Virus record (IMG/VR): IMGVR_UViG_3300042350_004528
Coordinates: 124,001-188,000 of that record
Length of the DNA: 64,000 nt
Strand: one strand, 5' to 3'
The notes beneath the pieces were generated by a model, which did not search any database, was not told where the DNA came from, and worked only from the letters and a program-made list of their open reading frames with translations. Positions 1-64,000 of the stretch are shown piece by piece. The position numbers and the translations under genes are program-made. Every line of letters begins with the position of its first letter. Positions within the stretch are counted from its first letter, which is position 1.

Positions 1-309
1 AAAAACGGAAAACCAGACCATATGAAAGGATCTCACGATGATCTTATTATGGCTTTGGGTATGTGTTTATTCGTGGCTAACACATCATTTAAAAAGCTAC
101 AAGAGTCTGATAGTATGACAAAGGCTATGTTGGATAGTTGGAGAACAAATATTAATACAACTTCAACAAAAAGTAGCTATTTATTAGAAGATACAATAAA
201 ATCAGTACCAGATGAAGGTAGAGTCTACAATAAAAGAGAAGTAAATGACAATATTTTACAAAATACACGTGACTTTTCCTGGCTTTTTGGTAATATTAAT
301 AAAAGATAG
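1..309 (+). CDS. Terminase large subunit, C-terminal end (gene starts before window)
   Basis: Frame open from base 1 (KNGKPDHMKGSHDDLIMA). The HDDLIMA motif is typical of the C-terminal nuclease of T4 gp17-like terminases. Lies just upstream of the portal. Confidence 0.8.
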   Translation, partial: KNGKPDHMKGSHDDLIMALGMCLFVANTSFKKLQESDSMTKAMLDSWRTNINTTSTKSSYLLEDTIKSVPDEGRVYNKREVNDNILQNTRDFSWLFGNINKR

Positions 310-315
310 ATCATT

Positions 316-543
316 GTGGCTAATAAAAAAACAGTTATATCGAGAATAAATTCAATTGGCGCAATGCGTCAAAATATTACTGGTGTACAAGTAAATGATA
401 AAATTAGTGGTAGGGCGTTAAAAAAAGCATATTGCTCTATTGACAATGATAGTATAACCACTTATGTCCAAAAAAAAGAATGGGTTATAAGTTTAAACGA
501 TTACCTATTTCCACCTTATGTGGAATGTGAATATGTAGTATGA
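316..543 (+). CDS. Hypothetical protein (75 aa)
   Basis: GTG-start ORF tightly packed between terminase and portal. Confidence 0.6.
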   Translation: MANKKTVISRINSIGAMRQNITGVQVNDKISGRALKKAYCSIDNDSITTYVQKKEWVISLNDYLFPPYVECEYVV

Positions 544-544
544 T

Positions 545-2392
545 ATGGCAGAAAAATTAACAGTATTTCAAAGATTAGGTCGCGTGTTGGGATCACAAAG
601 TGGTGATCCAGCATATATTATCGACCCAAAATCCTTCGCTAATTTAGATGCGAAAGAATTAGAACAAAAAAAATTAGAGGCTCAACAAACCTACTATCTA
701 CAAAATCAGTGGAAAAAAATTGACAATGAGCTTTACCAAAAAGCTGTATATTATGAGCCAACAAGAATGGCTTCATATTTCGATTATGAAGCCATGGAGT
801 ATACACCAGAAATAGCAGCTGCGTTAGATATTTTTGCTGATGAGGCAACAACTTCAAACGAAAGTGGTAAAATTTTAAGCATTTATTCGGACAGTACCCG
901 AATTAAGAATGAATTAATTGACTTATTTGAAAATGTGTTGGATATCAATACAAACTTAACTTCGTGGGCTAGAAATTTATGTAAATACGGAGATAATTTT
1001 GTATATAACAAAATCGTACCCAAAAAAGGTATTGTTGGTTGTGTACAATTACCAAATATTGAAATTACAAGAACCGAGCCTGGCTTTGTTCCAGTTAGAA
1101 ACTTAGATCAGTACCAAGAAGAAAATGCGATTCAGTTTCATTGGAAAGATAAAAATATAGATTTTAATTCATTCGAAGTTTCGCACTTTAGATTATTAGG
1201 TGATGATAGAAAATTACCTTATGGTACATCAATGCTTGAGAAAGTTAGAAGGATCTGGAAACAATTATTACTATCTGAAGATGCAATGTTGGTTTACCGT
1301 GTTACCAGAGCCCCAGAAAGAAGAGTTTATAAAATCTTTGTTGGTAACATGGATGACAAAGACGTTGATGGTTATGTTGACAAGATTGCAAATAATTTTA
1401 AAAGGATTAATATCGTAAATTCACAAAATGGTCAACAAGATACTAGATATAATCCATTAGCTGTCGATCAAGACTATTTTATTCCAGTAAGAGACCCAGC
1501 ATTAACAATGCCAATTGAGACTCTTCCTGGCGCACAAAACTTATCGGAAATCGCGGACATCGAATACATCCAGAAAAAAATGTTAGCGGCTCTTAGAGTA
1601 CCTAAAGCATTTTTGGGGTTTGATGAGGCAACTGGTGAAGGTAAAAACTTAGCCATACTTGATATTCGTTTTGCTAGAGCGGTACATAGAATACAAAAAG
1701 CCCTTATTCAAGAGTTAAATAAGATGGCGATTATTCATCTTTACCTTAAAGGTTATGAAGATGATTTAAATAATTTCACATTATCGTTAACGACACCATC
1801 AACACAAGCAGACATCCTTAAAGTACAAAACTGGAAGGAAAAAATTCAGCTATATCGCGATGCGGTATCTGATGCTGGAAATGGGTATGGTGCGGTATCG
1901 ATGACATGGGCCAAAAAAGAAATACTCGGTATGTCAGAAGAAGATATCAAACTTGATATTCAAAGACAAGCTGTTGAGAAAGCTGGTGGTGAAGAAATTA
2001 AAATGTTGGCTGAAACAATTAAACAAACTGGTTTATTCAGGGAAATTTATAAAGCTTACAAGATTAATCCAGATAACATGACAGCTGGTGGCGCCACTGG
2101 GGCAGCTGGAGCTGAACCTGGTGCTGAATTAAGTACCGCTATCGGTGGTGGTGGCGGTGGTGCTGAAGGTGGTTTAGGTACCGACTTTACAGCACCATTG
2201 GAAACACCAGAAACGGGGGCTGAGGTTGGAGCTGAAGCTGGAACTGAAACGGAGGCTGGAGCTGAAACTGAAACCGCACCAGAAGAAACTTTAGCTGAAA
2301 GATCTAAAAGATACATGGATAAAAGACGTAGCAACATTACCGAAACCATAAATAAAAGTATCGCTGAGATAGATAAAATATTAAAAGACTAA
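545..2392 (+). CDS. Portal protein (T4 gp20-like)
   Basis: Motifs PEIAAALDIFADE, KQLLLSEDAMLVYRVTRAPERRVYKIFVGNM, DYFIP, IETLPGAQNL, ALRVPK. Acidic Gly/Ala-rich C-terminal extension. Confidence 0.95.
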   Translation: MAEKLTVFQRLGRVLGSQSGDPAYIIDPKSFANLDAKELEQKKLEAQQTYYLQNQWKKIDNELYQKAVYYEPTRMASYFDYEAMEYTPEIAAALDIFADEATTSNESGKILSIYSDSTRIKNELIDLFENVLDINTNLTSWARNLCKYGDNFVYNKIVPKKGIVGCVQLPNIEITRTEPGFVPVRNLDQYQEENAIQFHWKDKNIDFNSFEVSHFRLLGDDRKLPYGTSMLEKVRRIWKQLLLSEDAMLVYRVTRAPERRVYKIFVGNMDDKDVDGYVDKIANNFKRINIVNSQNGQQDTRYNPLAVDQDYFIPVRDPALTMPIETLPGAQNLSEIADIEYIQKKMLAALRVPKAFLGFDEATGEGKNLAILDIRFARAVHRIQKALIQELNKMAIIHLYLKGYEDDLNNFTLSLTTPSTQADILKVQNWKEKIQLYRDAVSDAGNGYGAVSMTWAKKEILGMSEEDIKLDIQRQAVEKAGGEEIKMLAETIKQTGLFREIYKAYKINPDNMTAGGATGAAGAEPGAELSTAIGGGGGGAEGGLGTDFTAPLETPETGAEVGAEAGTETEAGAETETAPEETLAERSKRYMDKRRSNITETINKSIAEIDKILKD

Positions 2393-2411
2393 ATTTAACC
2401 AATAATTCAAA

Positions 2412-2418
2412 TATTTAT
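2412..2418 (+). promoter_or_regulatory. Putative phage late promoter motif TATTTAT (one of about 22 copies; see findings)
   Basis: AATATTTATC 16 nt before the ATG at 2435. The same motif precedes most structural and tagged genes. Confidence 0.65.
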
Positions 2419-2434
2419 CTAAAAATAGAAAATC

Positions 2435-3151
2435 ATGTTTGGAGTTATAAAAGAAAATATTTTAAGTAAGTTGGAAAAAACTTACGCTAATGGTGATGTT
2501 TCTTCTTTTAAGAAAGAATTTAACCGTTACATTAAAACAATAAAGGAAAACAAAGACCTGAAAGAATTCTATGAGGTGTACGACTTATTCAAGCAAGTTA
2601 ATTTTGATGATATTGATGTTGCAAAAGAATTTGTAGAAGAATCTATTAGTTATCTGAAGCAATTTAATAAATCAGAAGTTGATAAATTAACTGAATTAAC
2701 TGAGACTAAACATAATTTGAATAAAAAAACGATCGAATTTAAATTAGACCAGTTAATTTTTAACGAAAATATTTCTTTAAAAGAAAAAGCGCAGTACAAA
2801 GTTGAGTTAATCAAACAAATAACTCAAAAAGAAAACGCAAAGATTGATTATAAAGATAGTTTTGAGGTACTACATAAAAAAATAAATGAGAACATTTCAA
2901 AATTAAGTAACGATCAAACACAAGCTCTTGAATTGTTCATTGAAAATGATACTAATAAGATTAACGATTTTTATCAAAACTTAATTAATAACACGGAAAC
3001 TATTGTCGAAGGTAAAATTTTAAATACTGAAAATTCTGATGTTATTAAAAAATTAGTTGAGGTTAAAAAAAGATTAAATTCTCTTAAAGCAGAAAACCCG
3101 ACTATAATTGAAATAGAAAAAATTATAAATCTTAAGGAATCGCTTAATTAA
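2435..3151 (+). CDS. Hypothetical helical protein in head module
   Basis: 238-aa Lys/Glu-rich ORF between portal and protease. Confidence 0.75.
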   Translation: MFGVIKENILSKLEKTYANGDVSSFKKEFNRYIKTIKENKDLKEFYEVYDLFKQVNFDDIDVAKEFVEESISYLKQFNKSEVDKLTELTETKHNLNKKTIEFKLDQLIFNENISLKEKAQYKVELIKQITQKENAKIDYKDSFEVLHKKINENISKLSNDQTQALELFIENDTNKINDFYQNLINNTETIVEGKILNTENSDVIKKLVEVKKRLNSLKAENPTIIEIEKIINLKESLN

Positions 3152-3225
3152 TTTGTTTTTATCGTAATTTTTGTTTATTATTATAGCGTTTATTAATAAT
3201 AAAATTAAAAAATTATGACAAAAAA

Positions 3226-3648
3226 ATGTTCAGTAAATTTGGCAAAGAGAAACAACTCTTTAAGAATGACTCCTTTAGGGTCAAGTATGGTACTATCGAT
3301 GCTTTAAAATTAAATGCGATATATGTTAATATCGAATCATGGGTTCAACCCAATGAACTAATAAATTTTGAATCAAATATACGATTGACCAGAAAAAATA
3401 TAATAAGCGAACTTAGGCAAAAAATTAATCAAGAATTATTTCATGAAAATTTCATCGTTGACTTGGATTTAAGATCATCGGGAATGATGTTAAATAAAAA
3501 AAGTTTTATGTTTATTGAGGTCACTGTATATCCGAAAAAATTTATAAAGTTTAATTCAGAACAACTAAAAAACGATATTAAAGATATTGCCGTTTCAGCT
3601 ATAAATGTTGTTCAAAAAAATAACTTTAACTTTTACTCAAAAAAATAA
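3226..3648 (+). CDS. Hypothetical protein
   Basis: 140-aa ORF, packed 3 nt before the next gene. Confidence 0.7.
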   Translation: MFSKFGKEKQLFKNDSFRVKYGTIDALKLNAIYVNIESWVQPNELINFESNIRLTRKNIISELRQKINQELFHENFIVDLDLRSSGMMLNKKSFMFIEVTVYPKKFIKFNSEQLKNDIKDIAVSAINVVQKNNFNFYSKK

Positions 3649-3651
3649 AAT

Positions 3652-4575
3652 ATGGATATGACAGAAGATTTTTTAGACGAGCTCCAAAATGAAGCCGACA
3701 AAGAACACATCAACAATATTTTACCTAAAGTCGAATCTTGGGTTACAATAGATAATAAAAATTTCTTTTTTAGCTTTAAGTGTATAGATACAATACCATC
3801 TGGTTTGTATTCTATGACATATAATGACCAACAAGGTTTCGGTGTCACTAATATGGAATACAAAAGTGAGGAATTTTTTCACCTACCATCATTACCACAC
3901 GATAAAATAATTGGAGATTTACAAAAATTTTGGGATAATAAAGATAAATTCACCAAATATAATTTAAACCCAAAACGTGGAATTATTTTGCATGGTCATC
4001 CAGGTTGTGGAAAAACATCATTAATATATTTGTTGATTGAGGAAATAAAGAAACGAAATGGCCTTTCAATTTATTTTGATGTCCCCGAAAATTGGGTCGA
4101 AATTGCCAGATTAATTAGAAAGGTTGAAAAAGAAAGACCTTTGTTATGTATCATTGAGGATATTGATTTAGTTATTGCAAAACACGGTGAGGAACCATTT
4201 TTAAATTTTCTTGATGGGCTTAATTCAATAAATAATGTTGTTTATGTGGCAACCACAAATAATATTGAAAAAATTCCAGACAGAATCAAAGATAGACCTT
4301 CTAGGTTCGATAAAAAATATGAAATAAAAAAACCAAATGATAGTGATAGGTTACTTTATTTCCAGACAAAATTATTAGAAGAGGATAAAAAGAAATACGA
4401 TCTAAAAAAATTGGTTAAGGATACAACAAACTTTACCATGGCTCATATTAAAGAAGTTTTTATTTCGCTATACATATTAGATAACCCATATGAAGAGGTT
4501 ATTTCAAGATTAAAGAAAAGTAAAATCACCGACAACCCTATTGGTTTTAACCTTAATGAAGATTATGACGCTTAA
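3652..4575 (+). CDS. AAA+ ATPase
   Basis: Walker A GHPGCGKT, Walker B CIIEDID, LNFLDG, ATTN sensor, DRPSRFD arginine finger. Confidence 0.92.
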   Translation: MDMTEDFLDELQNEADKEHINNILPKVESWVTIDNKNFFFSFKCIDTIPSGLYSMTYNDQQGFGVTNMEYKSEEFFHLPSLPHDKIIGDLQKFWDNKDKFTKYNLNPKRGIILHGHPGCGKTSLIYLLIEEIKKRNGLSIYFDVPENWVEIARLIRKVEKERPLLCIIEDIDLVIAKHGEEPFLNFLDGLNSINNVVYVATTNNIEKIPDRIKDRPSRFDKKYEIKKPNDSDRLLYFQTKLLEEDKKKYDLKKLVKDTTNFTMAHIKEVFISLYILDNPYEEVISRLKKSKITDNPIGFNLNEDYDA

Positions 4576-4622
4576 TGCGTGTTTTTAATTTACGTTAAGA
4601 TATTTATATTAAAGTTTAACCA

Positions 4623-5339
4623 ATGGCATTAAAAATTTTAAAAGAAAACGAAGAGGGTTTTGGTATAATCATTGACCATGATGCTGGATCAATCACAAGA
4701 GAAATTAACGAACAATTCTTAAACGAAAGTACGATTAGTGGTACTCTTGATTTAACAAAACCAATTATATACTATGCGACACTACAAAAATATGGTGTTG
4801 AGAATAGGAATGGTAGAATATATCCAGAGGATATTTTAAAGAAAGAGGTTGAAAGATATCGCGATGTTATAAGAAGAAACGCAAGCTTTCATGAATTAGA
4901 TCATCCACAAGAATCTGTTATATCATTAAAAGGCGGTTCACCGCATAGAATATTGGATATGTTCTGGGAAGGTAATGCGTTGATTGGTAAACTTGAGATA
5001 TTAGTATCTGATGGTTATAGAAAAAATGGCGTTATATCTTGTCATGGTGATTTAGTCGCTATGTACCTTTCATACGGTATGACACTTGGTATATCATCAA
5101 GGGGTATTGGCTCTCTTAAAAAAATTAATGGTAAAAATGTTGTTCAAAGTGATTTTGAACTTATTTGTTGGGATATAGTATCATCACCATCAACCCCAGG
5201 TTCTTATTTATACAAAAATCCTGAGGAATTTTCTAAATATGATGAGGTACTACCAGACACCGAACCACAAAAAATTATAACAACTAAAGAACCACAAGAT
5301 GAATTTTTGAGTAAATTAAGTTCATTTTTGGGTAAATAA
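4623..5339 (+). CDS. Prohead core protease (T4 gp21-like)
   Basis: NRNGRIYP, ELDHP, GISSRGIGS, WDIVSSPSTPGS motifs. TATTTAT at 4601-4607. Confidence 0.95.
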   Translation: MALKILKENEEGFGIIIDHDAGSITREINEQFLNESTISGTLDLTKPIIYYATLQKYGVENRNGRIYPEDILKKEVERYRDVIRRNASFHELDHPQESVISLKGGSPHRILDMFWEGNALIGKLEILVSDGYRKNGVISCHGDLVAMYLSYGMTLGISSRGIGSLKKINGKNVVQSDFELICWDIVSSPSTPGSYLYKNPEEFSKYDEVLPDTEPQKIITTKEPQDEFLSKLSSFLGK

Positions 5340-5391
5340 TTTGTTTTTATAAGTTTTTTTTACTATGATTGTATCAATAAAAAAAAGTAAT

Positions 5392-5631
5392 ATGGATAAA
5401 AATTTTTATTGGTACACTGTAACGGTACAGTTTGTTGTTGAAGATGAACAAACTGGTAAAATTAAAAAAGTAAAAGAAATTTACCTGGTTAAAGCTGTGT
5501 CTATCACGGACGCTGAAACACAAGTAGCTAAAGATCTGGACGGTACAATGTCAGATTACAGAATTTTAACTGCAACCGAATCAAAAATTATCAGGGTAAT
5601 TAAACCAGATGATGTTGAAATAAACGGATAA
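5392..5631 (+). CDS. DUF4494-like small protein
   Basis: WYTVTVQF...GKIKKVKEIYLVKAVSITDAE resembles the Bacteroidota DUF4494 family. ATG at 5392 preferred over 5365. Confidence 0.65.
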   Translation: MDKNFYWYTVTVQFVVEDEQTGKIKKVKEIYLVKAVSITDAETQVAKDLDGTMSDYRILTATESKIIRVIKPDDVEING

Positions 5632-5670
5632 AAAATTAAAATTTTTTTTTACTCATTAAAACCAATTACC

Positions 5671-5697
5671 AAACCCGCCCAAAAGGCGGGTTTTTTT
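5671..5697 (+). terminator. Intrinsic terminator
   Basis: AAACCCGCC-CAAAA-GGCGGGTTT followed by a T run. Confidence 0.85.
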
Positions 5698-5789
5698 ATT
5701 TTATTTATTAAGAATTACGAACTTTTGCAAAATGCTTGATATTTATTATTAGCATTATAGACAAAATAATTTTTTTAAAAAAAAATAAT

Positions 5790-7040
5790 ATGAGTAAAAC
5801 TAGCATTTTAGCCGAAACCCTAGCTGAGATACAAGAAATCAAAGAGGGTATTGAAAAGAACGCAAATCATGTTCTTAGAAGTACTTTAAAAGATGACTTG
5901 GAAGCAATCGTTAGAAAAGGCTTAAACGAAGCTGAAGAAGATATTCAGCCAAATGATATGGTTGGTGATGGTGATCCAGCCGATCAAGGAAGTGAAATTG
6001 CGAATCCAGAAGAAATGCCTTCTGATGAAACGGACATTGACCCAACTGCTGGTGTTGATGCTGGTGAAACAGAAGTGATTGATTTAACACAAGAACCTTT
6101 TGAAAAGGTTTCAGATGAGTTTGATCGCATGCAATTAACTGACGAGATCGAAATCGTTAAAACCCCAGAAGGTGGCATTCAAATTAACATTGAACCTACT
6201 GGTGCTGAAGCTGGCGCTGAAGAGATGCCCGCTGATGAACCAACTCCAGGTGAAGACGAAATTGTTGCCGCTGATGATTTAGGTGCTGAAGCTGGCGCTG
6301 AAGAGATGCCCGCTGATGAACCAACTCCAGGTGAAGATGATGAAACCATGAAAGAAAATGAAGTTGTGTATGAGATTGAAATTGCAGAAGATGCCGCAAT
6401 TTCTGAGACTACCGAGGAAGTTAAAGAAGAAGGAACCGAAGAGGTTAAAGAAACTACTGAGGAAGTTAAAGAAACTGTTGAAGAAACATTAACTCCAGAA
6501 AAAGAAATGGAAGAGGATGTTAAGCATGTTACAGCAAAAGCTCATATGAAGCACAACACAGAAGAGTTACATGAGAGTTTAGTGGCTACTAGAAAGAAGT
6601 TACAGGCTTTAATGACTGAAAATAAAATTAAGTCTCAAGAACTAGACAATGTTAACACTTTAGTTGAAGAGTTTAAAAATGCTGAGGTTGAATATAAATC
6701 AGCAATTAAAAATCTCAAAGGTCAATTACAAGAAGTTGCATTGTTCACATCAAACTTAACTTACGCTGTTAAATTAATGACTGAAAATTCAACTACTAAG
6801 GATGAAAAATTAGATATCCTTAAGAGATTTGATTCAGCTAAAACTTTGACAGAATCAAGAGAGGTTTTCAATAGTTTAGAATCGTTATTTAAAACAAGCA
6901 AAAACACGGTTGAAAAAACTATCGAAGAAAGAGTTCTTGAAACACCTAAGGCCAGTGGCGCTTCAAATTTAAATGAGTCCACAGCCTACAAGAATCCACA
7001 ACTCGAAAGAATGTTGGATATCATTGGAAAAATTAAATAA
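5790..7040 (+). CDS. Prohead scaffold/core protein (T4 gp22-like)
   Basis: Very acidic, coiled-coil C-terminal half, located between protease and capsid genes, many (L/I)xE sites. ATG at 5790 preferred. Confidence 0.75.
   Translation: MSKTSILAETLAEIQEIKEGIEKNANHVLRSTLKDDLEAIVRKGLNEAEEDIQPNDMVGDGDPADQGSEIANPEEMPSDETDIDPTAGVDAGETEVIDLTQEPFEKVSDEFDRMQLTDEIEIVKTPEGGIQINIEPTGAEAGAEEMPADEPTPGEDEIVAADDLGAEAGAEEMPADEPTPGEDDETMKENEVVYEIEIAEDAAISETTEEVKEEGTEEVKETTEEVKETVEETLTPEKEMEEDVKHVTAKAHMKHNTEELHESLVATRKKLQALMTENKIKSQELDNVNTLVEEFKNAEVEYKSAIKNLKGQLQEVALFTSNLTYAVKLMTENSTTKDEKLDILKRFDSAKTLTESREVFNSLESLFKTSKNTVEKTIEERVLETPKASGASNLNESTAYKNPQLERMLDIIGKIK
6201..6337 (+). repeat. 56-bp exact direct repeat inside scaffold gene (6201-6256 and 6282-6337)
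   Basis: Encodes GAEAGAEEMPADEPTPGED twice, 81 nt apart (in frame). Confidence 0.9.
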
Positions 7041-7073
7041 TAATAAAATTAAAAACTTAAAAAAATACTAAAA

Positions 7074-8660
7074 ATGGGTGCATTATTAGAATCAGGAAAA
7101 GTTGGTAACGTAAGTTTAAATCATTTAAAAACTGTACGTACTGACGTAATTAACAGATGGGACAGCTTAGGTCTTTTAGAAGGCTTAAATGGACATCGTA
7201 AAGAGAACATCGCTCAGTTGTTCGAAAACCAAGCTTCATACATGTTGAACGAAGCTACATCATTAGGTGTTGAAGGTTCTTTCGAAACTGTTGTGTTCCC
7301 TATCGTGAGAAGAGTATTCTCAAAATTATTAGCAAACGAAATCGTTTCTGTACAAGCTTTGAACTTACCTATCGGTAAATTGTTCTACTTCGTACCGAAA
7401 ATCGGTAGATCAGAATTTGGTAAATCAGGTGGCCCAGAAAGCAATGACCCAAGAAACCAAATGCAGATGGCTGAAGCTTTCAGTGCTAACAAGAATACAT
7501 ACGATGCTTTCTACGGAGAGGATGGTTTGTATGATAAATCAAAAGGTGAGGCTACAACAGCTACTGGTACAACTCATACCGCTAGCTTGTTTAAGTTCAG
7601 CACATCTGGTTTCGCGGTAAAAGCTGGTACCACAATTACATCTGGTACAACTGAAATCGTTAAAGTTACTTTAACTGGTGCTGGAAACTTCGAAAATGCT
7701 GAAGAATTCTTAAGCACAATGGCAGTTTCTTATACTGGTGGTACTTTGGATTATTATTTCCCATCTCAGAAATATGGTACACAGTTAATGGATGGTTCAG
7801 GTGTAACTTATATCGCAGTTGTTGCCCCAGATAACGACAACGTTGATTTGTCTGACATCACTGTAACTTACAAGACTTACGATTCATTAGAATTGTCTGA
7901 CTCAATGGGTGAAGTAAGCTTCGAACTTCAATCTGTAACCGTATCGGTTATCGAAAGAAAGTTAAGAGCACAATGGTCTCCAGAATTAGCTCAAGACGTG
8001 TCAGCGTTCCATAACATTGACGCGGAAGCTGAATTAACAGCTTTATTGTCTGAGCAAGTTGCTGCTGAGATCGACCGTGAGATCTTAAGAGACTTACGTA
8101 GAGGTGCTGCTTGGAGATTGTCATGGGATTACGCTGGTGTTACTGGCCGTGGTATCGACACAACCAACGCAGGTGCATTCTATACTCAAAAAGAATGGAA
8201 CCAAACCTTGATCACTGCGATCAATCAAGTTTCTGCTCAAATCCACAAAGCAACTCTTCGTGGTGGCGCAAACTGGATCGTATGTTCAGCTGAGGTTTCT
8301 GCAATTTTTGATGATTTAGAATACTTCCACGTATCTAACGCTGCTCCTGAGCAAGATAAATTCAACATGGGTATTGAAAGAGTGGGTTCACTTTCTGGTC
8401 GTTACCAGGTTTACCGTGATCCTTACTTCCCAGCTGACACAATCTTGATGGGACACAAAGGAACTTCATTGTTAGACACAGGTTACATTTACGCACCATA
8501 CGTGCCAATGCAATTAACCCCTACAATGTATAATCCGTTTACCTTCGCTCCAGTTAAAGGTATCATGACTCGTTACGCTAAGAAAATGGTTAACAACCGT
8601 TTCTATGGTGTGATCAAAGTTAAGAATATCGTTAGCTTCGGTATCGATGGTTTCAGATAA
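7074..8660 (+). CDS. Major capsid protein (T4 gp23-like)
   Basis: RKLRAQWSPELAQD, HNIDAEAEL, EIDREIL, GYIYAPYVP, PFTFAPVKGIMTRYA. Strongly biased codon usage. Confidence 0.97.
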   Translation: MGALLESGKVGNVSLNHLKTVRTDVINRWDSLGLLEGLNGHRKENIAQLFENQASYMLNEATSLGVEGSFETVVFPIVRRVFSKLLANEIVSVQALNLPIGKLFYFVPKIGRSEFGKSGGPESNDPRNQMQMAEAFSANKNTYDAFYGEDGLYDKSKGEATTATGTTHTASLFKFSTSGFAVKAGTTITSGTTEIVKVTLTGAGNFENAEEFLSTMAVSYTGGTLDYYFPSQKYGTQLMDGSGVTYIAVVAPDNDNVDLSDITVTYKTYDSLELSDSMGEVSFELQSVTVSVIERKLRAQWSPELAQDVSAFHNIDAEAELTALLSEQVAAEIDREILRDLRRGAAWRLSWDYAGVTGRGIDTTNAGAFYTQKEWNQTLITAINQVSAQIHKATLRGGANWIVCSAEVSAIFDDLEYFHVSNAAPEQDKFNMGIERVGSLSGRYQVYRDPYFPADTILMGHKGTSLLDTGYIYAPYVPMQLTPTMYNPFTFAPVKGIMTRYAKKMVNNRFYGVIKVKNIVSFGIDGFR

Positions 8661-8690
8661 TCGTAACTGAATAGGATAAACCTTAAATAG

Positions 8691-8719
8691 AAAAGGGACT
8701 CAATTGAGTCCCTTTTTTT
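8691..8719. terminator. Bidirectional intrinsic terminator
   Basis: Perfect palindrome AAAAGGGACTCAATTGAGTCCCTTTT between convergent genes. Confidence 0.9.
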
Positions 8720-9563
8720 ATTGATGGTATTTTTGTTTATAAAAATTTAAGAGATGTTCCTTGTCTTGTTTAAATGATTCCGTTATCAACTTTTTATTAT
8801 CCTTTGGTAAAAAATAATATTTTTGGCCTAGAGATTCAATTAGTTTAACAGCTGTTGTTAAACAAATATCAACATCAAGTATAGAAACATATTCACGTTT
8901 AGAGTGCATATTATAGTAACCAACAGAATAATTTACACAAGAAAAGTCATACAACGATTTTAACGCAGAAACATCTGTATACGGATGATAACCAAGACTT
9001 TTTATACCATACCCAGGTAAATTTGATTCAAAAATGGGATTAATTTTATCAAAAAATTCGCTATCGACAGCAAATAATCTAATACCATCAGAATAATGGC
9101 TCACCCAGTTATTAAATGGTGCATCAAATTGTATTGCATATCCCACATTTTCAAAAAATTCTGAGTCGGATAAATATGAACCTAAACAACCAACCTCTTC
9201 TGAAACAAAAAAAGCTGCTTTAATATTTTCAATACGATCTAATAATTCTAGACAAACGAATACACCAGCTTTATTATCCCCACCAATACCAGTTTGTTCA
9301 CCATATTTATTAATTGCTGTTAGTATAAAGTTATCCTCATGAACCGTAAACTCTTCCAAAGGATGTACGGTGTCAATATGTGCAACAACACAAGGAAAAT
9401 ACTCAGCATTACCCTTTACAGCGTAAATATTACCATATTTATCAACATAGTTCGGAATATTGCGTTCATTTAGTGCATTTACAATATAATCCCTCATTCT
9501 ATCTTCAGCACCATATACAGTTGGATTAGACAAGGTTTCAATTAGTCTATTTATATTAATCAT
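8718..9563 (-). CDS. M20/M28-family Zn-dependent peptidase
   Basis: AHIDTVH, GGDNKAG, SEEVG, QFD and a C-terminal YNMH metal-ligand pattern. Start moved to MININRL (9563), overlapping the upstream stop. Confidence 0.85.
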   Translation of the reverse strand: MININRLIETLSNPTVYGAEDRMRDYIVNALNERNIPNYVDKYGNIYAVKGNAEYFPCVVAHIDTVHPLEEFTVHEDNFILTAINKYGEQTGIGGDNKAGVFVCLELLDRIENIKAAFFVSEEVGCLGSYLSDSEFFENVGYAIQFDAPFNNWVSHYSDGIRLFAVDSEFFDKINPIFESNLPGYGIKSLGYHPYTDVSALKSLYDFSCVNYSVGYYNMHSKREYVSILDVDICLTTAVKLIESLGQKYYFLPKDNKKLITESFKQDKEHLLNFYKQKYHQ

Positions 9564-10092
9564 AAGAAAATTCGTTTTCAGCTTCAAAATTAACGATGCT
9601 ACTGGCATATCCGTTAACAACTGGTTTTCCCGTATTATACGCACCCAATGCAAGTTGCCATGACCCATATTTCTTTTTAAGATGGGATAATATACGCATA
9701 CTTAATTCAACATTAAGTTCTAAATTATTTAACAAATCAGTTTTTGTTACAGAGAAGTCAGAAAAACTATTTGCTGTTGGCACTTGGATTTGCATGGCGC
9801 CATAAGCATTTGCTGATGATGTTAACCTTGGATTATATCTCCAATGAAAAGGCCCTCTATAACCCGTTTCATGATTAGCAACACCAAATGCAATATCGGC
9901 TGGTACATTATATTGTTTTGAATATTTTACAATATAATAATAAATTTGAATAGACGGGGGAGCATCTTGTGATATCTCCCCCAATTTGTCTATTGATTTT
10001 TCAATCTTCTTTGTTTCCGCATACCAACCTAAAAAAAGTGTCAGCATTAATACAGATACAAACAAAACAATAAGTTTACTTAAAAATTTCAT
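9556..10092 (-). CDS. Lytic transglycosylase (SLT domain) with N-terminal membrane anchor
   Basis: Catalytic ET (NHETG), AYGAMQI, LALGAYNTG. Hydrophobic residues 7-24. Confidence 0.88.
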   Translation of the reverse strand: MKFLSKLIVLFVSVLMLTLFLGWYAETKKIEKSIDKLGEISQDAPPSIQIYYYIVKYSKQYNVPADIAFGVANHETGYRGPFHWRYNPRLTSSANAYGAMQIQVPTANSFSDFSVTKTDLLNNLELNVELSMRILSHLKKKYGSWQLALGAYNTGKPVVNGYASSIVNFEAENEFSYD

Positions 10093-10098
10093 AGTAAA

Positions 10099-10443
10099 TT
10101 ATTTAGTTATACCATCATGTTGCTTTACAAATAATTTGCTAGCATACATGTTAAAGATAACCATCCCAACAGAATCTTCGTATATCTTGTAAACCCCATT
10201 ATTTCGATCCATAATTAGAATTTGATTCTTTTCGTTGATCGCGATACTGGTTTCAGACATAGTTCTGATGTGCTTGAATTGGTTATTATCTTCCATTTTT
10301 TTAAACAAGGTGTTGTAGTAATAACCAACTACAAACCCAGCCCCGATAGCCATCAAAATAACTGATACGGCCCCGATTTTCTTCAAAGCATTACTAATGT
10401 ACGCTTTTACTTCTTCCATTTTGTTTTTTAATTCCATTTTCAT
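10099..10443 (-). CDS. Single-pass membrane protein
   Basis: TM segment AVSVILMAIGAGFVVGYYY. First gene of the peptidase/SLT operon. Confidence 0.7.
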   Translation of the reverse strand: MKMELKNKMEEVKAYISNALKKIGAVSVILMAIGAGFVVGYYYNTLFKKMEDNNQFKHIRTMSETSIAINEKNQILIMDRNNGVYKIYEDSVGMVIFNMYASKLFVKQHDGITK

Positions 10444-10497
10444 TTTTTTTTAAGTTAAACAAAAAACGTTAGAGCTTTTTTTAATCAAACTCTAACG

Positions 10498-10529
10498 CAA
10501 ATGTAAGGTTAATATTTTAAATAACCAAA
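10498..10529 (-). promoter_or_regulatory. Bacteroidota-type sigma70 promoter
   Basis: Minus strand TTTG-N20-TACATTTG matches the -33 TTTG / -7 TAnnTTTG consensus. Confidence 0.75.
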
Positions 10530-10544
10530 TTTTTCTGGAAATTT

Positions 10545-12686
10545 TTAACTAAGCGCCTGATTTACAGCATCAATTACTGTACCAATTTCAATGGTTTTAG
10601 TACATTCAAACATCCTTTCTGTGTTTTTGTGTTCTGGACACCATTCCCAATCACCAGGATTTAACCAGTGTCTGTTAAAACACCCAGAGCATATTGAAGG
10701 TGAATCATTAAAGACTCTAATACAATCACTAAACTCTGTATAAGGATAACTAAAACCAGAAATCATTATAGTTTTAGTACCCAGGGCCCAAGAAACCCAA
10801 CTTAAACCACTACCAACCCCAATGAATAAATCAGCGTTTAATATGTCGGTAAACCTATCTTGTATTGGATAGTCACCAGTTTTATCGATAACACCCGTTA
10901 ATGTCCCACCTAATTTAGAATCGTGCCAAGCGTCACCTAATTTTTCGTTAGTCAACATCAACACTTTATATCCAATAGAGTTTAAATAATCAATTATAGC
11001 TTGCCAGCCGCCTGGTTTATTCCAATATTTTGCGTGAGCTGACGCATGCGGTGCTATCACCGCGTATTTTTCGTTTATATTCCTCTCTTTTTTAAGAACA
11101 TCGATTATCGGTTTAACCTCAATAGGATCAACCCCCAATATGGATGATGCAGTTTCTTGTAAACTTTTTTCTCTAAAATTAATTGGATTTTTATTATAAT
11201 TTATTTTTGAGTCATCGTAATACCAACCAATTGTGTACATAGCATATAAATCGTATACTGCTTCACCAGGTTTTACAAATTTTAAATTAGGGTATGTTTT
11301 TTCGAACCAATCGTTTTTAAAAGTCGATACAACAACTTCACATTCATATTTTTTCCTAAATTCTTCGACAATTGGAAACCAAGCAAGTGTATCACCAATT
11401 GCACTGGACTCTAGCGCTACATAAACTTTTTTACCCTTTAAATCAAATAAGTGTTCTGAGAATAAAAACCCATCCCGATATACTTTTATATGCCATTTAA
11501 CGTTAAATTCTTTACTCGCTTTACACCAACAATTATTTTCTATTTTTGTGGTGTATTCGACTTTATTTGTTTCTGAATTAATAAATTCAACCGTATATTC
11601 TTCTTTATTATTACCTAATATTTCAACTTTTGGGCCATTTATAAAAGTATAAATAACTTTGTTTTCATTTATAACTTTATTTAATCGTCTTATGGGCGTT
11701 TCTTCGTAAATCCTAATTAAATTATCTTTCATGTCGTTTTTATTTTTTAATATTTCATTGTATATTTTTATTAGTTTTTTTGTTAAATTTTTAAATGAGT
11801 GAGCTTTCGCTGTCTTAAAACTCATATCGGCCATAGTTGTATAGTTGTTAATGACATAATTTAACCCATCAACAATTTGTTTTACATCACGCTCTATTCG
11901 ATACATTCCAGGTAATTCATTTCCTGGCTCAAATGTCGCGATAACGGGTAACCCACAAGCCATTGCCTCAAGTAGTGTTAAATTTGGGTGTCCAGCTTCT
12001 AGTATTGACGGATGTAAAAATATTGTATGTTTTTGGTAGGTATCTAAAAGTTGCTCTTCGTTTAAATCATATAATATTGTTAGTTTATTATATTCTTGAT
12101 TAAAACTGTTAAAAAAATTTTTGTTATTGGAAGGGCCAACAATTGTTATTGGTAAATCTAAAATTTTAGCTGCGTTAATCGCATATGAAAATCCTTTTCT
12201 ATCAAACCCTTGGTCATTGGCAAATCCATTATTTGCTACACATAACAATTTATGCCCGTAAGTCCTTTTTTGTGGGTCTGGTTTAAAAAAATCAGTATTA
12301 ACCGCATGCTCCAAATACCTCAGCTTTGGGTGATTATTAAAATAACCCAATAAAAATTTTGCTGGTACAAATGAAATTAAAGATTTATCGATAGCTTCTA
12401 AATTTTCTTTGTAAACATGAGAATCTTTTCCATAAACATATACATGGTGATCATGACAAGTAAATACATAATCAATACCTCTTTGTTTACCTTCTAGTGC
12501 TAAATTTGCAACATGTTGATGTACCACATCATAATTTTCTTTAACAACATCATTTAAATACTTTATTTCACTTTTGTGGCCAAATTCATTTGAGTTACAA
12601 TGATATTCCCATATGATTTTTTCAACCGCACCCCAACCGTTAGGTGGTATTGGAAGCAAACCAACTGTTACTTGACAAATTTTCAT
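10545..12686 (-). CDS. Fusion of GT4-like glycosyltransferase and TibC/Aah-type (BAHT) protein O-heptosyltransferase
   Basis: N-terminus PIPPNGWGAVEK...HPSILE...LTLLEAMACGLPVI (GT4). C-terminus DLKGKKVYV...AIGDTLAWFP..EEFRKK, FIGVGSGLSWVSWALG, MISGFS and Cys motif CSGC...WCPEH...FECTK, as in Fe-binding autotransporter heptosyltransferases. Confidence 0.85.
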   Translation of the reverse strand: MKICQVTVGLLPIPPNGWGAVEKIIWEYHCNSNEFGHKSEIKYLNDVVKENYDVVHQHVANLALEGKQRGIDYVFTCHDHHVYVYGKDSHVYKENLEAIDKSLISFVPAKFLLGYFNNHPKLRYLEHAVNTDFFKPDPQKRTYGHKLLCVANNGFANDQGFDRKGFSYAINAAKILDLPITIVGPSNNKNFFNSFNQEYNKLTILYDLNEEQLLDTYQKHTIFLHPSILEAGHPNLTLLEAMACGLPVIATFEPGNELPGMYRIERDVKQIVDGLNYVINNYTTMADMSFKTAKAHSFKNLTKKLIKIYNEILKNKNDMKDNLIRIYEETPIRRLNKVINENKVIYTFINGPKVEILGNNKEEYTVEFINSETNKVEYTTKIENNCWCKASKEFNVKWHIKVYRDGFLFSEHLFDLKGKKVYVALESSAIGDTLAWFPIVEEFRKKYECEVVVSTFKNDWFEKTYPNLKFVKPGEAVYDLYAMYTIGWYYDDSKINYNKNPINFREKSLQETASSILGVDPIEVKPIIDVLKKERNINEKYAVIAPHASAHAKYWNKPGGWQAIIDYLNSIGYKVLMLTNEKLGDAWHDSKLGGTLTGVIDKTGDYPIQDRFTDILNADLFIGVGSGLSWVSWALGTKTIMISGFSYPYTEFSDCIRVFNDSPSICSGCFNRHWLNPGDWEWCPEHKNTERMFECTKTIEIGTVIDAVNQALS

Positions 12687-13384
12687 TGATTGAAATATAT
12701 TTTGTTATAAATTGATTCTATTTTTCTATCCTGGCCAAAAGATCTAATGTCTAGTATCTGGGCATTTTTTAATTTTAACCAAAAATTTTCTTTCGTTTCA
12801 TTAATATAATAACCACCTTCTTTTTTAAATAAATAAAGATAAAATGGTAGTTTACACAAACTAAAATAAACAGATATATTATCAAAATTAATATGACGTT
12901 CCTTTGAGTATGCGAGTTCCCTTAATATGGAAAGCATATCCATATCATCTCTTATAATTTCGTAGTTTGGAAATATATCAGATAAACCAAACGTTGCTGA
13001 TATTTTTTTAAAATCATATTTAAAATCTAAATCTAGATTTAAAGCAAAATGATAATCAATTTTAAAATCATCATGTTGTGATTCATAAAAATTGGTTGGG
13101 TATTCAAAATGTTTTATCGGTGTAAAAAAATTGTAATACTCGTCAACTGGAGTACCTAAATAATCATTTGGGTTGAATTTATAATTGTTACCGTGGTATT
13201 TTATTAAAACAACATCTTGAGTAAATTTTTGTAGCTTTAATAAACTAACTATACTGTCTACTTTTTCAATATTGTCTGGAAAAACAAAAATAATTTTTTT
13301 ATTTTTTAATTTATATAAATGTGAGCATATTGGTAATATGTAAGCTATGTCGGTTACCGTTCCTAAAAGTGTTACTGCAATCAT
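12683..13384 (-). CDS. Hypothetical protein, possibly a degenerate GT9-like glycosyltransferase
   Basis: N-terminus LGTVTDIAYILPICSHL resembles the GT9 'GD...LP' start. Overlaps the BAHT gene by 4 nt. Confidence 0.45.
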   Translation of the reverse strand: MIAVTLLGTVTDIAYILPICSHLYKLKNKKIIFVFPDNIEKVDSIVSLLKLQKFTQDVVLIKYHGNNYKFNPNDYLGTPVDEYYNFFTPIKHFEYPTNFYESQHDDFKIDYHFALNLDLDFKYDFKKISATFGLSDIFPNYEIIRDDMDMLSILRELAYSKERHINFDNISVYFSLCKLPFYLYLFKKEGGYYINETKENFWLKLKNAQILDIRSFGQDRKIESIYNKIYFNQ

Positions 13385-13412
13385 TTTTTTTAATAGTTAA
13401 TTTAGTAAATTT

Positions 13413-15428
13413 TTATTTTAATTCTATAAATCCGTTTTTATTTAAATTATTATAAAAATAATCTGGTGTTAAAATAATTTCTTTTACCTCAATAATTTGT
13501 TCTTTTTTTTCGTCTTTTTTATCAAAAAACAAACCTTTTATTTTATACGTTTTATTTTGAAAATCTATAATTTTATACCATCTATTATTACCATTTACGT
13601 TGATAGTTTCAATAAAGTTATCATCCATGTATAAATCCAATACTCTACTGTCGGTAGCGTTATTAACACTAAACCAAATGGCAAATTTACTAGGGTTATC
13701 TTTAACCGATAGTAAAGTAAAATATTCTACTCGAGAAAAATCATACCAATAAATTGTTTTACTAACCAAATCATCAAAATCTTTTTGCTTTTCATAAAAA
13801 ACTTTATTAGATACGGGTTTTAAACCATGAAACATCATATTTTCCAAAGAATTAGTTTCAGATCCCCAATCATACATAGCTTGTGTGTATTGTTCTTCTT
13901 TAAGTATGAGTGGAAAATGGTTGATGTAAAAATCAGGTTCAATTCCCATAAACCATGTTGTAACGGTTGGCCCCTCTTGATCCCCCTCCCTTAATTGACA
14001 ATAAATTTTATAATCATTTAATTTTTTAGAAACGTAGTCTAAAAAATACCTATCTTTAATTTCATAATCATAATTTAAAAAAAATACTTTTTTAAATCCT
14101 AAATTTTTAGCTAAACAAGCCCCATTGTAATAATTTGTATAGCAAGCGGGGCCGTGGTAAATATCATTCCCATACGCCTTTAAATTTACATGTGTGTAGT
14201 ATTCAGAATAATTCCAATACGAATAAGAATAAAAGGTATGTTTAGTTAATAAATTATTTTTATCAACCACAACATAATCTGCTGTTTCTTCTAAAATCTT
14301 GGGCACGGGTATGTGAGAAGTTAATATAACTTTCCTTCCCGATTTATGGGCGGATAATATACAATTTAAGGTTACTTCAATAACCCTTTGGGTATTTGGA
14401 TATGTGGAAATAACCACTACCTCTTCACTTTCATTTAAATACTCATTATTATTATTATTATTATTATTTAATAAATTTTTAATAGTTGTGTAATTATATT
14501 CAAAGTCATCAAATTTAAGATATTTTACTTTAGAAAATTCATCAAAATAATTTTCGTAAACGGGTAAATTATAAATTAGTGTTGGCAATTCCCAAGAAAT
14601 TGCTTCACGAATAACCAAAGGCATTGTTTCTTTATCGTTTACCGTACCTTTAGATGTAAATAAAAATAAATCCATTGCGGAATAAAATTTATCAACATCG
14701 GATCTTTCACCGTGGACAATTAAATTTTTGGGGATATTATTTAATAAAGGCTCCCAATAATATTTAAAATTGTCAGCGGTGTTTCCGACAGAATGAAACA
14801 TTATTTTTTCACCCTCAAACATCCTGGCGTATTCAAAAAATTCAGCTTGGTTTTTTCTTGGTGTGAATAAACCAACATGCAATACATGTTTATATTCAGG
14901 ATCCAATCCCAACTCTTTTAAAGAATTATAGCGGTCGGGTCTTTCTTTATATTCAATTGGGTATTCAACAACCTCAGAATCTATTTTTAGATCAGACAAC
15001 ATTTTACTTTGAAATTTTGACACCAAAATAAATTTATCTGGCATAAATCTTTTTGTATTAACGTCAAACGAGGAGTCATGTGACGTTTCAAATATTTTGT
15101 ATTGTCTTTCCTTTGTGTATATTTGTTCCGCAATATTATCAGCCATAAAATATTCTGGCATCTCCTCTAAATGAACTATATCGGGATTTAATCTTTGTAT
15201 GGTTTCGATTACAAATTGCTTATCCCCACCCCACGGAATGGTTAATAAATTATCACCGATTAAATTTTTTATTCTGTTTTTTTGAACCACTAAAACACCA
15301 CCAGTCACATCATCATATTCAATAACGTATATATTATAATTGTTTTTTAATTCCTCAATCTTTTTCGTTAGATATTGGGGTAAACCACCTGTTGATAGAT
15401 GTGGTGCAATATACAATATTGTTTTCAT
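13413..15428 (-). CDS. Multi-domain glycosyltransferase (GT4-like N-terminus plus a second, GT-A-like domain)
   Basis: PHLSTGGLPQY, HVGLFTPRKNQ, DLFLFTS..ETMPLVIREA. After an Asn8 linker comes a second domain VVVISTY...VILTSH...FFLNYDY. Confidence 0.8.
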   Translation of the reverse strand: MKTILYIAPHLSTGGLPQYLTKKIEELKNNYNIYVIEYDDVTGGVLVVQKNRIKNLIGDNLLTIPWGGDKQFVIETIQRLNPDIVHLEEMPEYFMADNIAEQIYTKERQYKIFETSHDSSFDVNTKRFMPDKFILVSKFQSKMLSDLKIDSEVVEYPIEYKERPDRYNSLKELGLDPEYKHVLHVGLFTPRKNQAEFFEYARMFEGEKIMFHSVGNTADNFKYYWEPLLNNIPKNLIVHGERSDVDKFYSAMDLFLFTSKGTVNDKETMPLVIREAISWELPTLIYNLPVYENYFDEFSKVKYLKFDDFEYNYTTIKNLLNNNNNNNNEYLNESEEVVVISTYPNTQRVIEVTLNCILSAHKSGRKVILTSHIPVPKILEETADYVVVDKNNLLTKHTFYSYSYWNYSEYYTHVNLKAYGNDIYHGPACYTNYYNGACLAKNLGFKKVFFLNYDYEIKDRYFLDYVSKKLNDYKIYCQLREGDQEGPTVTTWFMGIEPDFYINHFPLILKEEQYTQAMYDWGSETNSLENMMFHGLKPVSNKVFYEKQKDFDDLVSKTIYWYDFSRVEYFTLLSVKDNPSKFAIWFSVNNATDSRVLDLYMDDNFIETINVNGNNRWYKIIDFQNKTYKIKGLFFDKKDEKKEQIIEVKEIILTPDYFYNNLNKNGFIELK
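14445..14468. repeat. (ATT)8 microsatellite encoding Asn8 inter-domain linker
   Basis: Direct observation. Confidence 0.85.
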
Positions 15429-15475
15429 ACTTTTTTTTATTTTTAATAATAAGTAAAATTTATTTAAAAATAAAC

Positions 15476-15503
15476 AAAAAAGCCTAGAATATCTAGGCTT
15501 TTT
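15476..15503 (-). terminator. Intrinsic terminator after giant fibre gene
   Basis: AAAAAGCCTAGA-ATA-TCTAGGCTTTT, giving a U run on the minus strand. Confidence 0.8.
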
Positions 15504-15606
15504 CGCGTTTAAATTCGATAATAGTTAGATTTAAATTAATCTTACCTCATCGCCTGTTAGCTCAATGCGCGGATTGAGACTGTCTTTTGTGCCAAAGCAC
15601 AATTTC

Positions 15607-18600
15607 TTATGAAATTCTATGTCCATAGAAATAAGTCATTACTGTACCACCACCACCAACAATATCAGCATCACAACTTGCGAAGGTTCCTACGATAAGT
15701 CCATTACCAGTCCCGCGAACCCTAACCTCAATTTCTTGATCTGTTCCACCATCATTATAAACTACCGTATCAATATTCACTGTTTCAGGACAATCTGTTG
15801 AGGTTATATCGTAAATTGCAACTTTTAAATATGTTGCTGTTGTTACGTTGTAAAATGCAACGCTTGTATATGCCGTCCAATTGGCAAAACCAATTTGAGC
15901 TTGAATTTCCCAGGTTTCACCTGGTTGTATAACAAATCTATAACCATTAGCCGAAACATAACCTGTTACATCGTATTGTGTGGTATCAAATTGAACTGTT
16001 GTATCAGTATTTGCGGTTAGGTTTAAATCACTCTGTGCTAATGTAATTTGGAAATAATTACCGCCACCAGCTGATACACCTGATGTACCTGAAGATCCAG
16101 CTGCGCCCGTACCACCCGAAACACCTGATGTACCAGAAGAACCAGAAGTCCCTCTCGCCCCTGATGTACCAGAAGTTCCTGATGTACCAGAAGTTCCTGA
16201 AGAACCAGAAGTCCCTCTCGCCCCTGATGTACCAGAAGTTCCTGAAGAACCAGAAGTCCCTCTCGCCCCTGATGTACCAGAAGTTCCAGAAGTTCCTGAT
16301 GTACCACCACCACCACCACCACCTATGGTCGATACGGCTCGTAATGTTAAAAAATTATTTGTGACGTTGTCTACGGCTAAAACGTGAGTTGCGGCATTAT
16401 CAATTGGCGCAGTGACCTCAGTTTTACCAGCATTACCCCCCGAAAGTATGGTTTTAAACCCACTTACCGCCCCTACGTACACCCAATCAGTTAAAGCTGT
16501 AAGATCATTCCATACGAGATATGGGGCTTTTTGGCTTATAGCTGTCGCAGTTACGTTACTTAAATCAAAACTTAATGTCACATCACTGACTAATTGGCCG
16601 CCACCCGCCAAACCAACTCCCGAAATAACCGAAACATACGTTCCAGCGGTACCGAGATTACCTGAAATTCCTGATGTGCCAGATGTTCCTGATGTGCCAG
16701 ATGTTCCAGATGTTCCTGAAGAACCAGATGTTCCTGAAGAACCTGAGCCCGTTGAAGTTCCACTTGTTCCGATAGCACTATTACCAGATGTACCAGCGCT
16801 ACCAGAAGTTCCTGATGTTCCGCTTAATGCTGATATACCATTTAGTCCACTCACACCAGAAGTTCCTGTCGTACCAGAAGTTCCTGAAGAACCTGATGTT
16901 CCAGATGTGGCACTCACACCTGAAGTACCTGACGTTCCATTTCTTCCCGATGTTCCGAAGGAACCAGAAGTTCCTGATGTAGCACCTGTACTCACACCTG
17001 AAGTACCTGACGTTCCATTTCTTCCTGAAGTTCCGAAGGAACCAGAAGTACCCGATGTAACACCCGTACTCACACCTGATGTTCCAGATGTACCATTTCT
17101 TCCCGATGTTCCGAAAGCACCTGAAGTACCCGATGTAACACCCGTACTCACACCTGAAGTACCTGATGTACCATCTCTTCCTGAAGTTCCCGATGTTCCT
17201 GAAGAACCATTTGTTCCTGATGTTGCAGAAACACCACTTGTGCCAGCAGTTCCGTTTATTCCTGAAGTTCCAGAAGTTCCTGAAGAACCTGATGTTCCAG
17301 ATGTGGCACTCACACCTGATGTTCCAGATGTACCATCTCTTCCTGAAGTTCCGAACGCACCAGAAGTTCCCGATGTAACACCTGTACTCACACCTGAAGT
17401 ACCTGACGTTCCATTTCTTCCTGAAGTTCCGAAAGCACCTGAAGTTCCTGATGTAACACCCGTACTCACACCTGAAGTACCTGACGTTCCATTTCTTCCT
17501 GAAGTTCCGAAAGCACCTGAAGTACCTGATGTAACACCCGTACTCACACCTGAAGTACCTGATGTACCATCTCTTCCTGAAGTTCCGAAGGAACCAGAAG
17601 TTCCCGATGTCGCGGATATTCCCGATGTACCAGCAGTTCCGTTTATTCCTGAAGTTCCAGCTGTTCCTGAAGAACCTGATGTTCCCGATGTGGCACTCAC
17701 ACCTGAAGTACCTGACGTTCCATTTCTTCCTGAGGTTCCTGAAGAACCTGAAGTTCCTGATGTAGCAGAAACACCACTTGTTCCTGATGTTCCTGAAGAA
17801 CCAGAAGTACCGCTTGTCGCAGATACTCCCGATGTTCCAGCTGTACCATTTATTCCTGAGGTTCCCGAAGAACCTGATGTTCCTGAAGTTGCACTTATTC
17901 CTGAAGTTCCAGCTGTTCCTGAAGAACCAGAAGTACCTGATGTAGCGGATACTCCCGAAGTTCCAGCAGTTCCATTTCTACCCGAGGTTCCCGAAGATCC
18001 GCTTGTACCTGATGTTGCTGATACACCTGAAGTACCAGAAGTTCCCGATGATCCATTAGTTCCACTTGTTGCAGAAACACCCGAAGTTCCAGCAGTTCCA
18101 TTTATTCCTGATGTTCCTGACGATCCACTTGTACCTGAAGTACCTGATGTTCCGCTCGAACCAGAAGTACCTGATGTAGCGGATACTCCCGATGTTCCAG
18201 CAGTTCCATTTCTACCCGCAGTTCCACTTGAACCAGAAGTACCTGATGTTGCAGATACCCCACTTGTACCTGAAGTCCCGCTTGAACCAGCAGTTCCGCT
18301 TGTTGCTGATATACCTGAAGTTCCAGCAGTTCCATTTATACCTGAAGTTCCTGACGATCCGCTTGTACCAGAAGTACCAGCAGTTCCACTTGAACCAGAA
18401 GTTCCTGATGTTGCTGATATACCTGAAGTCCCAGCAGTTCCATTTCTACCCGAGGTTCCTGAAGAACCTGATGTTCCTGATGTTGCAGATACACCAGAAG
18501 TACCTGATGTTCCACTCGAACCAGAAGTTCCTGATGTAGCGGATACTCCCGATGTTCCAGCGGTTCCATTTATACCTGAAGTTCCTGACGATCCACTTGT

Positions 18601-21600
18601 ACCAGAAGTACCAGCAGTTCCACTTGAACCAGAAGTTCCTGATGTTGCTGATATACCTGAAGTACCAGCAGTTCCATTTCTACCCGAGGTTCCTGAAGAA
18701 CCTGATGTTCCACTTGTTGCTGATATACCTGATGTTCCACTTGAACCACTTGTTCCTGATGTTGCAGAAACACCACTTGTACCAGCAGTTCCATTTCTTC
18801 CTGAAGTACCTGAAGATCCACTTGTACCTGATGTTGCGGAAACGCCTGAGGTTCCCGAGGTTCCCGAAGAACCTGATGTACCACTTGTTGCAGAAACACC
18901 TGAAGTTCCGTTTATTCCTGATGTTCCCGATGAACCACTCGTTCCAGCAGTTCCAGAAGTTCCCGAAGATCCACTTGTACCTGATGTTGCAGATACACCT
19001 GAAGTTCCAGCAGTTCCATTTCTACCTGAAGTTCCACTTGAACCTGATGTACCTGATGTGGCAGATACTCCACTTGTTCCTGAAGAACCTGATGTTCCAC
19101 TTGTTGCTGATACACCTGAAGTTCCAGCAGTTCCATTTATTCCTGAGGTTCCTGAAGATCCACTTGTACCTGATGTCGCAGATACCCCACTTGTTCCTGA
19201 TGTACCTGAAGAACCAGAAGTCCCCGATGTCGCAGATACACCTGAAGTTCCAGCAGTTCCATTTCTTCCCGATGTACCTGAAGAACCAGAAGTTCCTGAT
19301 GTTGCAGATACCCCACTTGTTCCTGATGTTCCACTTGAACCTGATGTTCCACTTGTTGCTGATATCCCAGAGGTACCATTTATTCCCGATGTTCCACTTG
19401 AACCTGATGTTCCACTTGTTGCTGATATCCCAGAGGTACCAGCAGTTCCTGAAGAACCACTTGTACCGCTTGTCGCAGACACACCACTTGTTCCAGCAGT
19501 TCCGTTTCTACCTGAAGTTCCTGAAGAACCAGAAGTTCCTGATGTTGCAGATATCCCTGATGTTCCCGAGGTTCCTGAAGAACCTGATGTTCCACTTGTT
19601 GCTGATATCCCAGAGGTACCAGCAGTTCCGTTTATTCCAGAGGTTCCTGAAGAACCTGATGTTCCTGATGTTGCTGACACACCACTTGTTCCCGCAGTTC
19701 CCGAAGATCCACTTGTACCTGATGTTGCAGAAACACCTGAGGTTCCAGCAGTTCCATTTCTACCCGCAGTTCCCGAAGAACCCGATGTTCCTGATGTTGC
19801 AGATATCCCTGATGTTCCCGAGGTTCCTGAAGAACCAGAAGTTCCTGATGTTGCAGAAACACCTGAAGTACCAGCAGTTCCATTTATACCTGAAGTTCCT
19901 GACGATCCACTTGTACCAGAAGTACCAGCAGTTCCTGAAGAACCTGATGTACCACTTGTTGCAGAAACACCTGAGGTTCCAGCAGTTCCATTTCTACCCG
20001 AGGTTCCTGAAGAACCTGATGTACCTGATGTTGCAGACACTCCTGATGTACCAGCAGTTCCCGAAGAACCTGATGTTCCTGATGTCGCAGATACACCTGA
20101 AGTTCCAGCAGTTCCATTTATTCCTGAAGTTCCTGAAGAACCATTTGTTCCTGATGTCGCAGAAACACCACTTGTCCCTGATGTACCTGAAGAACCAGAA
20201 GTTCCTGATGTTGCTGATATTCCTGATGTACCAGCGGTTCCATTTCTACCTGAAGTACCTGAAGAACCACTTGTTCCTGATGTTGCTGAAACTCCCGAAG
20301 TACCAGAAGTTCCAGAGGAACCTGATGTTCCTGAAGTTGCACTTATTCCTGAAGTACCAGCCGTACCGTTTATTCCCGAAGTACCTGACGATCCACTTGT
20401 ACCAGAAGTACCTGATGTTCCGCTCGAACCAGAAGTTCCTGATGTTGCGGATACACCTGAAGTTCCAGCAGTTCCGTTTATTCCAGAGGTTCCTGAAGAA
20501 CCTGATGTTCCTGATGTTGCAGATATTCCACTTGTACCAGCTGTACCTGAAGAACCTGAAGTTCCGCTTGTTGCTGATATCCCTGAAGTCCCAGCAGTTC
20601 CATTTCTACCTGAGGTACCACTTGAACCACTCGTTCCCGATGTAGCGGATACACCACTTGTCCCTGATGTACCTGAAGAACCAGCAGTTCCACTTGTTGC
20701 AGAAACACCTGAAGTTCCAGCAGTTCCATTTATTCCTGAAGTTCCTGAAGAACCTGAAGTTCCTGAAGTTGCACTTATTCCTGAAGTTCCAGCTGTTCCT
20801 GAAGAACCTGATGTTCCTGATGTGGCACTTATTCCTGAAGTTCCAGCAGTTCCATTTCTACCCGAGGTTCCTGAAGATCCAGAAGTACCTGATGTTGCAG
20901 AAACACCTGATGTACCTGAAGTACCTGAAGAACCACTTGTTCCCGATGTTGCAGAAACACCTGATGTACCAGCGGTTCCATTTATTCCTGATGTTCCCGA
21001 TGAACCAGAAGTTCCGCTTGTTGCGGATGTACCTGATGTTCCAGCAGTACCACTTGAACCAGAAGTACCTGATGTTGCAGAAACACCTGATGTACCTGAG
21101 GTTCCATTTCTACCAGCTGTTCCTGAAGAACCCGATGTCCCACTTGTAGCGGATACACCACTTGTTCCAGCTGTACCTGAAGAACCTGATGTACCTGATG
21201 TCGCAGATATACCTGATGTTCCAGCAGTTCCATTTCTACCAGCTGTTCCTGAAGAACCCGATGTCCCACTTGTAGCGGATACTCCACTTGTTCCTGATGT
21301 TCCTGAAGAACCAGAAGTTCCTGATGTTGCTGATGCACCTGAAGTTCCAGCGGTACCATTTATTCCTGAAGTTCCCGATGATCCATTTGTACCAGCCGTA
21401 CCAGAAGTGCCAGAAGATCCACTTGTTCCGCTTGTTGCGGATATACCTGATGTTCCAGCAGTTCCATTTATACCTGAAGTTCCAGAAGAACCAGAAGTTC
21501 CGCTTGTTGCAGATATTCCTGATGTTCCAGCGGTACCATTAATACCTGATGTACCAGCTGTTCCTGAAGAACCAGAAGTTCCGCTTGTTGCAGATATTCC

Positions 21601-24600
21601 TGAAGTCCCAGCAGTTCCGTTTCTACCAGAAGTACCTGAAGAACCAGAAGTACCTGATGTTGCAGAAACACCTGATGTTCCCGAGGTTCCTGAAGAACCA
21701 GAAGTACCTGATGTGGCGGATACACCTGAAGTCCCAGCAGTTCCATTTATTCCTGATGTTCCACTTGAACCTGATGTACCTGATGTCGCAGAAACACCAC
21801 TTGTTCCTGATGTTCCACTTGAACCAGAAGTACCCGATGTCGCAGACACACCTGATGTTGCTGATACCCCCGATGTACCTGATGTTCCGCTCGATCCACT
21901 TGTTCCTGATGTTGCAGAAACACCACTTGTTCCAGCTGTACCTGAAGAACCTGAAGAACCTGATGTTCCTGATGTTGCAGATATTCCACTTGTACCAGCA
22001 GTTCCATTTCTACCTGAGGTACCACTTGAACCACTCGTTCCCGATGTTGCGGATACTCCACTTGTTCCTGATGTTCCCGAAGAACCAGAAGTTCCTGATG
22101 TTGCTGAAACACCTGATGTACCAGAAGTTCCATTTATTCCTGAAGTTCCCGATGAACCACTTGTACCAGCAGTACCTGAGGTTCCTGAAGAACCAGAAGT
22201 ACCTGATGTTGCGGATATTCCTGAAGTTCCAGCAGTTCCATTTATTCCAGCTGTTCCTGAAGAACCATTTGTTCCTGATGTCGCAGATACACCTGAAGTC
22301 CCCGCAGTTCCACTTGAACCAGAAGTTCCCGATGTTGCTGATATCCCTGAAGTTCCAGCAGTTCCGTTTCTTCCTGAGGTTCCTGAAGAGCCCGATGTTC
22401 CTGATGTAGCAGAAACACCACTTGTTCCCGCAGTTCCCGAAGAACCCGATGTTCCTGAGGTTGCTGAAACACCCGATGTTCCAGCTGTACCATTTATTCC
22501 AGATGTTCCTGAAGAACCTGATGTTCCTGAAGTTGCTGATACACCCGATGTTCCACTTGTTCCCGAAGAACCTGATGTTCCTGAGGTTGCTGAAACACCC
22601 GATGTTCCAGCTGTACCATTTATTCCTGAGGTTCCTGAAGAACCTGATGTCCCACTTGTAGCGGACACACCACTTGTTCCCGCAGTTCCTGAAGAACCAG
22701 AAGTACCTGATGTTGCTGAAACACCCGATGTTCCAGCTGTACCATTTATTCCTGAAGTTCCAGAGGAACCTGATGTTCCTGAAGTTGCTGATATTCCTGA
22801 AGTACCAGCTGTTCCTGAAGAACCAGAAGTTCCGCTTGTTGCGGATATTCCTGAAGTTCCAGCAGTTCCGTTTCTTCCTGAGGTTCCTGAAGAACCAGAA
22901 GTACCTGATGTTGCCGATACTCCCGATGTTCCTGAGGTTCCTGAAGAACCTGATGTTCCTGATGTAGCAGAAACACCTGATGTACCAGCTGTACCATTTA
23001 TCCCCGAAGTTCCCGCAGTTCCCGAAGAACCTGATGTTCCTGATGTTGCAGAAACACCACTTGTTCCAGCTGTACCTGAAGAACCTGATGTTCCACTTGT
23101 TGCCGATATTCCTGATGTACCAGAAGTTCCATTTCTTCCTGAAGTACCTGAAGAACCACTTGTTCCTGATGTTGCTGAAACACCACTTGTTCCAGCTGTA
23201 CCTGAAGAACCAGATGTACCTGATGTTGCGGAAACACCTGATGTTCCAGCGGTTCCGTTTATTCCTGATGTTCCACTTGAACCAGAAGTACCTGATGTTG
23301 CAGATACCCCACTTGTACCTGAAGTCCCGCTTGAACCAGCAGTTCCGCTTGTTGCTGATATACCTGAAGTTCCAGCAGTTCCATTTCTACCTGATGTTCC
23401 ACTTGAACCCGATGTACCTGATGTTGCAGATACTCCTGAAGTTCCAGCAGTACCACTTGAACCTGATGTACCTGATGTGGCAGACACACCACTTGTACCA
23501 GCAGTTCCATTTCTTCCTGATGTTCCACTTGAACCTGATGTTCCTGATGTTGCAGACACTCCTGATGTACCTGAGGTTCCTGAAGATCCACTTGTACCTG
23601 ATGTTGCTGATATCCCCGAAGTTCCAGCAGTTCCATTTATTCCTGATGTACCTGAGGTTCCACTTGAACCCGATGTTGCAGACACACCTGATGTGCCTGA
23701 GGTTCCCGAAGAACCTGATGTACCTGATGTCGCAGATATACCTGATGTTCCAGCAGTTCCATTTATTCCTGAAGTACCTGAAGATCCGTTTGTACCTGAT
23801 GTTGCGGAAACACCTGAGGTTCCCGAGGTTCCCGAAGAACCCGATGTTCCTGATGTGGCAGACACACCACTTGTACCAGCAGTTCCATTTCTTCCCGATG
23901 TACCTGAAGTTCCGCTTGAACCAGCAGTACCGCTTGTCGCAGATACTCCACTTGTACCAGCAGTTCCGTTTATTCCTGATGTTCCAGCAGTACCACTTGA
24001 ACCTGATGTACCTGATGTTGCAGACACTCCTGATGTTCCAGCAGTACCATTTATTCCTGAAGTACCCGAAGATCCGTTTGTACCAGCAGTCCCTGAAGTC
24101 CCCGAAGATCCACTTGTACCTGATGTCGCTGATGCCCCTGAAGTTCCAGCGGTTCCGTTTATTCCTGATGTTCCACTTGAACCAGATGTTCCACTTGTTG
24201 CCGATATCCCTGATGTACCAGCGGTTCCATTTCTACCTGAAGTACCACTTGAACCTGATGTACCTGATGTTGCAGAAACACCTGATGTACCTGAAGTTCC
24301 ATTTATCCCTGATGTGCCTGAAGTACCGCTTGAACCTGATGTTCCTGATGTTGCAGACACTCCTGAAGTTCCTGATGTTCCCGAAGAACCAGAAGTTCCT
24401 GATGTTGCAGACACTCCTGAAGTTCCTGATGTTCCATTTATTCCTGATGTTCCACTTGAACCTGATGTACCTGATGTGGCAGATACTCCTGAAGTTCCCG
24501 AAGTACCTGAAGAACCAGATGTACCTGATGTTGCGGAAACACCTGATGTTCCAGCGGTTCCGTTTATTCCTGATGTTCCACTTGAACCAGATGTTCCTGA

Positions 24601-27600
24601 TGTGGCGGATACACCCGAAGTTCCCGAAGTACCTGAAGAACCAGAAGTTCCTGATGTCGCAGATACCCCACTTGTACCAGCGGTTCCATTTATTCCTGAT
24701 GTTCCACTTGAACCTGATGTTCCTGATGTGGCAGATACTCCACTTGTACCAGAGGTACCACTTGAACCCGATGTACCTGATGTTGCAGATACTCCACTTG
24801 TACCAGCAGTTCCGTTTATTCCTGAAGTACCTGAAGATCCACTTGTACCTGATGTTGCTGATATACCTGAAGTTCCAGCAGTTCCATTTCTACCAGCTGT
24901 ACCTGAAGATCCTGATGTTCCACTTGTCGCAGATACCCCACTTGTACCAGCGGTTCCATTTATTCCTGATGTTCCAGAAGAACCTGATGTTCCTGATGTG
25001 GCAGATACACCCGAAGTTCCTGAAGTTCCACTTGAACCCGATGTTCCTGATGTGGCAGACACACCACTTGTACCAGCAGTTCCGTTTATTCCTGATGTTC
25101 CAGCAGTACCACTTGAACCTGATGTACCTGATGTTGCAGACACACCACTTGTTCCAGCAGTTCCATTTCTACCAGCGGTTCCACTTGAACCATTTGTTCC
25201 AGATGTTGCAGATACCCCTGAAGTTCCTGATGTTCCGTTTATTCCCGAAGTTCCTGAAGAACCTGATGTTCCTGATGTTGCGGAAACACCTGAAGTTCCC
25301 GATGTTCCATTTCTACCTGATGTTCCCGAAGAACCTGAGGTTCCTGAAGAACCATTTGTTCCCGATGTTCCACTTATTGCTGATATACCATTTAATCCAT
25401 CAATACCCGATGTACCAGTTGAACCACTTGTTCCTGATGTTGCAGATACACCTGATGTTCCAGCACTCCCACTTCTACCTGATGTTCCCGAAGAACCTGA
25501 GGTTCCTGAAGAACCATTTGTTCCCGATGTTCCACTTATTGCTGATATACCATTTAATCCATCAATACCCGATGTACCAGTTGAACCAGAAGTTCCACTT
25601 GTCGCAGACACTCCTGATGTTCCAGCAGTACCATTTCTTCCTGAGGTTCCCGAAGAACCTGAGGTTCCACTTGTTGCAGATACTCCACTTGAACCTGATG
25701 TACCTGATGTCGCAGATACTCCCGATGTACCAGAGGTACCCGATGTTCCTGAAGAACCAGAAGTTCCAGATGTTGCAGAAACACCTGATGTTCCCGATGT
25801 TCCTGAAGAACCTGATGTTCCTGATGTGGCAGACACACCACTTGTACCAGCAGTTCCATTTATTCCTGATGTTCCCGAAGAACCAGATGTACCTGATGTT
25901 GCCGATATACCTGAAGTTCCAGCGGTACCATTTATTCCAGATGTTCCATTGGAACCACTTGTTCCCGATGTCGCAGACACACCTGAAGTCCCAGCGGTTC
26001 CATTTCTCCCCGATGTTCCACTTGAACCTGATGTTCCACTTGTAGCGGATACTCCCGATGTACCAGCAGTACCGTTTATTCCTGAAGTACCTGAAGAACC
26101 ATTTGTTCCAGATGTGGCAGATACTCCACTTGAACCAGCAGTACCGCTTGTCGCAGATACTCCACTTGTTCCCGAGGTTCCTGAAGACCCAGACGTTCCT
26201 GATGTTGCAGATACACCTGATGTTCCAGCACTCCCACTTCTACCTGATGTTCCCGAAGAACCTGATGTTCCTGATGTCGCAGACACACCTGAAGTTCCAG
26301 AGGTTCCGTTTATTCCCGATGTACCTGAAGAACCAGATGTCCCTGATGTTCCACTTATCGCTGATGTACCAGCAGTACCGTTTATTCCTGAAGTACCTGA
26401 AGAACCATTTGTTCCAGATGTGGCAGACACACCTGAAGTTCCTGATGTTCCATTTATTCCTGATGTACCTGATGAACCACTTGTACCAGCAGTTCCACTT
26501 ATCGCTGATGTACCAGCAGTACCATTTATTCCCGAAGTTCCTGATGACCCAGAAGTTCCTGATGTTGCCGATATTCCCGAAGTTCCTGATGTTCCATTTA
26601 TTCCTGATGTACCTGATGAACCACTTGTTCCTGATGTCGCAGACACACCACTTGTACCAGCAGTTCCATTTGAACCTGATGTTCCTGATGTTGCTGATAT
26701 CCCAGAAGTACCTGATATCCCAGAAGTACCTGATGAACCACTTGTACCAGCAGTTCCATTTCTTCCTGAGGTTCCGCTTGAGCCAGAAGTTCCTGAAGTT
26801 CCACTCTCACCTGAAGTTCCCGAAGAACCTGAAGTTCCTGAAGAACCACTTGTACCGCTTGAACCAGAAGTTCCCGAAGAACCTGAAGTATTCGATTCAC
26901 CTGATGTACCAGCACCACCTGATGTTCCAGCAGTACCACCTGTTCCCGAGGTTCCAGCCTGGGATGTACTTGTTCCAGATGTACCAGCACCACCTGATGT
27001 TCCAGAAGTACCACCTGTTCCCGAGGTTCCAGCCTGGGATGTACTTGTTCCAGATGTACCAGCACCACCTGATGTTCCAGCAGTACCACCTGTTCCCGAG
27101 GTTCCACTTATTGCTGATATACCATTTAATCCATCAATACCCGATGTACCAGTTGAACCAGAAGTTCCTGATGTTGCTGATATCCCCGAAGTTCCAGCAG
27201 TTCCATTTCTACCTGATGTTCCACTTGAACCAGAAGTTCCTGATGTTGCTGATATCCCTGATGTACCAGAGGTACCCGATGTTCCTGAAGAACCATTTGT
27301 TCCGCTTGTCGCCGATACCCCTGATGTTCCCGAAGAACCCGAAGTTCCAGCAGTTCCTGAAGAACCATTTGTTCCCGATGTCGCAGATATCCCACTTGTT
27401 CCCGATGTTCCATTTATTCCTGATGTACCTGAAGATCCACTTGAACCTGATGTACCTGATGTGGCAGATACACCTGATGTTCCAGCGGTTCCATTTATTC
27501 CTGAAGTCCCCGAAGATCCACTTGTTCCAGCAGTACCTGATGTACCCGAAGAACCCGATGTTCCCGAAGATCCGCTAGATCCTGAAGTCCCCGAACTTCC

Positions 27601-30600
27601 GCTTGAGCCAGAAGTACCTGATGTTCCTGAACTCCCCGAACTTCCGCTTGAGCCAGAAGTACCTGATGTTCCTGATGTTGCGGAAACACCTGATGTACCA
27701 GCGGTTCCATTTCTTCCTGAAGTTCCGCTTGAACCAGAAGTTCCAGATGTTGCAGAAACACCTGAAGTTCCATTTAATCCTGATGTTCCCGAAGAACCTG
27801 ATGTTCCCGAAGAACCTGATGTTCCCGAAGAACCTGATGTACCAGTAGTTCCTGATGTACCTGAAGAACCTGAGGTTCCAGAAGAACCTGATGTTCCCGA
27901 AGAACCTGACGTACCTGATGTCGCAGATATTCCAGAAGTACCTGAAGTTCCAGATGATCCACTTTCACCCGATGTTCCCGAGGTTCCAGACGTTGCGGAA
28001 CCACCACTCTCACCCGCTAGTCCATTAACACCCGAAGTACCTGAAGAACCTGATGTTCCTGATGTTGCGGAAATGCCTGAAGTACCACTTGTACCGTTTG
28101 AGCCTGATGTTCCAGAAGTACCTGAAGACCCAGACGTTCCCGAAGAACCACTTGTCCCATTTGTACCCGATTCACCTGAAGTACCTGAAGACCCAGACGT
28201 TCCTGAAGTTCCATTTGTTCCTGATTTACCTGAAGACCCAGACGTTCCTGAAGTTCCACTTTCGCCAGAAGTTCCTGAAGTTCCATTTGTTCCTGATTCA
28301 CCTGATGTTCCCGAAGAACCACTTGTACCACTTGTTCCAGAAGAACCATTTGTACCATTTGTTCCAGATGTTCCACTTTCACCAGAAGTTCCCGAAGTTC
28401 CACTTTCACCCGAAGTTCCTGAAGAACCTGATGTACCTGATGTTGCAGATATCCCTGATGTTCCCGAAGAACCATTTGTACCACTTTCACCTGAACTTCC
28501 ACTTTCACCCGAACTTCCACTTGTGCCAGAAGTTCCCGAACTTCCACTTGAACCTGATGTACCTGAACTTCCACTTTCACCCGAAGTACCGTTTGTACCA
28601 CCCTCACCCGAAGTTCCATTTGTTCCTGAAGTTCCCGAAGTTCCACTTATTGCTGATATACCATTTAATCCATCAATACCCGATGTACCAGTTGAACCAG
28701 AAGTTCCTGATGTTGCTGATATACCTGAAGTTCCAGCAGTTCCATTTATTCCCGATGTTCCACTTGAACCAGAAGTTCCCGAAGAACCATTTGTACCAGA
28801 AGTTCCCGAAGAACCATTTGTACCACTTTCACCTGAAGTACCGTTTGTACCCGACTCACCAGATGTCCCTGATGTTCCCGATGTACCTGAAGAACCAGAT
28901 GTTCCTGATGTTCCTGAAGAACCATTTGTACCGCTCTCACCTGAACTTCCGCTTGAACCAGAAGAACCTGATGTTCCACTTGAGCCAGAAGAACCTGATG
29001 TTCCACTTGAGCCAAATGTTCCTGAGGTTCCAGAAGAACCATTTGTACCACTCTCACCTGAACTTCCACTCTCACCCGAAGTTCCTGAGGTTCCAGAAGA
29101 ACCTGATGTTCCACTTGAACCAGAAGTACCCGATGTTCCCGAAGAACCATTTGTACCACTTTCACCTGAAGTACCACTTTCACCCGAACTTCCACTTGAA
29201 CCAGAAGTACCTGATGTTCCTGAAGAACCAGAAGTACCTGATGTTCCTGAAGTACCGTTTGTACCACTTTCACCTGAAGTACCACTTTCACCCGATGTTC
29301 CTGAGGTTCCTGATGTACCTGAGGAACCACTTGTTCCAGAAGTTCCCGATGTTCCCGAAGAACCATTTGTACCACTTTCACCTGAAGTACCACTTTCACC
29401 TGAAGAACCCGAAGTTCCTGATGTACCTGAGGAACCACTTGTACCTGAAGTTCCAGATGATCCACTTTCACCCGATGTGCCTGAAGTTCCAGAAGTTGCG
29501 GAACCACCACTCTCACCCGCTAGTCCATTAACACCCGAAGTTCCTGAAGAACCAGAAGTTCCCGAAGAACCCGATGTCCCTGAAGTTGCTGAAAAACCTG
29601 AAGTACCGTTTGTACCCGACTCACCCGAAGTTCCCGAAGTTCCCGAAGAACCTGATGTTCCCGATGTTCCCGAAGAACCCGATGTCCCTGAAGTTGCTGA
29701 AAAACCTGAAGTACCATTTGTGCCCGACTCACCCGAAGTTCCTGAAGTTCCTGAAGAACCCGATGTCCCAGAAGTTCCTGAAGAACCCGATGTTCCTGAA
29801 GTTCCACTTTCACCTGAAGTACCGTTTGTACCCGACTCACCCGATGTTCCCGATGTTCCCGATGTACCTGAGGAACCACTTGTTCCCGAAGAACCCGAAG
29901 AACCTGATGTTCCTGAAGTTCCATTTGAACCTGATGTTCCTGAAGTTCCACTTTCACCCGAAGTTCCACTTGAGCCAGAAGTACCTGAGGAACCACTTGT
30001 TCCCGAAGAACCTGAAGAACCTGATGTACCTGATGTTCCTGAAGAACCATTTGTACCACTCTCACCTGAAGTACCACTCTCACCCGAAGAACCTGATGTT
30101 CCTGATGTTCCAGATGATCCACTTGTACCTGATGTTCCTGATGTTCCCGAAGAACCATTTGTCCCTGACTCACCTGAAGTACCGTTTGTTCCCGACTCAC
30201 CAGATGTCCCCGATGTCCCCGATGTACCTGATGAACCAGAAGTTCCCGAAGAACCAGATGTCCCTGATGTTCCGTTTGTTCCAGATTCACCATTTGTACC
30301 ATTTTCACCAGACGTTCCTGAAGTTCCTGAAGTTCCGCTTGTTCCTGATGTTCCTGAAGAACCAGAAGTACCTGATGTTCCGTTTGTTCCAGATTCACCA
30401 TTTGTACCATTTTCACCAGACGTTCCTGAAGTTCCTGAAGTTCCGCTTGTTCCTGATGTTCCTGAAGAACCAGACGTTCCTGAAGTTCCTGAAGTTCCGC
30501 TTGTTCCAGATTCACCATTTGTACCATTTTCACCCGAAGTTCCTGAAGAACCAGAAGTTCCCGAAGAACCAGAAGTTCCCGAAGTTCCACTTGTACCCGA

Positions 30601-31557
30601 TGTACCAGACGTACCGTTTGTCCCACTTTCACCCGATGTTCCTGATGTTCCTGTTGTCCCCGATGTTCCTGATGTGCCAGATGTGCTTGGCAACACCATA
30701 TATTTGTCAATTCTTTTTGCTACGATTATAACAGAGGGCGCCGCTGGATAATTAACCCCAGCCCCTAAAGCTGTTATTTGTACATGTTGATTTGTGGATA
30801 AAAATACAAACTCAACACAATCATTAGCTTGTAAATTAAATTGATATGCAACAAATGGTAATTGATATGCGCCATTTCCGCTTAATGTTATAGTTGATGT
30901 TGTCCTGGGCTCGTCATTGCCATTAATTCTTGCCCAAATTATAATATCAGTACCGTTTGCATTTGATGCGGCTTCAATTTGAGCTGAATATCCTATTTCA
31001 TAAACACCAGCATTATCTACGGTAATTTGTGAATTATTTTGTACACTAATGCCATTTGCAATTTCGGTTGTATTATATTCCCAAACGGTTGGTATACTTG
31101 AACCACTGACTACTTGTGTGGTTGAATCACTAAACGACCCATAATAATTATCTCCAGTCCACGAAGTACCAGATGAACCTGCTGTTCCCGAAGTACCAGT
31201 AGTTCCTGATGTACCTGAAGAACCAGAAGTTCCCGACTCACCAGATGTCCCCGATGTACCTGAGTAACCAGATGTTCCTGAGGTACTAGCGGCGGAATAT
31301 GTGAATTGACCCGTTAGCGGATCAAATGTTACGACATATTGCGGATTTAATTCTTGAGTTAATTCCTGATTAACCCAATTACTACCATTATAAACTAAAA
31401 TACTACCAGCTGTTGCGCCAGTTGTTATTATTACATCAGTTAGGTCATCCAGACCTAAGTTCTCAATTGCATTTTTTAGATTATCAAAATTCGCGTCAAG
31501 TTCGCCGAATGTTAAAGGTCTACCTAGTGCGCATCTTAAATATATTGTAACCGCCAT
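15607..31557 (-). CDS. Giant (5316 aa) Gly-X-Y Ser/Thr-rich collagen-like fibre protein with C1q/BclA-like globular domains
   Basis: N-terminus [21 protein letters not shown] resembles phage fibre attachment segments. Beta-sandwich at about aa 135-285 (YYGSF...[11 protein letters not shown]). About 4700 aa of period-3 [19 protein letters not shown]-terminal beta domain (TTVQFDT..YD...RFVIQ). TATTTAT upstream. Confidence 0.85.
16660..30690 (-). repeat. About 14-kb period-9-nt coding repeat (Gly-X-Y triplets) with synonymous variation
   Basis: Plus strand is built of units such as GTTCCTGAT, GTTCCTGAA, GAACCAGAA, GTACCTGAT. Confidence 0.95.
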
Positions 31558-31558
31558 T

Positions 31559-31604
31559 TATTATCGAAATTTAAACTACTTATAAATAGTCCAAATTCCG
31601 ATAA
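31559..31604 (-). promoter_or_regulatory. Hairpin covering the fibre gene translation start, with TATTTAT motif in its loop
   Basis: Minus strand TTATCGGAATTT-ggactatttataagtagttt-AAATTTCGATAA-taa-ATG. Confidence 0.65.
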
Positions 31605-31607
31605 TGT

Positions 31608-34064
31608 CTAACTCAATTTTACGAAAATTTTGTCTTTTTTCGAATCATATGTTATGTTAAACGCCCCTTCAGATGGCATACCGTGTTGTAATAGTTCCTC
31701 AGACATGGGATCTTCAACATATTTTTGAATTGTTCGATTCAATTCTCTCGCACCATATTTTCTATCATAACCAAGCTCAGCTAACTTTTCTTTCGCTTGT
31801 GTTGTTATTTTAAAAGTGTAATTTGACTCAAACAATCTTTCGGATAAATCATCCAATTGAATATCAATTATCTTTAAAATATCATCTTTACTCAAGTAAT
31901 TAAAATAAACTAATTCATCAAGACGATTTAAAAACTCTGGTTTAAAAAATTTACGAAGACTTTTTTCGATAATATCTTGGGCAGATTTTGTTGGATCTTC
32001 ATCAGTCGAAAAGCCAATTTTTGTACCAAAATCTTGTACATCTTTTAAACCAATATTTGACGTCATAATAATAATGGTATTTTTGAAATTAATTTTTCTA
32101 CCACTACCATCTGTTAAATGACCTTCATCCAATAATTGTAATAAAACGTTAAAGATATCTGGATGAGCCTTTTCAATTTCATCAAAAAGTATGAGCGAAT
32201 ATGGTTTATTCTTAACTTTTTCAGTTAACTGTCCGCCTTCATTGTATCCAATATATCCTGGAGGCGCACCAATTAATTTTGAAATGTTAAATTTTTCACC
32301 ATACTCTGACATGTCAACTCTAATCATAGCATCCTGGCTACCAAAAACTTTTTCAGCTAACATTTTTGCTAACTCTGTTTTACCAACACCCGTTGGGCCA
32401 ATGAATAAAAATGAACCAATTGGTTTATTTTGTTTTCTAATACCAGTGCGATTTCTTTTTATTGCAGATGAAATTTTTTGAATCGCTTCATTTTGGCCAA
32501 TAATTGTGTTAGACAATTCAGTATCTATCGTTAACAATTTTTTAATCTCGTTTTGTGAAATTTTTGTAATTGGTATCCCAGTCATAAGCGAAACAACCTC
32601 ACAAACCATTTCATCATTAACAACCATTCTTTTATTGTCGATATTTTCTTTCCAAATTCGAGTTTCTTTTTCTAACTCAGCTGTTGTTTTCTTTTCTAAA
32701 TCCCTCAAATCAGCGGCCAGTTCAAACTTTTGGCTTTTAACAACTTCTTGTTTTCTTTTTTTAATTTCCTTTATCTCGTTTTCGAGTTCTTTAATTTTTT
32801 GTGGGGCTTTAATACTAACTTGTGTTCGAGAGCCAGCTTCATCCATTATGTCAATTGCTTTATCTGGAAATTCTCGATTTGTGATATATCGATCAGCTAA
32901 TCTAATAATCTCGTTGATCGCATCATCGGTATACTCAACTTTATGAAAATCTTCGTACTTTTCACGAATATTCATTAAAATATCCTTTGTTTGTTCAAGT
33001 GTTGGTGGGTTCACCATTACTTTTTGAAAACGTCTATCCAAAGCACCATCCTTTTCAATATGCTCACGATATTCATCCAAAGTTGTAGCACCAATACATT
33101 GCACCTCACCACGAGCCAAAGCTGGTTTAAATACATTAGCGGCGTCTAACGCACCAGATGAATTTCCAGCACCAACAAGGGTGTGTAATTCATCCACAAA
33201 AAGAATGATGTTTGGGTTATCTCTAACTTCCTCAAGCAAAGCTTTAATTCTCTCTTCGAATTGACCGCGATACTTGGTTCCAGCAACCATTGATGTTAAA
33301 TCAAGAGTAACCAATCTTTTATTTTGTAAAGGCCTTGGACATTCATCCATGGCGATTTTAATCGCAAGACCTTCAGCGATTGCTGTTTTACCAACACCAG
33401 GGTCGCCAATTAAAACTGGGTTGTTCTTTTTTCTTCTTGATAAGACTTGAGCAACTCTTTCTACCTCACTATCTCTCCCAATAACAGGATCTAATTTACC
33501 CTCATTGGCTAAAGCGGTTAAATCCCGACTAAAATTATCTAAAATTGGCGTTCTAGATTTGTTTTTAGATGGTGCATTTTCACTTTGGGAACTTTTTTTA
33601 TTTTGATCTTCCTCGCTAAAATAGTTTGACGAAACATTTAATTGCTTTAAACGTCTTTGTATAAATGTTTTTGTGACACCATAATCTTTAATTATTTTAA
33701 TTACGGCAATATCTATATCAAATGAAGTTGTAAAAAATAACTCTGGTGTGATAAACTCATCCTTTTTTTTATTTTTAATACAAAGTTTAATCACTTCTTG
33801 AAGCTCTGGCTCAAAAGTTAAAATTGATTCTGAATTTATATTATCATCGTTTTCCGACTGTTGTTTGTTTATATTTTGAATATCCTGAACAAGCAGATCG
33901 AAATCTTTGATTTTATTTTTCAAAATCTCGTTTATAATATTATCTGATATGATTATTCCATATAATACATGCTCTATTCTTAACTTAGTATCTCTGTAAT
34001 TAACCGCACTTTCCCTACCAATCGCAAAAGCTTGTCGCAACTCATTTGTCATTTTATCATTCAT
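31608..34064 (-). CDS. clpC: ATP-dependent Clp protease ATPase subunit (ClpC-like)
   Basis: Clp N domain, LDPVIGR, GDPGVGKT, AGTKYRGQFEER, UVR-type coiled coil (FELAADLRD), second NBD GPTGVGKTE, GYNEGGQLTE, GARELNR. Confidence 0.93.
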   Translation of the reverse strand: MNDKMTNELRQAFAIGRESAVNYRDTKLRIEHVLYGIIISDNIINEILKNKIKDFDLLVQDIQNINKQQSENDDNINSESILTFEPELQEVIKLCIKNKKKDEFITPELFFTTSFDIDIAVIKIIKDYGVTKTFIQRRLKQLNVSSNYFSEEDQNKKSSQSENAPSKNKSRTPILDNFSRDLTALANEGKLDPVIGRDSEVERVAQVLSRRKKNNPVLIGDPGVGKTAIAEGLAIKIAMDECPRPLQNKRLVTLDLTSMVAGTKYRGQFEERIKALLEEVRDNPNIILFVDELHTLVGAGNSSGALDAANVFKPALARGEVQCIGATTLDEYREHIEKDGALDRRFQKVMVNPPTLEQTKDILMNIREKYEDFHKVEYTDDAINEIIRLADRYITNREFPDKAIDIMDEAGSRTQVSIKAPQKIKELENEIKEIKKRKQEVVKSQKFELAADLRDLEKKTTAELEKETRIWKENIDNKRMVVNDEMVCEVVSLMTGIPITKISQNEIKKLLTIDTELSNTIIGQNEAIQKISSAIKRNRTGIRKQNKPIGSFLFIGPTGVGKTELAKMLAEKVFGSQDAMIRVDMSEYGEKFNISKLIGAPPGYIGYNEGGQLTEKVKNKPYSLILFDEIEKAHPDIFNVLLQLLDEGHLTDGSGRKINFKNTIIIMTSNIGLKDVQDFGTKIGFSTDEDPTKSAQDIIEKSLRKFFKPEFLNRLDELVYFNYLSKDDILKIIDIQLDDLSERLFESNYTFKITTQAKEKLAELGYDRKYGARELNRTIQKYVEDPMSEELLQHGMPSEGAFNITYDSKKDKIFVKLS

Positions 34065-34086
34065 AATCTTACTGTAATTTTTTTTG

Positions 34087-34117
34087 CAAATCTAAGCAAA
34101 ATCTTGACACAATGCAA
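34087..34117 (-). promoter_or_regulatory. Bacteroidota-type promoter of clpC
   Basis: Minus strand TTG-N20-TAGATTTG, 22 nt upstream of the ATG. Confidence 0.65.
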
Positions 34118-34150
34118 CTTTTTACCTAAATTTATCAAAAATAAATATCC

Positions 34151-34369
34151 ATGGATACAATTATAATAAATTTAACCAACGGATCGGTAAAAACGTATAC
34201 CGATATCTACAATACTATTATAAGTGGTAATCATTTGATTATAACCACAAAAACCACGGTTAAAAGCGAAGGTAATCATTTTGTTCTCACAGCAAATGAT
34301 GTTTTTGACCTAAAAAATATTATAAATTACACAACAAAGATAAAAACAATAAAATATGGTGAAGAGTAA
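34151..34369 (+). CDS. Hypothetical protein
   Basis: 72-aa ORF overlapping the next gene. Confidence 0.6.
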   Translation: MDTIIINLTNGSVKTYTDIYNTIISGNHLIITTKTTVKSEGNHFVLTANDVFDLKNIINYTTKIKTIKYGEE

Positions 34370-34595
34370 AAAATACGAAGGAACTAAAGTTATCTGTGAA
34401 TATGATAGTTCAAATTTAAGACAAGTATCTTACGATACAACGACAAAAAAATTAAACGTTACTTTCAACAACGGGGCAATCTATGAATATGATGATGTTC
34501 CTCATGAAACATTTGCTGGATTAAATCTTGCTGAAAGTCAGGGTAAATTTTTTAACCAAAATATATCTAAAAGTTTTACGTACAAAAAAATATAA
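34356..34595 (+). CDS. KTSC-domain protein
   Basis: SSNLRQVSYD...LNVTFNNGAIYEYDDVP...AESQGKFFNQNI. Confidence 0.9.
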   Translation: MVKSKKYEGTKVICEYDSSNLRQVSYDTTTKKLNVTFNNGAIYEYDDVPHETFAGLNLAESQGKFFNQNISKSFTYKKI

Positions 34596-34639
34596 TCGAA
34601 TTATTTGATATTTATCTTTAAGTAAAACTATACAAATAA

Positions 34640-36325
34640 ATGTCGGTTATAAAAAATAGTAATATTGAGGAAAATAATTCATTAACAAAAAATTATTTAA
34701 CAATTGGGAATAGTGATGTTGCTTATGGGCCAACTCAAGCAACAGGATTTTATAATGGAATAGAGCCGCCAGTTGGTGGTTGGGTTATTTATCGAGCAAA
34801 TTCCGCTGGAAAATTAAACATTTATGTCGCAAACGATAATAACGAACTAGTTCATATAGTTAATAGATTAATGGGTAATTTAACATTATCGTCTTGGGAA
34901 TTATGTTTAGAATGGCTATCAACCCAAAGCGACTATTTTGTGATTAATAAAATAATACCAGACATTACAACTGATAATTTACAAGTTTATATTGATGCGG
35001 GTATGTCGGAAAGTTACCCAAATACTGGTTCTAGTTGGTATAACCTATCATTAGACCAAAATCATGGTACATTGGTTAATGCACCAACGCATACAAATAC
35101 GGAGCCCGAGTGTTTTACTTTTTCAGATGCATCATATGAACATGCAACAATACCAAATATTGGGGATTTAAACATATGGACGATTGAAGCCTGGTTTAAA
35201 TTAAACTCGAGTTTAAATTCTAAAGTTACATCAATAGTATGTAACCAATACAATTTAATTGATAGGTTAAATTTTAGTTTAGGTACAAATAACGCTCCAA
35301 ACACATATAAATTATGTGTTGGATTTTTCGATGTAAATGGTTGGCACAACACAACTGGTTTCGATCCGCTTATTAATACGTGGTACCACGTAGTTGGAAC
35401 ATATGATGGTACAACAATTCGACAATATGTAAATGGCGTTGCAACTGGTGGTACCCTTTCGTATACTGGCATACCTGGTTCTGGTGGTGACGTAAGAATG
35501 ATGAGACGATGGGACAGTAGTGCTAGTAGCGACACAAACTACGTTAATGGTGACTTAGCGATTGTTAGAATATATTATGGTGCACTTACCGACAATCAAA
35601 TTTTAAATAATTATAATGCGGAAAAAGATAGGTTTATACAAAACGATATTGTACAAGATTCACTATTTATGAAACTAGACGCATCAACATATAGTTCAGG
35701 TTTATGGTTAGATTCGACACCCAACAACAATGATGCAACAATAAACGGGGCAACCTGGAGTTCAACGGATGGTGGCATTTTTGACTTTGATGGTAGTAAT
35801 GATACCATTAGCATACCACATACATCGGAACTTAGTTTAAATACATCCACACAAAAAACAATACAAGTATGGGTTAAATTTGATTCGTTGGCCTCTTTAA
35901 ATGCTCAAGTACCTGTTTTTGGAAAACTATCCTCCTCTTTTGGTTTTGACGGTTATTGGGGTGGCTTGTATTCAAACGCGGGTGAATTAAGGGTAACTAC
36001 AAATGGAACGGGTATTCAAAAAATAAGCACGTCACCAATTATAGTAACAACAAATACCTGGTATTTGTTAACATTTATTTCACAAATTACCAACACTAGT
36101 GGGACAACTAAATTATACGTAAATGACACCGAATATATATCAACCCAACATGGCACAGATACTTACAACGAAACAAATACATTATATTTAGGCTACATCG
36201 GTAATGGTGTTGGGTCAAATTATTTAAATGGTAAAATCGGCGCATGTTATTTTTACACAAAAGGTTTAAATTCATCCGAAATCGCACAAAATTTTAATGC
36301 AACCAAAGGTCGATATGGTTTGTGA
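34640..36325 (+). CDS. Virion protein with two LamG/concanavalin-A-like domains
   Basis: Tandem WTIEAWFK...WYHVVGTYDG...YVNG and IQVWVK...WYLLTF...LYVN...NFNATKGRYG. TATTTAT at 34609-34615. Confidence 0.8.
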   Translation: MSVIKNSNIEENNSLTKNYLTIGNSDVAYGPTQATGFYNGIEPPVGGWVIYRANSAGKLNIYVANDNNELVHIVNRLMGNLTLSSWELCLEWLSTQSDYFVINKIIPDITTDNLQVYIDAGMSESYPNTGSSWYNLSLDQNHGTLVNAPTHTNTEPECFTFSDASYEHATIPNIGDLNIWTIEAWFKLNSSLNSKVTSIVCNQYNLIDRLNFSLGTNNAPNTYKLCVGFFDVNGWHNTTGFDPLINTWYHVVGTYDGTTIRQYVNGVATGGTLSYTGIPGSGGDVRMMRRWDSSASSDTNYVNGDLAIVRIYYGALTDNQILNNYNAEKDRFIQNDIVQDSLFMKLDASTYSSGLWLDSTPNNNDATINGATWSSTDGGIFDFDGSNDTISIPHTSELSLNTSTQKTIQVWVKFDSLASLNAQVPVFGKLSSSFGFDGYWGGLYSNAGELRVTTNGTGIQKISTSPIIVTTNTWYLLTFISQITNTSGTTKLYVNDTEYISTQHGTDTYNETNTLYLGYIGNGVGSNYLNGKIGACYFYTKGLNSSEIAQNFNATKGRYGL

Positions 36326-36373
36326 CCATAAAATGCATTTGATTTTTTTATCTTTTTTGTCTATTATTGTGGT

Positions 36374-37411
36374 ATGAACAATTTAGATAGACAATATCAA
36401 CAATTACTCAAGGATATACTTGAATATGGTGTTGAAAAAAAGGATAGGACTGGTACTGGAACCAAAAGTATTTTTGGTTACACAATTCGTCACAACATGA
36501 GTGAGGGTTTTCCTTTACTCACAACCAAGAAAATGCACTGGAAATCAATTGTAACTGAGTTACTTTGGTTTTTAAGAGGTGATACCAACATAAAATACCT
36601 TGTTGATAATGGTTGTCATATTTGGGATGGTGATGCTTATAAAAATTATTGTAAACACTTTGCGGGTCATGAAGATATTCCTAATAAAGATTGGTTTATC
36701 GATCAAATAAAAAATAGTTCAGATTTTGCCGAAAGGTTTGGTAATTTAGGCCCAATTTATGGGGCACAATGGAGAAAGTACAGAAATATAACACCACATA
36801 GTTATCTTCCTAGTGTTTATAATGAAACATATATAGACCAAATCCAAAACCTAATCTGTGACCTTAAAACAAACCCAGACTCGAGAAGATTAATGGTTAA
36901 TGCGTGGAATGTGGGTGAATTAGACCAGATGGTTCTTCCACCTTGTCATTATGGATTTCAAGTTTATACTAGAGAGTTGAGTTATTCTGAACGGTATCAA
37001 TATTGGTTTAATAAAAACTATGAAACTGGGATGGAATACAATGAGGATACGGTACCAGATTTTGAAAACACTTACTACGATAAAACCCCAACAAGAGCGC
37101 TTTCATTGATGTGGAATCAACGTTCGGTGGACACTTTCCTTGGTTTACCGTTTAATATTGCGTCTTACGGTTTGTTACTTATGATGATTGCTGACGAGGT
37201 GGGTATGTTACCAGATCAATTAATTGGTAATCTTGGTGACACACACATATACTTAAACCACATTGAGCAAGCCAAAGAACAAATTACCAGAGAACCATAC
37301 AAACTACCAAGGGTATATGTTCGTGATGGTATTGAATCTTATATGCCAGATGATATCGTTTTAGATAATTATCAATCACACCCAAAAATTAAAGCGCCAT
37401 TAAGTAATTAA
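36374..37411 (+). CDS. thyA: Thymidylate synthase
   Basis: DRTGTGT, FPLLTTKK, ELLWFL, LGPIYGAQWR, LPPCH, QRSVDTFLGLPFNIASY, DTHIYLNH. Uninterrupted. Confidence 0.97.
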   Translation: MNNLDRQYQQLLKDILEYGVEKKDRTGTGTKSIFGYTIRHNMSEGFPLLTTKKMHWKSIVTELLWFLRGDTNIKYLVDNGCHIWDGDAYKNYCKHFAGHEDIPNKDWFIDQIKNSSDFAERFGNLGPIYGAQWRKYRNITPHSYLPSVYNETYIDQIQNLICDLKTNPDSRRLMVNAWNVGELDQMVLPPCHYGFQVYTRELSYSERYQYWFNKNYETGMEYNEDTVPDFENTYYDKTPTRALSLMWNQRSVDTFLGLPFNIASYGLLLMMIADEVGMLPDQLIGNLGDTHIYLNHIEQAKEQITREPYKLPRVYVRDGIESYMPDDIVLDNYQSHPKIKAPLSN

Positions 37412-37639
37412 ATGAAAAAATTTTTACTACCGATAAAAAAATTATTTGCCCCAAAAATTATTTGCCCATTAAGTTGGTCTTGCCATGATTTTGAAAAAGG
37501 AAAAAAATGGGCTAAATCAAGATTACACCCAGATTACAATAATAAAACCATATGGGATATAGTCTATTCTCCTAGAAAAGAAAGTATTGATATTATTCAT
37601 GAAATAAACAAATTTATAGAAATGGAAAATAGTTTATGA
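37412..37639 (+). CDS. Hypothetical protein
   Basis: Starts immediately after the thyA stop and overlaps the next gene (ATGA). Confidence 0.6.
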   Translation: MKKFLLPIKKLFAPKIICPLSWSCHDFEKGKKWAKSRLHPDYNNKTIWDIVYSPRKESIDIIHEINKFIEMENSL

Positions 37640-38007
37640 AAAAACCAGATAATGTTGCTGATAATCCAGGGTTATTACCTTACGCTTCAAATGTTGGAGC
37701 CCCAGCTATAAAAGTTGAAGATATTTCTTTATGGAAATCAGCTAATGTTTTAAAAGTAAATAAACAATTTGAAGCCAAATTTAACGAATTAAAACTTGAG
37801 TATAAAAAATTGGTTGAAGAATACAAATGGAATGAATTAATCTACAACGCAAAGTTTGCGTTTGAGCCAATAATTGGGCATACATACCATTTGTACATCG
37901 GTAAAGATGGTAACGTTTTCTTATCAATCGTTAACCCCACAGAATGGTCATATGAGTGTTTGGGTAGTTTTACGTTGGATTCAAATAATAAATGGAATAA
38001 AATATAA
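37636..38007 (+). CDS. DUF2452-like protein
   Basis: LLPYASNVGAP...YNAKFAFEPIIGHTYHLY...LSIVNPTEW. Confidence 0.65.
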   Translation: MKKPDNVADNPGLLPYASNVGAPAIKVEDISLWKSANVLKVNKQFEAKFNELKLEYKKLVEEYKWNELIYNAKFAFEPIIGHTYHLYIGKDGNVFLSIVNPTEWSYECLGSFTLDSNNKWNKI

Positions 38008-38018
38008 AAATTTAATTT

Positions 38019-38156
38019 ATGAGCATACAAATATACACAGTCGCATATCAAGTATACCTGTTACCTTATATTAAAATAACTCATGACATAACTTTAAATG
38101 GTAGTTATGAGGTGATAATCGGTTGGTTCAATAAAGAATTGGTTATAGCTTTTTAA
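38019..38156 (+). CDS. Small protein not in ORF track (45 aa, MSIQIYTVAYQVYLLPYIKITHD...)
   Basis: ATG 38019 to TAA 38156, filling the gap between genes. Confidence 0.55.
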   Translation: MSIQIYTVAYQVYLLPYIKITHDITLNGSYEVIIGWFNKELVIAF

Positions 38157-38189
38157 ATAAAGTAATCTATTTATAATTAAATAAGATTT

Positions 38190-38603
38190 ATGACTAAACC
38201 TACAAAGGTAACTGTAATTGGTGAGGGTTACAATATAAGCGCAAACAACTACCCGAGTACATATATGAGTGGAGATCCAGTAGTGTATATTGGTTCTAAC
38301 TCAGGTGATGTCGATGTCGTTGGCTCCTTTCAAGATAATAATTTACCAGATTGTTTATTTCAATTTGAGTTTAATAATCCTTGGATTGGTTCGCCTTGGG
38401 CCGCTGTTGGTAACGCAATAGATGATAGTGGTTGGGATAACGATAGAACCGACATGGATGTTAATGATGTTAAAGTTTTTCATTTACAATTTTATGATGG
38501 TGGGGATGATGGGGAATATAATGATTTTTACGTTAAAGTGACTCGCAATGATGATACTGATACTAAAAATTTTACAATGGAATTGGGTTATTGGCCAAAT
38601 TAA
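38190..38603 (+). CDS. Hypothetical acidic beta-rich protein
   Basis: 137 aa, FNNPWIGSP motif. TATTTAT at 38168-38174. Confidence 0.7.
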   Translation: MTKPTKVTVIGEGYNISANNYPSTYMSGDPVVYIGSNSGDVDVVGSFQDNNLPDCLFQFEFNNPWIGSPWAAVGNAIDDSGWDNDRTDMDVNDVKVFHLQFYDGGDDGEYNDFYVKVTRNDDTDTKNFTMELGYWPN

Positions 38604-38605
38604 TT

Positions 38606-38923
38606 ATGAAATTATTTGATGTAATATTAGAAGCTAAAGACAGTTTGATGGATTTTGCAAAAACCAGAGGTGCTGGTGCGGCTAAAATTTCAGATACAGC
38701 AAGAGAAAAAGGTGGTTTAGCCTTGTTAACTTGGCACCATTTTAAAGTTAAATTACCTTATTATAAAAAAGCTACTGAGGGTAATTTCGATATAGATTCT
38801 GCTAAAAAAGAATTCGATGAAACCTATAAAAAAATATCTTTGGATATGAGTCAAATTGAATTTCAAAGAGAGGTTGGTCGCCTTGAAGTTTTGGGTGAAT
38901 TATTGATTAAAAACTCAAAATAA
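38606..38923 (+). CDS. Hypothetical protein
   Basis: ATG at 38606 (MKLFDVILEAK) preferred. Confidence 0.65.
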   Translation: MKLFDVILEAKDSLMDFAKTRGAGAAKISDTAREKGGLALLTWHHFKVKLPYYKKATEGNFDIDSAKKEFDETYKKISLDMSQIEFQREVGRLEVLGELLIKNSK

Positions 38924-38939
38924 ACTATTTATTAACATA

Positions 38940-39683
38940 ATGGATTCAATAATTAACAGCTTTAAATTACAAGACAACCTAAATAAAGATATTTGGGATA
39001 ATGTCGATTCTGGTGATATTGAAAATGTCAGATTAAAACCAGAAATCAGAAGAAGTTTATTGGAAATCGCAAAAAAATTTGTTGATTCTTTTAATATCGA
39101 AACTTTAGACATTGAGGATGTTTTATTCATTGGTAGTTTAGCTAGTTATAATTGGTCTAATTATTCAGATGTTGATTTGCACGTTGTTTTAGATAAAACA
39201 AAAATAAACGCAGATTCAACTGTATCCGATGAACTTTTTGATGCTAAAAAAGACGTATTTAATAATTTACACGATATAACAATTAAGGGTTACGATGTTG
39301 AATTATATGCACAGGCTTTTGATGAGAAATTAGACTCAGCCAAAGGAATTTATAGTGTACTATACAACAAATGGTTAAGCAAACCAGCAAAAGAAAATTT
39401 TTCTCTGGATAAAGAAACCGTGTTAAATAAAGTGAAAGAATTTAAAAAAACCTTAGAAACCATCTCAAAAATGGAAGATGGTCAAGAAAAGTTGGACAAA
39501 CTCAAAGCATTCAAAGACAAAATAAAAAAATATCGCAAAAGTGGCCTACAATCAGGTGGTGAACTGAGTAATGAAAACCTAGTTTTTAAATACCTTAGAC
39601 GTTCTGGTTTTATTGAAGAACTACTTAAACTAAAGGTAAAGACGCAAGATTCTTTATTATCTGTTGAAAACGCTGAACTTTAA
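38940..39683 (+). CDS. Nucleotidyltransferase (Pol-beta superfamily)
   Basis: GSLASYNWSNYSDVDLH (GS...DxD) and a third acidic residue in DVELY. TATTTAT at 38926-38932. Confidence 0.8.
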   Translation: MDSIINSFKLQDNLNKDIWDNVDSGDIENVRLKPEIRRSLLEIAKKFVDSFNIETLDIEDVLFIGSLASYNWSNYSDVDLHVVLDKTKINADSTVSDELFDAKKDVFNNLHDITIKGYDVELYAQAFDEKLDSAKGIYSVLYNKWLSKPAKENFSLDKETVLNKVKEFKKTLETISKMEDGQEKLDKLKAFKDKIKKYRKSGLQSGGELSNENLVFKYLRRSGFIEELLKLKVKTQDSLLSVENAEL

Positions 39684-39734
39684 TAAAATTGATGATATTT
39701 ATTATAAGAATAATTAACTAAAAATTTTTAGGAT

Positions 39735-40103
39735 ATGAAACCAATCGGTTCGGAAAAAATACAAAACGCAGATGAAAAACTAGCTAGAATTCTAGAAATT
39801 GCTGGCGTTAAAAAAGGATCAATAAATGAATCTAAACCATTGTATGGTAGATTAGCCAACGTTTTACACGAATCAGTTGCTGCTGATGGAACTGAATATG
39901 GCATTGTTCAAGAGGAAAAACACGTTTACATAAAAGTAAGAAAAAACGATAACTACGAATATATCACTGGAGTTGAAAACATCCGTGAACATTCTTATAG
40001 ATCATACGCTGATGCACTTAAACACTTGAACTTGATGTTCAAGCAAATTAATGAAAGTGTGGGGCAAAATGAAAACATTGACGTTTTAAAAAAAAAAGTC
40101 TAG
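39735..40103 (+). CDS. Putative head-associated protein, N-terminal part (possibly frameshift-fused to the next ORF)
   Basis: DEKLARILEIAGV tag-like helix. Ends in TTTA10 slippery run. Confidence 0.7.
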   Translation: MKPIGSEKIQNADEKLARILEIAGVKKGSINESKPLYGRLANVLHESVAADGTEYGIVQEEKHVYIKVRKNDNYEYITGVENIREHSYRSYADALKHLNLMFKQINESVGQNENIDVLKKKV

Positions 40104-40114
40104 ATGAAAAGTAT

Positions 40115-41005
40115 GTGTTAAGGTTAAAAACACCAGCGGCACAACCAACTCAAGATTTTACTGACACAACATTTACGGAGCCATCTGGAGAGACATCAGA
40201 TGGTTCTTCTGTTTCTACCGATCAATCAACAGCTGATTTGGAGGCCGATTTATTAGATACAAATCAAAGTGAACCTGCTGTTGACGGTGCAGAAATGGAT
40301 ACAACCACAACCGACACAACTGTCGCTACTGACGGTACAGAAGCTCCAGCTGAGGGTGGTGAAGAAGATCCTGTAAAATCAATTCAAAAATTAACAGGTA
40401 AATTATCTCAACAGATTCGCGATACACAAGATAAACTCGAACCAGAGGATATTAAATACACATTAAATTCAATTATATCAGCAACCGATATCAATAAATT
40501 AAGTGACGAGGATAAAACTGATATTATGAATAAAATTGAGAATAAAGACCAGGAACCACAAGAAGAGGTTCCGACTGAAACTCCAGCTGAAGAACCAGTA
40601 ACCGAAGGTGAAGATGGTGATTCAGAATCTAATTTTTACGAATCTTTATTATCTGATAAAACAGTTATACATATTTTAGATATGGCTGACTTGAATTACG
40701 AGATGAGAAATAATCCAGAAGAGATTGCATTTGATTTTTGCGAAGCTGCTTATGTTTTTATTCATGATTATAATGATTCAAATGAATTTATTCAAAAACT
40801 AAAAATATTATTAAACGAAAATCAATTTAAGGCGAGACCTAGTTTAAATTCAAAAGATGATCTCGAATATTTTGGTGATAAGATTTATGATGCTTTGGTT
40901 AAACATGAAACCGAACATGGTGGTGAGGTTTTAATGGAACAAAGAATAATTTCAATTCTGGAGAGAGCAAGACAAAACGTAAAGAATAATTTAAATAAAC
41001 AATAA
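40115..41005 (+). CDS. Acidic putative head-associated protein (C-terminal part of possible fusion)
   Basis: The -1 frame is open from 40082. Acidic low-complexity region plus KSIQKLTGKLSQ helical domain. Confidence 0.7.
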   Translation: MLRLKTPAAQPTQDFTDTTFTEPSGETSDGSSVSTDQSTADLEADLLDTNQSEPAVDGAEMDTTTTDTTVATDGTEAPAEGGEEDPVKSIQKLTGKLSQQIRDTQDKLEPEDIKYTLNSIISATDINKLSDEDKTDIMNKIENKDQEPQEEVPTETPAEEPVTEGEDGDSESNFYESLLSDKTVIHILDMADLNYEMRNNPEEIAFDFCEAAYVFIHDYNDSNEFIQKLKILLNENQFKARPSLNSKDDLEYFGDKIYDALVKHETEHGGEVLMEQRIISILERARQNVKNNLNKQ

Positions 41006-41012
41006 GTTAAAC

Positions 41013-44000
41013 ATGGCAACAAAACCAAATGTATTAAATGAAGTAAATGACATGAGAAGACATATGGGTCTTCCTTTGTTATCTGAGTCCGAGTTACTTA
41101 ATTTAGAAATAAATGAACTTTTAAATGAAGGTACCTGGGAAAATGTAAAATATGCCTTATCAAAATTGGGTAGATATAAAGCTGGTGGTAAAATATTCGG
41201 TAAATCACAAACCGATGCTAAGGCTTTAGCACAGATAACAGCCTTACTTGATAAAGTAGGTAATGAAAAAATCAAAGAATTAGATAGAAGTATCAAACAA
41301 TCTAATCCAGAATTTCCTAATAACAAAAGTCAACAACAGTTTTTGGATACTATTATTGAAATTGCAACTTTATATGATTCATTAGTGGCTGCAACTAAGT
41401 TAAAACCAAACGATAAAGGTTATCTACCAGTTGATGCCGCAAATGCGATTATTGAGGATTTAAGAGCTTACACACAAAAATATTTAGATGTTGATTTAAC
41501 AGCTGCGTTTAGTGTGTTTAATGAGAATGAGGAAATTGGTACTGAAAATTGGATTACACCCGATGAAGTTGAAAGTGATTATGGTTTTTATAGTGATATG
41601 TACAAAGGTGTTTATGGTGTAAGACCACACGGTCAATCAGCCGAACAACTTTGTAATTGGTTGAATTCTCAATTTAAACTCAATGGTAATAGGATCGTTA
41701 GAAAAGATGGTCAAGATGAATTATATGAAGCTGATTTAGATGCAACTAAAGCTAAAGTTGCTGGTAAATTTGCTGACACTAAAGCAGCAATTAAAAGTGG
41801 TGATTTAAAAGCGTATAATACAGAAAGAATGAAAACTTTAAAGTCGTGGAAATTACCATTGGCTTTATTAGGCGCTGGAGCGTCATTTGGTGCCCTGAGT
41901 TGGTTAATTGAATATATTTTCCCACCAGAAAAGATTACCACAATGACACCAGAAACGGTCAAACAAACAACTCAGGAATTACTTGGTAATATAAAACCAG
42001 GTGAGGGTATGACTCAAATCATGAATAGAACTTTGGGTCTTAGTTTAAGCCCAACCTCTAACCCAAATGATGTTGTAGAAGCACTTAAAACTTTAGGTGG
42101 TGGTAATGCACAAACTGGTGTTGATATTATAACACAACAAGGTGGTATATTCAGAGATCCAGTTGCGGCTAAAGAAACATTATCAGCTATCGTTGCAAAC
42201 CCAACTGAACATGGAACAACCTTAAAACAAGTTTTTACTGGAACTTGGGCTGGTACGGGTAAAATGGCTGGTGACACTTTAGTTACGGTGTCTGGCGGTA
42301 ACTTAGTTGGTATGGTAACTAAGGCCTTCACAACTTGGGTTGCAAAAACAACCACAATTAAAAGTGCTAAAGCAATTGTTGCCGCACCAATATTAAAGGG
42401 TTTAGGTATTTTGTTAGCCGCTGGTGCGGTTGCAACGGCATTGGGTAGATACAAAGGTAGAAAATCATCACGTGCACAAATAATGAATGATTTGGTTCAA
42501 TATATCAGACCTATTGAAGGTACAAAAGATAACCCAGATGTTGTTGATGATCCTAACAAAGATGATGGTGGAGATAATAAACAACAAGGTGGTGGAAATA
42601 ACAAGCAACTTTACGACAATCTTAAAAAATATTTTCAGGACATTTTTAATTTCAAAGCGCAAACAAACACTGATACCTACGGAAAAGGCGGTAGCGGAAA
42701 TGCAACTAAACAATATAGCGGTGGTGGACGTGTAACTAGTAAAGTAACACAACCTAATGACATTGACGATATCCTTAAATTAATGGAAGAGGATTTGAAG
42801 TTATACGAATCATTATGTGACATGGATATGTTAGCAGAAGCTGATAGTAGCTTAATGAGATCGATTAACACAAGAGCGACTAATGTTGATACAAGTGATA
42901 AAGGCTTAGCCGACATAGGGTTAAGTCAAAATCAATTAAAATTATTTAAAACACATGTTATGCGTTTAAGTAATTTGATTAAAATGATTAATAAGTTTAA
43001 TTCTGGTGATAAGAATTTAAACAAACTTGTTGCACAAGCAAAATCAAATCCAATATTTAATAAAATTACCGATGATAAAGTTGTTGGTATTGATATTAAC
43101 GAATTATTGAAATCTGACCCAAAAAGTTTAAAAATATTTGTAAGTGATTTTAATAAAGCTGTTTACGCCACTCAATTTAAGAATGGTAATAACATAATGG
43201 ATCAACTTAAAAACATTGGCATCAATAAACTATCAGAGGCTGCTGTAAGAACCCCAAGTAAATCGCAAGCAAACGCTGTTTATAACGCAAGAAGAGAGTT
43301 CTTACAAAACTTTCCTAACCTGATCAAAAGTTTTTATGCAATATTTTCATATTTAATCGATTTGGCCAAAAAGGGTGGTTTAACATCTGGATCAAATCGT
43401 GGCTCTGGACAAGGTGGACAACAAGGTGGTGGATCTGGTCAAGGAACTGGAACTGGACAAGGCGGACAACAAGGTGGTGGATCTGGTCAAGGAACTGGAA
43501 CTGGACAAGGTGGATCAAATCAAGGTGGTGGATCTGGACAAGGAACTGGCTCTGGACAAAGTGGACAACAAGGCGATGGATTCACAGATTTAGATTTTAG
43601 AAGAGAACCTTTACGTCTTGAAGAATCTATTGAATTAATGGAATTAATTGAAGCACATGACAACCTAAATTCAATAATTGAAAGTGTTCTAAAAGAGTTT
43701 GGTGAAAACCAACCTGAAATGGAACAAGGTAGACAAGATGCTGTAAAAAATAGCGATAGTGGTAGAATTTTCACCCAATTAGCTAGAGTTGTACCAGATT
43801 TAAGCACTAAGATAGCTTCTGAGTATAAACAAGCATATGGTCAACAAGTAAATCGCGTTAAATTAGCAAACTTTTTACAAACAGTTTTGGGCGCACTGGC
43901 TAATGTACCACAACAAAAAATGGTTCAATTAATTAATCGTGCCGATATGGATGTTACAGCGTACAGAAGAATGTTAAGAGACATAAAATCTGGTGCTGAA

Positions 44001-44270
44001 GGGCAAGGTCAAGAACCACAAGGTCAACAACAAGCTCAGGCCCCACAGTTTAATCCAGGTACACCAGAAAGGTTTTTACCAGATACGGTTGGTAATTATG
44101 ATTTATCAAAAATCAATCAATCCGCAAGAATAGCACTGGCACAAAAAGCCGCTCAGATCATTAGTAGAAACACTGATATGAAATTGGATTCCACTAATAT
44201 GATGGAGGTTATGAAACAACTTCTTGATGACATCAGTAAAAACGGACAAAAACAGATTCCAACAATCTAA
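41013..44270 (+). CDS. Large putative internal/ejection protein with membrane segments
   Basis: N-terminal tag LNEVNDMRRHMGL, two hydrophobic helices (LPLALLGAGASFGALSWLI; APILKGLGILLAAGAVATALG), Gly/Gln repeat, many LxE sites. Confidence 0.6.
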   Translation: MATKPNVLNEVNDMRRHMGLPLLSESELLNLEINELLNEGTWENVKYALSKLGRYKAGGKIFGKSQTDAKALAQITALLDKVGNEKIKELDRSIKQSNPEFPNNKSQQQFLDTIIEIATLYDSLVAATKLKPNDKGYLPVDAANAIIEDLRAYTQKYLDVDLTAAFSVFNENEEIGTENWITPDEVESDYGFYSDMYKGVYGVRPHGQSAEQLCNWLNSQFKLNGNRIVRKDGQDELYEADLDATKAKVAGKFADTKAAIKSGDLKAYNTERMKTLKSWKLPLALLGAGASFGALSWLIEYIFPPEKITTMTPETVKQTTQELLGNIKPGEGMTQIMNRTLGLSLSPTSNPNDVVEALKTLGGGNAQTGVDIITQQGGIFRDPVAAKETLSAIVANPTEHGTTLKQVFTGTWAGTGKMAGDTLVTVSGGNLVGMVTKAFTTWVAKTTTIKSAKAIVAAPILKGLGILLAAGAVATALGRYKGRKSSRAQIMNDLVQYIRPIEGTKDNPDVVDDPNKDDGGDNKQQGGGNNKQLYDNLKKYFQDIFNFKAQTNTDTYGKGGSGNATKQYSGGGRVTSKVTQPNDIDDILKLMEEDLKLYESLCDMDMLAEADSSLMRSINTRATNVDTSDKGLADIGLSQNQLKLFKTHVMRLSNLIKMINKFNSGDKNLNKLVAQAKSNPIFNKITDDKVVGIDINELLKSDPKSLKIFVSDFNKAVYATQFKNGNNIMDQLKNIGINKLSEAAVRTPSKSQANAVYNARREFLQNFPNLIKSFYAIFSYLIDLAKKGGLTSGSNRGSGQGGQQGGGSGQGTGTGQGGQQGGGSGQGTGTGQGGSNQGGGSGQGTGSGQSGQQGDGFTDLDFRREPLRLEESIELMELIEAHDNLNSIIESVLKEFGENQPEMEQGRQDAVKNSDSGRIFTQLARVVPDLSTKIASEYKQAYGQQVNRVKLANFLQTVLGALANVPQQKMVQLINRADMDVTAYRRMLRDIKSGAEGQGQEPQGQQQAQAPQFNPGTPERFLPDTVGNYDLSKINQSARIALAQKAAQIISRNTDMKLDSTNMMEVMKQLLDDISKNGQKQIPTI
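43400..43575 (+). repeat. 48-bp-period tandem repeat encoding GQGGQQGGGSGQGTGT
   Basis: About 3.5 degenerate copies. Confidence 0.8.
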
Positions 44271-44273
44271 TAG

Positions 44274-44302
44274 AAAAAGGCCAGAAATTTCTGGCCTTTT
44301 TT
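44274..44302 (+). terminator. Intrinsic terminator
   Basis: Perfect palindrome AAAAAGGCCAGAAATTTCTGGCCTTTTT. Confidence 0.9.
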
Positions 44303-44353
44303 ATTTGTTTATATCATTTTTTTTTATTATTCTTGTGTAAATAAATTACACAT

Positions 44354-44923
44354 ATGTTAATTGGAATAATCGGAAAAAAACGCTCAGGTAAAGATACATC
44401 TGGCGATTATCTTGTACAAAATAAAAATTTTACAAAATACAGTTTTGCAAACCCAATAAAACGTGGGGCTATGGAATTGTTCGGGTTCACTGAAGATCAA
44501 GTATTTGGTGACGCAAAAGACGTTATTGACCCAACCTGGGGAATAACACCAAGACTCGTTTTACAAATCATGGGAACTGAAGTATTCCAATATGATATGC
44601 CAGAATACATCCCAGAATTAAAATCCATTGGTCGTGGGTTTTGGGTTAAGAGATTTGAACAGTGGTATCAAAAAAATAAAAACCTGGATGTTGTGATTTG
44701 TGATGTTAGATTTCAGCATGAAGTTGACGCTATTTTAAAAATGGGTGGTACTGTTTGGAGAGTTGAACGTCCTAACTTAAACGGCGGTGACGAACATGCA
44801 TCTGAGAAAGAAATGGATTTAATTGAGGGTGTGACCAACATTCTCAATAATGAAGGTACCTTAGATGAGTTATACAATAAAATAGATTTGTTATTGCCTG
44901 ATAGTGTCGTTAGCAACGATTAG
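44354..44923 (+). CDS. Deoxynucleoside monophosphate kinase (T4 gp1-like)
   Basis: GKKRSGKDT, SFANPIK, PRLVLQIMGTE, DVRFQHE, HASE. Confidence 0.92.
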   Translation: MLIGIIGKKRSGKDTSGDYLVQNKNFTKYSFANPIKRGAMELFGFTEDQVFGDAKDVIDPTWGITPRLVLQIMGTEVFQYDMPEYIPELKSIGRGFWVKRFEQWYQKNKNLDVVICDVRFQHEVDAILKMGGTVWRVERPNLNGGDEHASEKEMDLIEGVTNILNNEGTLDELYNKIDLLLPDSVVSND

Positions 44924-45329
44924 TGATAGAATTGATAGTATTGTAAGTTTATACAATTACAAAGTACCGTTTGTTGTGGCGGAGTATCTCTGTATGGCAT
45001 ACCACCAGAATATTGTTTGTAATCTAAAAATTAACTACAAAAATTTATTCGCTAATTTTATTGAACACAAAGACAACATTAAATATGTTTTTGGCAAAGC
45101 AATCGATGGTGGAACCAATAAATCCGAATATACTTTTATAAAATTATCTGGTGTTGAGATAGATATACCGATTGGTAAAGACGAAAGTTTTATGGAAAAA
45201 TACTCGAATTTAATTTTTGGGTCGAGTGTTAATTGTGGTTTGGAATGGTTTGATGAAGAAGATTACCCCAACGAAAAAATTGATCTAGATAAATCAAAAT
45301 ACATCGGTAGGTGTAAAATTACTTTTTAA
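44904..45329 (+). CDS. Hypothetical protein
   Basis: 141-aa ORF overlapping the kinase end. Confidence 0.6.
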   Translation: MSLATISDRIDSIVSLYNYKVPFVVAEYLCMAYHQNIVCNLKINYKNLFANFIEHKDNIKYVFGKAIDGGTNKSEYTFIKLSGVEIDIPIGKDESFMEKYSNLIFGSSVNCGLEWFDEEDYPNEKIDLDKSKYIGRCKITF

Positions 45330-45330
45330 A

Positions 45331-45597
45331 TTACCATCTACCAGATAAATAGGTTAACAACTGCCCAAATAATCTAATTTCAACATCATCGTAGGCACCT
45401 TTTTTATATTTTACTGAAGTTGCTCTTTGGCCTGTTGTATTAGTAATTGCCTTTAAAACATTTGTCATAATCGCATTAGGTAGATCTCTTCTCCTAAAAG
45501 AGCCAACTCTAACCATATCCCCTTCATATTTACCATTGAAGGAGTACTCATTAACCATTTCGATTATCTTACCTTTACTAAGTGTAAATGGATTCAT
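45331..45597 (-). CDS. Hypothetical protein (88 aa)
   Basis: Start MNPFTLSK at 45597, directly after the upstream stop at 45599. Confidence 0.6.
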   Translation of the reverse strand: MNPFTLSKGKIIEMVNEYSFNGKYEGDMVRVGSFRRRDLPNAIMTNVLKAITNTTGQRATSVKYKKGAYDDVEIRLFGQLLTYLSGRW

Positions 45598-45598
45598 A

Positions 45599-46138
45599 TT
45601 ACACCATTTTTGAAACTGGTTTTGTTGACCATGTTCTGCAAGCCCAGTATCTCGCTTTCCATCTTGGGCCTGGGTTATCGCAATGGTGTCTTGCTCTGAA
45701 GTTTTTTCTACGTCTAGGGTTATCCCTTTTGATTTCCATATTAGGGTCACCAAATTCAACTTTTACAACATTACCCTTAGCGTTTTTAACGTGTACTTTA
45801 TATTTTTTACGATCACCACGCATAATCTTACCCAAACTTACCTTTCTACCTTTATATTCAGCCTCATCTAAATTTTCCGTCATTGTATAATATTCATACA
45901 AAGCTTCGTTAACAATTTTTTCTAAAGCTATTTCGGTTAAAACGCCCTCATATAAACGTTCATCAACAAAACTCAAGTCATCGATTATACCATAACCAGT
46001 TTGCATATTGCAAACCTCATCTATTAAAGATGCGATTGTTTTATTCGTAAAACCAGATTCTTTTTTGATTTCTTCACTTTCCATTTTTGGACTATTTTCG
46101 TGGAATAATTCCACCAAATCTTTTTTAGTTGTGATCAT
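45599..46138 (-). CDS. Two-part protein: acidic N-terminus, basic conserved phage domain (FGDPNM...FRARHHC...ARYWAC)
   Basis: The halves are separated by ENLDEAE. TATTTAT at 46151-46157 (minus). Confidence 0.7.
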   Translation of the reverse strand: MITTKKDLVELFHENSPKMESEEIKKESGFTNKTIASLIDEVCNMQTGYGIIDDLSFVDERLYEGVLTEIALEKIVNEALYEYYTMTENLDEAEYKGRKVSLGKIMRGDRKKYKVHVKNAKGNVVKVEFGDPNMEIKRDNPRRRKNFRARHHCDNPGPRWKARYWACRTWSTKPVSKMV

Positions 46139-46203
46139 ATCCTTTTTATTATAAATATCTCTACAATCGCATTTGTTCAGATATTTATAACTAAATTTGT
46201 AAA

Positions 46204-46602
46204 ATGAAATTTATACCAAAAGAAAGGTACGCAATTAATTATCCAGGTAGAAATACCTTAATACTTGTTGACGTTGATAAATTTTTAAATCGTTTAAAAA
46301 AAGATGACCCAGATTTTTATGTTGGGCCAGATACAAAATTATTATTTAGTCAGGGTAGAATTAAAAACTCAATGGATTACATTGAAAAGTTTTCAGAAGA
46401 TCCCAGATCAATTCATCCAAAAACGGGTGAGAGGTGGTCGTACACTATGATGTTTGAACCAACCGAAACAAGTATATCTAACGGTAAATTAGGTATAAAA
46501 AATGGTAGACACAGAATGGTTGCTTTAAAGAATTTAGGTTACACCCATGCTTATGTTGAGGTACCCAAAGATCAAACTGATTTATTTAAAGATTTAGCTT
46601 AA
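46204..46602 (+). CDS. ParB/Srx-like domain protein
   Basis: NGRHRMVALKNLG motif. TATTTAT at 46182-46188. Confidence 0.6.
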   Translation: MKFIPKERYAINYPGRNTLILVDVDKFLNRLKKDDPDFYVGPDTKLLFSQGRIKNSMDYIEKFSEDPRSIHPKTGERWSYTMMFEPTETSISNGKLGIKNGRHRMVALKNLGYTHAYVEVPKDQTDLFKDLA

Positions 46603-47183
46603 CAACCAAGCGTTTGTTTTGCTTCATTGCGCAAGTTTTCGTTGTAAATCCCATCCTCGTCATCAACATTTTCACATGTAACAATTAGGAAAAATGCAGC
46701 GCCAGTAGTCCACTCATCCATATTACCAATACCTAAGTTTTTACCCTTTTTAGTATGATAATTTAAATAACTCTCCAAAGCATCACCAATTTGGTCATCA
46801 TCTACATATTCCTTCCAATCACTAGCGGTTGTTAAATATTTACCATCCTCATCCTCATCCTCTTCTTGAGCCCTTTCTAAAAAGTCCCATAATTCATCTT
46901 TTATGTCGCTGTTTTGATCATCCCAAACTTCATCCATTGTATATAACAATTCGTTAGTTTTTTTGTTTTTTAAAAGGTATTCACCACTAGTAACACTAAC
47001 TAATTCATAATCACCACTAGCTGTTATTGCATCACTCATATGCGGATCACTTTGATTCCATGGGGCGTCTGGCGTATCTGAGCCAGCTGGGTAATTATAA
47101 TTATCCATCTCTTGAACTCTCTTCATTTCTAATTTCTCGAACAATTTTTGTAATTGGTCTTCGGTTATTCTGTATTTAGCCAT
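46599..47183 (-). CDS. Acidic hypothetical protein, N-terminal YRITEDQL motif
   Basis: TATTTAT at 47199-47205 (minus). Confidence 0.7.
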   Translation of the reverse strand: MAKYRITEDQLQKLFEKLEMKRVQEMDNYNYPAGSDTPDAPWNQSDPHMSDAITASGDYELVSVTSGEYLLKNKKTNELLYTMDEVWDDQNSDIKDELWDFLERAQEEDEDEDGKYLTTASDWKEYVDDDQIGDALESYLNYHTKKGKNLGIGNMDEWTTGAAFFLIVTCENVDDEDGIYNENLRNEAKQTLGC

Positions 47184-47220
47184 GATCTATATTTTAATAT
47201 AAATATCTTAAATAATAATA

Positions 47221-48142
47221 AAAGCCTCGTGTGGCGGCTTATTGTAATTGATTACCGCAAGTTGGGCAGAATTTCCAGTTTGATTTTTTTATTCTAACAC
47301 CACAACCTGTGCAATAATTTCTTAACTCACCAACCTCAATTGGCTTTTGTGAGTTCGGTAAAATTTTCCAAGTCACTGAATGTGTTGCATATGAACTAAA
47401 ATCCATGTTAACATCTTTGAATTTAGTGTTTGATTTTTCGCCTTTTTCAACACGACCAGTTTCAATACTTTTTGTTAAACTTCTTTTATTTGAGTTTAAT
47501 TTTAATGAAGCTGAAACACCAACCACATCTGAGGTATACGTAATACCAGCTGAATAGTTAGCTGTGTTATCAAAACACGTTATTGTGTTTGGATTTGGGT
47601 TTGTGTTATTGTAATAAATAACTGGAGGTTGATTCCACGGATAACCACCAAATCCAGAACTTGTTGATGCTATTCCAGATAAAACCGTTTCATCGTAAAA
47701 TTCGATTTCAACCAATCCGTTATTTTGAATGGCCTGTTTTATCACATCCTCATCACCATCTGCGATATAAGTGGAAAATAAGAATTTTCTAGCATCATCG
47801 AAATAACGATCCAAATGAATTCTTTGACCAGGTTTAATAACCAAGCCCCTGTTTGAGATGTAATTACCGTTTAATTTTATTTTCGCTAAAACCGAAATTG
47901 TTTTCGGATTAAATACCTCGATCTCAAATTGATCTTGGTTGTCAAGATAAACAACACCATCGTGCTGTTTGATTCTGTTTTTGCCTTTTGTGATGTAGGC
48001 TTCTGGGTTCGGGTTTAAACCGAACGAATAGTTTGTTGTGTACATTTTTTTTCTCGTTTTATTTTTATTATACTAACCTTTTTGTCGCTCATCACGACTC
48101 AAGGGCAACAAGTACCCAAGGTTAATAGCCACACGAGGCTTT
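47221..48142. repeat. Perfect 15-bp inverted repeat pair bracketing the zinc-ribbon gene
   Basis: AAAGCCTCGTGTGGC at 47221-47235 and GCCACACGAGGCTTT at 48128-48142. Confidence 0.9.
47239..48045 (-). CDS. Beta-rich protein with C-terminal zinc ribbon
   Basis: CTGCG...FCPTCG at the C-terminus. Flanked by 15-bp inverted repeats. Confidence 0.8.
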   Translation of the reverse strand: MYTTNYSFGLNPNPEAYITKGKNRIKQHDGVVYLDNQDQFEIEVFNPKTISVLAKIKLNGNYISNRGLVIKPGQRIHLDRYFDDARKFLFSTYIADGDEDVIKQAIQNNGLVEIEFYDETVLSGIASTSSGFGGYPWNQPPVIYYNNTNPNPNTITCFDNTANYSAGITYTSDVVGVSASLKLNSNKRSLTKSIETGRVEKGEKSNTKFKDVNMDFSSYATHSVTWKILPNSQKPIEVGELRNYCTGCGVRIKKSNWKFCPTCGNQLQ

Positions 48143-48176
48143 CATATAAATATATGAAGCTTTAAAATGTAATCAA

Positions 48177-48779
48177 TTAATATTCAAAAATAATTTTATT
48201 TGGTTGTAATCTACCGCTGATGGCTTGAGTATAAAAAGCATCGCCACTTTCATAAGTTCTATTAGATTCAAATACAACCTCAGTATCCATTGATGGAATT
48301 TCAATATTTTTTCCACCCAAATCCATAGTCCCACTTAAAGTGTTTGTTTTTAAACCACTTCTATCGAACTCTAATTCAAAGTCTTTCTCAAAAGAATCAT
48401 CATCACCAGTTAATTCCAATGAGCCATAAATCAAAACACTAATAGGTGATAAATAAACATCTTTAATACCATATGACCTGTATTCTATTTCAATTGAATA
48501 GTTGGCAACGGCCCCACGAAATGTTATATATGTGTCATACTCAACACCATCCACAATCACAGTTGCCCCCCTTGTCCCTGGTTTTGCTATGTTTTTAAAT
48601 AAAGCTTCCATATCGATATCTAGATCAATATCGGAACCACTTTTCAATTCGTTTCTAAAAACATTATTAGATGCGTCAGCCTCATTCATATTAGCTGATT
48701 CGTTAGATTGTTTGTCTTTTTGTTTTTTACTGAGTATGGCAGCAAATTGAGTTTCAGATATTCTATATGTTTTTTTCAT
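48177..48779 (-). CDS. Hypothetical protein, N-terminal YRISETQF motif
   Basis: TATTTAT at 48792-48798 (minus). Confidence 0.7.
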   Translation of the reverse strand: MKKTYRISETQFAAILSKKQKDKQSNESANMNEADASNNVFRNELKSGSDIDLDIDMEALFKNIAKPGTRGATVIVDGVEYDTYITFRGAVANYSIEIEYRSYGIKDVYLSPISVLIYGSLELTGDDDSFEKDFELEFDRSGLKTNTLSGTMDLGGKNIEIPSMDTEVVFESNRTYESGDAFYTQAISGRLQPNKIIFEY

Positions 48780-48805
48780 ACTTTTTTACATATAAATATC
48801 AACAA

Positions 48806-49378
48806 CTACGATATAAGTTCAATAAAGTCACCCAAATTCGAAGATATTGGTGTTAATCTTTCAAACCCGTAAAAACCAGATTTACCCCTCGCTTTATAAT
48901 AATCCGAAACCAATAAGTCAGATCTGGAATACATATCAATTATATTTGGTGTACCCACACCACATATATAAAAATCGGTCTTACTTAACATACAGATAAA
49001 AATCGATTTCCGATATGTCTTTTTATAGACCATAGGGAATAATCCATAATTGAATGTGACAACATCTATATTTTTTTTGGGTGCAGCTTGATTTAAAAAC
49101 GAAATTCGATTATCATCAAAAATTTTGTCGTAATCAACTATATTGTATAAACCAAGATGTTGTTCTAAAACCAAATCACCTGCGGTTTGCATGTAAGTTT
49201 TACGATAAATCGTAATTTCTTGCTCAAATAATTTTCTACCTTTGGATTTTTCTCGCTCCTTTATGCGGTTTCCAATAACAGTCGCTAACTTTGTGCGTCT
49301 ATCGGTATCAAGGGTCACCTTAGCAAACTTATTGACATAAGGTGTAAAATAATTATCGTATGTAAAAATTGAACTCAT
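48806..49378 (-). CDS. Hypothetical protein
   Basis: 190-aa ORF behind a host-type promoter. Confidence 0.7.
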   Translation of the reverse strand: MSSIFTYDNYFTPYVNKFAKVTLDTDRRTKLATVIGNRIKEREKSKGRKLFEQEITIYRKTYMQTAGDLVLEQHLGLYNIVDYDKIFDDNRISFLNQAAPKKNIDVVTFNYGLFPMVYKKTYRKSIFICMLSKTDFYICGVGTPNIIDMYSRSDLLVSDYYKARGKSGFYGFERLTPISSNLGDFIELIS

Positions 49379-49382
49379 GGGA

Positions 49383-49430
49383 CAAAATTAATAAAAGGTT
49401 TGGTAATAACCAAATTTTTTCATACCTTTG
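49383..49430. promoter_or_regulatory. Overlapping divergent Bacteroidota-type promoters
   Basis: Plus: TTTG (49399) N20 TACCTTTG (49423-49430). Minus: TTTG (49414-49411) N20 TAATTTTG (49390-49383). The two -33 boxes form the palindrome TTTGGT-AATA-ACCAAA. Confidence 0.7.
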
Positions 49431-49448
49431 TAGAAAATTAGGTAGAAT

Positions 49449-50834
49449 ATGAGCAAATACACCGAGGAACAACTTAAATTTATTAACTATAACGGGAACG
49501 ATTCTGTTATATTGTCCGCAACCGCTGGTTCAGGTAAAACACACTCAACTGTTGGTAGGTTGAATAAAATGATTGAAGATGGAGTCGATCCCAGTCGAAT
49601 TATCTTCTTTAGTTTCACGAACGATGCTGTTAATGAGCTAAGATCGAGGATAAAACATGACGTTAAAATAACCACAATTCATAGCTTCACAAGCTCAATT
49701 TTGGGTAAAATGGGGCTTTTTAAGCCAATTGTGACCTTTTATGAGTTTACTAACTGGTATAAGGACAAATACAAACCACACCCAAAGGATCCGATGAAAA
49801 TTAAAATGGATTACGCCAGAAATGTAGATAGATTCTACGAAGAGGGTGCTCAGATATCCGCTGGGTTTTCAGCTTATAAATTGCAAAATGCGGATAACAT
49901 CAAAGTCATGAAACCTAGTTTTTATGATGAATATTCGGCTTTCATTAAAGAAACTAAGAGTCGAGATTTTTCTGATATGTTAATTGATACCGAGAAGTAT
50001 TCAAGAAATGCTAAATATAAAGGATATTTTGAGAATTTGTATGATTATATTTTCGTTGACGAATACCAAGACACGTCAACACTTCAAATGAAGATACTAT
50101 TGGCGATTAAAGCCAAGCAATATCATTTGATTGGTGATAAGAACCAATCAATATATGGGTTTTCTGGTGCGAATTGTGAAGAAATTGAGAATTTATTAAT
50201 GAAAAACTCAACAGTAACTCAAATGACACTAACCAAGAATTTCAGGTCAACAAAAAAAATAGTTGAAAACTCAAATCGATATAGTAGTCTAGTAGCGGTT
50301 CCACATCACGAAGAAGATGGCTACATACATGATAATCTAATCAACGATGTTATGATGTATAACATGATGAATGACGGCAAACCTTTAACGGTATTGGCTA
50401 GAACAAACAATGTGATAAAAGAAATTGAAAAAGAATGCCTTAAGAAAAAAATTAAAATGCGTTATTTTAATTTTATATCACCTCAAGACATTGAAAAGAT
50501 TAATGAGGGTAAAGTTAACCCATCATTAAAGAAAAAAATTGATTCGGTTTCGCCTTACTACGGAAACACCTTTAATTTGATTAATTTTATTAAGGAAAAT
50601 CAAGAATCAGATGTTTTTGTAACTAGTATTCACAAAAGTAAAGGTCGTGAATTCCCAAGATGTATTATCATCAATTCAATCGACCCTGATATGTTGGCTG
50701 AAACGGACTATGATTTCGAAGAATATAGTTTTTTAACAAATAGTGGTGAGATTAATCAGGAAGCTAAAAATGTCCACTATGTGGCTGTTACCAGACCAAA
50801 AGAAGAATTATACTTCCTAGTGTACGAAAATTAA
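49449..50834 (+). CDS. UvrD/Rep-family SF1 helicase (compact)
   Basis: ATAGSGKT, FSFTN, TIHSF, VDEYQD, GDKNQSIYGF, NFRS, SIHKSKGREF, YVAVTRPK. Confidence 0.93.
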   Translation: MSKYTEEQLKFINYNGNDSVILSATAGSGKTHSTVGRLNKMIEDGVDPSRIIFFSFTNDAVNELRSRIKHDVKITTIHSFTSSILGKMGLFKPIVTFYEFTNWYKDKYKPHPKDPMKIKMDYARNVDRFYEEGAQISAGFSAYKLQNADNIKVMKPSFYDEYSAFIKETKSRDFSDMLIDTEKYSRNAKYKGYFENLYDYIFVDEYQDTSTLQMKILLAIKAKQYHLIGDKNQSIYGFSGANCEEIENLLMKNSTVTQMTLTKNFRSTKKIVENSNRYSSLVAVPHHEEDGYIHDNLINDVMMYNMMNDGKPLTVLARTNNVIKEIEKECLKKKIKMRYFNFISPQDIEKINEGKVNPSLKKKIDSVSPYYGNTFNLINFIKENQESDVFVTSIHKSKGREFPRCIIINSIDPDMLAETDYDFEEYSFLTNSGEINQEAKNVHYVAVTRPKEELYFLVYEN

Positions 50835-50858
50835 AATGGGGGTTAAAAACCCCCATTT
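50834..50858. terminator. Bidirectional terminator
   Basis: AAATGGGGGTT-AAA-AACCCCCATTT between convergent genes. Confidence 0.8.
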
Positions 50859-50859
50859 A

Positions 50860-51015
50860 TTATCTTCTTCCCTGTCCAGCGTACCTTTTTTTATAATTTT
50901 TTGACGCCTTATGTTTGCTTGCTTTTGTTTTTGAGTGAACGCCAGGTCTTTTTCTTTTTGGGTTAGACCTAAAAAGTTTTGCGTTTGAAGTTGATCCCCC
51001 TTTTTTAGCTGCCAT
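50860..51015 (-). CDS. Small very basic protein (51 aa, ends KKRYAGQGRR), not in ORF track
   Basis: MAAKKGGSTSNAKLFRSNPKKKRPGVHSKTKASKHKASKNYKKRYAGQGRR. Starts 2 nt after the upstream stop. Confidence 0.7.
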   Translation of the reverse strand: MAAKKGGSTSNAKLFRSNPKRKRPGVHSKTKASKHKASKNYKKRYAGQGRR

Positions 51016-51017
51016 AA

Positions 51018-52193
51018 TTAAATGTAATTAATAATCTTTTTAAATCTATTAATCGCCTCGTTAAGTTTCTCATCTTCTTCGTAAACTTTACCTTCAGCAC
51101 CAGCTCTCATTTTCATAAAAGAACCCTCTTCTTTAACTTCTTCCTGACCACCCTCTTCCATTGGCTTATCTTCACCTTCAGCAAAAGTACCGTCTTCTCT
51201 TACAGCGCCCGATTCAATATCATCCATACTTGGTACAGCGTATTTGTTAGTCTCTTGTTCTTCGTAATCTTTTATCATAGCTTCAATCTCATCAACACCA
51301 TCTTGAGCGTTTTTGGTGAAACCTGTTAGTCTGCTATAAGCATTACTCAACCACTGTTTAACTTTTCCGAACATTTCTTCAACACCCTCAAAAACTTTCG
51401 AACCATCAATCTTTAATTGGCCTTTAACCTTTGAGGCTACTTTAGAGTTTTCTAAAATTTGTTCAAGAACTTTTCTAGTGTTCTCGTTAACTTTTGTTAA
51501 CGCAGTCTCAAACGCATCTTTATATGATGTTGTTAATTTTTCAGATTCCTGGATTATTTCAACCAACATCTCATCTATTGAAATTTTTAGTTTTTCGGCA
51601 CCTTGGGTCTGACCTTTAAATGCATCCATAACCTCTGGAACCAAAGCGCTTTTTTGTGTTTCCAAATCAGCTATTGATTCTTTATAAGTTTTTAACGCCT
51701 CATCTAATTGAGTTTGAATTGTTTTTAATTCAGCTATTTTTTGGTTAATTGTATTTTCCATATTTTCATTTATATTTTTTTTATCGTCATTGGTTTTAAC
51801 ACCAATCTTGGTGGTTTTACCCCAAACTGATGTTCTTATTTTACCCTGTTTGTTTTTTAATGTCACCTCAACTTTTCCACTCGGCGTTTTAGCCCCACTT
51901 GAAACTGAAACTATTTCTTCACCACTGGTAATTATATCACCCTTTTTTAAGTATTGGGCTTCTTTTCGATCAACACCTTCCTGTAAACTTTTTTCATCTT
52001 TATCAATACCCATGGCAACTCTAAAATCATTATAATCGTAAGCCAAGTCGGTTGCATATCTGTAAACGGCTATATCAATTTTACCGTCTGGGTATTTACC
52101 CCAGCAATACACCCATTTCTCACCACCCATTTCAAATGGCGTTTCATCTCTGTATGGTTTGTAATATTCAACAACATCCATAGTACTTCTCAT
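51018..52193 (-). CDS. Multi-module protein with C-terminal tag KLNEAINRFKKII
   Basis: Modules separated by LQEG and INEN. Coiled coil. TATTTAT at 52211-52217 (minus). Confidence 0.7.
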   Translation of the reverse strand: MRSTMDVVEYYKPYRDETPFEMGGEKWVYCWGKYPDGKIDIAVYRYATDLAYDYNDFRVAMGIDKDEKSLQEGVDRKEAQYLKKGDIITSGEEIVSVSSGAKTPSGKVEVTLKNKQGKIRTSVWGKTTKIGVKTNDDKKNINENMENTINQKIAELKTIQTQLDEALKTYKESIADLETQKSALVPEVMDAFKGQTQGAEKLKISIDEMLVEIIQESEKLTTSYKDAFETALTKVNENTRKVLEQILENSKVASKVKGQLKIDGSKVFEGVEEMFGKVKQWLSNAYSRLTGFTKNAQDGVDEIEAMIKDYEEQETNKYAVPSMDDIESGAVREDGTFAEGEDKPMEEGGQEEVKEEGSFMKMRAGAEGKVYEEDEKLNEAINRFKKIINYI

Positions 52194-52270
52194 AATGTGA
52201 TATTTTAATGATAAATAGTTTGCTTTTAATTAAAGTTTCGTATATTTACATATAAATAAACCTTACCACT

Positions 52271-52426
52271 ATGACGTATTTTTTTTATTCAAAAAATGAC
52301 AAAAAAAGAGAACCGATTAAAACTTTAAATAATATTGGTTCAAGGCTAGCTGCGGCAAAATATTTTTCAGAGTTAAAAAAATTATCTCTTAAAGAGTTTT
52401 TGAAAGTTTTTTCTATTTCCAGGTAA
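52271..52426 (+). CDS. Small protein (51 aa, MTYFFYSKND...), not in ORF track
   Basis: ATG 52271 to TAA 52426, 1 nt before the next ATG. Confidence 0.55.
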   Translation: MTYFFYSKNDKKREPIKTLNNIGSRLAAAKYFSELKKLSLKEFLKVFSISR

Positions 52427-52427
52427 A

Positions 52428-52625
52428 ATGGGTTTTAATAAAAGGCATATAGATTTTGAAAGGATAAAAAGTCATTACAAGCAAGATGGTATTGAATCTT
52501 TAAAACTTTTATTCTCTCCTAAAGTTGATGCTTATATTTTTTCGGATATGATTTCTCACAAAATTTATGAAATGTTTGAGAATAAAGAATATAGAAAAAT
52601 ATCGTGCCTTATCAGAATTGATTAA
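52428..52625 (+). CDS. Hypothetical protein (MGFNKR...)
   Basis: 65-aa ORF. Confidence 0.6.
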   Translation: MGFNKRHIDFERIKSHYKQDGIESLKLLFSPKVDAYIFSDMISHKIYEMFENKEYRKISCLIRID

Positions 52626-52670
52626 AAATCTTTTACTAAACGGTGATATATTTATTCCAAAAATAAATAA

Positions 52671-52907
52671 ATGCACGGAAAAACCATAAAACAACTTTTA
52701 GCATTAAAAGAAGAACTCAATTCAATTTTAGAAACTCGTAGTGAGAAATTATTAGAATCAACCAAATCATCTTATCTTCAAGAAGAATTACAAAGAAACA
52801 TTGTCGATTACATCTCAGAAACAATTGACCAGATCGATATGATTATGGACAACATCGAAGGTGGTGAATATGATGAGAACGATAATGAAGAGTTAGATGA
52901 TTATTAA
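52671..52907 (+). CDS. Small acidic helical protein
   Basis: TATTTAT at 52649-52655. LKE/LLE/LQE sites. Confidence 0.65.
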   Translation: MHGKTIKQLLALKEELNSILETRSEKLLESTKSSYLQEELQRNIVDYISETIDQIDMIMDNIEGGEYDENDNEELDDY

Positions 52908-52960
52908 GATATTCCACCTTAGAGTGGTATTTTAGGATCGTTCATGGTTATGGACAAACT

Positions 52961-52991
52961 AAGGTCGGAATTCGCTACTCCGACCTTTTTT
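52961..52991 (+). terminator. Intrinsic terminator at the end of a structured 3' region
   Basis: AAGGTCGGA-ATTCGCTAC-TCCGACCTT followed by TTTT. Confidence 0.8.
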
Positions 52992-53027
52992 ATTTGCGCT
53001 GGATATTTATCTAAGTAACACATTTCA

Positions 53028-53645
53028 ATGAATCATCATATCGAAGACGAATTAAAACAAAAGTACCCAGACATCAGGTTTGAGTTATACCCAAATGAAA
53101 AGCACAAAAGGATATATCTCACTGGATTTATGGTTCCACCTAACATGCGTGGAACTGGTATTGGTACTTCTTTTATGAACGATTTAACAAGTCTTGCTGA
53201 TCAACACGGTTATAAATTAACATTAACACCATCAAGCAGTTATGGTGGAAATGTGAACAGATTGAAAGATTTCTACCAGAGATTTGGTTTTGTTTTTAAT
53301 AAAGGTGATAATCGTGATTTCACACACAAGGAAGATATGTACAGGGATCCTAAGATTAATGAAGAGGATTCGTCAAGCACATCGAGCACATCAAGTGGTT
53401 CAAGTGGTGGGACATCAGCCTCAAATAGTCCAGTACCAGATAGAGTTAAAAAAGGAAAAGCAAATCCAATATCAAATACTGGTAAATACGAATTTGGTAC
53501 AACCAGAGGAAAAGCAAATCCAATATCAAATACTGGTGCTTATGACTTTGGAACAAATCGTGGCCCAGCAAACCCAATATCAGAAAATAAAAATAATCGC
53601 CTGGATGAGGCGATTATTAATATGAAAAAATTGATTAATTTTTAA
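53028..53645 (+). CDS. GNAT-family acetyltransferase with RGKANP repeats and C-terminal tag
   Basis: VPPNMRGTGIGT (acetyl-CoA motif A), LKDFYQRFGF. Three (K/R)G(K/P)ANPIS repeats, then RLDEAIINMKKLI. Confidence 0.8.
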   Translation: MNHHIEDELKQKYPDIRFELYPNEKHKRIYLTGFMVPPNMRGTGIGTSFMNDLTSLADQHGYKLTLTPSSSYGGNVNRLKDFYQRFGFVFNKGDNRDFTHKEDMYRDPKINEEDSSSTSSTSSGSSGGTSASNSPVPDRVKKGKANPISNTGKYEFGTTRGKANPISNTGAYDFGTNRGPANPISENKNNRLDEAIINMKKLINF

Positions 53646-53646
53646 T

Positions 53647-54741
53647 TTAAGACCATTTGTTTAACATTTGGTAATTGTGAACTTCGTTCCATTTATTTGC
53701 GTCATAATTACCCCCTTTCCAATATTGGAATGAACCTATTCTTATATCACCCCCAGCTGTTAAGCCCAATCTGAAAATATTATCAAATATCAGTTCAGTT
53801 GTTCCAACTTGTTGTACATAATTTTCATTACTATCATCAGCAATAAATAGTTGACCAGCATCGTTTCTACCAAAAATAAGGGTTATCCAAGTATTAACTT
53901 GTGCACTCATTGATACGGTATCAGCACCCATAGTAAATTGGTATACGTTTGTAGCAATATCATATCTAAGTCTCGTAATCCCCCCATCAGCATAAATTAT
54001 TGCTGGTGAATTACTGGCCTGCGGTGTGAATCTGAGCCTCAACGCAAACATAAAAGACTCACCAGATGAAGTATTAAGGGGTGCTATATATGAAGCCGCA
54101 TTGGATGAATCTAAATCTATGTATAAATTTGCCGCATTAAATCTTCTATTATAAGTTGAATTATCGCCCGCGGTTTGTATTGATGTGGAGATATTTCCAG
54201 CGACATTTTTTGTAAACCATCTTTCTATTACACCATCAGTTGCTTGAACCAAATCGTAACATTTTGTTAAATTAGTCTCAAGAATGTCGCAATTAAGATT
54301 ACCGAAATCAATATTTAACATTAAATTAGGGGTGTCAGCGTATTTGTATTTTGATAAATCAGCCAAAAAATGATTTAAATTTTCATTTTCAATAACGTAT
54401 CTTTTGGCAACATCCACGTCACTATAATACGTGCCATCAATTTTTATTGAATGCAAACTATTAATTATGTGTACAATTTCCGCATTGGTTTTACCAGTGA
54501 CGTGATATGTTGGAATCGTGGGCTCACCGCCAACACCTTCTACATTTCCTCTTGATACGATATAATATTTTTCGCCACCAAAATTACCCGCAGGATAACC
54601 TGGTCTCCAAGTAAGACCCGTTGAATTTCCGTCTTGAAAATTAAACCCTTCATTAATGTGGCCATAGCAATATTTACCAATTCTATGATATTGATCAATC
54701 GTTGGTGCGGTACCGTATTGTATAGTTACTGGAACTGACAT
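53647..54741 (-). CDS. Putative virion protein with degenerate LamG-like domain
   Basis: Architecture resembles the first half of 34640..36325 (NLMLNIDFG, NTWITLIFGR). TATTTAT at 54758-54764 (minus). Confidence 0.5.
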   Translation of the reverse strand: MSVPVTIQYGTAPTIDQYHRIGKYCYGHINEGFNFQDGNSTGLTWRPGYPAGNFGGEKYYIVSRGNVEGVGGEPTIPTYHVTGKTNAEIVHIINSLHSIKIDGTYYSDVDVAKRYVIENENLNHFLADLSKYKYADTPNLMLNIDFGNLNCDILETNLTKCYDLVQATDGVIERWFTKNVAGNISTSIQTAGDNSTYNRRFNAANLYIDLDSSNAASYIAPLNTSSGESFMFALRLRFTPQASNSPAIIYADGGITRLRYDIATNVYQFTMGADTVSMSAQVNTWITLIFGRNDAGQLFIADDSNENYVQQVGTTELIFDNIFRLGLTAGGDIRIGSFQYWKGGNYDANKWNEVHNYQMLNKWS

Positions 54742-54804
54742 AATTTAATATTTTACAATAAATAGTATTAAAGTTTAAAATAACTCGAGATATTTATATT
54801 ATAT

Positions 54805-55518
54805 ATGAATTTAAACGAGCAGATATTAAGAATGAAAACCATGATCGGTTTATCCGAGGTTACCATTCCACAATCAATTAAAAAATCGGTTGGTGATGTT
54901 TTGTTTGGTTCAAATCCAATAATTGCAAAAATTCAAAACAAACCAATTGAAAAGAATACCCCATACGAGGATAACCTGGTTGACAAAATAAAGGATTGGA
55001 CATTTCAATCAACAGAAAAATCCGAGATGGGCGTTGTATCAACAATATCCGATTTAATTAAACTAAAAAAATATTTTCCAGAGGTTCTCAACCCACCGTA
55101 TGGTGAAAAAGTTTACAGAGGAACATCGGTTAAATTACCAGAGCTATCCAAATTCATAAAAGAAAACCCAGAACATGATGTTTTGGATAACGGTGCGGTT
55201 AAATTTAAAACACCCTACCAGTATACCCCAAAAAGAGAAGTTAGTAGTTGGAGTGCATCCTTGTTCTACGCATCATCATTTCAGGGCAAATCATTCGAGA
55301 GTGCTGTGAATGTCCCAGTTATTTTTGAAACAACTGTCGATGACACATTCATTATGAATCCAAAAGTTATGAACATCATATTTAAATCAACGGGCGGTGT
55401 TCACCAGGATTTTATAAGGGACGAGGACGAGATTATGAAGTACAACCCGAGTGGTACTTACCATCTAATTTTGTCAGAAGACGAATACGAAATATTCGCA
55501 CCAAATGCCGAGGTCTAA
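54805..55518 (+). CDS. Putative ADP-ribosyltransferase (R-S-E type) with N-terminal tag
   Basis: KVYRG, VSSWSASLFYASSF and RDEDEI follow the R / SxS / ExE order. N-terminus LNEQILRMKTMIGL. Confidence 0.6.
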   Translation: MNLNEQILRMKTMIGLSEVTIPQSIKKSVGDVLFGSNPIIAKIQNKPIEKNTPYEDNLVDKIKDWTFQSTEKSEMGVVSTISDLIKLKKYFPEVLNPPYGEKVYRGTSVKLPELSKFIKENPEHDVLDNGAVKFKTPYQYTPKREVSSWSASLFYASSFQGKSFESAVNVPVIFETTVDDTFIMNPKVMNIIFKSTGGVHQDFIRDEDEIMKYNPSGTYHLILSEDEYEIFAPNAEV

Positions 55519-55605
55519 AACCGCCGAAGGCGGTTGCGAAAAAATTTTTCTTTTAAATGAATTTTTCTTATTTTTGTGATATATATGTAAAATAATCAGA
55601 ATATA

Positions 55606-55788
55606 ATGTCGATGACCAACGAAGAAATAGCAGAAGAAATCTACCACCAAGCGTTTGATCTCGGATTTATCGATTTACTTCGTGAAAAGGTTGGTTATAT
55701 TTACAAAACAACGCATGTGAAAGATCACAGTGATGTTGTGCAAAAAGCATATAATTTATTGGTTACAGAAGGTTTGATACAACTATGA
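55606..55788 (+). CDS. Hypothetical protein (60 aa)
   Basis: Its TGA overlaps the ATG of the Asn leader peptide. Confidence 0.6.
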   Translation: MSMTNEEIAEEIYHQAFDLGFIDLLREKVGYIYKTTHVKDHSDVVQKAYNLLVTEGLIQL

Positions 55789-55864
55789 GATTCAGAAGAA
55801 AATACAATAACAATAATAATAAAATAGTAATTGGAAATCCTGTCATTTGACAGGATTTTTTTTT
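55785..55864 (+). promoter_or_regulatory. Putative Asn-sensing attenuator: leader peptide MRFRRKYNNNNNKIVIGNPVI* (55785-55850) overlapping a terminator (55835-55864)
   Basis: Five consecutive Asn codons plus a sixth in the stem. Hairpin AAATCCTGTC-ATTT-GACAGGATTT followed by a T run, 28 nt before the AsnRS-like gene. Confidence 0.7.
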
Positions 55865-55892
55865 GCGCCAAAAATTAAACAAAAAAAAACAA

Positions 55893-56708
55893 ATGAAAAA
55901 CACAGAAACTTACAATGAACTCGTGCAGAAGATGCGCAAATTCTTTCTTGAAAGAGGATTCAAGGAAGTGCCAACACAATCAAGATTATCAATTCTCGCG
56001 GCTTGTGAGAACCCACACTCGGTTAAAACGTTCGAGTATGGTGGTTTGATCTGGCCGTTGCCACAGACTGGACAGATGTGGCTTGAGTATGAGTTGTTAA
56101 AGAATCCAGAATGGAATGGCGTATTTTGCGTATCAACATCGTACAGAGAAGAAAAGAACCCAATCCCAGGAAGGCATGAGCTTATCTTCCCAATGTTTGA
56201 GTTTGAGTCAAAGGGAACCATGGAGGATTTAATCAAAATGGAAGGCGACCTTTTGGCTTATCTTGGATTTGGTGATGAGATGGTTCAAGTTAAATACGAT
56301 GATGTGTGTGAGGAATACGGTGGGGTACCAATTCTTGAGGATGAGCATGAATCCAGAATGTGGAATGAAAAGGGTAATGTTGTTTCATTACAACACTTCC
56401 CAATCAGAACAAATCCATTCTGGAACATGAAACACAATAACGATGGGATTTTCAACAAGGTTGATGTGATTCTTTACGGACAGGAAACAATTGGATCCGC
56501 CGAGAGAAGCTGCGATGTTGAGAAGATGAGAGAAATGTTTTATGCTATTGAGAACGGTGCGTATTGCGCCAAGTTGTTCGAGTTATTCGGAAAAGAAAGG
56601 GTTGAGGCTGAGCTTGAGGAATTCTTGAAGCACAATTTCTTCCCAAGATATGGTGGTGGAATCGGGATGACCAGAATGGCCAGAGCGTATGAGTTATTAA
56701 AGAAATAA
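55893..56708 (+). CDS. Class II aaRS (Asn/Asp) catalytic-domain-only protein, probably an asparagine synthetase of the AsnRS-derived type
   Basis: Motif 1 (MRKFFLERGFKEV), motif 2 (SYREE...GRHELIFPMFEFE), ETIGSAER, motif 3 (GGGIGMTRM). No anticodon-binding domain. Confidence 0.8.
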   Translation: MKNTETYNELVQKMRKFFLERGFKEVPTQSRLSILAACENPHSVKTFEYGGLIWPLPQTGQMWLEYELLKNPEWNGVFCVSTSYREEKNPIPGRHELIFPMFEFESKGTMEDLIKMEGDLLAYLGFGDEMVQVKYDDVCEEYGGVPILEDEHESRMWNEKGNVVSLQHFPIRTNPFWNMKHNNDGIFNKVDVILYGQETIGSAERSCDVEKMREMFYAIENGAYCAKLFELFGKERVEAELEEFLKHNFFPRYGGGIGMTRMARAYELLKK

Positions 56709-56732
56709 AAAAAGGGGCGAAAGCCCCTTTTT
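56709..56732. terminator. Bidirectional terminator
   Basis: AAAAAGGGGC-GAAA-GCCCCTTTTT. Confidence 0.9.
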
Positions 56733-56742
56733 CTTTTTATCT

Positions 56743-57360
56743 TTAATCTTCTCCGCCCCAATCTTTATAATCACCAAATCTTTCGTTGTCTTCATAACCA
56801 GCGTTGTACGCTTCGATTTCTTCTGGTGTTAAATCGGTGATTCTCTCACCTTTGTAAGTTCCTTCTGGATACTTATGTGGGCTCTTGGGTCTTCTGTAAT
56901 ATGAATCGGCGTGACCGCGATCATATGGTGATCCGTGCGAATCATCGTATTTCTCACTTCTACCCTCCTGAAATATTTCAGTTCTTGGTTCATCGTAATG
57001 ATCCAACTTACCTATTGGGTAACGTTCGCCCGTCTCAGCGTTGTATTTAATGATTATCTTACCATCATCACTATCACCTATAAAATAATGTACATTATCA
57101 TCAGCTAAACTATAATATAATGGTCTGTCATAATCGTCAAACTCTCTTTGAACAACTTTTTCACCACTTGCGGATTCGATCGCGGCTTTTTCGAAATCGA
57201 AATCACTTTCCATTTCCTCGCCACCTCTTTCGGAATTATAGTTAAAAATATCATCGGTGTATGCATTTGGATTATCCACCTTTGATAGATCAATTTCTTC
57301 ATTAAGACCCATTATTTTGCGGAGTCTCGCAATTTCTTCATTTAATGTATTCTTTTTCAT
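56743..57360 (-). CDS. Tagged multi-module protein (LNEEIARLRKIMGL)
   Basis: Start MKKNTLNEE at 57360, TATTTAT at 57380-57386. C-terminal small domain HGSPYDRGHADSYY...AYNAGY. Confidence 0.75.
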   Translation of the reverse strand: MKKNTLNEEIARLRKIMGLNEEIDLSKVDNPNAYTDDIFNYNSERGGEEMESDFDFEKAAIESASGEKVVQREFDDYDRPLYYSLADDNVHYFIGDSDDGKIIIKYNAETGERYPIGKLDHYDEPRTEIFQEGRSEKYDDSHGSPYDRGHADSYYRRPKSPHKYPEGTYKGERITDLTPEEIEAYNAGYEDNERFGDYKDWGGED

Positions 57361-57415
57361 AGAAAAAAACAATTTATTGATAAATAGTTTGTCAAATCCA
57401 AAAATATTTATGAAC

Positions 57416-57724
57416 ATGGTAAAACTTTTTGAGAGAATACATATCCCATTGTGGATCGCAAAGGATATGTTCTGGATGTTGGGTCAGGGCGAACTCTCAT
57501 TGGCTTTCGCGATACCAACCATAATATTATCAACAATACTCATAACAGTAAAACAGGGGTCGGAAAGGTGGCTCGAGATGATGATGGCCTTTTGGTTATC
57601 AGCCAATACCTTATGGATGTCCCACGAGCTTTTTCATACGGACACAAAAGAAATTGCATTAACCTGTTTTTTATTTGGCATTTTAACAATTCCAATCTAT
57701 TTATTAAAGATAAAAGAAGAATAA
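57416..57724 (+). CDS. Small multi-pass membrane protein
   Basis: HIPLWIAKDMFWM..., about four hydrophobic segments. Start at 57410 or 57416. Confidence 0.65.
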   Translation: MVKLFERIHIPLWIAKDMFWMLGQGELSLAFAIPTIILSTILITVKQGSERWLEMMMAFWLSANTLWMSHELFHTDTKEIALTCFLFGILTIPIYLLKIKEE

Positions 57725-57732
57725 AACTAGTT

Positions 57733-59307
57733 ATGAAACTAACTGAGGAAATAAAGAAAATGCAATCCATGATGGGCATTATGTCCGAGGATGTGAAAAT
57801 ATACGCAAACGGTGTTGGATCTGAGGTGTTTAATGATAACGAACATTACGGAAAGGTTGATGATATTAATTTAAATGACACCATAGCAAATGAACCGTTT
57901 AAGGATATGGAATACATGGATAAAAGTTCCAATGTCGATGATATGGTTCAAGCCTTGAAATCTGGTGAAGAGCTGCCACCAATACTTGTTATTCAACACC
58001 CCTTCGACCAATCAAAATATTTGGTTGTCGATGGAAACCATAGAAGATACGCATATGACCGCGCAGGTGCTGATAAGATTCCAGCCGTTGTGATTAAACC
58101 AGAGGATGTTTTGTTAATGCAATCCGATTGGGGTGATCCAGAGGAAAAGGCGATCAGATTATCTGATGTTATATCCGATCCAGAGTTGTTTGCTCGAGAA
58201 AACACAAGAATGTTAATTGACAAGTATTTTGTTAAACCAGACGGATCACATGAGTTCGAATTGAATGAAAATTTATATGAGGAAAAGAAAAAAGCCGATC
58301 GTTGTTTAAGAATAGCGAGAAGAAAATACAGCAAACCATCAGCATATAGATCTGGTGCAATCGTTCAATGCAGAAGAGGAAAGATATGGAGAGGTTTGAA
58401 GGAAGAGGAGATCCAAATGATTGACAACGCACCAGAGGAAATGCAAGGTTTGATCGCCAAGGCTCACGATGCTTTGACGTGGAAGAGGGGTCGAAAAGAA
58501 TATGCTCCAGATTTTAATGAACTTCAAACATGGGTGGATGCTTATTTGGAGACTGACGGTGGAATGCATGAAGCGAAGAAAACCGATTTCTCAAAGGAGA
58601 AAAAGAGCGGACTTCACGGATGGTTTTCAAGAAGAGGTGGTGGCGGAAGCAAAGGATGGGTTGATTGCAACACATGCAGAAAAGTTGACGGAAAGAAAAA
58701 ATGCAAGGCTTGTGGAAGACAAAAGGGTGAGGTGAGAGCCAAGTACCCATCATGCAGACCAACACCAGCATCATGCGGAACACCAGGAAAGGGAAAATCT
58801 TGGGGCAAGACAAAGGAAGAGGGTTACAGCTTGAATGAAGCCAAGGAGATGAAGAGAGTTGCTTTGCTTTTCATTGTGATTGACAACGAAGCGTTGTTGT
58901 TCAAGAGAAGCGAAGACGAAACAACAAATCCAGGAAAATACGGAATGCTTGGTGGTGGAATTGAAAAGAATGAAACGCCAGAGGAAGCAATCGTGAGAGA
59001 GATCAGAGAAGAAGCTGGTGTTGAGTTGAAATCATTCAAACCACTGAAGAAATATATTTACAACAACGAGTGTGAATTAAACGTATTCTACACAAACGAA
59101 TTTCCAATTGATGATGTTGTGCTTGACAAGAACGAACACACATCGTACAAATATTTCACGATGGAACAATTGATAGATATGGATCCAAAGGATATGATTG
59201 GTTCCAACAAAGAAATCGCGAAGGATTACAACGAGATCGCAAACAAGAAAAAGAAATTGGAAGAAGAGATAGAGAGAATAAAAGCTACGATGAAGATTCT
59301 TATTTAA
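57733..59307 (+). CDS. Tagged polyprotein-like fusion: ParB/Srx domain, two Cys-rich basic modules, NUDIX hydrolase
   Basis: LPPILV...VDGNHRR (ParB). PSAYRSGAIVQC and GWVDCNTC...CGR...YPSCRP modules. Nudix box GGGIEKNETPEEAIVREIREEAG. Tags at both termini. Start at 57733. Confidence 0.8.
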   Translation: MKLTEEIKKMQSMMGIMSEDVKIYANGVGSEVFNDNEHYGKVDDINLNDTIANEPFKDMEYMDKSSNVDDMVQALKSGEELPPILVIQHPFDQSKYLVVDGNHRRYAYDRAGADKIPAVVIKPEDVLLMQSDWGDPEEKAIRLSDVISDPELFARENTRMLIDKYFVKPDGSHEFELNENLYEEKKKADRCLRIARRKYSKPSAYRSGAIVQCRRGKIWRGLKEEEIQMIDNAPEEMQGLIAKAHDALTWKRGRKEYAPDFNELQTWVDAYLETDGGMHEAKKTDFSKEKKSGLHGWFSRRGGGGSKGWVDCNTCRKVDGKKKCKACGRQKGEVRAKYPSCRPTPASCGTPGKGKSWGKTKEEGYSLNEAKEMKRVALLFIVIDNEALLFKRSEDETTNPGKYGMLGGGIEKNETPEEAIVREIREEAGVELKSFKPLKKYIYNNECELNVFYTNEFPIDDVVLDKNEHTSYKYFTMEQLIDMDPKDMIGSNKEIAKDYNEIANKKKKLEEEIERIKATMKILI

Positions 59308-59413
59308 CCTTCGCAAAGACAAACGCTACCTTCACATTCTGGGCAGCAAGTTCCTGGTTCAACCACGGGTAAAAACATTAAAGACAATTTTTATTATAGA
59401 AAAAAAGGATCGA

Positions 59414-59965
59414 TTAGTTCGATCCATTTTCATTTATATTCTTTTCAACATTCTGTTTCATCCCGCGAACCATTTTAAGAAGACTGGAGTTATCGGTCTT
59501 AACGATGGTTGTCACCTGTGGTTCAGGTTCACGTGGCATTATCATGGCTGATACCTCACCGTCCCCAGAACCAGAACCGCCAGTTTCCATGCGAAGAGTT
59601 CTTTCGAAACGAACTGGTGAGCTGGTTGAGGTTGAAACAACTTTATTATGTGTCTTTTGAGCTTCACTCTCCATATTGGTCAACATCTCAAGAATTTCCT
59701 TCTCACGAGATATGAATCTGTCCGTGCAAACGGTTTGATTGCTGATAACAATATCATTAAGTTCATTCACCCTGTCACTAAGGCTCTTTATCATAACCTT
59801 TTGGTTTTCCACCTTGTGTAATAATTCCTCATTATCTTGGGTAAGACCTTCGATAAGCTTAGGGCCAATTGAGATAATCACAATGGACAAAAGAACAATC
59901 CCAAGAGCAGCAAGACGCTGTTTCATGGAGATCTTTGAGATGATTTCTGAAATATATTTAAACAT
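59414..59965 (-). CDS. Membrane-anchored coiled-coil protein
   Basis: TM LAALGIVLLSIVIISIG followed by a coiled coil. TATTTAT at 59984-59990 (minus). Confidence 0.65.
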   Translation of the reverse strand: MFKYISEIISKISMKQRLAALGIVLLSIVIISIGPKLIEGLTQDNEELLHKVENQKVMIKSLSDRVNELNDIVISNQTVCTDRFISREKEILEMLTNMESEAQKTHNKVVSTSTSSPVRFERTLRMETGGSGSGDGEVSAMIMPREPEPQVTTIVKTDNSSLLKMVRGMKQNVEKNINENGSN

Positions 59966-60120
59966 GTCTCTATTTGTTTAAATATAAATATTCGTGTTTA
60001 CAGTAAATTGTTTACTGTAAACTAAATTAAAAGCAACGGGGGTAAAAATTACCATAATGTGTCACCATCCCCAGGAGGGTGTTCGGAATAAAGGGTTTGT
60101 AAAAATTGTGGGGTTATGAA

Positions 60121-60804
60121 TTATATTCCAACGGTTGGTGAGTCCATGTTCTCACTTAAACCATAATGTTTCTCAACCAAAGTTTCAAAGTAATTTAAAA
60201 GTCCTTCTTTACCAATACCACTTTCTTTGGCTTTCGCAATGAAGTCATCAGCACTAGCACCAATTCCACCTTGAATCCAGTCCACATCAGCAGCTGTGAT
60301 TATTTTTTCATTGATTGGTTCCTCACTCATTCTATTTAAAAAACTATTTAATTTTCCATTACTATAAGTTAAACCAAGTTCTTTGGTTAACTTTTCAAGT
60401 ACTCTAACCACTTGAGTTTTATATGGGTCTGAATAAGCTCTAACAAAAGATCCAGAGCCACGATTAAACATGAAACCGTATATTCTTTGATCTATTTGAC
60501 TAATCACATATTTTTTCTTCTCTTCTGGTTCTGTTGGTATTGACCCAGTATATTTTTGGTCTGACTCAACAAAATCGGTTACCAGTTTATTAAAAGCTTC
60601 CACAAATTCTTTTGCTTTTGTTGGATTTTCTTGCCAAGAATCATTACGAGCACTATTATTAATTGATAAACCTTTAATTATTGGTTCCATACGTCCAAAG
60701 CCATCATCAATTATTTTAACGGAATCAACGAACTCGTTTAGATTCTCATTAAGGCCCATCATCTGGCGTATTCTTAAAACTTCTTCATTTAAGGTATTAT
60801 TCAT
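60121..60804 (-). CDS. Tagged protein (LNEEVLRIRQMMGL)
   Basis: TATTTAT at 60826-60832 (minus). Confidence 0.75.
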   Translation of the reverse strand: MNNTLNEEVLRIRQMMGLNENLNEFVDSVKIIDDGFGRMEPIIKGLSINNSARNDSWQENPTKAKEFVEAFNKLVTDFVESDQKYTGSIPTEPEEKKKYVISQIDQRIYGFMFNRGSGSFVRAYSDPYKTQVVRVLEKLTKELGLTYSNGKLNSFLNRMSEEPINEKIITAADVDWIQGGIGASADDFIAKAKESGIGKEGLLNYFETLVEKHYGLSENMDSPTVGI

Positions 60805-60856
60805 GGTAAAATCAATTAATTTACTATAAATATCTGAAAAATGGATAAAAAAAACA

Positions 60857-61600
60857 CCCCCAGAAATTTTTTGAGAAAACGATTTGAAAATAAAACAAGG
60901 GTCACTTTTTAGTTTATGGTTTTTTTATTACTTTTGTTTTATGATATTACAGAACACAAATACCGAGGATAAACTTTCATATTGCAAGGAAGCATCGGAT
61001 GTACAAGAACCAGCGTTTGTTGAGTTCATAAACGGGTTGAATGGATTGGTTACATTGAAGATTAATCCAGATAAGGAATTTGATCCATACACACACGATT
61101 TGGTTGTGAATGGAGCCCCAGGAGATCTTAAGACACAAGACACACCATTCTTTAAATCTGAGACGCTTTACGATATCGATCCTCAGTGGGCCATCACATA
61201 TAACCATAAGGATTACCTGAGGTACAAGAAGAAGTACACAAGCGTTGGAAAGAACGTTGTATTGTTCTTTGACGTGACAAGAAAGGATGAGGTTAAATAC
61301 GATGTGAAGACATTCCCCATGAGGGCCATCTTTTACACAAAGGCATCAGACATTGAAAAGATGATTGAGAACAAAGAGGTTCCCCTTCATGAGTACCTTA
61401 ACAGAAAGAATGACGACCAGGGAAACGCAAAGAGCAGTTATGTGATCGATGTCAGACGCTTTAACATGATATACTATTCAGGAAAAGGATTCAGGTTGAA
61501 AATCTGAGAAAAAAAAATTCCCCAGAAATTTTTTGAAAAAATGATTCCCCACAGAACAAGGGTCGATTTTCCAGAAAAAAGTACCCCCAGAAATTTTTTT
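60857..61600 (+). repeat. CCCCAGAAATTTTTT repeats (60857, 61520, 61585); first two extend to ...AACAAGGGTC
   Basis: Direct observation. The first two copies bracket the 60941 gene. Confidence 0.8.
60941..61507 (+). CDS. Hypothetical protein, possibly PD-(D/E)xK-like
   Basis: ATG at 60941 after TACTTTTG (-7 box). E...DLVV...DLKT pattern is only weakly suggestive. Confidence 0.55.
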   Translation: MILQNTNTEDKLSYCKEASDVQEPAFVEFINGLNGLVTLKINPDKEFDPYTHDLVVNGAPGDLKTQDTPFFKSETLYDIDPQWAITYNHKDYLRYKKKYTSVGKNVVLFFDVTRKDEVKYDVKTFPMRAIFYTKASDIEKMIENKEVPLHEYLNRKNDDQGNAKSSYVIDVRRFNMIYYSGKGFRLKI

Positions 61601-61627
61601 CAGAAATACTTCATTTAGATATTTGAG

Positions 61628-61696
61628 CCCCCCTTTGCCCCCCATAAACGGGGGGTAGGGAGGGGGATACGGGAGGGGGGAGGGTGTACCACCCCC
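61628..61696 (+). other. C-tract/G-tract element with G-quadruplex potential
   Basis: C6-TTTG-C6-ATAAAC-G6-TA-G3-A-G5-ATAC-G3-A-G6-A-G3, extreme for an AT-rich genome. Confidence 0.7.
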
Positions 61697-61740
61697 TATA
61701 CTGCTATTTTCTTTTAATGTGCAAGTTTATATAAAACAAA

Positions 61741-61767
61741 GTTATCCACACTTGTGATGTGGATAAC
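61741..61767. promoter_or_regulatory. Inverted pair of DnaA-box consensus sequences (also a possible terminator hairpin)
   Basis: TTATCCACA at 61742-61750 and TGTGGATAA at 61758-61766. Confidence 0.5.
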
Positions 61768-61791
61768 ATTATTTGTTTATGTGGTTAAAGG

Positions 61792-62313
61792 TTATCCGAA
61801 GATAACCTTTTCCCCACACTTGATATTCTCAATACCCTCAACCTTGATAGTACGGATAACAATATCATTATCCAAACCTTGATTGATTGCCTTGCTTGGC
61901 TTTTGTTTGAACTGCTTGATAACCTCAACTTGTTCAGCGTTTGCCTCAACCCCGTCAACGAAGTATTTAAGCGTTTTAGAAGTGTTACAAGCGAACTTTA
62001 AGTACTCACACGATAGGTCGCTTTTCTTTGCTACGATAGAGCCGTTAAAGCCGTCATTTACGGGCGTAAACCAATTTTCTTTGGCTACGAAGTCAGCCTC
62101 TTTACCCTCACGAATACGGGCGTTATTCACCATATTTTGATAGTTAGCGTTTAACAACATATTGTAGTCAACTAACTTGGTGATAACGGCACTACGCAAA
62201 GGGTTGCCCGTCTTTAACATTTTTTGTTCAACCACTGCTAATACTTGGGCGAACTTTGCACTGCCTCCGTCATTGATAAGGCTTGCGATTACTTGTGATT
62301 TTTTGTTTTGCAT
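61792..62313 (-). CDS. Early-type hypothetical protein
   Basis: 173 aa behind promoter TTTG-N20-TACATTTG (62370-62339). Confidence 0.75.
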   Translation of the reverse strand: MQNKKSQVIASLINDGGSAKFAQVLAVVEQKMLKTGNPLRSAVITKLVDYNMLLNANYQNMVNNARIREGKEADFVAKENWFTPVNDGFNGSIVAKKSDLSCEYLKFACNTSKTLKYFVDGVEANAEQVEVIKQFKQKPSKAINQGLDNDIVIRTIKVEGIENIKCGEKVIFG

Positions 62314-62412
62314 ATCTGTTTGTTTTGATTTGATGATACAAATGTAGGTGTAATTTTTTTAACCCGCAAATTTTAACGCAAATTTTTTTATCTTTTTTTT
62401 TGTTTAACTTTT

Positions 62413-62484
62413 CGGGCAAAACATTAAACACAAAAAGTATCGTGTAGGTTGGAGTATACTCTCCCGACTTGTTCAGCCCGCCCG
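62413..62484 (-). ncRNA. Candidate structured small RNA (72 nt, four-way junction)
   Basis: Directly downstream of promoter 62503-62534 with no ATG-initiated ORF. Terminal stem CGGGCG/UGCCCG enclosing three hairpins. Confidence 0.5.
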
Positions 62485-62691
62485 TTGTCTTTAACAACAA
62501 TACAAAGGTAAATGAAATAAATTTAACTTGCAAACTTTAACACAAATTTCTTTGTTTTTTTTTTGACTCATTTTAAGCCGTTTTAAGACACTCTAACAAC
62601 TAAACCATACGAACATATACCTTTGTTCCTTTCGTTTAATCTGAGCATAAAAAAAGGGGCGATTTGCCCCTTTCTTTGTTTCTTGTTTACC

Positions 62692-62925
62692 TTACCAAAC
62701 CAAAACCGCTGGGTCTTCCGTTTGGGCGATTTGTTCCGCCTTTGTTTTTAACTCGGTCATTTGAGCGATTAAAACCTCATAGGTCGGTCTTTGATTTGTT
62801 TTGTAACCCAAAATTCGTTTGGCACAATCCCTCGCTGAAATTCGGCTCATTTTCATTCCTGTTTTTTTCTCGAACTCTAAGCCGCGAAGGCATACTACGA
62901 TTTGAAAAAGTGATGTTGTTGTCAT
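62692..62925 (-). CDS. Early-type small protein (MTTTSLFQ...)
   Basis: ATG 21 nt downstream of the -7 box. Confidence 0.7.
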   Translation of the reverse strand: MTTTSLFQIVVCLRGLEFEKKTGMKMSRISARDCAKRILGYKTNQRPTYEVLIAQMTELKTKAEQIAQTEDPAVLVW

Positions 62926-63032
62926 TGTTTGTTTGTTTTGATAGTTCAAAGATAAACGAAATAAATTTAACTTGCAAATTTTAACATAAAAAAAAGGGGA
63001 ATTTCTTCCCCTTTCTTTGTTTCTTGTTTACC

Positions 63033-63173
63033 TTAAAAATTTCTTCCCGAAATTTTATATTTGTCTTCTTTTGGATTACCCCAAAACCAATTGTTAAGTT
63101 TACGAACTATAACTATTGATAGCCAAATGGTAAGAAAAAATATGGGCAATCCGATAATAAAGAAATCTTTCAT
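63033..63173 (-). CDS. Small membrane protein (46 aa)
   Basis: MKDFFIIGLPIFFLTIWLSIVIV, with its own promoter and terminator. Confidence 0.65.
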   Translation of the reverse strand: MKDFFIIGLPIFFLTIWLSIVIVRKLNNWFWGNPKEDKYKISGRNF

Positions 63174-63282
63174 AGGTTTGTTTGTTTTGTTGATATAAAG
63201 ATAAGTTAAATTTATTTCATTTGCAAGTTTTAACATAAAAAAAGGGGAATTTCTTCCCCTTTGTTTGCATTAGCACTTTTGT

Positions 63283-63348
63283 TTACATTAGCACAGCCAT
63301 GATTAACAAAGCACCGCAAAAAAGCGTTAAGACGAATAGAATACTCAT
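63283..63348 (-). CDS. 21-aa hydrophobic peptide MSILFVLTLFCGALLIMAVLM, not in ORF track
   Basis: Only ORF between the promoter at 63371 and the terminator at 63241. Confidence 0.55.
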   Translation of the reverse strand: MSILFVLTLFCGALLIMAVLM

Positions 63349-63465
63349 TGTTTATTTTGATTTGTTGATACAAAGATAAGTTAAATTTATTTCATTTGCA
63401 AGTTTTAACATAAAAAAAAGGGAACTTTTTTTGTTCCCTCTCTTTTGATCCACAACCCTATTCTT

Positions 63466-64000
63466 TTAATATGAACAACCTTTTGATTTAACAAAGGGAA
63501 TAAAAACCCCGAAGTTTGCACTAACTTGTTTTTGTGTGTTTATATCAACCCTAACCCAACCAACATAATAGTTAAGATACAAACCCCCAACCAAAGTGTT
63601 TATGTTTTTGCGACAACTTAAAACGCTGAACTCCCCGACACTTGTTTTTGTGTAGTTTGTGTATGTTTCTCTTTGATTAAAGTTTAACCCTGCGTGAACC
63701 CCAACCCGAACTGCGTTATCATTGTTCAACACTTTACCAACCAACAACTTTGTGTTTGTTTCTTTTGTTGATATGTTTCTAACCTCGTAATTGTTGTATT
63801 GTGGGTGTTGTTCGGGTGCAACATAATCATATTGAAACAAAGGTGCTTGTTCCCCTTGTTTAATACAACCATAAGAAACTGAACCATAGTAACCCCAATT
63901 GTTTGCGTCAACCCCCAGGGTTATATCGTTTAACTTTGTGTTTGTTCCTACCAACATTTGTCCGTTTGCAACCATTGAAGAAACTCCGAGTGCGATTGAG
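63466..64000 (-). CDS. Secreted/outer-membrane beta-barrel-like protein (start lies beyond window)
   Basis: Frame is open past 63975 (SIALGVSSMVANG|Q, signal-peptide-like). Amphipathic strands RVGVHAGLNF, GGLYLNYY, SANFGVFIP. Confidence 0.55.
   Translation of the reverse strand, partial: SIALGVSSMVANGQMLVGTNTKLNDITLGVDANNWGYYGSVSYGCIKQGEQAPLFQYDYVAPEQHPQYNNYEVRNISTKETNTKLLVGKVLNNDNAVRVGVHAGLNFNQRETYTNYTKTSVGEFSVLSCRKNINTLVGGLYLNYYVGWVRVDINTQKQVSANFGVFIPFVKSKGCSY

Follow-up and report, generated by a model that had tools for sequence, protein, structure and literature searches.

An asparagine-codon-rich leader and terminator upstream of an AsnRS-like gene in a phage of Bacteroidota

Introduction

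Why should a lake-water phage of Bacteroidota place a tiny reading frame rich in asparagine codons, followed by a strong terminator, directly in front of a gene for a stand-alone AsnRS-like enzyme? The arrangement was first seen in a 64,000-nt stretch of IMG/VR record IMGVR_UViG_3300042350_004528 (positions 124,001 to 188,000; hereafter the window). A preliminary description, made from the sequence alone, likened it to an amino-acid biosynthetic attenuator and noted that archaeal-type asparagine synthetases are truncated AsnRS paralogues. It proposed that the phage senses the supply of Asn-tRNA to regulate its own Asn synthesis. As no classic antiterminator was apparent, it suggested that the ribosome might occlude the terminator stem directly, the direction of control being untested. 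The observation has proved to be correct, whereas the interpretation placed upon it is supported only in part. The layout is kept in related phages and is probably a ribosome-read switch, but one which likely works in the opposite direction to that first proposed.

Anatomy of the locus

All of the elements described here lie on the plus strand unless stated otherwise. The probable promoter of the transcription unit, which is inferred, is TATATATG (55580-55587), an element resembling the Bacteroidota -7 box 18 nt upstream of a 60-aa ORF. Boxes of the same kind (TAnnTTTG-like) lie 13-25 nt before several genes of the window. The 60-aa ORF (55606-55788) has no Pfam or PHROG match and is present only in three near-identical contigs (L001, L002 and L006 in the set of related loci). 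It provides about 180 nt of translated run-up before the leader ORF. Its TGA (55786-55788) overlaps the ATG (55785-55787) of the leader ORF as ATGA. The leader ORF (55785-55850) has 21 codons, encodes MRFRRKYNNNNNKIVIGNPVI and contains six Asn codons. Five of these, AAT AAC AAT AAT AAT, are consecutive (55806-55820), and the sixth, AAT, lies at 55836-55838 within the 5' arm of a hairpin.

The hairpin and its T run (55833-55864) resemble an intrinsic terminator. The 12-bp stem, which includes G-U pairs, is formed by a 5' arm at 55833-55844 and a 3' arm at 55849-55860, separated by an ATTT loop at 55845-55848, and nine T run from 55856 to 55864. The TGA of the leader (55848-55850) spans the last base of the loop and the first two bases of the 3' arm. 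Folding of 131 nt gave this stem as the dominant structure (-21.4 kcal/mol, z -3.1), the hairpin alone having a folding energy of -14.1 kcal/mol. A consensus terminator scan missed the hairpin, most likely because G-U extension of the stem uses up the first T of the run. In the window alone the hairpin could be the ordinary terminator of the 60-aa gene, since it lies 45 nt after that ORF, within the range of 4-45 nt seen for gene-end terminators in the window, but related phages argue otherwise. A 28-nt A-rich spacer (55865-55892) then leads to the ATG of the enzyme gene; it is inferred to be too short for a separate Bacteroidota promoter plus 5' UTR. A sigma-70-like TTGACA-17-AAAAAT overlaps the hairpin, but it is not conserved in relatives, whose spacers are 17-57 nt long and all A-rich.

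The enzyme gene starts at the ATG at 55893, rather than at the TTG at 55863 given in the program-made ORF list, and ends at 56708. The unit is closed by a bidirectional terminator (56709-56732), and the next gene (56743-57417) is convergent. There are no tRNA genes in the window.

Conservation of the leader and terminator in related phages

The preliminary description had named the presence of Asn-run leaders upstream of homologues as a test of its proposal, and their absence as grounds for abandoning it. Related phages do keep the layout, albeit without the exact run. Of 62 distinct regions upstream of phage homologues (76-100% protein identity), 55 have a perfectly paired hairpin with T6 or more, using about ten different stem sequences. 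These counts rest on a per-sequence stem finder, as alignment of the hairpins with MAFFT and RNAalifold shifted the stems so that its pair counts understate the covariation. In 50-51 of the 55 there is an ATG ORF of 6-45 codons whose stop lies between 12 nt before the stem and its 3' end, compared with 11.7±3.2 (maximum 21) in dinucleotide shuffles. ORFs of 7-26 codons ending at the hairpin occupy the homologous positions in related phages. The leader ATG usually lies 4-9 nt after a Bacteroidota-type -7 box; of the 26 leader families that have such a box, 21 have it 0-9 nt before the ATG. Variants fit the same logic. In related loci L003, L009, L027 and L081 the ORF reads through the hairpin, while in L013, L016 and L065 a long upstream gene stops 9-13 nt before it. 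The layout of an orphan terminator with an abutting small ORF is nearly exclusive to this gene: among 217 terminator-like sites in 71 sources it occurs 52 times, 51 of them before the AsnRS-like gene.

Asn codons are enriched in frame well beyond what base composition explains. In 22 leaders Asn makes up 23% of residues. AAY trinucleotides are distributed 75/27/13 over frames 0/1/2, whereas AAR trinucleotides are distributed 57/33/66. Shuffles which keep the frame open lead to an expectation of 40±5.6 Asn against 75 observed, and of NN in 3.6±1.7 leaders against 12 observed. In 28 leader families Asn makes up 21% of residues, compared with 6.8% in 694 control small ORFs from the same loci, and NN occurs in 13 of the 28 families against 5.8% of controls. 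The families share ancestry, so that these statistics overstate independence, and substitutions within families show only a weak coding bias, with 22/28/35 changes at codon positions 1/2/3 and 21 synonymous against 50 non-synonymous changes. The run of five Asn is particular to this phage; relatives carry 1-7 Asn codons, often as NN to NNNN. Asn runs of four or more occur at only three places in the six-frame translation of the window, and none of 742 control small intergenic ORFs has a run of five. A high demand for Asn in the phage proteome is not supported as a rationale, since Asn makes up 4.8-6.2% of long ORFs.

More distant homologues in marine phages, cyanophage P-SSM2, giant viruses and cellular Bacteroidota lack the cassette. 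The only DNA matches in the phage collection were to a stretch of 155-170 nt of the gene in cyanophages P-SSM2, P-SSM5 and P-SSM7. Copies in bacteria of the candidate phyla radiation (CPR) keep an orphan terminator but show no Asn enrichment (5.6%). In some CPR loci tRNA-Gln or tRNA-Glu genes, not tRNA-Asn, lie 1-3 kb downstream. A conserved GCCC following the T run was considered as a cassette-specific signal but rejected, because GGATTTTTTTTGCCC occurs as a terminator end in many unrelated phages and only 10 of 80 hits precede this gene.

The AsnRS-like enzyme

The product of the gene is a 271-aa protein which, as the preliminary description had claimed, is an AsnRS/AspRS-type class IIb aaRS catalytic core without an anticodon-binding domain. 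It matches PF00152, the class II (D/K/N) aminoacyl-tRNA synthetase catalytic domain, with 49.6 bits against a gathering cut-off of 25 (4e-13; residues 6-263 on profile positions 24-289 of 308), and PHROG 29758, of unknown function, at 2e-98. Motifs 2 and 3 are intact, and R85, E87, R94, H95, E103, E105 and R261 are invariant in the alignment examined. An AlphaFold2 model has a mean confidence (pLDDT) of 96.8, and its top Foldseek hits are AsnRS and AspRS, which confirms the fold.

AsnRS gives the best sequence and structure matches. The family keeps Q-x-x-Q-x-x-L-E (Q58, Q61, L64, E65) as AsnRS does, where AspRS has K-Q, together with the conserved Arg of the G-S-x-x-R block. The protein is not a canonical AsnRS, however. 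It aligns only to about residues 140-390 of AsnRS chains, lacks the N-terminal OB-fold domain which carries the main tRNA(Asn) identity readout, and scores 17.7 bits against a cut-off of 414 for NF003037. The archaeal asparagine synthetase A (AS-AR, the Pyrococcus abyssi AsnRS2 family; PDB 3P8T/3REX) is likewise a stand-alone class IIb core of about 270-290 aa without an anticodon-binding domain, and shares the fold over its whole length (TM-scores of 0.75/0.71 and 22% identity with 3REX). The phage enzyme is nevertheless not a member of that family, scoring 13.6 bits against a cut-off of 322 for NF005053. Against solved structures, the family profile matches AsnRS (1.6e-13) and AspRS (3.6e-13) better than AS-AR (8.7e-7). 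No AsnA family of the E. coli type (aspartate-ammonia ligase) appeared in Pfam or NCBIfam scans at E up to 0.1, and no AsnA chain appeared among the PDB profile hits at E up to 0.001. Membership of the EpmA/GenX family (EF-P lysine ligase) can also be set aside, with 21.4 bits against 286.9 for TIGR00462 and 23.7 against 264 for NF006828. The enzyme belongs to a large uncharacterised family which resembles AsnRS but falls into neither known asparagine synthetase A family. No activity is known, and the synthesis of Asn, which was not assayed, is only a hypothesis. A literature search brought up CmoY, a phage 'asparagine synthetase homologue', but this is a different kind of ATP-dependent amide ligase and is not relevant.

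A proposed coupling model for the leader

In agreement with the preliminary description, no antiterminator was found. When leaders of 22 families were folded from the ATG to the loop without the 3' arm, any upstream pairing of the 5' arm gave 0 to about -2 kcal/mol, against -10 to -14.6 kcal/mol for the terminators, which carry T6-T9. Stop codons cluster at the stem and Asn codons lie upstream of it. The first base of the stop codon has a median position of -4 (IQR -10 to +5.5, range -14 to +14) from the first G/C of the stem. A ribosome at the stop codon reaches the G+C core of the stem in 97% of 58 leaders, while one held at the last Asn codon reaches it in 31% and one held at the first Asn codon in 2%.

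The explanation tentatively favoured here is a ribosome-dependent transcription attenuator of the pyrBI/pyrE kind, lacking an antiterminator, which controls a promoter-less gene through a leader ORF loaded with Asn codons. In this view transcription starts upstream, before the 60-aa ORF in this phage and 4-9 nt before the leader ATG in most relatives, so that the leader mRNA would be nearly leaderless. RNA polymerase would then meet a strong hairpin and U-tract about 30-60 nt before the enzyme gene. If the leading ribosome keeps pace and reaches the stop codon, at or inside the stem, it would cover the 5' arm, prevent the hairpin from forming and allow polymerase to read into the gene. If decoding of the Asn codons is slow, the ribosome would lag 10-35 nt upstream, the hairpin would form and transcription would end. 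Expression would therefore rise with Asn-tRNA(Asn) supply and with translational capacity in general, the reverse of a biosynthetic attenuator. There is a precedent in E. coli, where a terminator is almost fully repressed when the stop codon is about 8-17 bp away and fully active beyond 30 bp, and where translational pausing restores termination (PMC4824070).

What the analysis itself demonstrates is the conserved anatomy, its specificity for this gene, the in-frame Asn enrichment, the absence of an alternative structure and the geometry. That the hairpin terminates transcription in the host, that the ORF is translated, where transcription starts, the direction of control and the chemistry of the enzyme are all inferred. 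The enzyme has an AsnRS-like pocket signature and may synthesise Asn or perform another reaction through an Asn or Asp adenylate. There is no experimental or transcript-level evidence; metatranscriptome contigs yielded only scattered fragments of the gene or its relatives, too sparse to show ends, with nothing on the leader. A number of points also sit uneasily with the model. Leaders of 30-80 nt give a ribosome little time to catch polymerase unless polymerase pauses (PMC4824070), and no pause signal was identified in the leaders, which are A/U-rich throughout, although no pause prediction was made. In some families, where the stop lies 10-14 nt before the G+C core, a terminating ribosome covers only the weak A-U base of the stem. 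Furthermore, the predicted direction, with less enzyme when Asn-tRNA is scarce, is odd if the enzyme makes asparagine.

Alternative explanations

The strongest rival, though an unlikely one, is that the hairpin is a constitutive, partly leaky terminator or insulator, or the target of a phage antitermination factor for timing, and that the small ORF, translated or not, has no sensing role. Its Asn richness would then have another cause, such as an unstructured A-rich start region or a small peptide with its own function. The normal distance of the hairpin behind a gene in the window, the common occurrence of GGATTTTTTTTGCCC-type terminator ends in unrelated phages, the fast evolution of the peptide sequences and the CPR terminators without Asn enrichment are all in keeping with this view. 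By contrast, the ORF and the position of its stop are kept across leaders of very different sequence and length, far above shuffles, Asn codons but not Lys codons are frame-specific, and the layout is nearly exclusive to this gene. Leaders of 7-26 rapidly diverging residues are, moreover, unlikely to be functional peptides.

Less likely still is the model first proposed, in which a ribosome stalled on the Asn codons under starvation physically occludes the 5' arm, so that the terminator fails and an Asn-supplying enzyme is induced. The sixth Asn codon of this phage lies inside the 5' arm, and in at least two other leader families, with endings such as NNPIIY and NNPF before the stop, Asn codons sit at the base of the stem. 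This direction would make sense for an Asn-producing or tRNA(Asn)-charging enzyme, and E. coli pheST is an aaRS operon under a Phe-codon leader. However, a starved ribosome would stop at the first Asn codons, a median of 32 nt upstream of the stem core, and the geometry argues against such occlusion as the general mechanism. In the window the run of five ends 12 nt before the stem, so that a ribosome held there leaves the CCTGTC/GACAGG core free, and there is no antiterminator to transmit a distant stall.

A structured RNA switch, whether riboswitch-like, tRNA-sensing or protein-bound, with an incidental ORF, is very unlikely. Orphan terminators do precede homologues in many CPR genomes, some with conserved nucleotide blocks. 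Yet the phage leaders are A/U-rich with essentially no predicted structure apart from the terminator, and leader sequences are not conserved at the nucleotide level between families. No cis-regulatory leader of Rfam 15 was found in the window region, searched in E-value mode, where the best match was Phe_leader at 25.3 bits against a gathering score of 55, nor upstream of 20 cellular homologues. Pure coincidence, a chance ORF in the A/T-rich spacer between a gene and a terminator at an ordinary distance in a window of 36.6% G+C, is made very unlikely by the control small ORFs, only 2-6% of which have NN, and by the recurrence of the architecture in dozens of related phages.

Relation to known attenuators

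In the pyrBI and pyrE (rph-pyrE) attenuators of E. coli, ribosome-polymerase coupling controls an intrinsic terminator. As here, a translated ORF ends just before the hairpin or runs through it, no antiterminator is needed and a close-following ribosome blocks hairpin formation. The stop-to-stem distances of the phage leaders fall in the range where E. coli terminators are repressed (PMC4824070). In the E. coli systems, however, the sensed variable is polymerase speed (UTP/GTP) at U-rich pause sites, whereas the variable suggested by the phage sequence is ribosome speed at Asn codons. The phage element also differs in its Bacteroidota host and in that most leaders appear nearly leaderless.

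With the classical leader-peptide attenuators (trp, his, phe, leu, thr, and pheST for an aaRS) the cassette shares a short leader ORF enriched in codons of one amino acid, followed by an intrinsic terminator before a gene which plausibly belongs to the metabolism of that amino acid. The antiterminator and anti-antiterminator structures which define those systems are absent, the control codons are not positioned to mask any stem segment, and the predicted response, which was not measured here, is inverted.

Implications

Leader-peptide attenuation is a textbook mechanism, but it is known mainly from Proteobacteria and a few other phyla. No case for asparagine, for phage genes or for Bacteroidota was found in Rfam 15 or in literature searches. 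It is possible, though no more than tentatively, that the cassette represents a previously undescribed class of amino-acid-sensing attenuator in phages of Bacteroidota, a nearly leaderless, Asn-codon-rich ORF ending on an intrinsic terminator, which switches the gene on only while Asn-tRNA-dependent translation keeps pace with RNA polymerase. A conserved attenuator that has lost, or never had, the antiterminator and relies only on where the ribosome stops would be a minimal form of the device. It would also be direct genomic evidence for functional transcription-translation coupling and leaderless initiation in Bacteroidota, a phylum that lacks Shine-Dalgarno-led initiation. Finally, the leader gives the first functional lead, a link to asparagine, for a new and very abundant family of stand-alone AsnRS-like enzymes, with over 8000 members in the protein search and 678 clusters at 50% identity. 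This family is spread over phages, giant-virus MAGs, CPR bacteria and DPANN archaea, and is currently annotated only as 'tRNA ligase', 'amino acid--tRNA ligase-related protein' or, wrongly, 'transposase'. Were the switch to operate as envisaged, the chemistry of these enzymes would thereby be tied to asparagine.

The leader region and its setting

The sequence of the region bears out the preliminary description. An ORF at 55785-55850 (+) encodes MRFRRKYNNNNNKIVIGNPVI*, its ATG overlapping the TGA of a 60-aa ORF (55606-55788) as ATGA. Five consecutive Asn codons lie at 55806-55820 and a sixth at 55836-55838. The hairpin is made up of a 5' arm at 55833-55844, an ATTT loop at 55845-55848 and a 3' arm at 55849-55860, with nine T at 55856-55864, and the TGA at 55848-55850 spans the junction of loop and 3' arm. 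RNA folding of 131 nt gives this 12-bp stem as the dominant structure (-21.4 kcal/mol, z = -3.1), and the stem-loop alone has a predicted energy of -14.1 kcal/mol. A simple terminator scan missed it, most likely because G-U extension of the stem uses up part of the T run. A sigma-70-like match at 55847-55875 (+), TTGACA-17 nt-AAAAAT (10 of 12), overlaps the 3' arm and the spacer; it is not conserved in relatives and is probably irrelevant in a Bacteroidota host. The downstream gene starts at ATG 55893 and ends at 56708 (271 aa), and is followed by a bidirectional terminator at 56709-56732 and then by a convergent gene.

The window is that of a phage, encoding a major head protein, a virion structural protein, a helicase and an ATP-dependent protease. 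Over this locus it is identical to an IMG/VR contig of 76.7 kb, and it is found in lake-water metagenomes. TAnnTTTG-type boxes 13-25 nt before several genes point to a Bacteroidota host, and a relative at 81% protein identity sits in a Fluviicola MAG. The window also holds, at 15607-31557 (-), a single 5316-aa ORF made almost entirely of collagen triple-helix (G-X-Y) repeats (Pfam PF01391, E about 1e-245 for each half), a very large collagen-like protein for a phage, whose repetitiveness also opens a 4779-aa ORF on the opposite strand.

Taken alone, the window makes only a weak case for more than chance. Gene-end terminators here lie 4-45 nt behind their genes, and the hairpin in question lies 45 nt behind the 60-aa ORF. 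Elsewhere in the window, four terminator-like hairpins occur within 800 nt (62674, 63015, 63262 and 63442, minus strand), three of which have nearly the same stem (GAAAGGGGAA-GAAA-TTCCCCTTTT) and the same trailing sequence (TTTTATGTTAAAACT), so that these represent a repeated unit rather than independent terminators. Runs of four or more Asn, however, occur at only three places in all six frames of the 64 kb, the only run longer than that of the leader being one of eight Asn at 14468 (-), inside a 671-aa ORF (13413-15428) with no PHROG match. None of 742 control small intergenic ORFs (8-26 codons, from the window and related loci) has a run of five.

Conservation of the cassette in related phages

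The protein has more than 8000 homologues in the protein search and at least 596 matching stretches in viral contigs. Sixty-two distinct upstream regions were examined, drawn from the 80 best phage loci plus the window. Of these, 55 have a perfectly paired hairpin with 3 or more G-C pairs and T6 or more, located 17-57 nt before the gene. About ten different stem sequences are used, so pairing is kept while the sequence changes. In 50-51 of the 55 there is an ATG ORF of 6-45 codons whose stop falls between 12 nt before the stem and the end of the 3' arm, whereas dinucleotide-preserving shuffles of the 90 nt before the hairpin give 11.7±3.2 (maximum 21 of 300). A second sampling, from a relative at 61% identity, added 28 new upstream regions with the same layout.

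In 26 of 28 leader families a -7-type box lies just upstream, and in 21 of those 26 it ends 0-9 nt before the ATG. This suggests nearly leaderless transcripts, although it is an inference, since no transcription start was mapped. The spacer between the T run and the gene is short and A-rich, leaving little room for a separate promoter. The arrangement is also largely specific to this gene. Among 217 terminator-like sites in 71 sources (about 0.5 Mb), an orphan terminator with an abutting small ORF and a gene start within 110 nt occurs 52 times, and 51 of these are in front of this gene.

Asparagine codons in the leaders

The preliminary description had made its reading depend on whether homologues in phages and Bacteroidota also carry Asn-run leaders; in the related phages an excess of Asn was found. 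In 22 representative leaders Asn is the commonest residue (75 of 323, 23%). AAY trinucleotides fall 75/27/13 in frames 0/1/2 of the ORF, whilst AAR trinucleotides show no such preference (57/33/66). Shuffles that keep dinucleotides and an open frame expect 40±5.6 Asn (maximum 56 of 1000), and expect NN in 3.6±1.7 leaders against 12 observed. In 28 families Asn accounts for 21% of residues (86 of 410), against 6.8% in 694 control small ORFs from the same loci. Every family has at least one Asn, 24 have two or more, and 13 have NN, against 5.8% of controls. These families share ancestry, however, and the tests therefore overstate independence. The leader peptides otherwise diverge fast, with only a weak third-position bias (22/28/35 changes at codon positions 1/2/3, and 21 synonymous against 50 non-synonymous), as fits leader peptides whose sequence matters little.

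Limits of the cassette

Copies of the gene in marine phages, giant viruses and cyanophage P-SSM2 have no leader or terminator, and cellular Bacteroidota copies have none either. By contrast, 42 of 78 cellular loci, mostly CPR, have an orphan terminator-like hairpin with a T run within 150 nt upstream, at about 20-150 nt from the gene and often divergent from the neighbouring gene, and 30 of these loci have a small ATG ORF ending at or running through it. There Asn is only 5.6% of residues, and the same layout occurs 11 times elsewhere in those loci. One group of these cellular loci (L099, L107, L117, L133 and L142) shares a conserved block of the form ATGCATCGA...TCGATACAAAGC, whilst another (L100, L140 and L153) shares AATGCATAA...ATGCA flanking the hairpin. 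There is no Rfam match. This may be an undescribed leader. A tRNA-Gln gene lies 1-3 kb downstream of the homologue in six CPR loci (L082, L090, L104, L109, L121 and L155), with tRNA-Glu in L107 and L117, which probably reflects synteny among related genomes.

Proposed mechanism of control

No alternative structure can compete with the terminator. When the leaders are folded without the 3' arm, the 5' arm is unpaired or paired at 0 to about -2 kcal/mol, confirming the earlier remark that there is no classic antiterminator. Geometry then decides between two ribosome models. In 58 distinct leaders, measured relative to the first G/C of the stem, the first base of the stop codon has a median position of -4 (IQR -10 to +5.5, range -14 to +14), the first Asn codon a median of -32.5 (IQR -38 to -27) and the last Asn codon a median of -20 (IQR -23 to -11). 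Taking the ribosome to cover about 12 nt 3' of the first A-site base, in line with footprints and toeprints, a ribosome at the stop codon reaches the stem core in 97% of leaders, one held at the last Asn codon in 31%, and one held at the first Asn codon in 2%. In this window a ribosome held on the run of five would reach only about 55818-55830, leaving the CCTGTC/GACAGG core free, whilst a ribosome at the TGA would cover the whole stem. Variant loci among the related phages agree with this picture. In L003, L009, L027 and L081 the ORF reads through the hairpin, and in L009 it runs up to the gene's ATG, whilst in L013, L016 and L065 a long upstream gene stops 9-13 nt before the stem.

This is the arrangement of the E. 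coli pyrBI and pyrE attenuators. It also matches experiments in which a terminator is almost fully repressed when the stop codon lies 8-17 bp away and regains about 0.9 efficiency beyond 30 bp, with translational pausing restoring termination (PMC4824070). It is therefore proposed that translation to the stop prevents termination, and that slow decoding of Asn codons uncouples the ribosome and lets the terminator act, such that expression would follow Asn-tRNA supply positively. The short, nearly leaderless leaders of relatives would need polymerase pausing, which was not examined. In this phage, the 60-aa ORF supplies about 180 nt of translated run-up, easing the catch-up problem described for terminators in the first 100 nt of a coding region (PMC4824070).

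The interpretation in the preliminary description, that the phage senses Asn-tRNA supply to regulate its own Asn synthesis, possibly through direct occlusion of the stem by the ribosome, is only partly supported. Occlusion remains possible for this window and for a few families that have Asn codons at the stem base, but it cannot be general.

The AsnRS-like enzyme

The 271-aa protein matches Pfam PF00152 (4e-13) and PHROG 29758, of unknown function (2e-98), whilst NCBIfam gives only sub-threshold hits: EpmA at 2.5e-5, AspRS/AsnRS at about 1e-3 and archaeal AsnA at 0.037. The AlphaFold2 model is confident (mean pLDDT 96.8), and in a Foldseek comparison AsnRS and AspRS catalytic domains rank first. 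The archaeal asparagine synthetase A (3REX, 3REU) is the only match covering a whole target of the same size (TM-scores 0.75/0.71, 22% identity). Against solved structures, a 49-sequence family profile scores AsnRS at 1.6e-13, archaeal AspRS at 3.6e-13, AS-AR at 8.7e-7 and EpmA at 7.5e-5, and does not hit E. coli-type AsnA. Motifs 2 and 3 and the Mg/ATP residues are invariant. The family has Q-x-x-Q-x-x-L-E where AsnRS has the same and AspRS has K-Q; that Lys binds the Asp side chain in AspRS, and that Glu helps to read the Asn amide in AsnRS. The signature is a lead and does not amount to a test of function. The protein is therefore an AsnRS-like stand-alone core, but a member of neither known asparagine synthetase A family; whether it makes Asn, as the preliminary description inferred, charges something with Asn, or does something else is open.

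Homologues at 55-63% identity occur in Saccharibacteria and other CPR bacteria, DPANN archaea, Dependentiae, Rhabdochlamydia, Bdellovibrio-like bacteria, Weeksellaceae and Chitinophagaceae, including on chromosome-sized contigs. Members at about 50-58% identity are encoded, without the leader cassette, on giant-virus MAGs (L168, L169 and L172, IMG/VR GVMAG contigs). A protein atlas adds nothing functional. Public names are 'amino acid--tRNA ligase-related protein', 'tRNA ligase' and 'transposase', the last of which, given to members of the family in several NCBI records (proteins P0278, P0291, P0294 and P0314), looks like a propagated misannotation.

Significance of the leader

No Rfam family corresponds to this leader, and literature searches found neither an Asn-codon leader nor a described function for the phage enzyme. 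The feature is judged to be real and conserved. It is read as leader-ORF attenuation of the coupling type, which is of a known kind, with an amino-acid codon bias. That this is a gene-specific device of leader ORF and terminator can be held with good confidence. That the Asn codons are its sensing element is somewhat more likely than not, and the same holds for the proposed direction of control if both of these points are granted; the full statement is put forward only tentatively. Attenuation may be a recurrent way of controlling this gene family, but the Asn signature belongs to the freshwater Bacteroidota-phage clade.

Follow-up and report, generated by a model that had tools for sequence, protein, structure and literature searches.

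The closest described systems are the capsid cargo of T4, the inner proteins of phiKZ-type jumbo phages and the polyvalent proteins of phages and conjugative elements. According to the parts of PMC9026906 drawn on here, T4 gp21 cleaves after L/I-X-E and trims both ends of the ADP-ribosyltransferase Alt, and the T4 internal proteins, which are non-essential, diverse and partly basic, carry a short terminal propeptide ending in L/I-x-Glu. T4 heads keep fragments of 2.5 and 3.9 kDa. The same parts of PMC9026906 describe jumbo phages (phiKZ, 201phi2-1, SPN3US) whose gp21-related protease cuts after the Glu of a three-residue motif, S/A-x-E; many of their head-internal proteins are cut, often at several sites each, mostly for propeptide removal and not for the separation of autonomous shuffled domains, and no common tag is reported there for the inner-body or ejection proteins. 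Polyvalent proteins (Iyer, Burroughs, Anand, de Souza, Aravind 2017; PMC5512222) are, in the sections of that work used here, single phage polypeptides made up of several effector domains of unrelated kinds, with extensive mosaicism. Their authors themselves drew the polyprotein analogy and proposed release via an embedded zincin-like MPTase, which is frequent and not universal; neither linker punctuation nor a portable tag is described in those sections.

The window, that is, the whole stretch of 64,000 nucleotides analyzed here, comes from a jumbo, T4-like phage known from metagenomes only. Like the T4 IPI-III/Alt system, it combines a T4-type head module, a gp21-family protease and a conserved capsid maturation site, and the head module includes the following genes.

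545..2392, plus strand: portal protein, Portal_T4 (Gp20), T4-type
4623..5339, plus strand: prohead protease, Peptidase_S77 (T4 gp21 family; PF03420, 68.8 bits, cut-off 27)
5790..7040, plus strand: scaffold-like protein, an acidic coiled coil in the T4 gp22 position, with 17 LxE motifs
7074..8660, plus strand: major capsid protein, Gp23 family, whose first 60 residues hold four LxE motifs

The T4 gene order (portal, core proteins, protease, scaffold, capsid) is kept, with the scaffold-like gene between those for protease and capsid, and an AAA ATPase gene (3652..4575) is embedded in the module. In the capsid protein, LNE60↓A61 aligns with the LTE Glu65↓Ala66 of T4 gp23, a known cut site (arrows mark known or putative cuts throughout). 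This alignment, together with the LxE motifs of the propeptide, suggests that the specificity of the protease resembles that of T4. Some 50 kb away from this module, and surrounded by genes of mixed function (metabolic, replication), lies a gene whose product is laid out as an N-terminal tag, a ParB/Srx module, three small modules, a NUDIX hydrolase and a C-terminal tag.

57733..59307, plus strand: polyprotein gene, an open reading frame of 524 residues plus stop
57733..57789, plus strand: N-terminal tag, residues 1-19, MKLTE↓EIKKMQSMMGIMSE↓, with [LM]xE on either side; predicted helix
57790..58269, plus strand: module A, ParB/Srx-superfamily domain, residues 20-179, with an invariant DGxHR; acidic, pI 4.5
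58258..58281, plus strand: junction 1, LNE↓NLYE↓E, residues 176-183, two LxE motifs in tandem
58282..58404, plus strand: module B, residues 184-224 (41 aa), strongly basic, pI 11.0, with C-terminal LKE↓
58396..58410, plus strand: junction LKEEE, residues 222-226
58405..58572, plus strand: module C, residues 225-280 (56 aa), acidic, with C-terminal MHE↓
58564..58578, plus strand: junction MHEAK, residues 278-282
58573..58839, plus strand: module D, residues 281-369 (89 aa), strongly basic, pI 9.9, with C-terminal LNE↓
58831..58845, plus strand: junction LNEAK, residues 367-371
58840..59265, plus strand: module E, NUDIX hydrolase, residues 370-511, with an intact Nudix box (GGIEKNETPEEAIVREIREEAGV)
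59257..59304, plus strand: C-terminal tag, residues 509-524, LEE↓EIERIKATMKILI; predicted helix

The ATG at 57733 is the likely start; the database call begins at a GTG at 57451 and yields 618 aa, of which the extra 94 residues are common to no relative. Pfam places a NUDIX domain at residues 374-487 (PF00293, E 9e-17), and AlphaFold2 gave this module a confident fold (pLDDT about 90) that Foldseek matched equally well to MutT, NudC, NUDT12 and RppH (E about 1e-9), which means that the top structural matches include enzymes for 8-oxo-dGTP, for NAD(H) or NAD caps and for RNA 5′ pyrophosphates and do not discriminate among these classes. For module A, the single sequence gave a ParB_N match at residues 50-128 (23.7 bits, under the 26.3 cut-off), and a profile built from its relatives and compared with structures matched SbnI (5e-6), ParB (4e-5) and sulfiredoxin (7e-3); the D, G, H and R of its DGxHR are invariant in 16 sequences. 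Module B has two Cys, in the sequence ADRCLRIARRKY..PSAYRSGAIVxCRxGKIW, and covers only profile positions 5-32 of DUF5872 (PF19197), at 17.7 bits, below the 27.5 cut-off. That family is assigned to one relative (P0117) in the stored Pfam list, and another (P0104) scored 23.1 bits when scanned, also below the cut-off. Module C is predicted to form a helical hairpin (pLDDT about 80). Module D has six invariant Cys (GWVDCNTC..CKxCGR..YPxCRPTP..C) among 34 invariant columns of a 49-sequence alignment, a pattern that looks zinc-ribbon-like. A profile of modules B-D found no significant match among solved structures, the best being chance-level zinc-finger and ribosomal hits at E 0.2-1; look-alikes of module D in the ESM Atlas, useful as a lead only, belong to unnamed viral clusters of 84-87-aa proteins with scores <0.9. 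AlphaFold2 runs on the whole polyprotein (32-row alignment) and on residues 176-370 (49 rows) were confident for NUDIX and partly for module C, and the models of modules A, B and D were of low confidence, which precluded a fold search and any judgment on disorder of the linkers. Pfam and PHROGs scans of the polyprotein found no peptidase domain. The suggestion, made in the preliminary description, that the NUDIX and ParB/Srx domains degrade nucleotide signals or counter defence is speculation, and for NUDIX it stays so because the fold fits MutT, NudC/NUDT12 and RppH equally.

That description had also placed the module boundaries at LNENLYEE, LKEEE, MHEAK and LNEAK and expected LxE to be enriched there. 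Both points were borne out. In BLAST alignments to 119 relatives, the internal end-points cluster at these sites (residues 171-190, 221-240, 271-290 and 351-380). The polyprotein contains nine [LIM]-x-E motifs in total, as expected from its composition; eight of them, however, fall in the 63 residues that belong to no module core and the ninth lies inside the Nudix box, so that the cores (461 aa) hold one motif against 6.6 +/- 2.3 expected (P = 0.005). Among 27 non-redundant representatives of the relatives (<60% identical), [LIMV]xE stands shortly before 54 of 61 internal module starts (background 23%, binomial p about 4e-27) and within a few residues of 56 of 65 module ends (background 28%, binomial p about 8e-23); these p-values overstate independence, since the relatives have common ancestry. 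Chance as the source of the LxE placement was rejected by the core depletion and the junction counts. The hydrophobic P3 and the Glu at P1 stay constant while P2 varies, even as the neighboring modules change: the variants seen in relatives are LKE/LSE/LNE, MDE/LEE/LDE/IDE/VDE/MHE and LNE/MNE/INE. In relatives where module D ends the protein, it terminates in ...WGKTK, without linker or LNE, and the motif is therefore a property of the junction and not of the module.

The modules themselves recombine. A check for shuffled or stand-alone copies in other phages found both: among the 27 non-redundant relatives modules are shuffled, inserted, deleted or alone, in the orders B-C-D-E, B-A-D-E, C-D-A, A-D, B-D and C-E, with insertions, and additional GNAT, ART-PolyVal and AAA_33 (kinase-like) domains occur. 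In the Flavobacterium phage immuto, which also has a Peptidase_S77, modules B and D stand together in a small separate gene punctuated by LxE. Two relatives of the polyprotein gene (P0072 and P0086) are found upstream of the terminase and T4-type portal genes, on the same strand and at a distance of four to five genes. A search of viral contigs with the polyprotein alone returned near-identical copies only, and no relevant publication came up in literature searches on DUF5872, on immuto virion proteomics and on a cargo polyprotein or tag of this type.

Tags and punctuation recur in further genes of the window.

45599..46138, minus strand: protein with a C-terminal DUF5872-like basic module, preceded by NLDE↓AEYKGRKV
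51018..52193, minus strand: coiled-coil protein with C-terminal tag LNE↓AINRFKKIINYI
53028..53645, plus strand: GNAT acetyltransferase with C-terminal tag LDE↓AIINMKKLINF
54805..55518, plus strand: tagged protein, no function assigned, N-terminal tag MNLNE↓QILRMKTMIGLSE↓
56743..57360, minus strand: tagged protein, no function assigned, N-terminal tag bracketed by the only two LxE motifs of the protein
60121..60804, minus strand: tagged protein, no function assigned, with the most consensus-like N-terminal tag, LNE↓EVLRIRQMMGLNE↓NLNE↓

The punctuation that the preliminary description had noticed in three of these genes is indeed present: at the tag flanks in 56743..57360 and 51018..52193, and in 45599..46138 at the NLDE↓AEYKGRKV junction, which is seen again in relatives as MNE↓AEYKGR and LEE↓AEYQGR. 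The DUF5872-like module of the latter is the one that ends a relative of the polyprotein (P0096), and phages of Pelagibacter and Roseobacter and an archaeal spindle virus have it as a small gene of its own. The tag has the consensus LNE-E-I-x-R-I-K-x-M-M-G-L-NE and is an amphipathic predicted helix of 14-16 residues. This phage has seven copies in six proteins, all at the extreme end. LxE flanks both sides of N-terminal and internal copies, C-terminal copies start with it, and the N-terminal tags finish in LNE, LSE or MSE. The earlier claim that the polyprotein is tagged at both ends stands, as both tags are real. The tag is not strictly terminal, because relatives also carry it between modules (23 of 119). 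One relative has a 408-aa protein that corresponds to 53028..53645 and 54805..55518 fused at a single internal tag; here the gene is divided in two, and each half retains a tag. Third-codon identity between tag copies is only 0.17-0.67, so the tag is conserved as a peptide and not as DNA, and a DNA-level repeat as the origin of the tags is ruled out. Punctuation without a recognizable tag was found in 51 of the 119 relatives; it is thus wider in distribution than the tag.

A promoter-like motif, GATATTTAT, occurs 12 times against 1.5 expected, each time upstream of a gene. Behind it stand, among others, the genes for protease and scaffold and six genes with tags or punctuation, and the polyprotein gene has a variant, TCTATTTAT, in place of the exact motif. 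Since it also precedes a Clp-like (ClpA/B-like) ATPase gene (31608..34064), the motif is not exclusive to virion genes.

With LxE between the modules and a helical tag at both ends, the polyprotein is probably taken up into the capsid and cleaved into individual proteins for injection, and we put the probability that it is capsid cargo processed by the prohead protease at roughly 0.6. The preliminary description had proposed such cutting, which is partly supported: all computational tests run on it were favorable (the Peptidase_S77 gene, the T4-like capsid site, the junction motif, and the shuffled and stand-alone modules), and cleavage and packaging are deduced from sequence. The tags would attach the precursor to the core of the forming prohead, a part that the capsid targeting sequence (CTS) plays for Alt and the internal proteins in T4; when the scaffold-like protein (5790..7040) was modeled in complex with polyprotein residues 1-40, in a run without controls, the score was 0.00, which speaks neither for nor against binding. 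Once the shell is assembled, the prohead protease would cleave after each L/I/M-x-Glu, stripping the tags and releasing about five products of 18.3, 4.9, 6.5, 9.7 and 16.5 kDa, which would remain with the DNA and reach the host at infection. The strongly basic B and D peptides probably lie on the packaged DNA. For the ParB/Srx and NUDIX enzymes, the probable targets, early in the infected cell, are nucleotides or the ends of nucleic acids.

Such a cargo would depart from each of the known systems. T4 cargo is single-domain with one N-terminal propeptide of 7-10 residues, whereas here a single chain has five modules and internal cut motifs. The tag is longer than the T4 CTS (14-16 aa), has another sequence and is found N-terminal, C-terminal or between modules. 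For T4 IPIII we take the CTS to be MKTYQEFIAE, to which the tag consensus, LNEEIxRIKxMMGLNE, shows no resemblance by eye. Two neighboring genes start MKKTYRISE.. and MAKYRITE.., a motif that does resemble this presumed IPIII sequence. With phiKZ, 201phi2-1 and SPN3US the phage shares its jumbo class and a gp21-related protease with Glu-directed specificity, predicted in the case of this phage, as far as PMC9026906 is drawn on here. The domain families overlap with those given for polyvalent proteins in the consulted sections of PMC5512222 (ParB/Srx, GNAT, ART-PolyVal, NUDIX, which is NUDIX-associated there, and kinases, here AAA_33), but no zincin-like MPTase was detected here, the separators match the capsid maturation protease, and the modules are much smaller. 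The stand-alone DUF5872-like or 'HVA1 family' small basic phage proteins are separate genes, whereas here and in related T4-like phages such modules are concatenated with enzymes and protease motifs.

It is unlikely that the polyprotein is instead a non-virion, cytoplasmic late protein, with terminal helices that serve as AAA+ recognition signals or coiled-coil assembly elements and with any processing confined to the cytoplasm. Short tags at protein ends do resemble degrons in their positional logic, candidate AAA+ machines exist in the Clp-like ATPase behind the promoter-like motif and the AAA ATPase within the head module, and the gene is distant from the head genes, in metabolic and replication surroundings. 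A terminal degron, however, would not tolerate the internal position that the tag takes in relatives, the prohead-protease motif always borders the tag, related polyprotein genes adjoin terminase and portal genes, and the protein domains are of the kinds carried by injected effectors.

Slightly less probable still is an uncut 'polyvalent' effector, packaged and injected as one 60-kDa chain, in which the acidic linkers would be flexible spacers and the tags would serve packaging or oligomerization. N4 virion RNA polymerase, ArdC and TraC1 are transferred intact, according to the sections of PMC5512222 used here, and linkers rich in Glu and hydrophobic residues yield LxE by chance, at the background of 23-28% per segment given above. 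Yet neither chance nor composition accounts for the observed share of module starts with the motif, fixed P3 and P1 around a variable P2, and depleted cores. The conserved maturation site of the capsid protein bears the same motif, and in a capsid that contains an active gp21-type protease one would expect cleavage of exposed LxE linkers. That the tags and LxE linkers are junction DNA favored by shuffling, with no role in the protein, is very improbable: gene fusion and fission do fall exactly at tags, but tag copies agree in peptide pattern and not in codons, and junction codons differ at P2 while P3 and P1 stay, so selection acts on the peptide and not on DNA homology.

Beyond the processed cargo proposed for this protein, a broader reading, to which we give a little less than even odds, is that T4-like phages, largely jumbo and probably infecting Bacteroidota, share a plug-and-play cargo system in which a portable, position-independent helix of 14-16 residues directs any polypeptide to the prohead and hydrophobic-x-Glu separators let the maturation protease release arrays of effectors out of a single precursor. 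The AAA+ ATPase of the head module might then assist in loading. If this is true, genes would be free to fuse, split and swap modules while each chain retains one tag. The products would include extremely conserved basic, Cys-rich peptides of 4-10 kDa (B, D and DUF5872-like), which would make up a novel class of internal peptides that associate with DNA or counter defence.

If the processed-cargo reading holds, a tailed phage would use the protease that matures its capsid to process a polyprotein of injected effectors as well, joining T4 capsid targeting and processing with the 'polyvalent protein' arsenal, so far described separately. The tag and the hydrophobic-x-Glu punctuation would then form a sequence rule that predicts the capsid cargo of uncultured T4-like phages, and engineered phage heads could borrow the arrangement as a natural template for taking in and setting free several proteins. 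Many small basic proteins (>1,100 relatives in one search) would become likely first-wave infection factors.

The open reading frame at 57733..59307 (+) encodes 524 residues, and two enzyme domains are recognisable in it from Pfam, PHROGs, profile searches and structure modelling. The ParB/Srx domain (module A, residues ~50-130) has an invariant DGxHR motif, and its family profile matches SbnI, ParB, Noc, serine kinase and sulfiredoxin structures. The NUDIX hydrolase domain (module E, residues 370-510) has an intact Nudix box and a model (pLDDT ~90) that matches MutT, NudC, NUDT12 and RppH in Foldseek. The three modules between them matched no named family in Pfam, PHROGs or profile searches.

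Modules between the two enzyme domains
Module B, 41 aa, pI 11
Module C, 56 aa, helical hairpin
Module D, 89 aa, pI 9.9, six invariant Cys and 34 invariant columns (49 sequences)

The database gene model starts at GTG 57451 and gives 618 aa, 94 residues more than from ATG 57733. It is probably an over-extension: the extra N-terminal residues have no counterpart among relatives, and they are overlapped in another frame by ORF 57257..57724, a hydrophobic protein of ~110 residues that stops 9 nt before ATG 57733.

The polyprotein contains nine [LIM]-x-E motifs (LxE, the putative prohead protease site; a slash marks the predicted cut after Glu), about the total that its composition predicts.

Positions of the [LIM]-x-E motifs
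Residues 3 and 17, either side of the N-terminal helix
Residues 177, 181, 222, 278 and 367, the four junctions of the preliminary description
Residue 509, start of the C-terminal helix
Residue 424, Nudix catalytic helix, the sole motif inside a module

Within-module shuffles predict 6.6 +/- 2.3 motifs for the module cores, which hold 1 (P = 0.005). The preliminary description had claimed that domain boundaries coincide with LxE sites, and its four junctions indeed match the ends of alignment blocks, which fall at query residues 171-190, 221-240, 271-290 and 351-380 among the best 119 of >1,100 relatives retrieved in one word-index search. The enrichment that it implied was also recovered: in 27 representatives (<60% identity), [LIMV]xE ends <=8 residues upstream of 54 of the 61 internal module starts (background 23%) and lies within a few residues of 56/65 module ends (background 28%). 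The binomial p values (~1e-27 for starts, ~1e-22 for ends) overstate independence, so three qualitative points weigh more. The middle residue of the junction varies (K/S/N; D/E/H/N; N/T/S) around conserved first and third positions, the motif is kept whatever modules are joined, and module D, when last, ends its chain in ...WGKTK without linker or LNE. The motif is therefore a property of the joint and not of either module. Among the unique junction sequences of the relatives, nearly all module-module joints have a hydrophobic-x-Glu, the few apparent exceptions having Val in the first position (VDE, VEE, VNE), and distant tagless relatives obey the same rule (IDE/KKKGGDDRC..., IDE/KTDYSKEK..., LEE/AEYRGRKV...).

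The modules are autonomous, and the expectation that they would be found shuffled or alone elsewhere was borne out. Iterated-profile mapping revealed true shuffling among relatives (including B-C-D-E, B-A-D-E, B-A-E, C-D-A, A-D, B-D, C-E), with GNAT, ART-PolyVal, an AAA_33 kinase-like domain and unknowns inserted between the five. B and D form a separate 157-aa gene in Flavobacterium phage immuto, the closest cultured phage with part of this arrangement, and the DUF5872-like module of 45599..46138 is a stand-alone gene in Pelagibacter/Roseobacter podo- and siphoviruses and an archaeal spindle virus.

A short helical tag occurs at both ends of the polyprotein. A profile built from the first-seen copies finds seven firm copies genome-wide, all at 51-61 kb of the window and each at the extreme N or C end of one of six proteins. 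The consensus of 44 distinct copies is L-N-E-(E/Q)-(I/V)-x-(R/K)-(M/I/L)-(K/R)-x-(M/I)-(M/I)-(G/N)-(L/I)-N-E, with hydrophobic positions in a heptad pattern and helices in the models. Copies share this peptide pattern and not codons, so the tag is not a DNA repeat. LxE stands on both sides of N-terminal and internal tags and begins C-terminal ones; cutting by the protease would therefore excise the tag. Among the best 119 of >1,100 relatives, the tag is N-terminal in 15, C-terminal in 38, at both ends in 9 and internal only in 6; 23 have an internal copy of any kind, and 51, mostly of a distant branch, have none. In a 310-kb relative, a 408-aa protein (L006 7453..8679) joins the counterparts of 53028..53645 (GNAT) and 54805..55518 through a single internal tag. 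In our phage both halves are tagged, the former C-terminally and the latter N-terminally, with an opposite-strand 364-aa gene (53647..54741) between them, as would be expected if each separately translated chain needs one tag. The point of gene fission or fusion falls precisely on a tag.

Other protein ends also drew our attention. After an LxE, the C-termini of the scaffold-like protein 5790..7040 (...LNE/STAYKNPQLERMLDIIGKIK) and the 2435..3151 product (...IIE/IEKIINLKE/SLN) are loosely tag-like helices, although the tag profile gave E = 38 for the latter and no match for the former, neither being significant. The neighbouring genes 46599..47183 (-) and 48177..48779 (-), both downstream of GATATTTAT (see below), start with a second motif ending in I-x-E (MAKYRITE/DQL... 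and MKKTYRISE/TQF...), which has no further copies in the genome and resembles the T4 IPIII capsid targeting sequence (MKTYQEFIAE).

The window (bases 124001-188000 of one 298,833-bp phage contig, genome G+C 33-34%) has at its left end a T4-type head module in T4 gene order.

Head module
545..2392, portal (Portal_T4)
Between portal and AAA ATPase, two small genes, coiled-coil or unknown
3652..4575 (+), AAA ATPase, between portal and prohead protease
4623..5339, prohead protease (Peptidase_S77 / gp21 family)
5790..7040, scaffold-like protein, acidic coiled coil
7074..8660, capsid protein (Gp23 family)

The capsid protein shares only 27-34% identity with that of any isolate, which places this phage on a deeply diverging lineage within the T4 superfamily. 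It has four LxE in its first 60 residues vs three in the other 468, and its ...YMLNE/ATSLG aligns exactly with ...SFLTE/AEIGG of T4 gp23, the Glu65/Ala66 maturation site. LxE is also abundant at the N-terminus of the protease, in the scaffold-like protein and in the 2435..3151 product, as it is in T4 core proteins. T4 gp21 cleaves after L/I-X-Glu (PMC9026906). A Peptidase_S77 gene is present in immuto, and two distant polyprotein relatives have terminase and a T4-type portal four to five genes downstream.

The window has 12 copies of the 9-mer GATATTTAT vs 1.5 expected (0/100 shuffles reached 12), at 4599, 5738, 34141(-), 34607, 39694, 46151(-), 46180, 47199(-), 48792(-), 53002, 54789 and 60826(-), always 6-45 nt 5' of a start codon and correctly oriented. 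Downstream of it are the protease and scaffold genes, genes for a virion structural protein and a Clp-like ATPase, and six tagged or punctuated genes; a variant, xCTATTTAT, lies upstream of the polyprotein and of two further tagged genes. Genome-wide, nearly all ORF-preceding copies fall at 54-185 kb, with two outliers at ~0.8 and 248 kb; one of the copies precedes a minus-strand ORF at genome 81650 with, by eye, a sheath-like N-terminus. We regard GATATTTAT as a candidate late (or middle) promoter. This arrangement suggests co-expression with head assembly, with timing inferred; the motif is not exclusive to virion genes.

Three further products deserve mention. The ClpA/B-like ATPase (818 aa, 31608..34064 (-); phrog_4871, E 3e-253) has GATATTTAT upstream; it or the AAA ATPase 3652..4575 could load or unfold head cargo, a role suggested for BCS1-like and Clp ATPases in a jumbo-phage survey (PMC7824862). 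The 1,085-aa product of 41013..44270 (+), possibly a large ejection protein that undergoes processing, has a divergent N-terminal tag (VLNE/VNDMRRHMGLPLLSE/), hydrophobic membrane-like stretches, Gly/Gln-rich repeats (GSGQGTGTGQGGQQGG) and 21 LxE vs 9.5 expected. ORF 15607..31557 (-), 5,316 residues at 47.5% G+C vs 33% for the genome, is nearly all collagen-like Gly-X-Y triplets (Ser 30%, Gly 28%, Thr 20%) with a globular domain at each terminus and many nested tandem repeats of 18-396 nt, and probably encodes a giant fibre; a 4,779-aa ORF antisense to it is spurious.

T4 cargo follows the same logic of targeting and processing, but each T4 cargo protein has one domain and a short N-terminal signal, whereas the polyprotein has several modules. 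A counterpart of packaged T4 Alt, an ART-PolyVal ADP-ribosyltransferase that carries its tag internally (…KE-LNE/QIKRIREVMGLNE/S…), is encoded beside the polyprotein homologue of the 310-kb relative (L006 11844..13550). The polyvalent proteins described by Iyer et al. have similar content (ParB/Srx, GNAT, ART-PolyVal and NUDIX-associated domains), are mosaic and are explicitly likened to polyproteins, but their release is ascribed to embedded peptidases (PMC5512222), while Pfam and PHROGs scans detected no peptidase domain in ours. In phiKZ-type jumbo phages many internal proteins are likewise cut after Glu, but at S/A-x-E instead of LxE and mainly for propeptide removal (PMC9026906). In a literature search of incomplete coverage, neither such a tag nor a cargo polyprotein with punctuated linkers turned up.

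The reading of 57733..59307 as a protease-cut cargo polyprotein is well supported by comparative evidence, with cleavage itself predicted, and we infer all the biochemical roles of the modules. Because T4 offers a precedent in its capsid targeting sequence, in Alt, trimmed at both ends (PMC9026906), and in small fragments kept in heads, we propose that the tags would dock the precursor onto the prohead core, that the prohead protease would then strip them and separate the modules, and that the products would stay with the DNA and be injected.

What the first reader, a model, noticed from the sequence alone, without database searches (positions are those of the whole stretch)
62413..62484. tRNA-sized cloverleaf-like ncRNA under its own early-type promoter
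Seen: minus strand CGGGCGGGCUGAACAAGUCGGGAGAGUAUACUCCAACCUACACGAUACUUUUUGUGUUUAAUGUUUUGCCCG. It has a closing stem plus arms GGCU/AGUC, GGAG/CUCC and ACACGA/UUGUGU. In the other cassettes this slot holds a protein gene. There is no T-loop consensus or CCA. Inference: a small RNA made at once on infection, possibly a tRNA mimic or a decoy for a defence nuclease.
Basis: partly seen in the sequence, partly recalled or inferred. Interest (0 to 1): 0.62.

Follow-up and report, generated by a model that had tools for sequence, protein, structure and literature searches.

The report
Early phage small RNA, not tRNA-like

Summary
The sequence, coordinates, promoter and missing ORF are all real. The window lies in a 298.8-kb T4-related jumbo phage from lake water, which fits the 'moraphage' lineage of Bacteroidota phages. 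About 50 near-identical early promoters cluster at genome 186-218 kb. Forty-six of them are followed within 27 nt by an ATG ORF of at least 20 aa. This slot has none.

ARAGORN and Rfam find no tRNA or known RNA family. Relatives carry homologous elements at the same place, and the same genome holds a second, independently terminated copy. The conserved parts are a hairpin starting at the predicted transcription start, GGGCGGG, one small hairpin with compensatory changes in all four pairs, and a nearly invariant core GAGUAUACUCCAACCUAC. Most relatives end in a stem plus U-run.

They pair in 55% of cells, against about 44% background.

My best reading is a new family of early, phage-encoded small RNAs acting in trans by base-pairing or protein binding. 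The window's copy has lost the canonical terminator, so it may partly read through into the 173-aa gene. I found no expression data and no target. The tRNA-mimic idea is unsupported.

The parts
62503..62534 (-). Early promoter P2: -33 TTTG at 62534-62531 and -7 box TACCTTTG at 62510-62503.
   Evidence: Pattern scans. It is one of about 50 near-identical promoters, TTTGCA(A/C)(G/A)TTAAATTTATTTC..TAnnTTTG, at genome 186-218 kb. The same -7 context, CATTTACCTTTGTATTGT, precedes the paralogous RNA.
62484..62498 (-). 5'-terminal 'leader' hairpin GUUGU-UAAAG-ACAAC, starting at the predicted transcription start (about 62498).
   Evidence: The start is inferred from cassettes whose ATG lies 4 nt after the -7 box, which look like leaderless mRNAs. 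Every homologue has a hairpin here with a different sequence. Pair 10-25 of alignment A3 shows U-A, C-G and A-U. L037 versus L044 shows UGA/UCG changed to UGG/CCG.
62477..62483 (-). G-rich segment GGGCGGG. In the other RNA types it is the 5' strand of the family's closing stem.
   Evidence: The 8-mer GGGCGGGC occurs only twice in the 299-kb genome (0.16 expected per strand). Both copies lie 19-20 nt after an early -7 box in ORF-less slots. GGG is invariant in all homologues. In types C-G it pairs with (C/U)UGCCC in 85% of cells.
62466..62478 (-).
   Evidence: All 4 pairs change on both sides among 9-10 homologues: CGGU/ACCG, GACU/AGUC, GACA/UGUC and CGUUGC/GUAACG. No shuffle of 500 reaches the observed covariation score.
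62444..62465 (-). Nearly invariant core GGGAGAGUAUACUCCAACCUAC.
   Evidence: Columns are invariant in alignments A3 and A5. The last 22 nt are 77-95% identical across contigs whose neighbouring gene is 62-88% identical at nucleotide level. It can fold as GGAG/CUCC (87% of cells paired, no covariation). In relatives it can instead form the 5' arm and loop of a terminator hairpin, AGAGUA/UACCUU.
62413..62443 (-).
   Evidence: It is present only in the window's phage, L030 and L031, and partly in L272. Elsewhere it is replaced by CCUUAUAUUUUUUU. The GTTTAAT..GCCCG..TTAAAC piece lies inverted, downstream of the terminator, in L036, L050 and L067. The terminator scan finds nothing here.
62371..62412 (-). 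A-rich spacer between the RNA and the next promoter.
   Evidence: Read directly from the sequence. The tail GTTAAACAAAAAAAAAG is shared with the paralogous RNA, where a real terminator follows it.
62339..62370 (-). Promoter P3 of the 173-aa gene.
   Evidence: The ATG lies 25 nt downstream.
61792..62313 (-). 173-aa gene of unknown function, often but not always next to RNAs of this family.
   Evidence: No Pfam or PHROG hit. 80 unnamed homologues. AlphaFold2 model with pLDDT 93. The only structural hits are weak small-barrel matches (Sm, Hfq, WYL, YaeO) at Z up to 7.4, plus an ESM Atlas cluster partly annotated WYL_2. Its 55%-identical paralogue lies tail-to-tail with the paralogous RNA.

Best explanation
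The element is the window's copy of an undescribed family of small non-coding RNAs, about 65-90 nt long. They are encoded in the early-gene arrays of T4-related jumbo phages of freshwater Bacteroidota. A canonical member is a complete transcription unit made of:
- a host-type early promoter;
- a hairpin that begins at the predicted +1, which I infer protects the 5' end;
- GGGCGGG;
- a small covarying hairpin;
- a type-specific, nearly invariant 16-22-nt motif (here GAGUAUACUCCAACCUAC);
- a stem plus U-run terminator.

I infer that host RNA polymerase makes it as soon as the DNA enters the cell. I also infer that it acts in trans through the invariant motif, either by pairing with a host RNA or by binding a protein. 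The neighbouring 173-aa protein is one candidate partner.

In this phage the 3' end has been rearranged and the canonical terminator is lost. Transcripts therefore probably end inefficiently at the AU-rich hairpin and U-rich stretch near 62437-62418, and some read on into the 173-aa gene.

What is shown: the promoter, the absence of an ORF, homology, covariation and sequence constraint. What is inferred: transcription, the RNA ends, the early timing and the trans action.
For: - Promoter array and missing ORF.
- A paralogue at genome 196,035-196,150 shares the -7 box context, GGGCGGGC at the same distance, and the tail. It has its own terminator and stands apart from any downstream gene.
- Homologues lie upstream, downstream or convergent to 173-aa gene homologues in many contigs. 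Others precede unrelated genes: a 215-aa gene in L050/L067/L136, DUF932 in L264 and L302, and a 120-aa gene in L287 behind a different promoter type.
- A covariance model built from type A finds types D and E at E = 1e-6 to 1e-9.
- Covariation: hairpin 1 changes on both sides in 4 of 4 pairs, and the leader stem covaries too. No shuffle of 500 reaches the score, and the slid controls pair in 16-47% of cells against 86% observed.
- The closing stem of types C-G pairs in 85% of cells, with G-C to G-U changes.
- The core is 92-97% identical where the adjacent gene is 62-65% identical.
- A 1-nt indel in a 99%-related contig argues against coding.
- No known RNA family or tRNA matches.
Against: - There is no expression evidence. 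The only metatranscriptome contigs found cover the upstream 77-aa gene and not this slot, and such libraries rarely capture small RNAs.
- This copy has no recognisable terminator.
- Folding energies are only mildly better than shuffles: z = -2.2 for 72 nt and -1.4 for 127 nt.
- No complementary target of 12 nt or more exists in the phage genome.
- The complement of the core occurs at the chance level in 301 Flavobacteriia genomes.
- The covariation rests on only 9-10 related sequences, and relatedness can inflate the shuffle statistics.
- The type-A closing stem is weak, pairing in 62% of cells.
- High core identity next to a diverged gene could also reflect recent exchange of the module.
Confidence: 0.55

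Rival explanations
1. Cis-acting leader. P2 and P3 are tandem promoters for the 173-aa gene, and the structured segment is just the 5' UTR or an attenuator of the longer transcript.
For: This copy has no consensus terminator, and only 132 nt separate the P2 -7 box from P3. Several relatives keep two tandem promoters with only a short, unstructured spacer (L039 and L266).
Against: Most homologues end in a stem plus U-run before the next promoter. The paralogue is convergent to its neighbouring gene, so it cannot be that gene's leader. Family members also precede unrelated genes.
Confidence: 0.17
2. tRNA mimic, or decoy for a tRNA-directed defence nuclease.
For: The size is about 72 nt and the single-sequence minimum-free-energy fold is multi-branched. 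The phage invests heavily in tRNAs, with 27 genes. Some other types have a 7-bp G-rich terminal stem.
Against: ARAGORN finds nothing here. Rfam gives no tRNA, tmRNA or tRNA-like hit even at E up to 10. The closing stem and third arm are not conserved. There is no T-loop, D-loop, anticodon arm or CCA. The 5' end carries an extra hairpin instead of a free acceptor end.
Confidence: 0.05
3. Partner RNA of the adjacent 173-aa protein: a ribonucleoprotein, or a type-III-toxin-antitoxin-like RNA-protein pair.
For: Both RNAs of this genome sit next to the two paralogues of the 173-aa gene. About 11 of 17 distinct homologue loci have a family RNA within about 1.5 kb, by my count. The protein model gives weak matches to nucleic-acid-binding small barrels (Sm, Hfq, WYL). 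The layout of RNA, terminator and a roughly 170-aa gene resembles ToxIN, as I recall it.
Against: The Z scores of 5-7.4 are below the level the tool calls meaningful. RNA type does not track the protein clade: type A sits beside proteins of 61-100% identity and type D beside proteins of 82-83%. The RNA is not a tandem repeat. No ToxN or AbiQ family is hit. Some homologue loci lack the RNA, and some RNAs lack the gene.
Confidence: 0.12
4. Decaying remnant of a cassette, or a DNA-level element such as a recombination hot spot or an origin-associated transcript that primes replication.
For: The locus is mosaic. The 3' part is rearranged and a 28-bp piece is inverted between relatives. DnaA-box hairpins and a conserved G/C-tract region lie just downstream of the 173-aa gene.
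Against: Compensatory changes preserve the stems. The core is far more conserved than the neighbouring coding sequence in L271 and L272. Cumulative GC skew shows no turning point here.
Confidence: 0.1

Closest known systems
tRNA and tRNA-like structures (tmRNA tRNA-like domain, viral tRNA-like structures)
   Same: Length of about 72 nt. The single-sequence fold has a closing stem and three arms.
   Different: It fails ARAGORN and all Rfam tRNA-clan models. It has no T-loop, D-loop, anticodon arm or CCA. Two of the four helices are not conserved in homologues. An extra 5' hairpin precedes the supposed acceptor end.
Trans-acting bacterial and phage small RNAs built as 5' hairpin, conserved single-stranded seed and intrinsic terminator (for example the Bacteroides sRNAs GibS and MasB, or prophage sRNAs such as DicF; cited from memory)
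   Same: The element has its own strong promoter. It is 65-90 nt long with a hairpin at the 5' end, a short invariant motif flanked by covarying stems, and a U-run terminator in most members.
   Different: It is encoded by a lytic-type jumbo phage of Bacteroidota. No target or chaperone is known. It has diversified into at least five sequence types and occurs in more than one copy per genome. The window's copy lacks the terminator.
Small stable RNAs of phage T4 (species 1 and 2, also called RNA C and D; cited from memory)
   Same: They are small stable RNAs of unknown function in a T4-related phage.
   Different: The T4 species lie in the tRNA cluster and are processed from its precursor. Here the RNA lies about 50 kb from the nearest tRNA gene and 76 kb from the main cluster. 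It sits in the early cassette array and has its own promoter.
Type III toxin-antitoxin RNAs (ToxI, and the pseudo-ToxI of phages; cited from memory)
   Same: An RNA gene lies directly upstream of a gene for a protein of about 170 aa, separated in relatives by a terminator.
   Different: There are no tandem repeats. The protein shows no similarity to ToxN, AbiQ or CptN by sequence or fold. The RNA also occurs without the protein gene.

Membership tests
tRNA / tRNA-like RNA | Recognised by tRNA detectors and covariance models (cloverleaf with D, anticodon and T arms). | tested here: not met
   ARAGORN finds 0 genes in the window but 27 elsewhere in the genome. Rfam gives no tRNA-clan match at gathering score or at E up to 10.
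tRNA / tRNA-like RNA | Acceptor-type closing stem conserved among homologues. | tested here: not met
   The closing stem CGGGC/GCCCG pairs in 55% of cells against 43-45% in slid controls. It is present only in the closest relatives.
tRNA / tRNA-like RNA | T-loop consensus and a 3' CCA or discriminator end. | tested here: not met
   Neither is present in the sequence.
Any described RNA family (Rfam 15) | Match at or near the family's gathering score. | tested here: not met
   No gathering-level hit in the window or in the 36-kb early region. At E-value thresholds of 10 and 5, nothing credible falls on the element or on six homologues.
Trans-acting small RNA (5' hairpin, seed, intrinsic terminator) | Own promoter and no ORF. 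| tested here: met
   A frameshifting 1-nt indel in a near-identical relative argues against coding.
Trans-acting small RNA (5' hairpin, seed, intrinsic terminator) | Intrinsic terminator that defines a discrete 3' end. | tested here: inconclusive
   None is found in the window's copy. A stem plus U-run is present in the paralogue and in most homologues.
Trans-acting small RNA (5' hairpin, seed, intrinsic terminator) | Conserved unpaired motif complementary to a target RNA. | tested here: inconclusive
   An invariant core exists. No target is found in the phage genome or in 301 Flavobacteriia genomes. The host is unknown.
Trans-acting small RNA (5' hairpin, seed, intrinsic terminator) | A discrete transcript is detected. 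| not testable with these tools
   Only assembled metatranscriptome contigs were available, and none lies on the slot.
Type III toxin-antitoxin RNA | Tandem direct repeats of about 34-36 nt upstream of a ToxN/AbiQ-type toxin gene. | tested here: not met
   No tandem repeat in 62371-62500. The 173-aa protein has no ToxN or AbiQ hit by Pfam, PHROGs or Foldseek against the PDB.
RNA anti-CRISPR (solitary repeat mimic) | Sequence and structure similarity to the host's CRISPR repeat. | not testable with these tools
   The host is unknown. A scan of 185,579 species genomes for the exact 16-nt core gave only chance hits and two misbinned phage contigs.

The most novel reading that the evidence does not exclude
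These RNAs form a diversified family of phage-made riboregulators or decoys, with at least five seed types. They would work together with the co-located 173-aa small-barrel (Sm/WYL-like) protein. That would amount to a phage-borne RNA-chaperone-plus-sRNA system deployed in the first minutes of infection, in Bacteroidota hosts, which lack Hfq. The different seed types would be aimed at different host RNAs or at RNA-guided or RNA-cleaving defences.
Probability: 0.1. Interest if true: 0.78.

Novelty: new member of a known kind. Interest (0 to 1): 0.45.

Why it matters
Small RNAs made by virulent phages are little explored, and in Bacteroidota phages hardly at all. Bacteroidota lack Hfq and ProQ, so the way a phage sRNA would work there is an open question.

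This family is short, strongly conserved and present in more than one copy per genome. It has diversified into several sequence types and is placed under the strongest early promoters. That makes it a tractable candidate for host take-over or counter-defence RNA in an abundant freshwater phage lineage.

For annotation, the result shows that 'empty' early cassettes in these jumbo phages are RNA genes rather than gaps. It also removes a tempting but wrong tRNA-mimic label.

Tried and rejected
- **tRNA or tmRNA:** ARAGORN and Rfam were negative.
- **Known RNA families:** nothing in the wider early region or on the homologues.
- **Close DNA or protein relatives in GenBank phages:** none for the locus or for the 173-aa protein. 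The major capsid protein is only 33-34% identical to uncultured huge phages and about 27% to T4-like Vibrio phages.
- **Small ORF:** rejected. The only ATG ORF is 6 codons, and a near-identical relative has a 1-nt indel.
- **Paralogues by BLAST within the genome:** none beyond A-rich matches. The paralogue was found through the shared GGGCGGGC motif and promoter context instead.
- **Loose promoter+GGGCGGG pattern in metagenomes:** mostly chance hits, with a handful of true members.
- **Type D core pattern in viral contigs:** 88 loci, almost all chance hits in coding sequence.
- **Host mimicry or target:** the exact 16-nt core in 185,579 species genomes gave chance hits plus two misbinned phage contigs. 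Its complement in 301 Flavobacteriia genomes was at the control level. No complement of 12 nt or more exists in the phage genome. A resemblance to the 3' end of 16S rRNA, noticed by eye, was not pursued because it was weak.
- **Expression:** the metatranscriptome contigs lie only on the 77-aa gene, so they say nothing about this slot.
- **173-aa protein:** Pfam, PHROGs and Foldseek against the PDB gave nothing. BFVD and the ESM Atlas gave only uncharacterised phage proteins. The VIA wide search gave small-barrel matches below the meaningful level. The 215-aa gene behind type D RNAs is not a homologue.
- **Replication origin:** cumulative GC skew gives no signal at this locus.
- **Three-way junction for type A:** an alternative with closing stem GGGnn/nnCCU pairs in only 62% of cells and stays undecided.

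Full report
**1. Context**

The window is bases 124,001-188,000 of a single 298,833-bp virus record with 34% G+C. The record encodes a portal protein, a gp23-type major capsid protein, a Lon-like protease and a helicase. It also carries 27 tRNA genes at 238-281 kb.

The capsid protein is only 33-34% identical to uncultured huge phages and about 27% identical to T4-like Vibrio phages. The same DNA is 99-100% covered in 14 lake-water metagenome runs. Size, habitat, T4 affinity and a class-II lysyl-tRNA-synthetase-like gene fit the 'moraphage' lineage of Bacteroidota jumbo phages. That lineage is described in PMC12619734, a paper in which a search for the term 'non-coding' found nothing.

Promoters are of the Bacteroidetes type: TTTG, about 20 nt, then TAnnTTTG. 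This consensus is from my own knowledge of Bacteroides promoters.

**2. The observation**

The quoted sequence is correct. It lies behind promoter P2 at 62534-62503. P2 is one of about 50 near-identical promoters packed into genome 186-218 kb.

Forty-six of the 50 are followed within 4-27 nt by an ATG ORF of at least 20 aa. Nine have the ATG just 4 nt after the -7 box. These look like leaderless mRNAs, which places the transcription start five bases after the box.

For P2 that gives a start at about 62498. This is the first base of a perfect 5-bp hairpin, GUUGU-UAAAG-ACAAC. No ORF follows; the longest ATG ORF has 6 codons. After 132 nt comes the next promoter, P3, which serves the 173-aa gene at 62313-61792.

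Two further early promoters in the genome also lack an ORF: 'slot B' at genome 189,927 (minus strand) and 'slot C' at 196,034 (plus strand). A fourth promoter drives the tRNA cluster.

**3. Not a tRNA and not a known RNA**

ARAGORN finds nothing in the window. Rfam finds nothing at gathering scores in the window or in the 36-kb early region. It also finds nothing credible at E up to 10 on the element or at E up to 5 on six homologues.

The 72-nt piece does fold as drawn: -22 kcal/mol with z = -2.19. With its natural flanks the z-score drops to -1.36.

**4. A paralogue in the same genome**

Slot C (L001:10035-10150) shares several features with the finding:
- the same -7 context, CATTTACCTTTGTATTGT;
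- the 8-mer GGGCGGGC at the same distance from the box, which occurs only twice in the genome against 0.16 expected per strand;
- the tail GTTAAAYAAAAAAAAAG.

Slot C then ends in a clean terminator, GGGGATTGCTCCCCTTTT. It lies tail-to-tail with a 55%-identical paralogue of the 173-aa gene. It is therefore a free-standing RNA gene.

**5. Relatives**

Searching with the 173-aa protein and with DNA patterns gave many contigs. Homologous RNA elements lie immediately behind an early promoter in all cases examined. They fall into sequence types.

- **Type A** (like the window): L030, L031, L271, L272, two copies in L264, L036 downstream, L287 and L302.
- **Type C** (like slot C): L010, L072 and L263.
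- **Types D and E:** L036 upstream, L050, L067, L136, L221, L037 and L044.
- **Two further forms:** L056 and L032-35.

A covariance model built from nine type-A sequences recovers types D and E at E = 1e-6 to 1e-9. The types are therefore homologous. In the window's own genome the model finds only the finding itself at a credible score (E = 4e-21); the one other match is at chance level (E = 0.09).

All types share a common plan: a hairpin at the start, (A/C)GGGCGG, a small hairpin, a type-specific conserved motif, and a 3' strand (C/U)UGCCC or UACCUU followed by a U-run.

**6. What is conserved and what is not**

On an unbiased MAFFT alignment of nine type-A sequences:
- Hairpin 1 (GGCU/AGUC in the window) changes on both sides in all four pairs.
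- The leader stem also covaries.
- 86% of cells pair, against 16-47% when the partners are slid.
- No shuffle of 500 reaches the observed covariation score.

The core GAGUA(U/G)ACUCC(A/G)ACCU(A/G)C hardly varies. In L271 and L272 the RNA core is 92-97% identical to the window's, while the adjacent gene is 62-65% identical at nucleotide level.

In most type-A relatives the RNA ends right after ACCUAC with CCUUAUAUUUUUUU.

The window's 3' part includes a short piece, GTTTAAT..GCCCG..TTAAAC. The same piece sits inverted, downstream of the terminator, in L036, L050 and L067. The 'cloverleaf' is thus a lineage-specific by-product of a rearrangement.

Two alternative foldings of the core are both compatible with the data, and neither is proven: GGAG/CUCC, or a terminator hairpin AGAGUA/UACCUU. 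In types C-G the long closing stem pairs in 85% of cells with wobble-consistent changes. In type A it is weak, at 62%.

**7. Is it just a leader?**

The window's copy has no recognisable terminator, so read-through into the 173-aa gene is likely to some degree. Three facts argue against a gene-specific leader at the family level:
- The paralogue is convergent to its neighbouring gene.
- Most homologues terminate before the next promoter.
- Members precede unrelated genes: a 215-aa protein that is not a homologue, DUF932 genes, and a 120-aa gene behind a different promoter type.

**8. Link to the 173-aa protein**

By my count, about 11 of 17 distinct homologue loci carry a family RNA within about 1.5 kb. 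Both RNA copies in this genome sit beside the two paralogues.

The protein has no Pfam or PHROG family. It models confidently, with pLDDT 93. It matches nothing solved by Foldseek and only uncharacterised phage proteins in BFVD.

A search independent of Foldseek lists small barrels at Z 5-7.4: YaeO, WYL domains, and Hfq and Sm proteins. The tool itself rates that range as not significant. One ESM Atlas cluster is partly annotated WYL_2.

RNA type does not follow the protein clade. I treat a partnership as a lead only.

**9. Function**

No target or mimicry signal was found:
- No complement of 12 nt or more to the conserved motifs exists in the phage genome.
- The exact core occurs in cellular genomes only by chance, apart from two misbinned phage contigs that are further family members.
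- Its complement occurs at the control level in 301 Flavobacteriia genomes.

Metatranscriptome contigs from two freshwater studies cover only the upstream 77-aa gene. They are uninformative for a small RNA.

The most economical mechanism is a promoter-proximal, 5'-protected small RNA made by the host polymerase at once on infection. It would act in trans through its invariant motif. Whether it pairs with RNA or titrates a protein cannot be decided here.

**10. Verdict**

This is a real, conserved RNA element and a member of a new family of a known kind, the phage-encoded small RNA. The cloverleaf and tRNA-mimic reading is not supported.

Noticed in passing
Outside the window: genome 196,035-196,150 (+), which is L001:10035-10150: A paralogous small RNA gene ('slot C', type C) with its own early promoter and terminator. 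It lies tail-to-tail with a 55%-identical paralogue of the 173-aa gene (L001 10678-10181, minus strand).
   Followed up: yes
Outside the window: genome about 189,927-189,760 (-), which is L001 about 3927-3760: A third ORF-less early cassette ('slot B') of about 165 nt. It has a long 5' hairpin whose loop holds CCCGCCCC, and its own terminator. The sequence type differs from the others. Its fold is no better than shuffles (z = +0.3).
   Followed up: partly
window 61480-61720 (-): A conserved non-coding region just downstream of the 173-aa gene. It contains long C- and G-tracts (GGGGGTGGTACACCCTCCCCCCTCCCGTATCCCCCTCCC...GGGGGGCAAAGGGGGG). These are followed by repeated units such as AAAAAATTTCTGGGG..TTTTTT. 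The same arrangement follows the homologous gene in L031, L037, L264, L266, L269, L271 and L272.
   Followed up: partly
window 61741-61767: A perfect inverted pair of DnaA-box sequences, TTATCCACA and TGTGGATAA, forms the terminator-like hairpin after the 173-aa gene. TGTGGATAAC recurs at the equivalent place in relatives. The genome has 8 such 9-mers in all.
   Followed up: partly
window 62418-62445 (-), compared with L036, L050 and L067: A roughly 28-bp piece flanked by the short inverted repeats GTTTAA and TTAAAC lies in opposite orientation in different relatives.
   Followed up: partly
window 62540-62640 (-): A conserved non-coding stretch ahead of P2, ..AAAGGTAT..GTATGG..TTAAAACGGCTTAAAATGA. 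In relatives (L266, L269, L271, L272) it recurs downstream of the 173-aa homologue, ahead of the G/C-tract region.
   Followed up: no
window 62681-62934: Contigs from three freshwater metatranscriptome runs (two studies) lie on the 77-aa early gene at 62692-62925. Two of them carry 5 substitutions. This shows that the gene or a close relative is present in RNA libraries.
   Followed up: partly
window 15607-31557 (-) and 16412-30751 (+): A giant 5,316-aa ORF has a 4,779-aa ORF open on the opposite strand. This suggests a highly repetitive or compositionally biased giant gene.
   Followed up: no
window 55863-56708 (+) and 57451-59307 (+): A 281-aa protein consisting only of a class-II aminoacyl-tRNA-synthetase core (Pfam tRNA-synt_2; phrog_29758). 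Nearby is a 618-aa protein with a NUDIX domain and a sub-threshold match to the ParB N-terminal domain.
   Followed up: no
genome-wide early array, for example genome 190,349, 191,320, 194,965 and 195,205 (-): Nine early cassettes have their ATG only 4 nt after the -7 box. They are probably leaderless mRNAs. I used them to place the transcription start.
   Followed up: partly
L263:6900-7075: In a 187-kb relative, a type-A RNA on the plus strand and a type-C RNA on the minus strand are convergent. Their 3' ends overlap, so the two RNAs would be partly complementary to each other.
   Followed up: no
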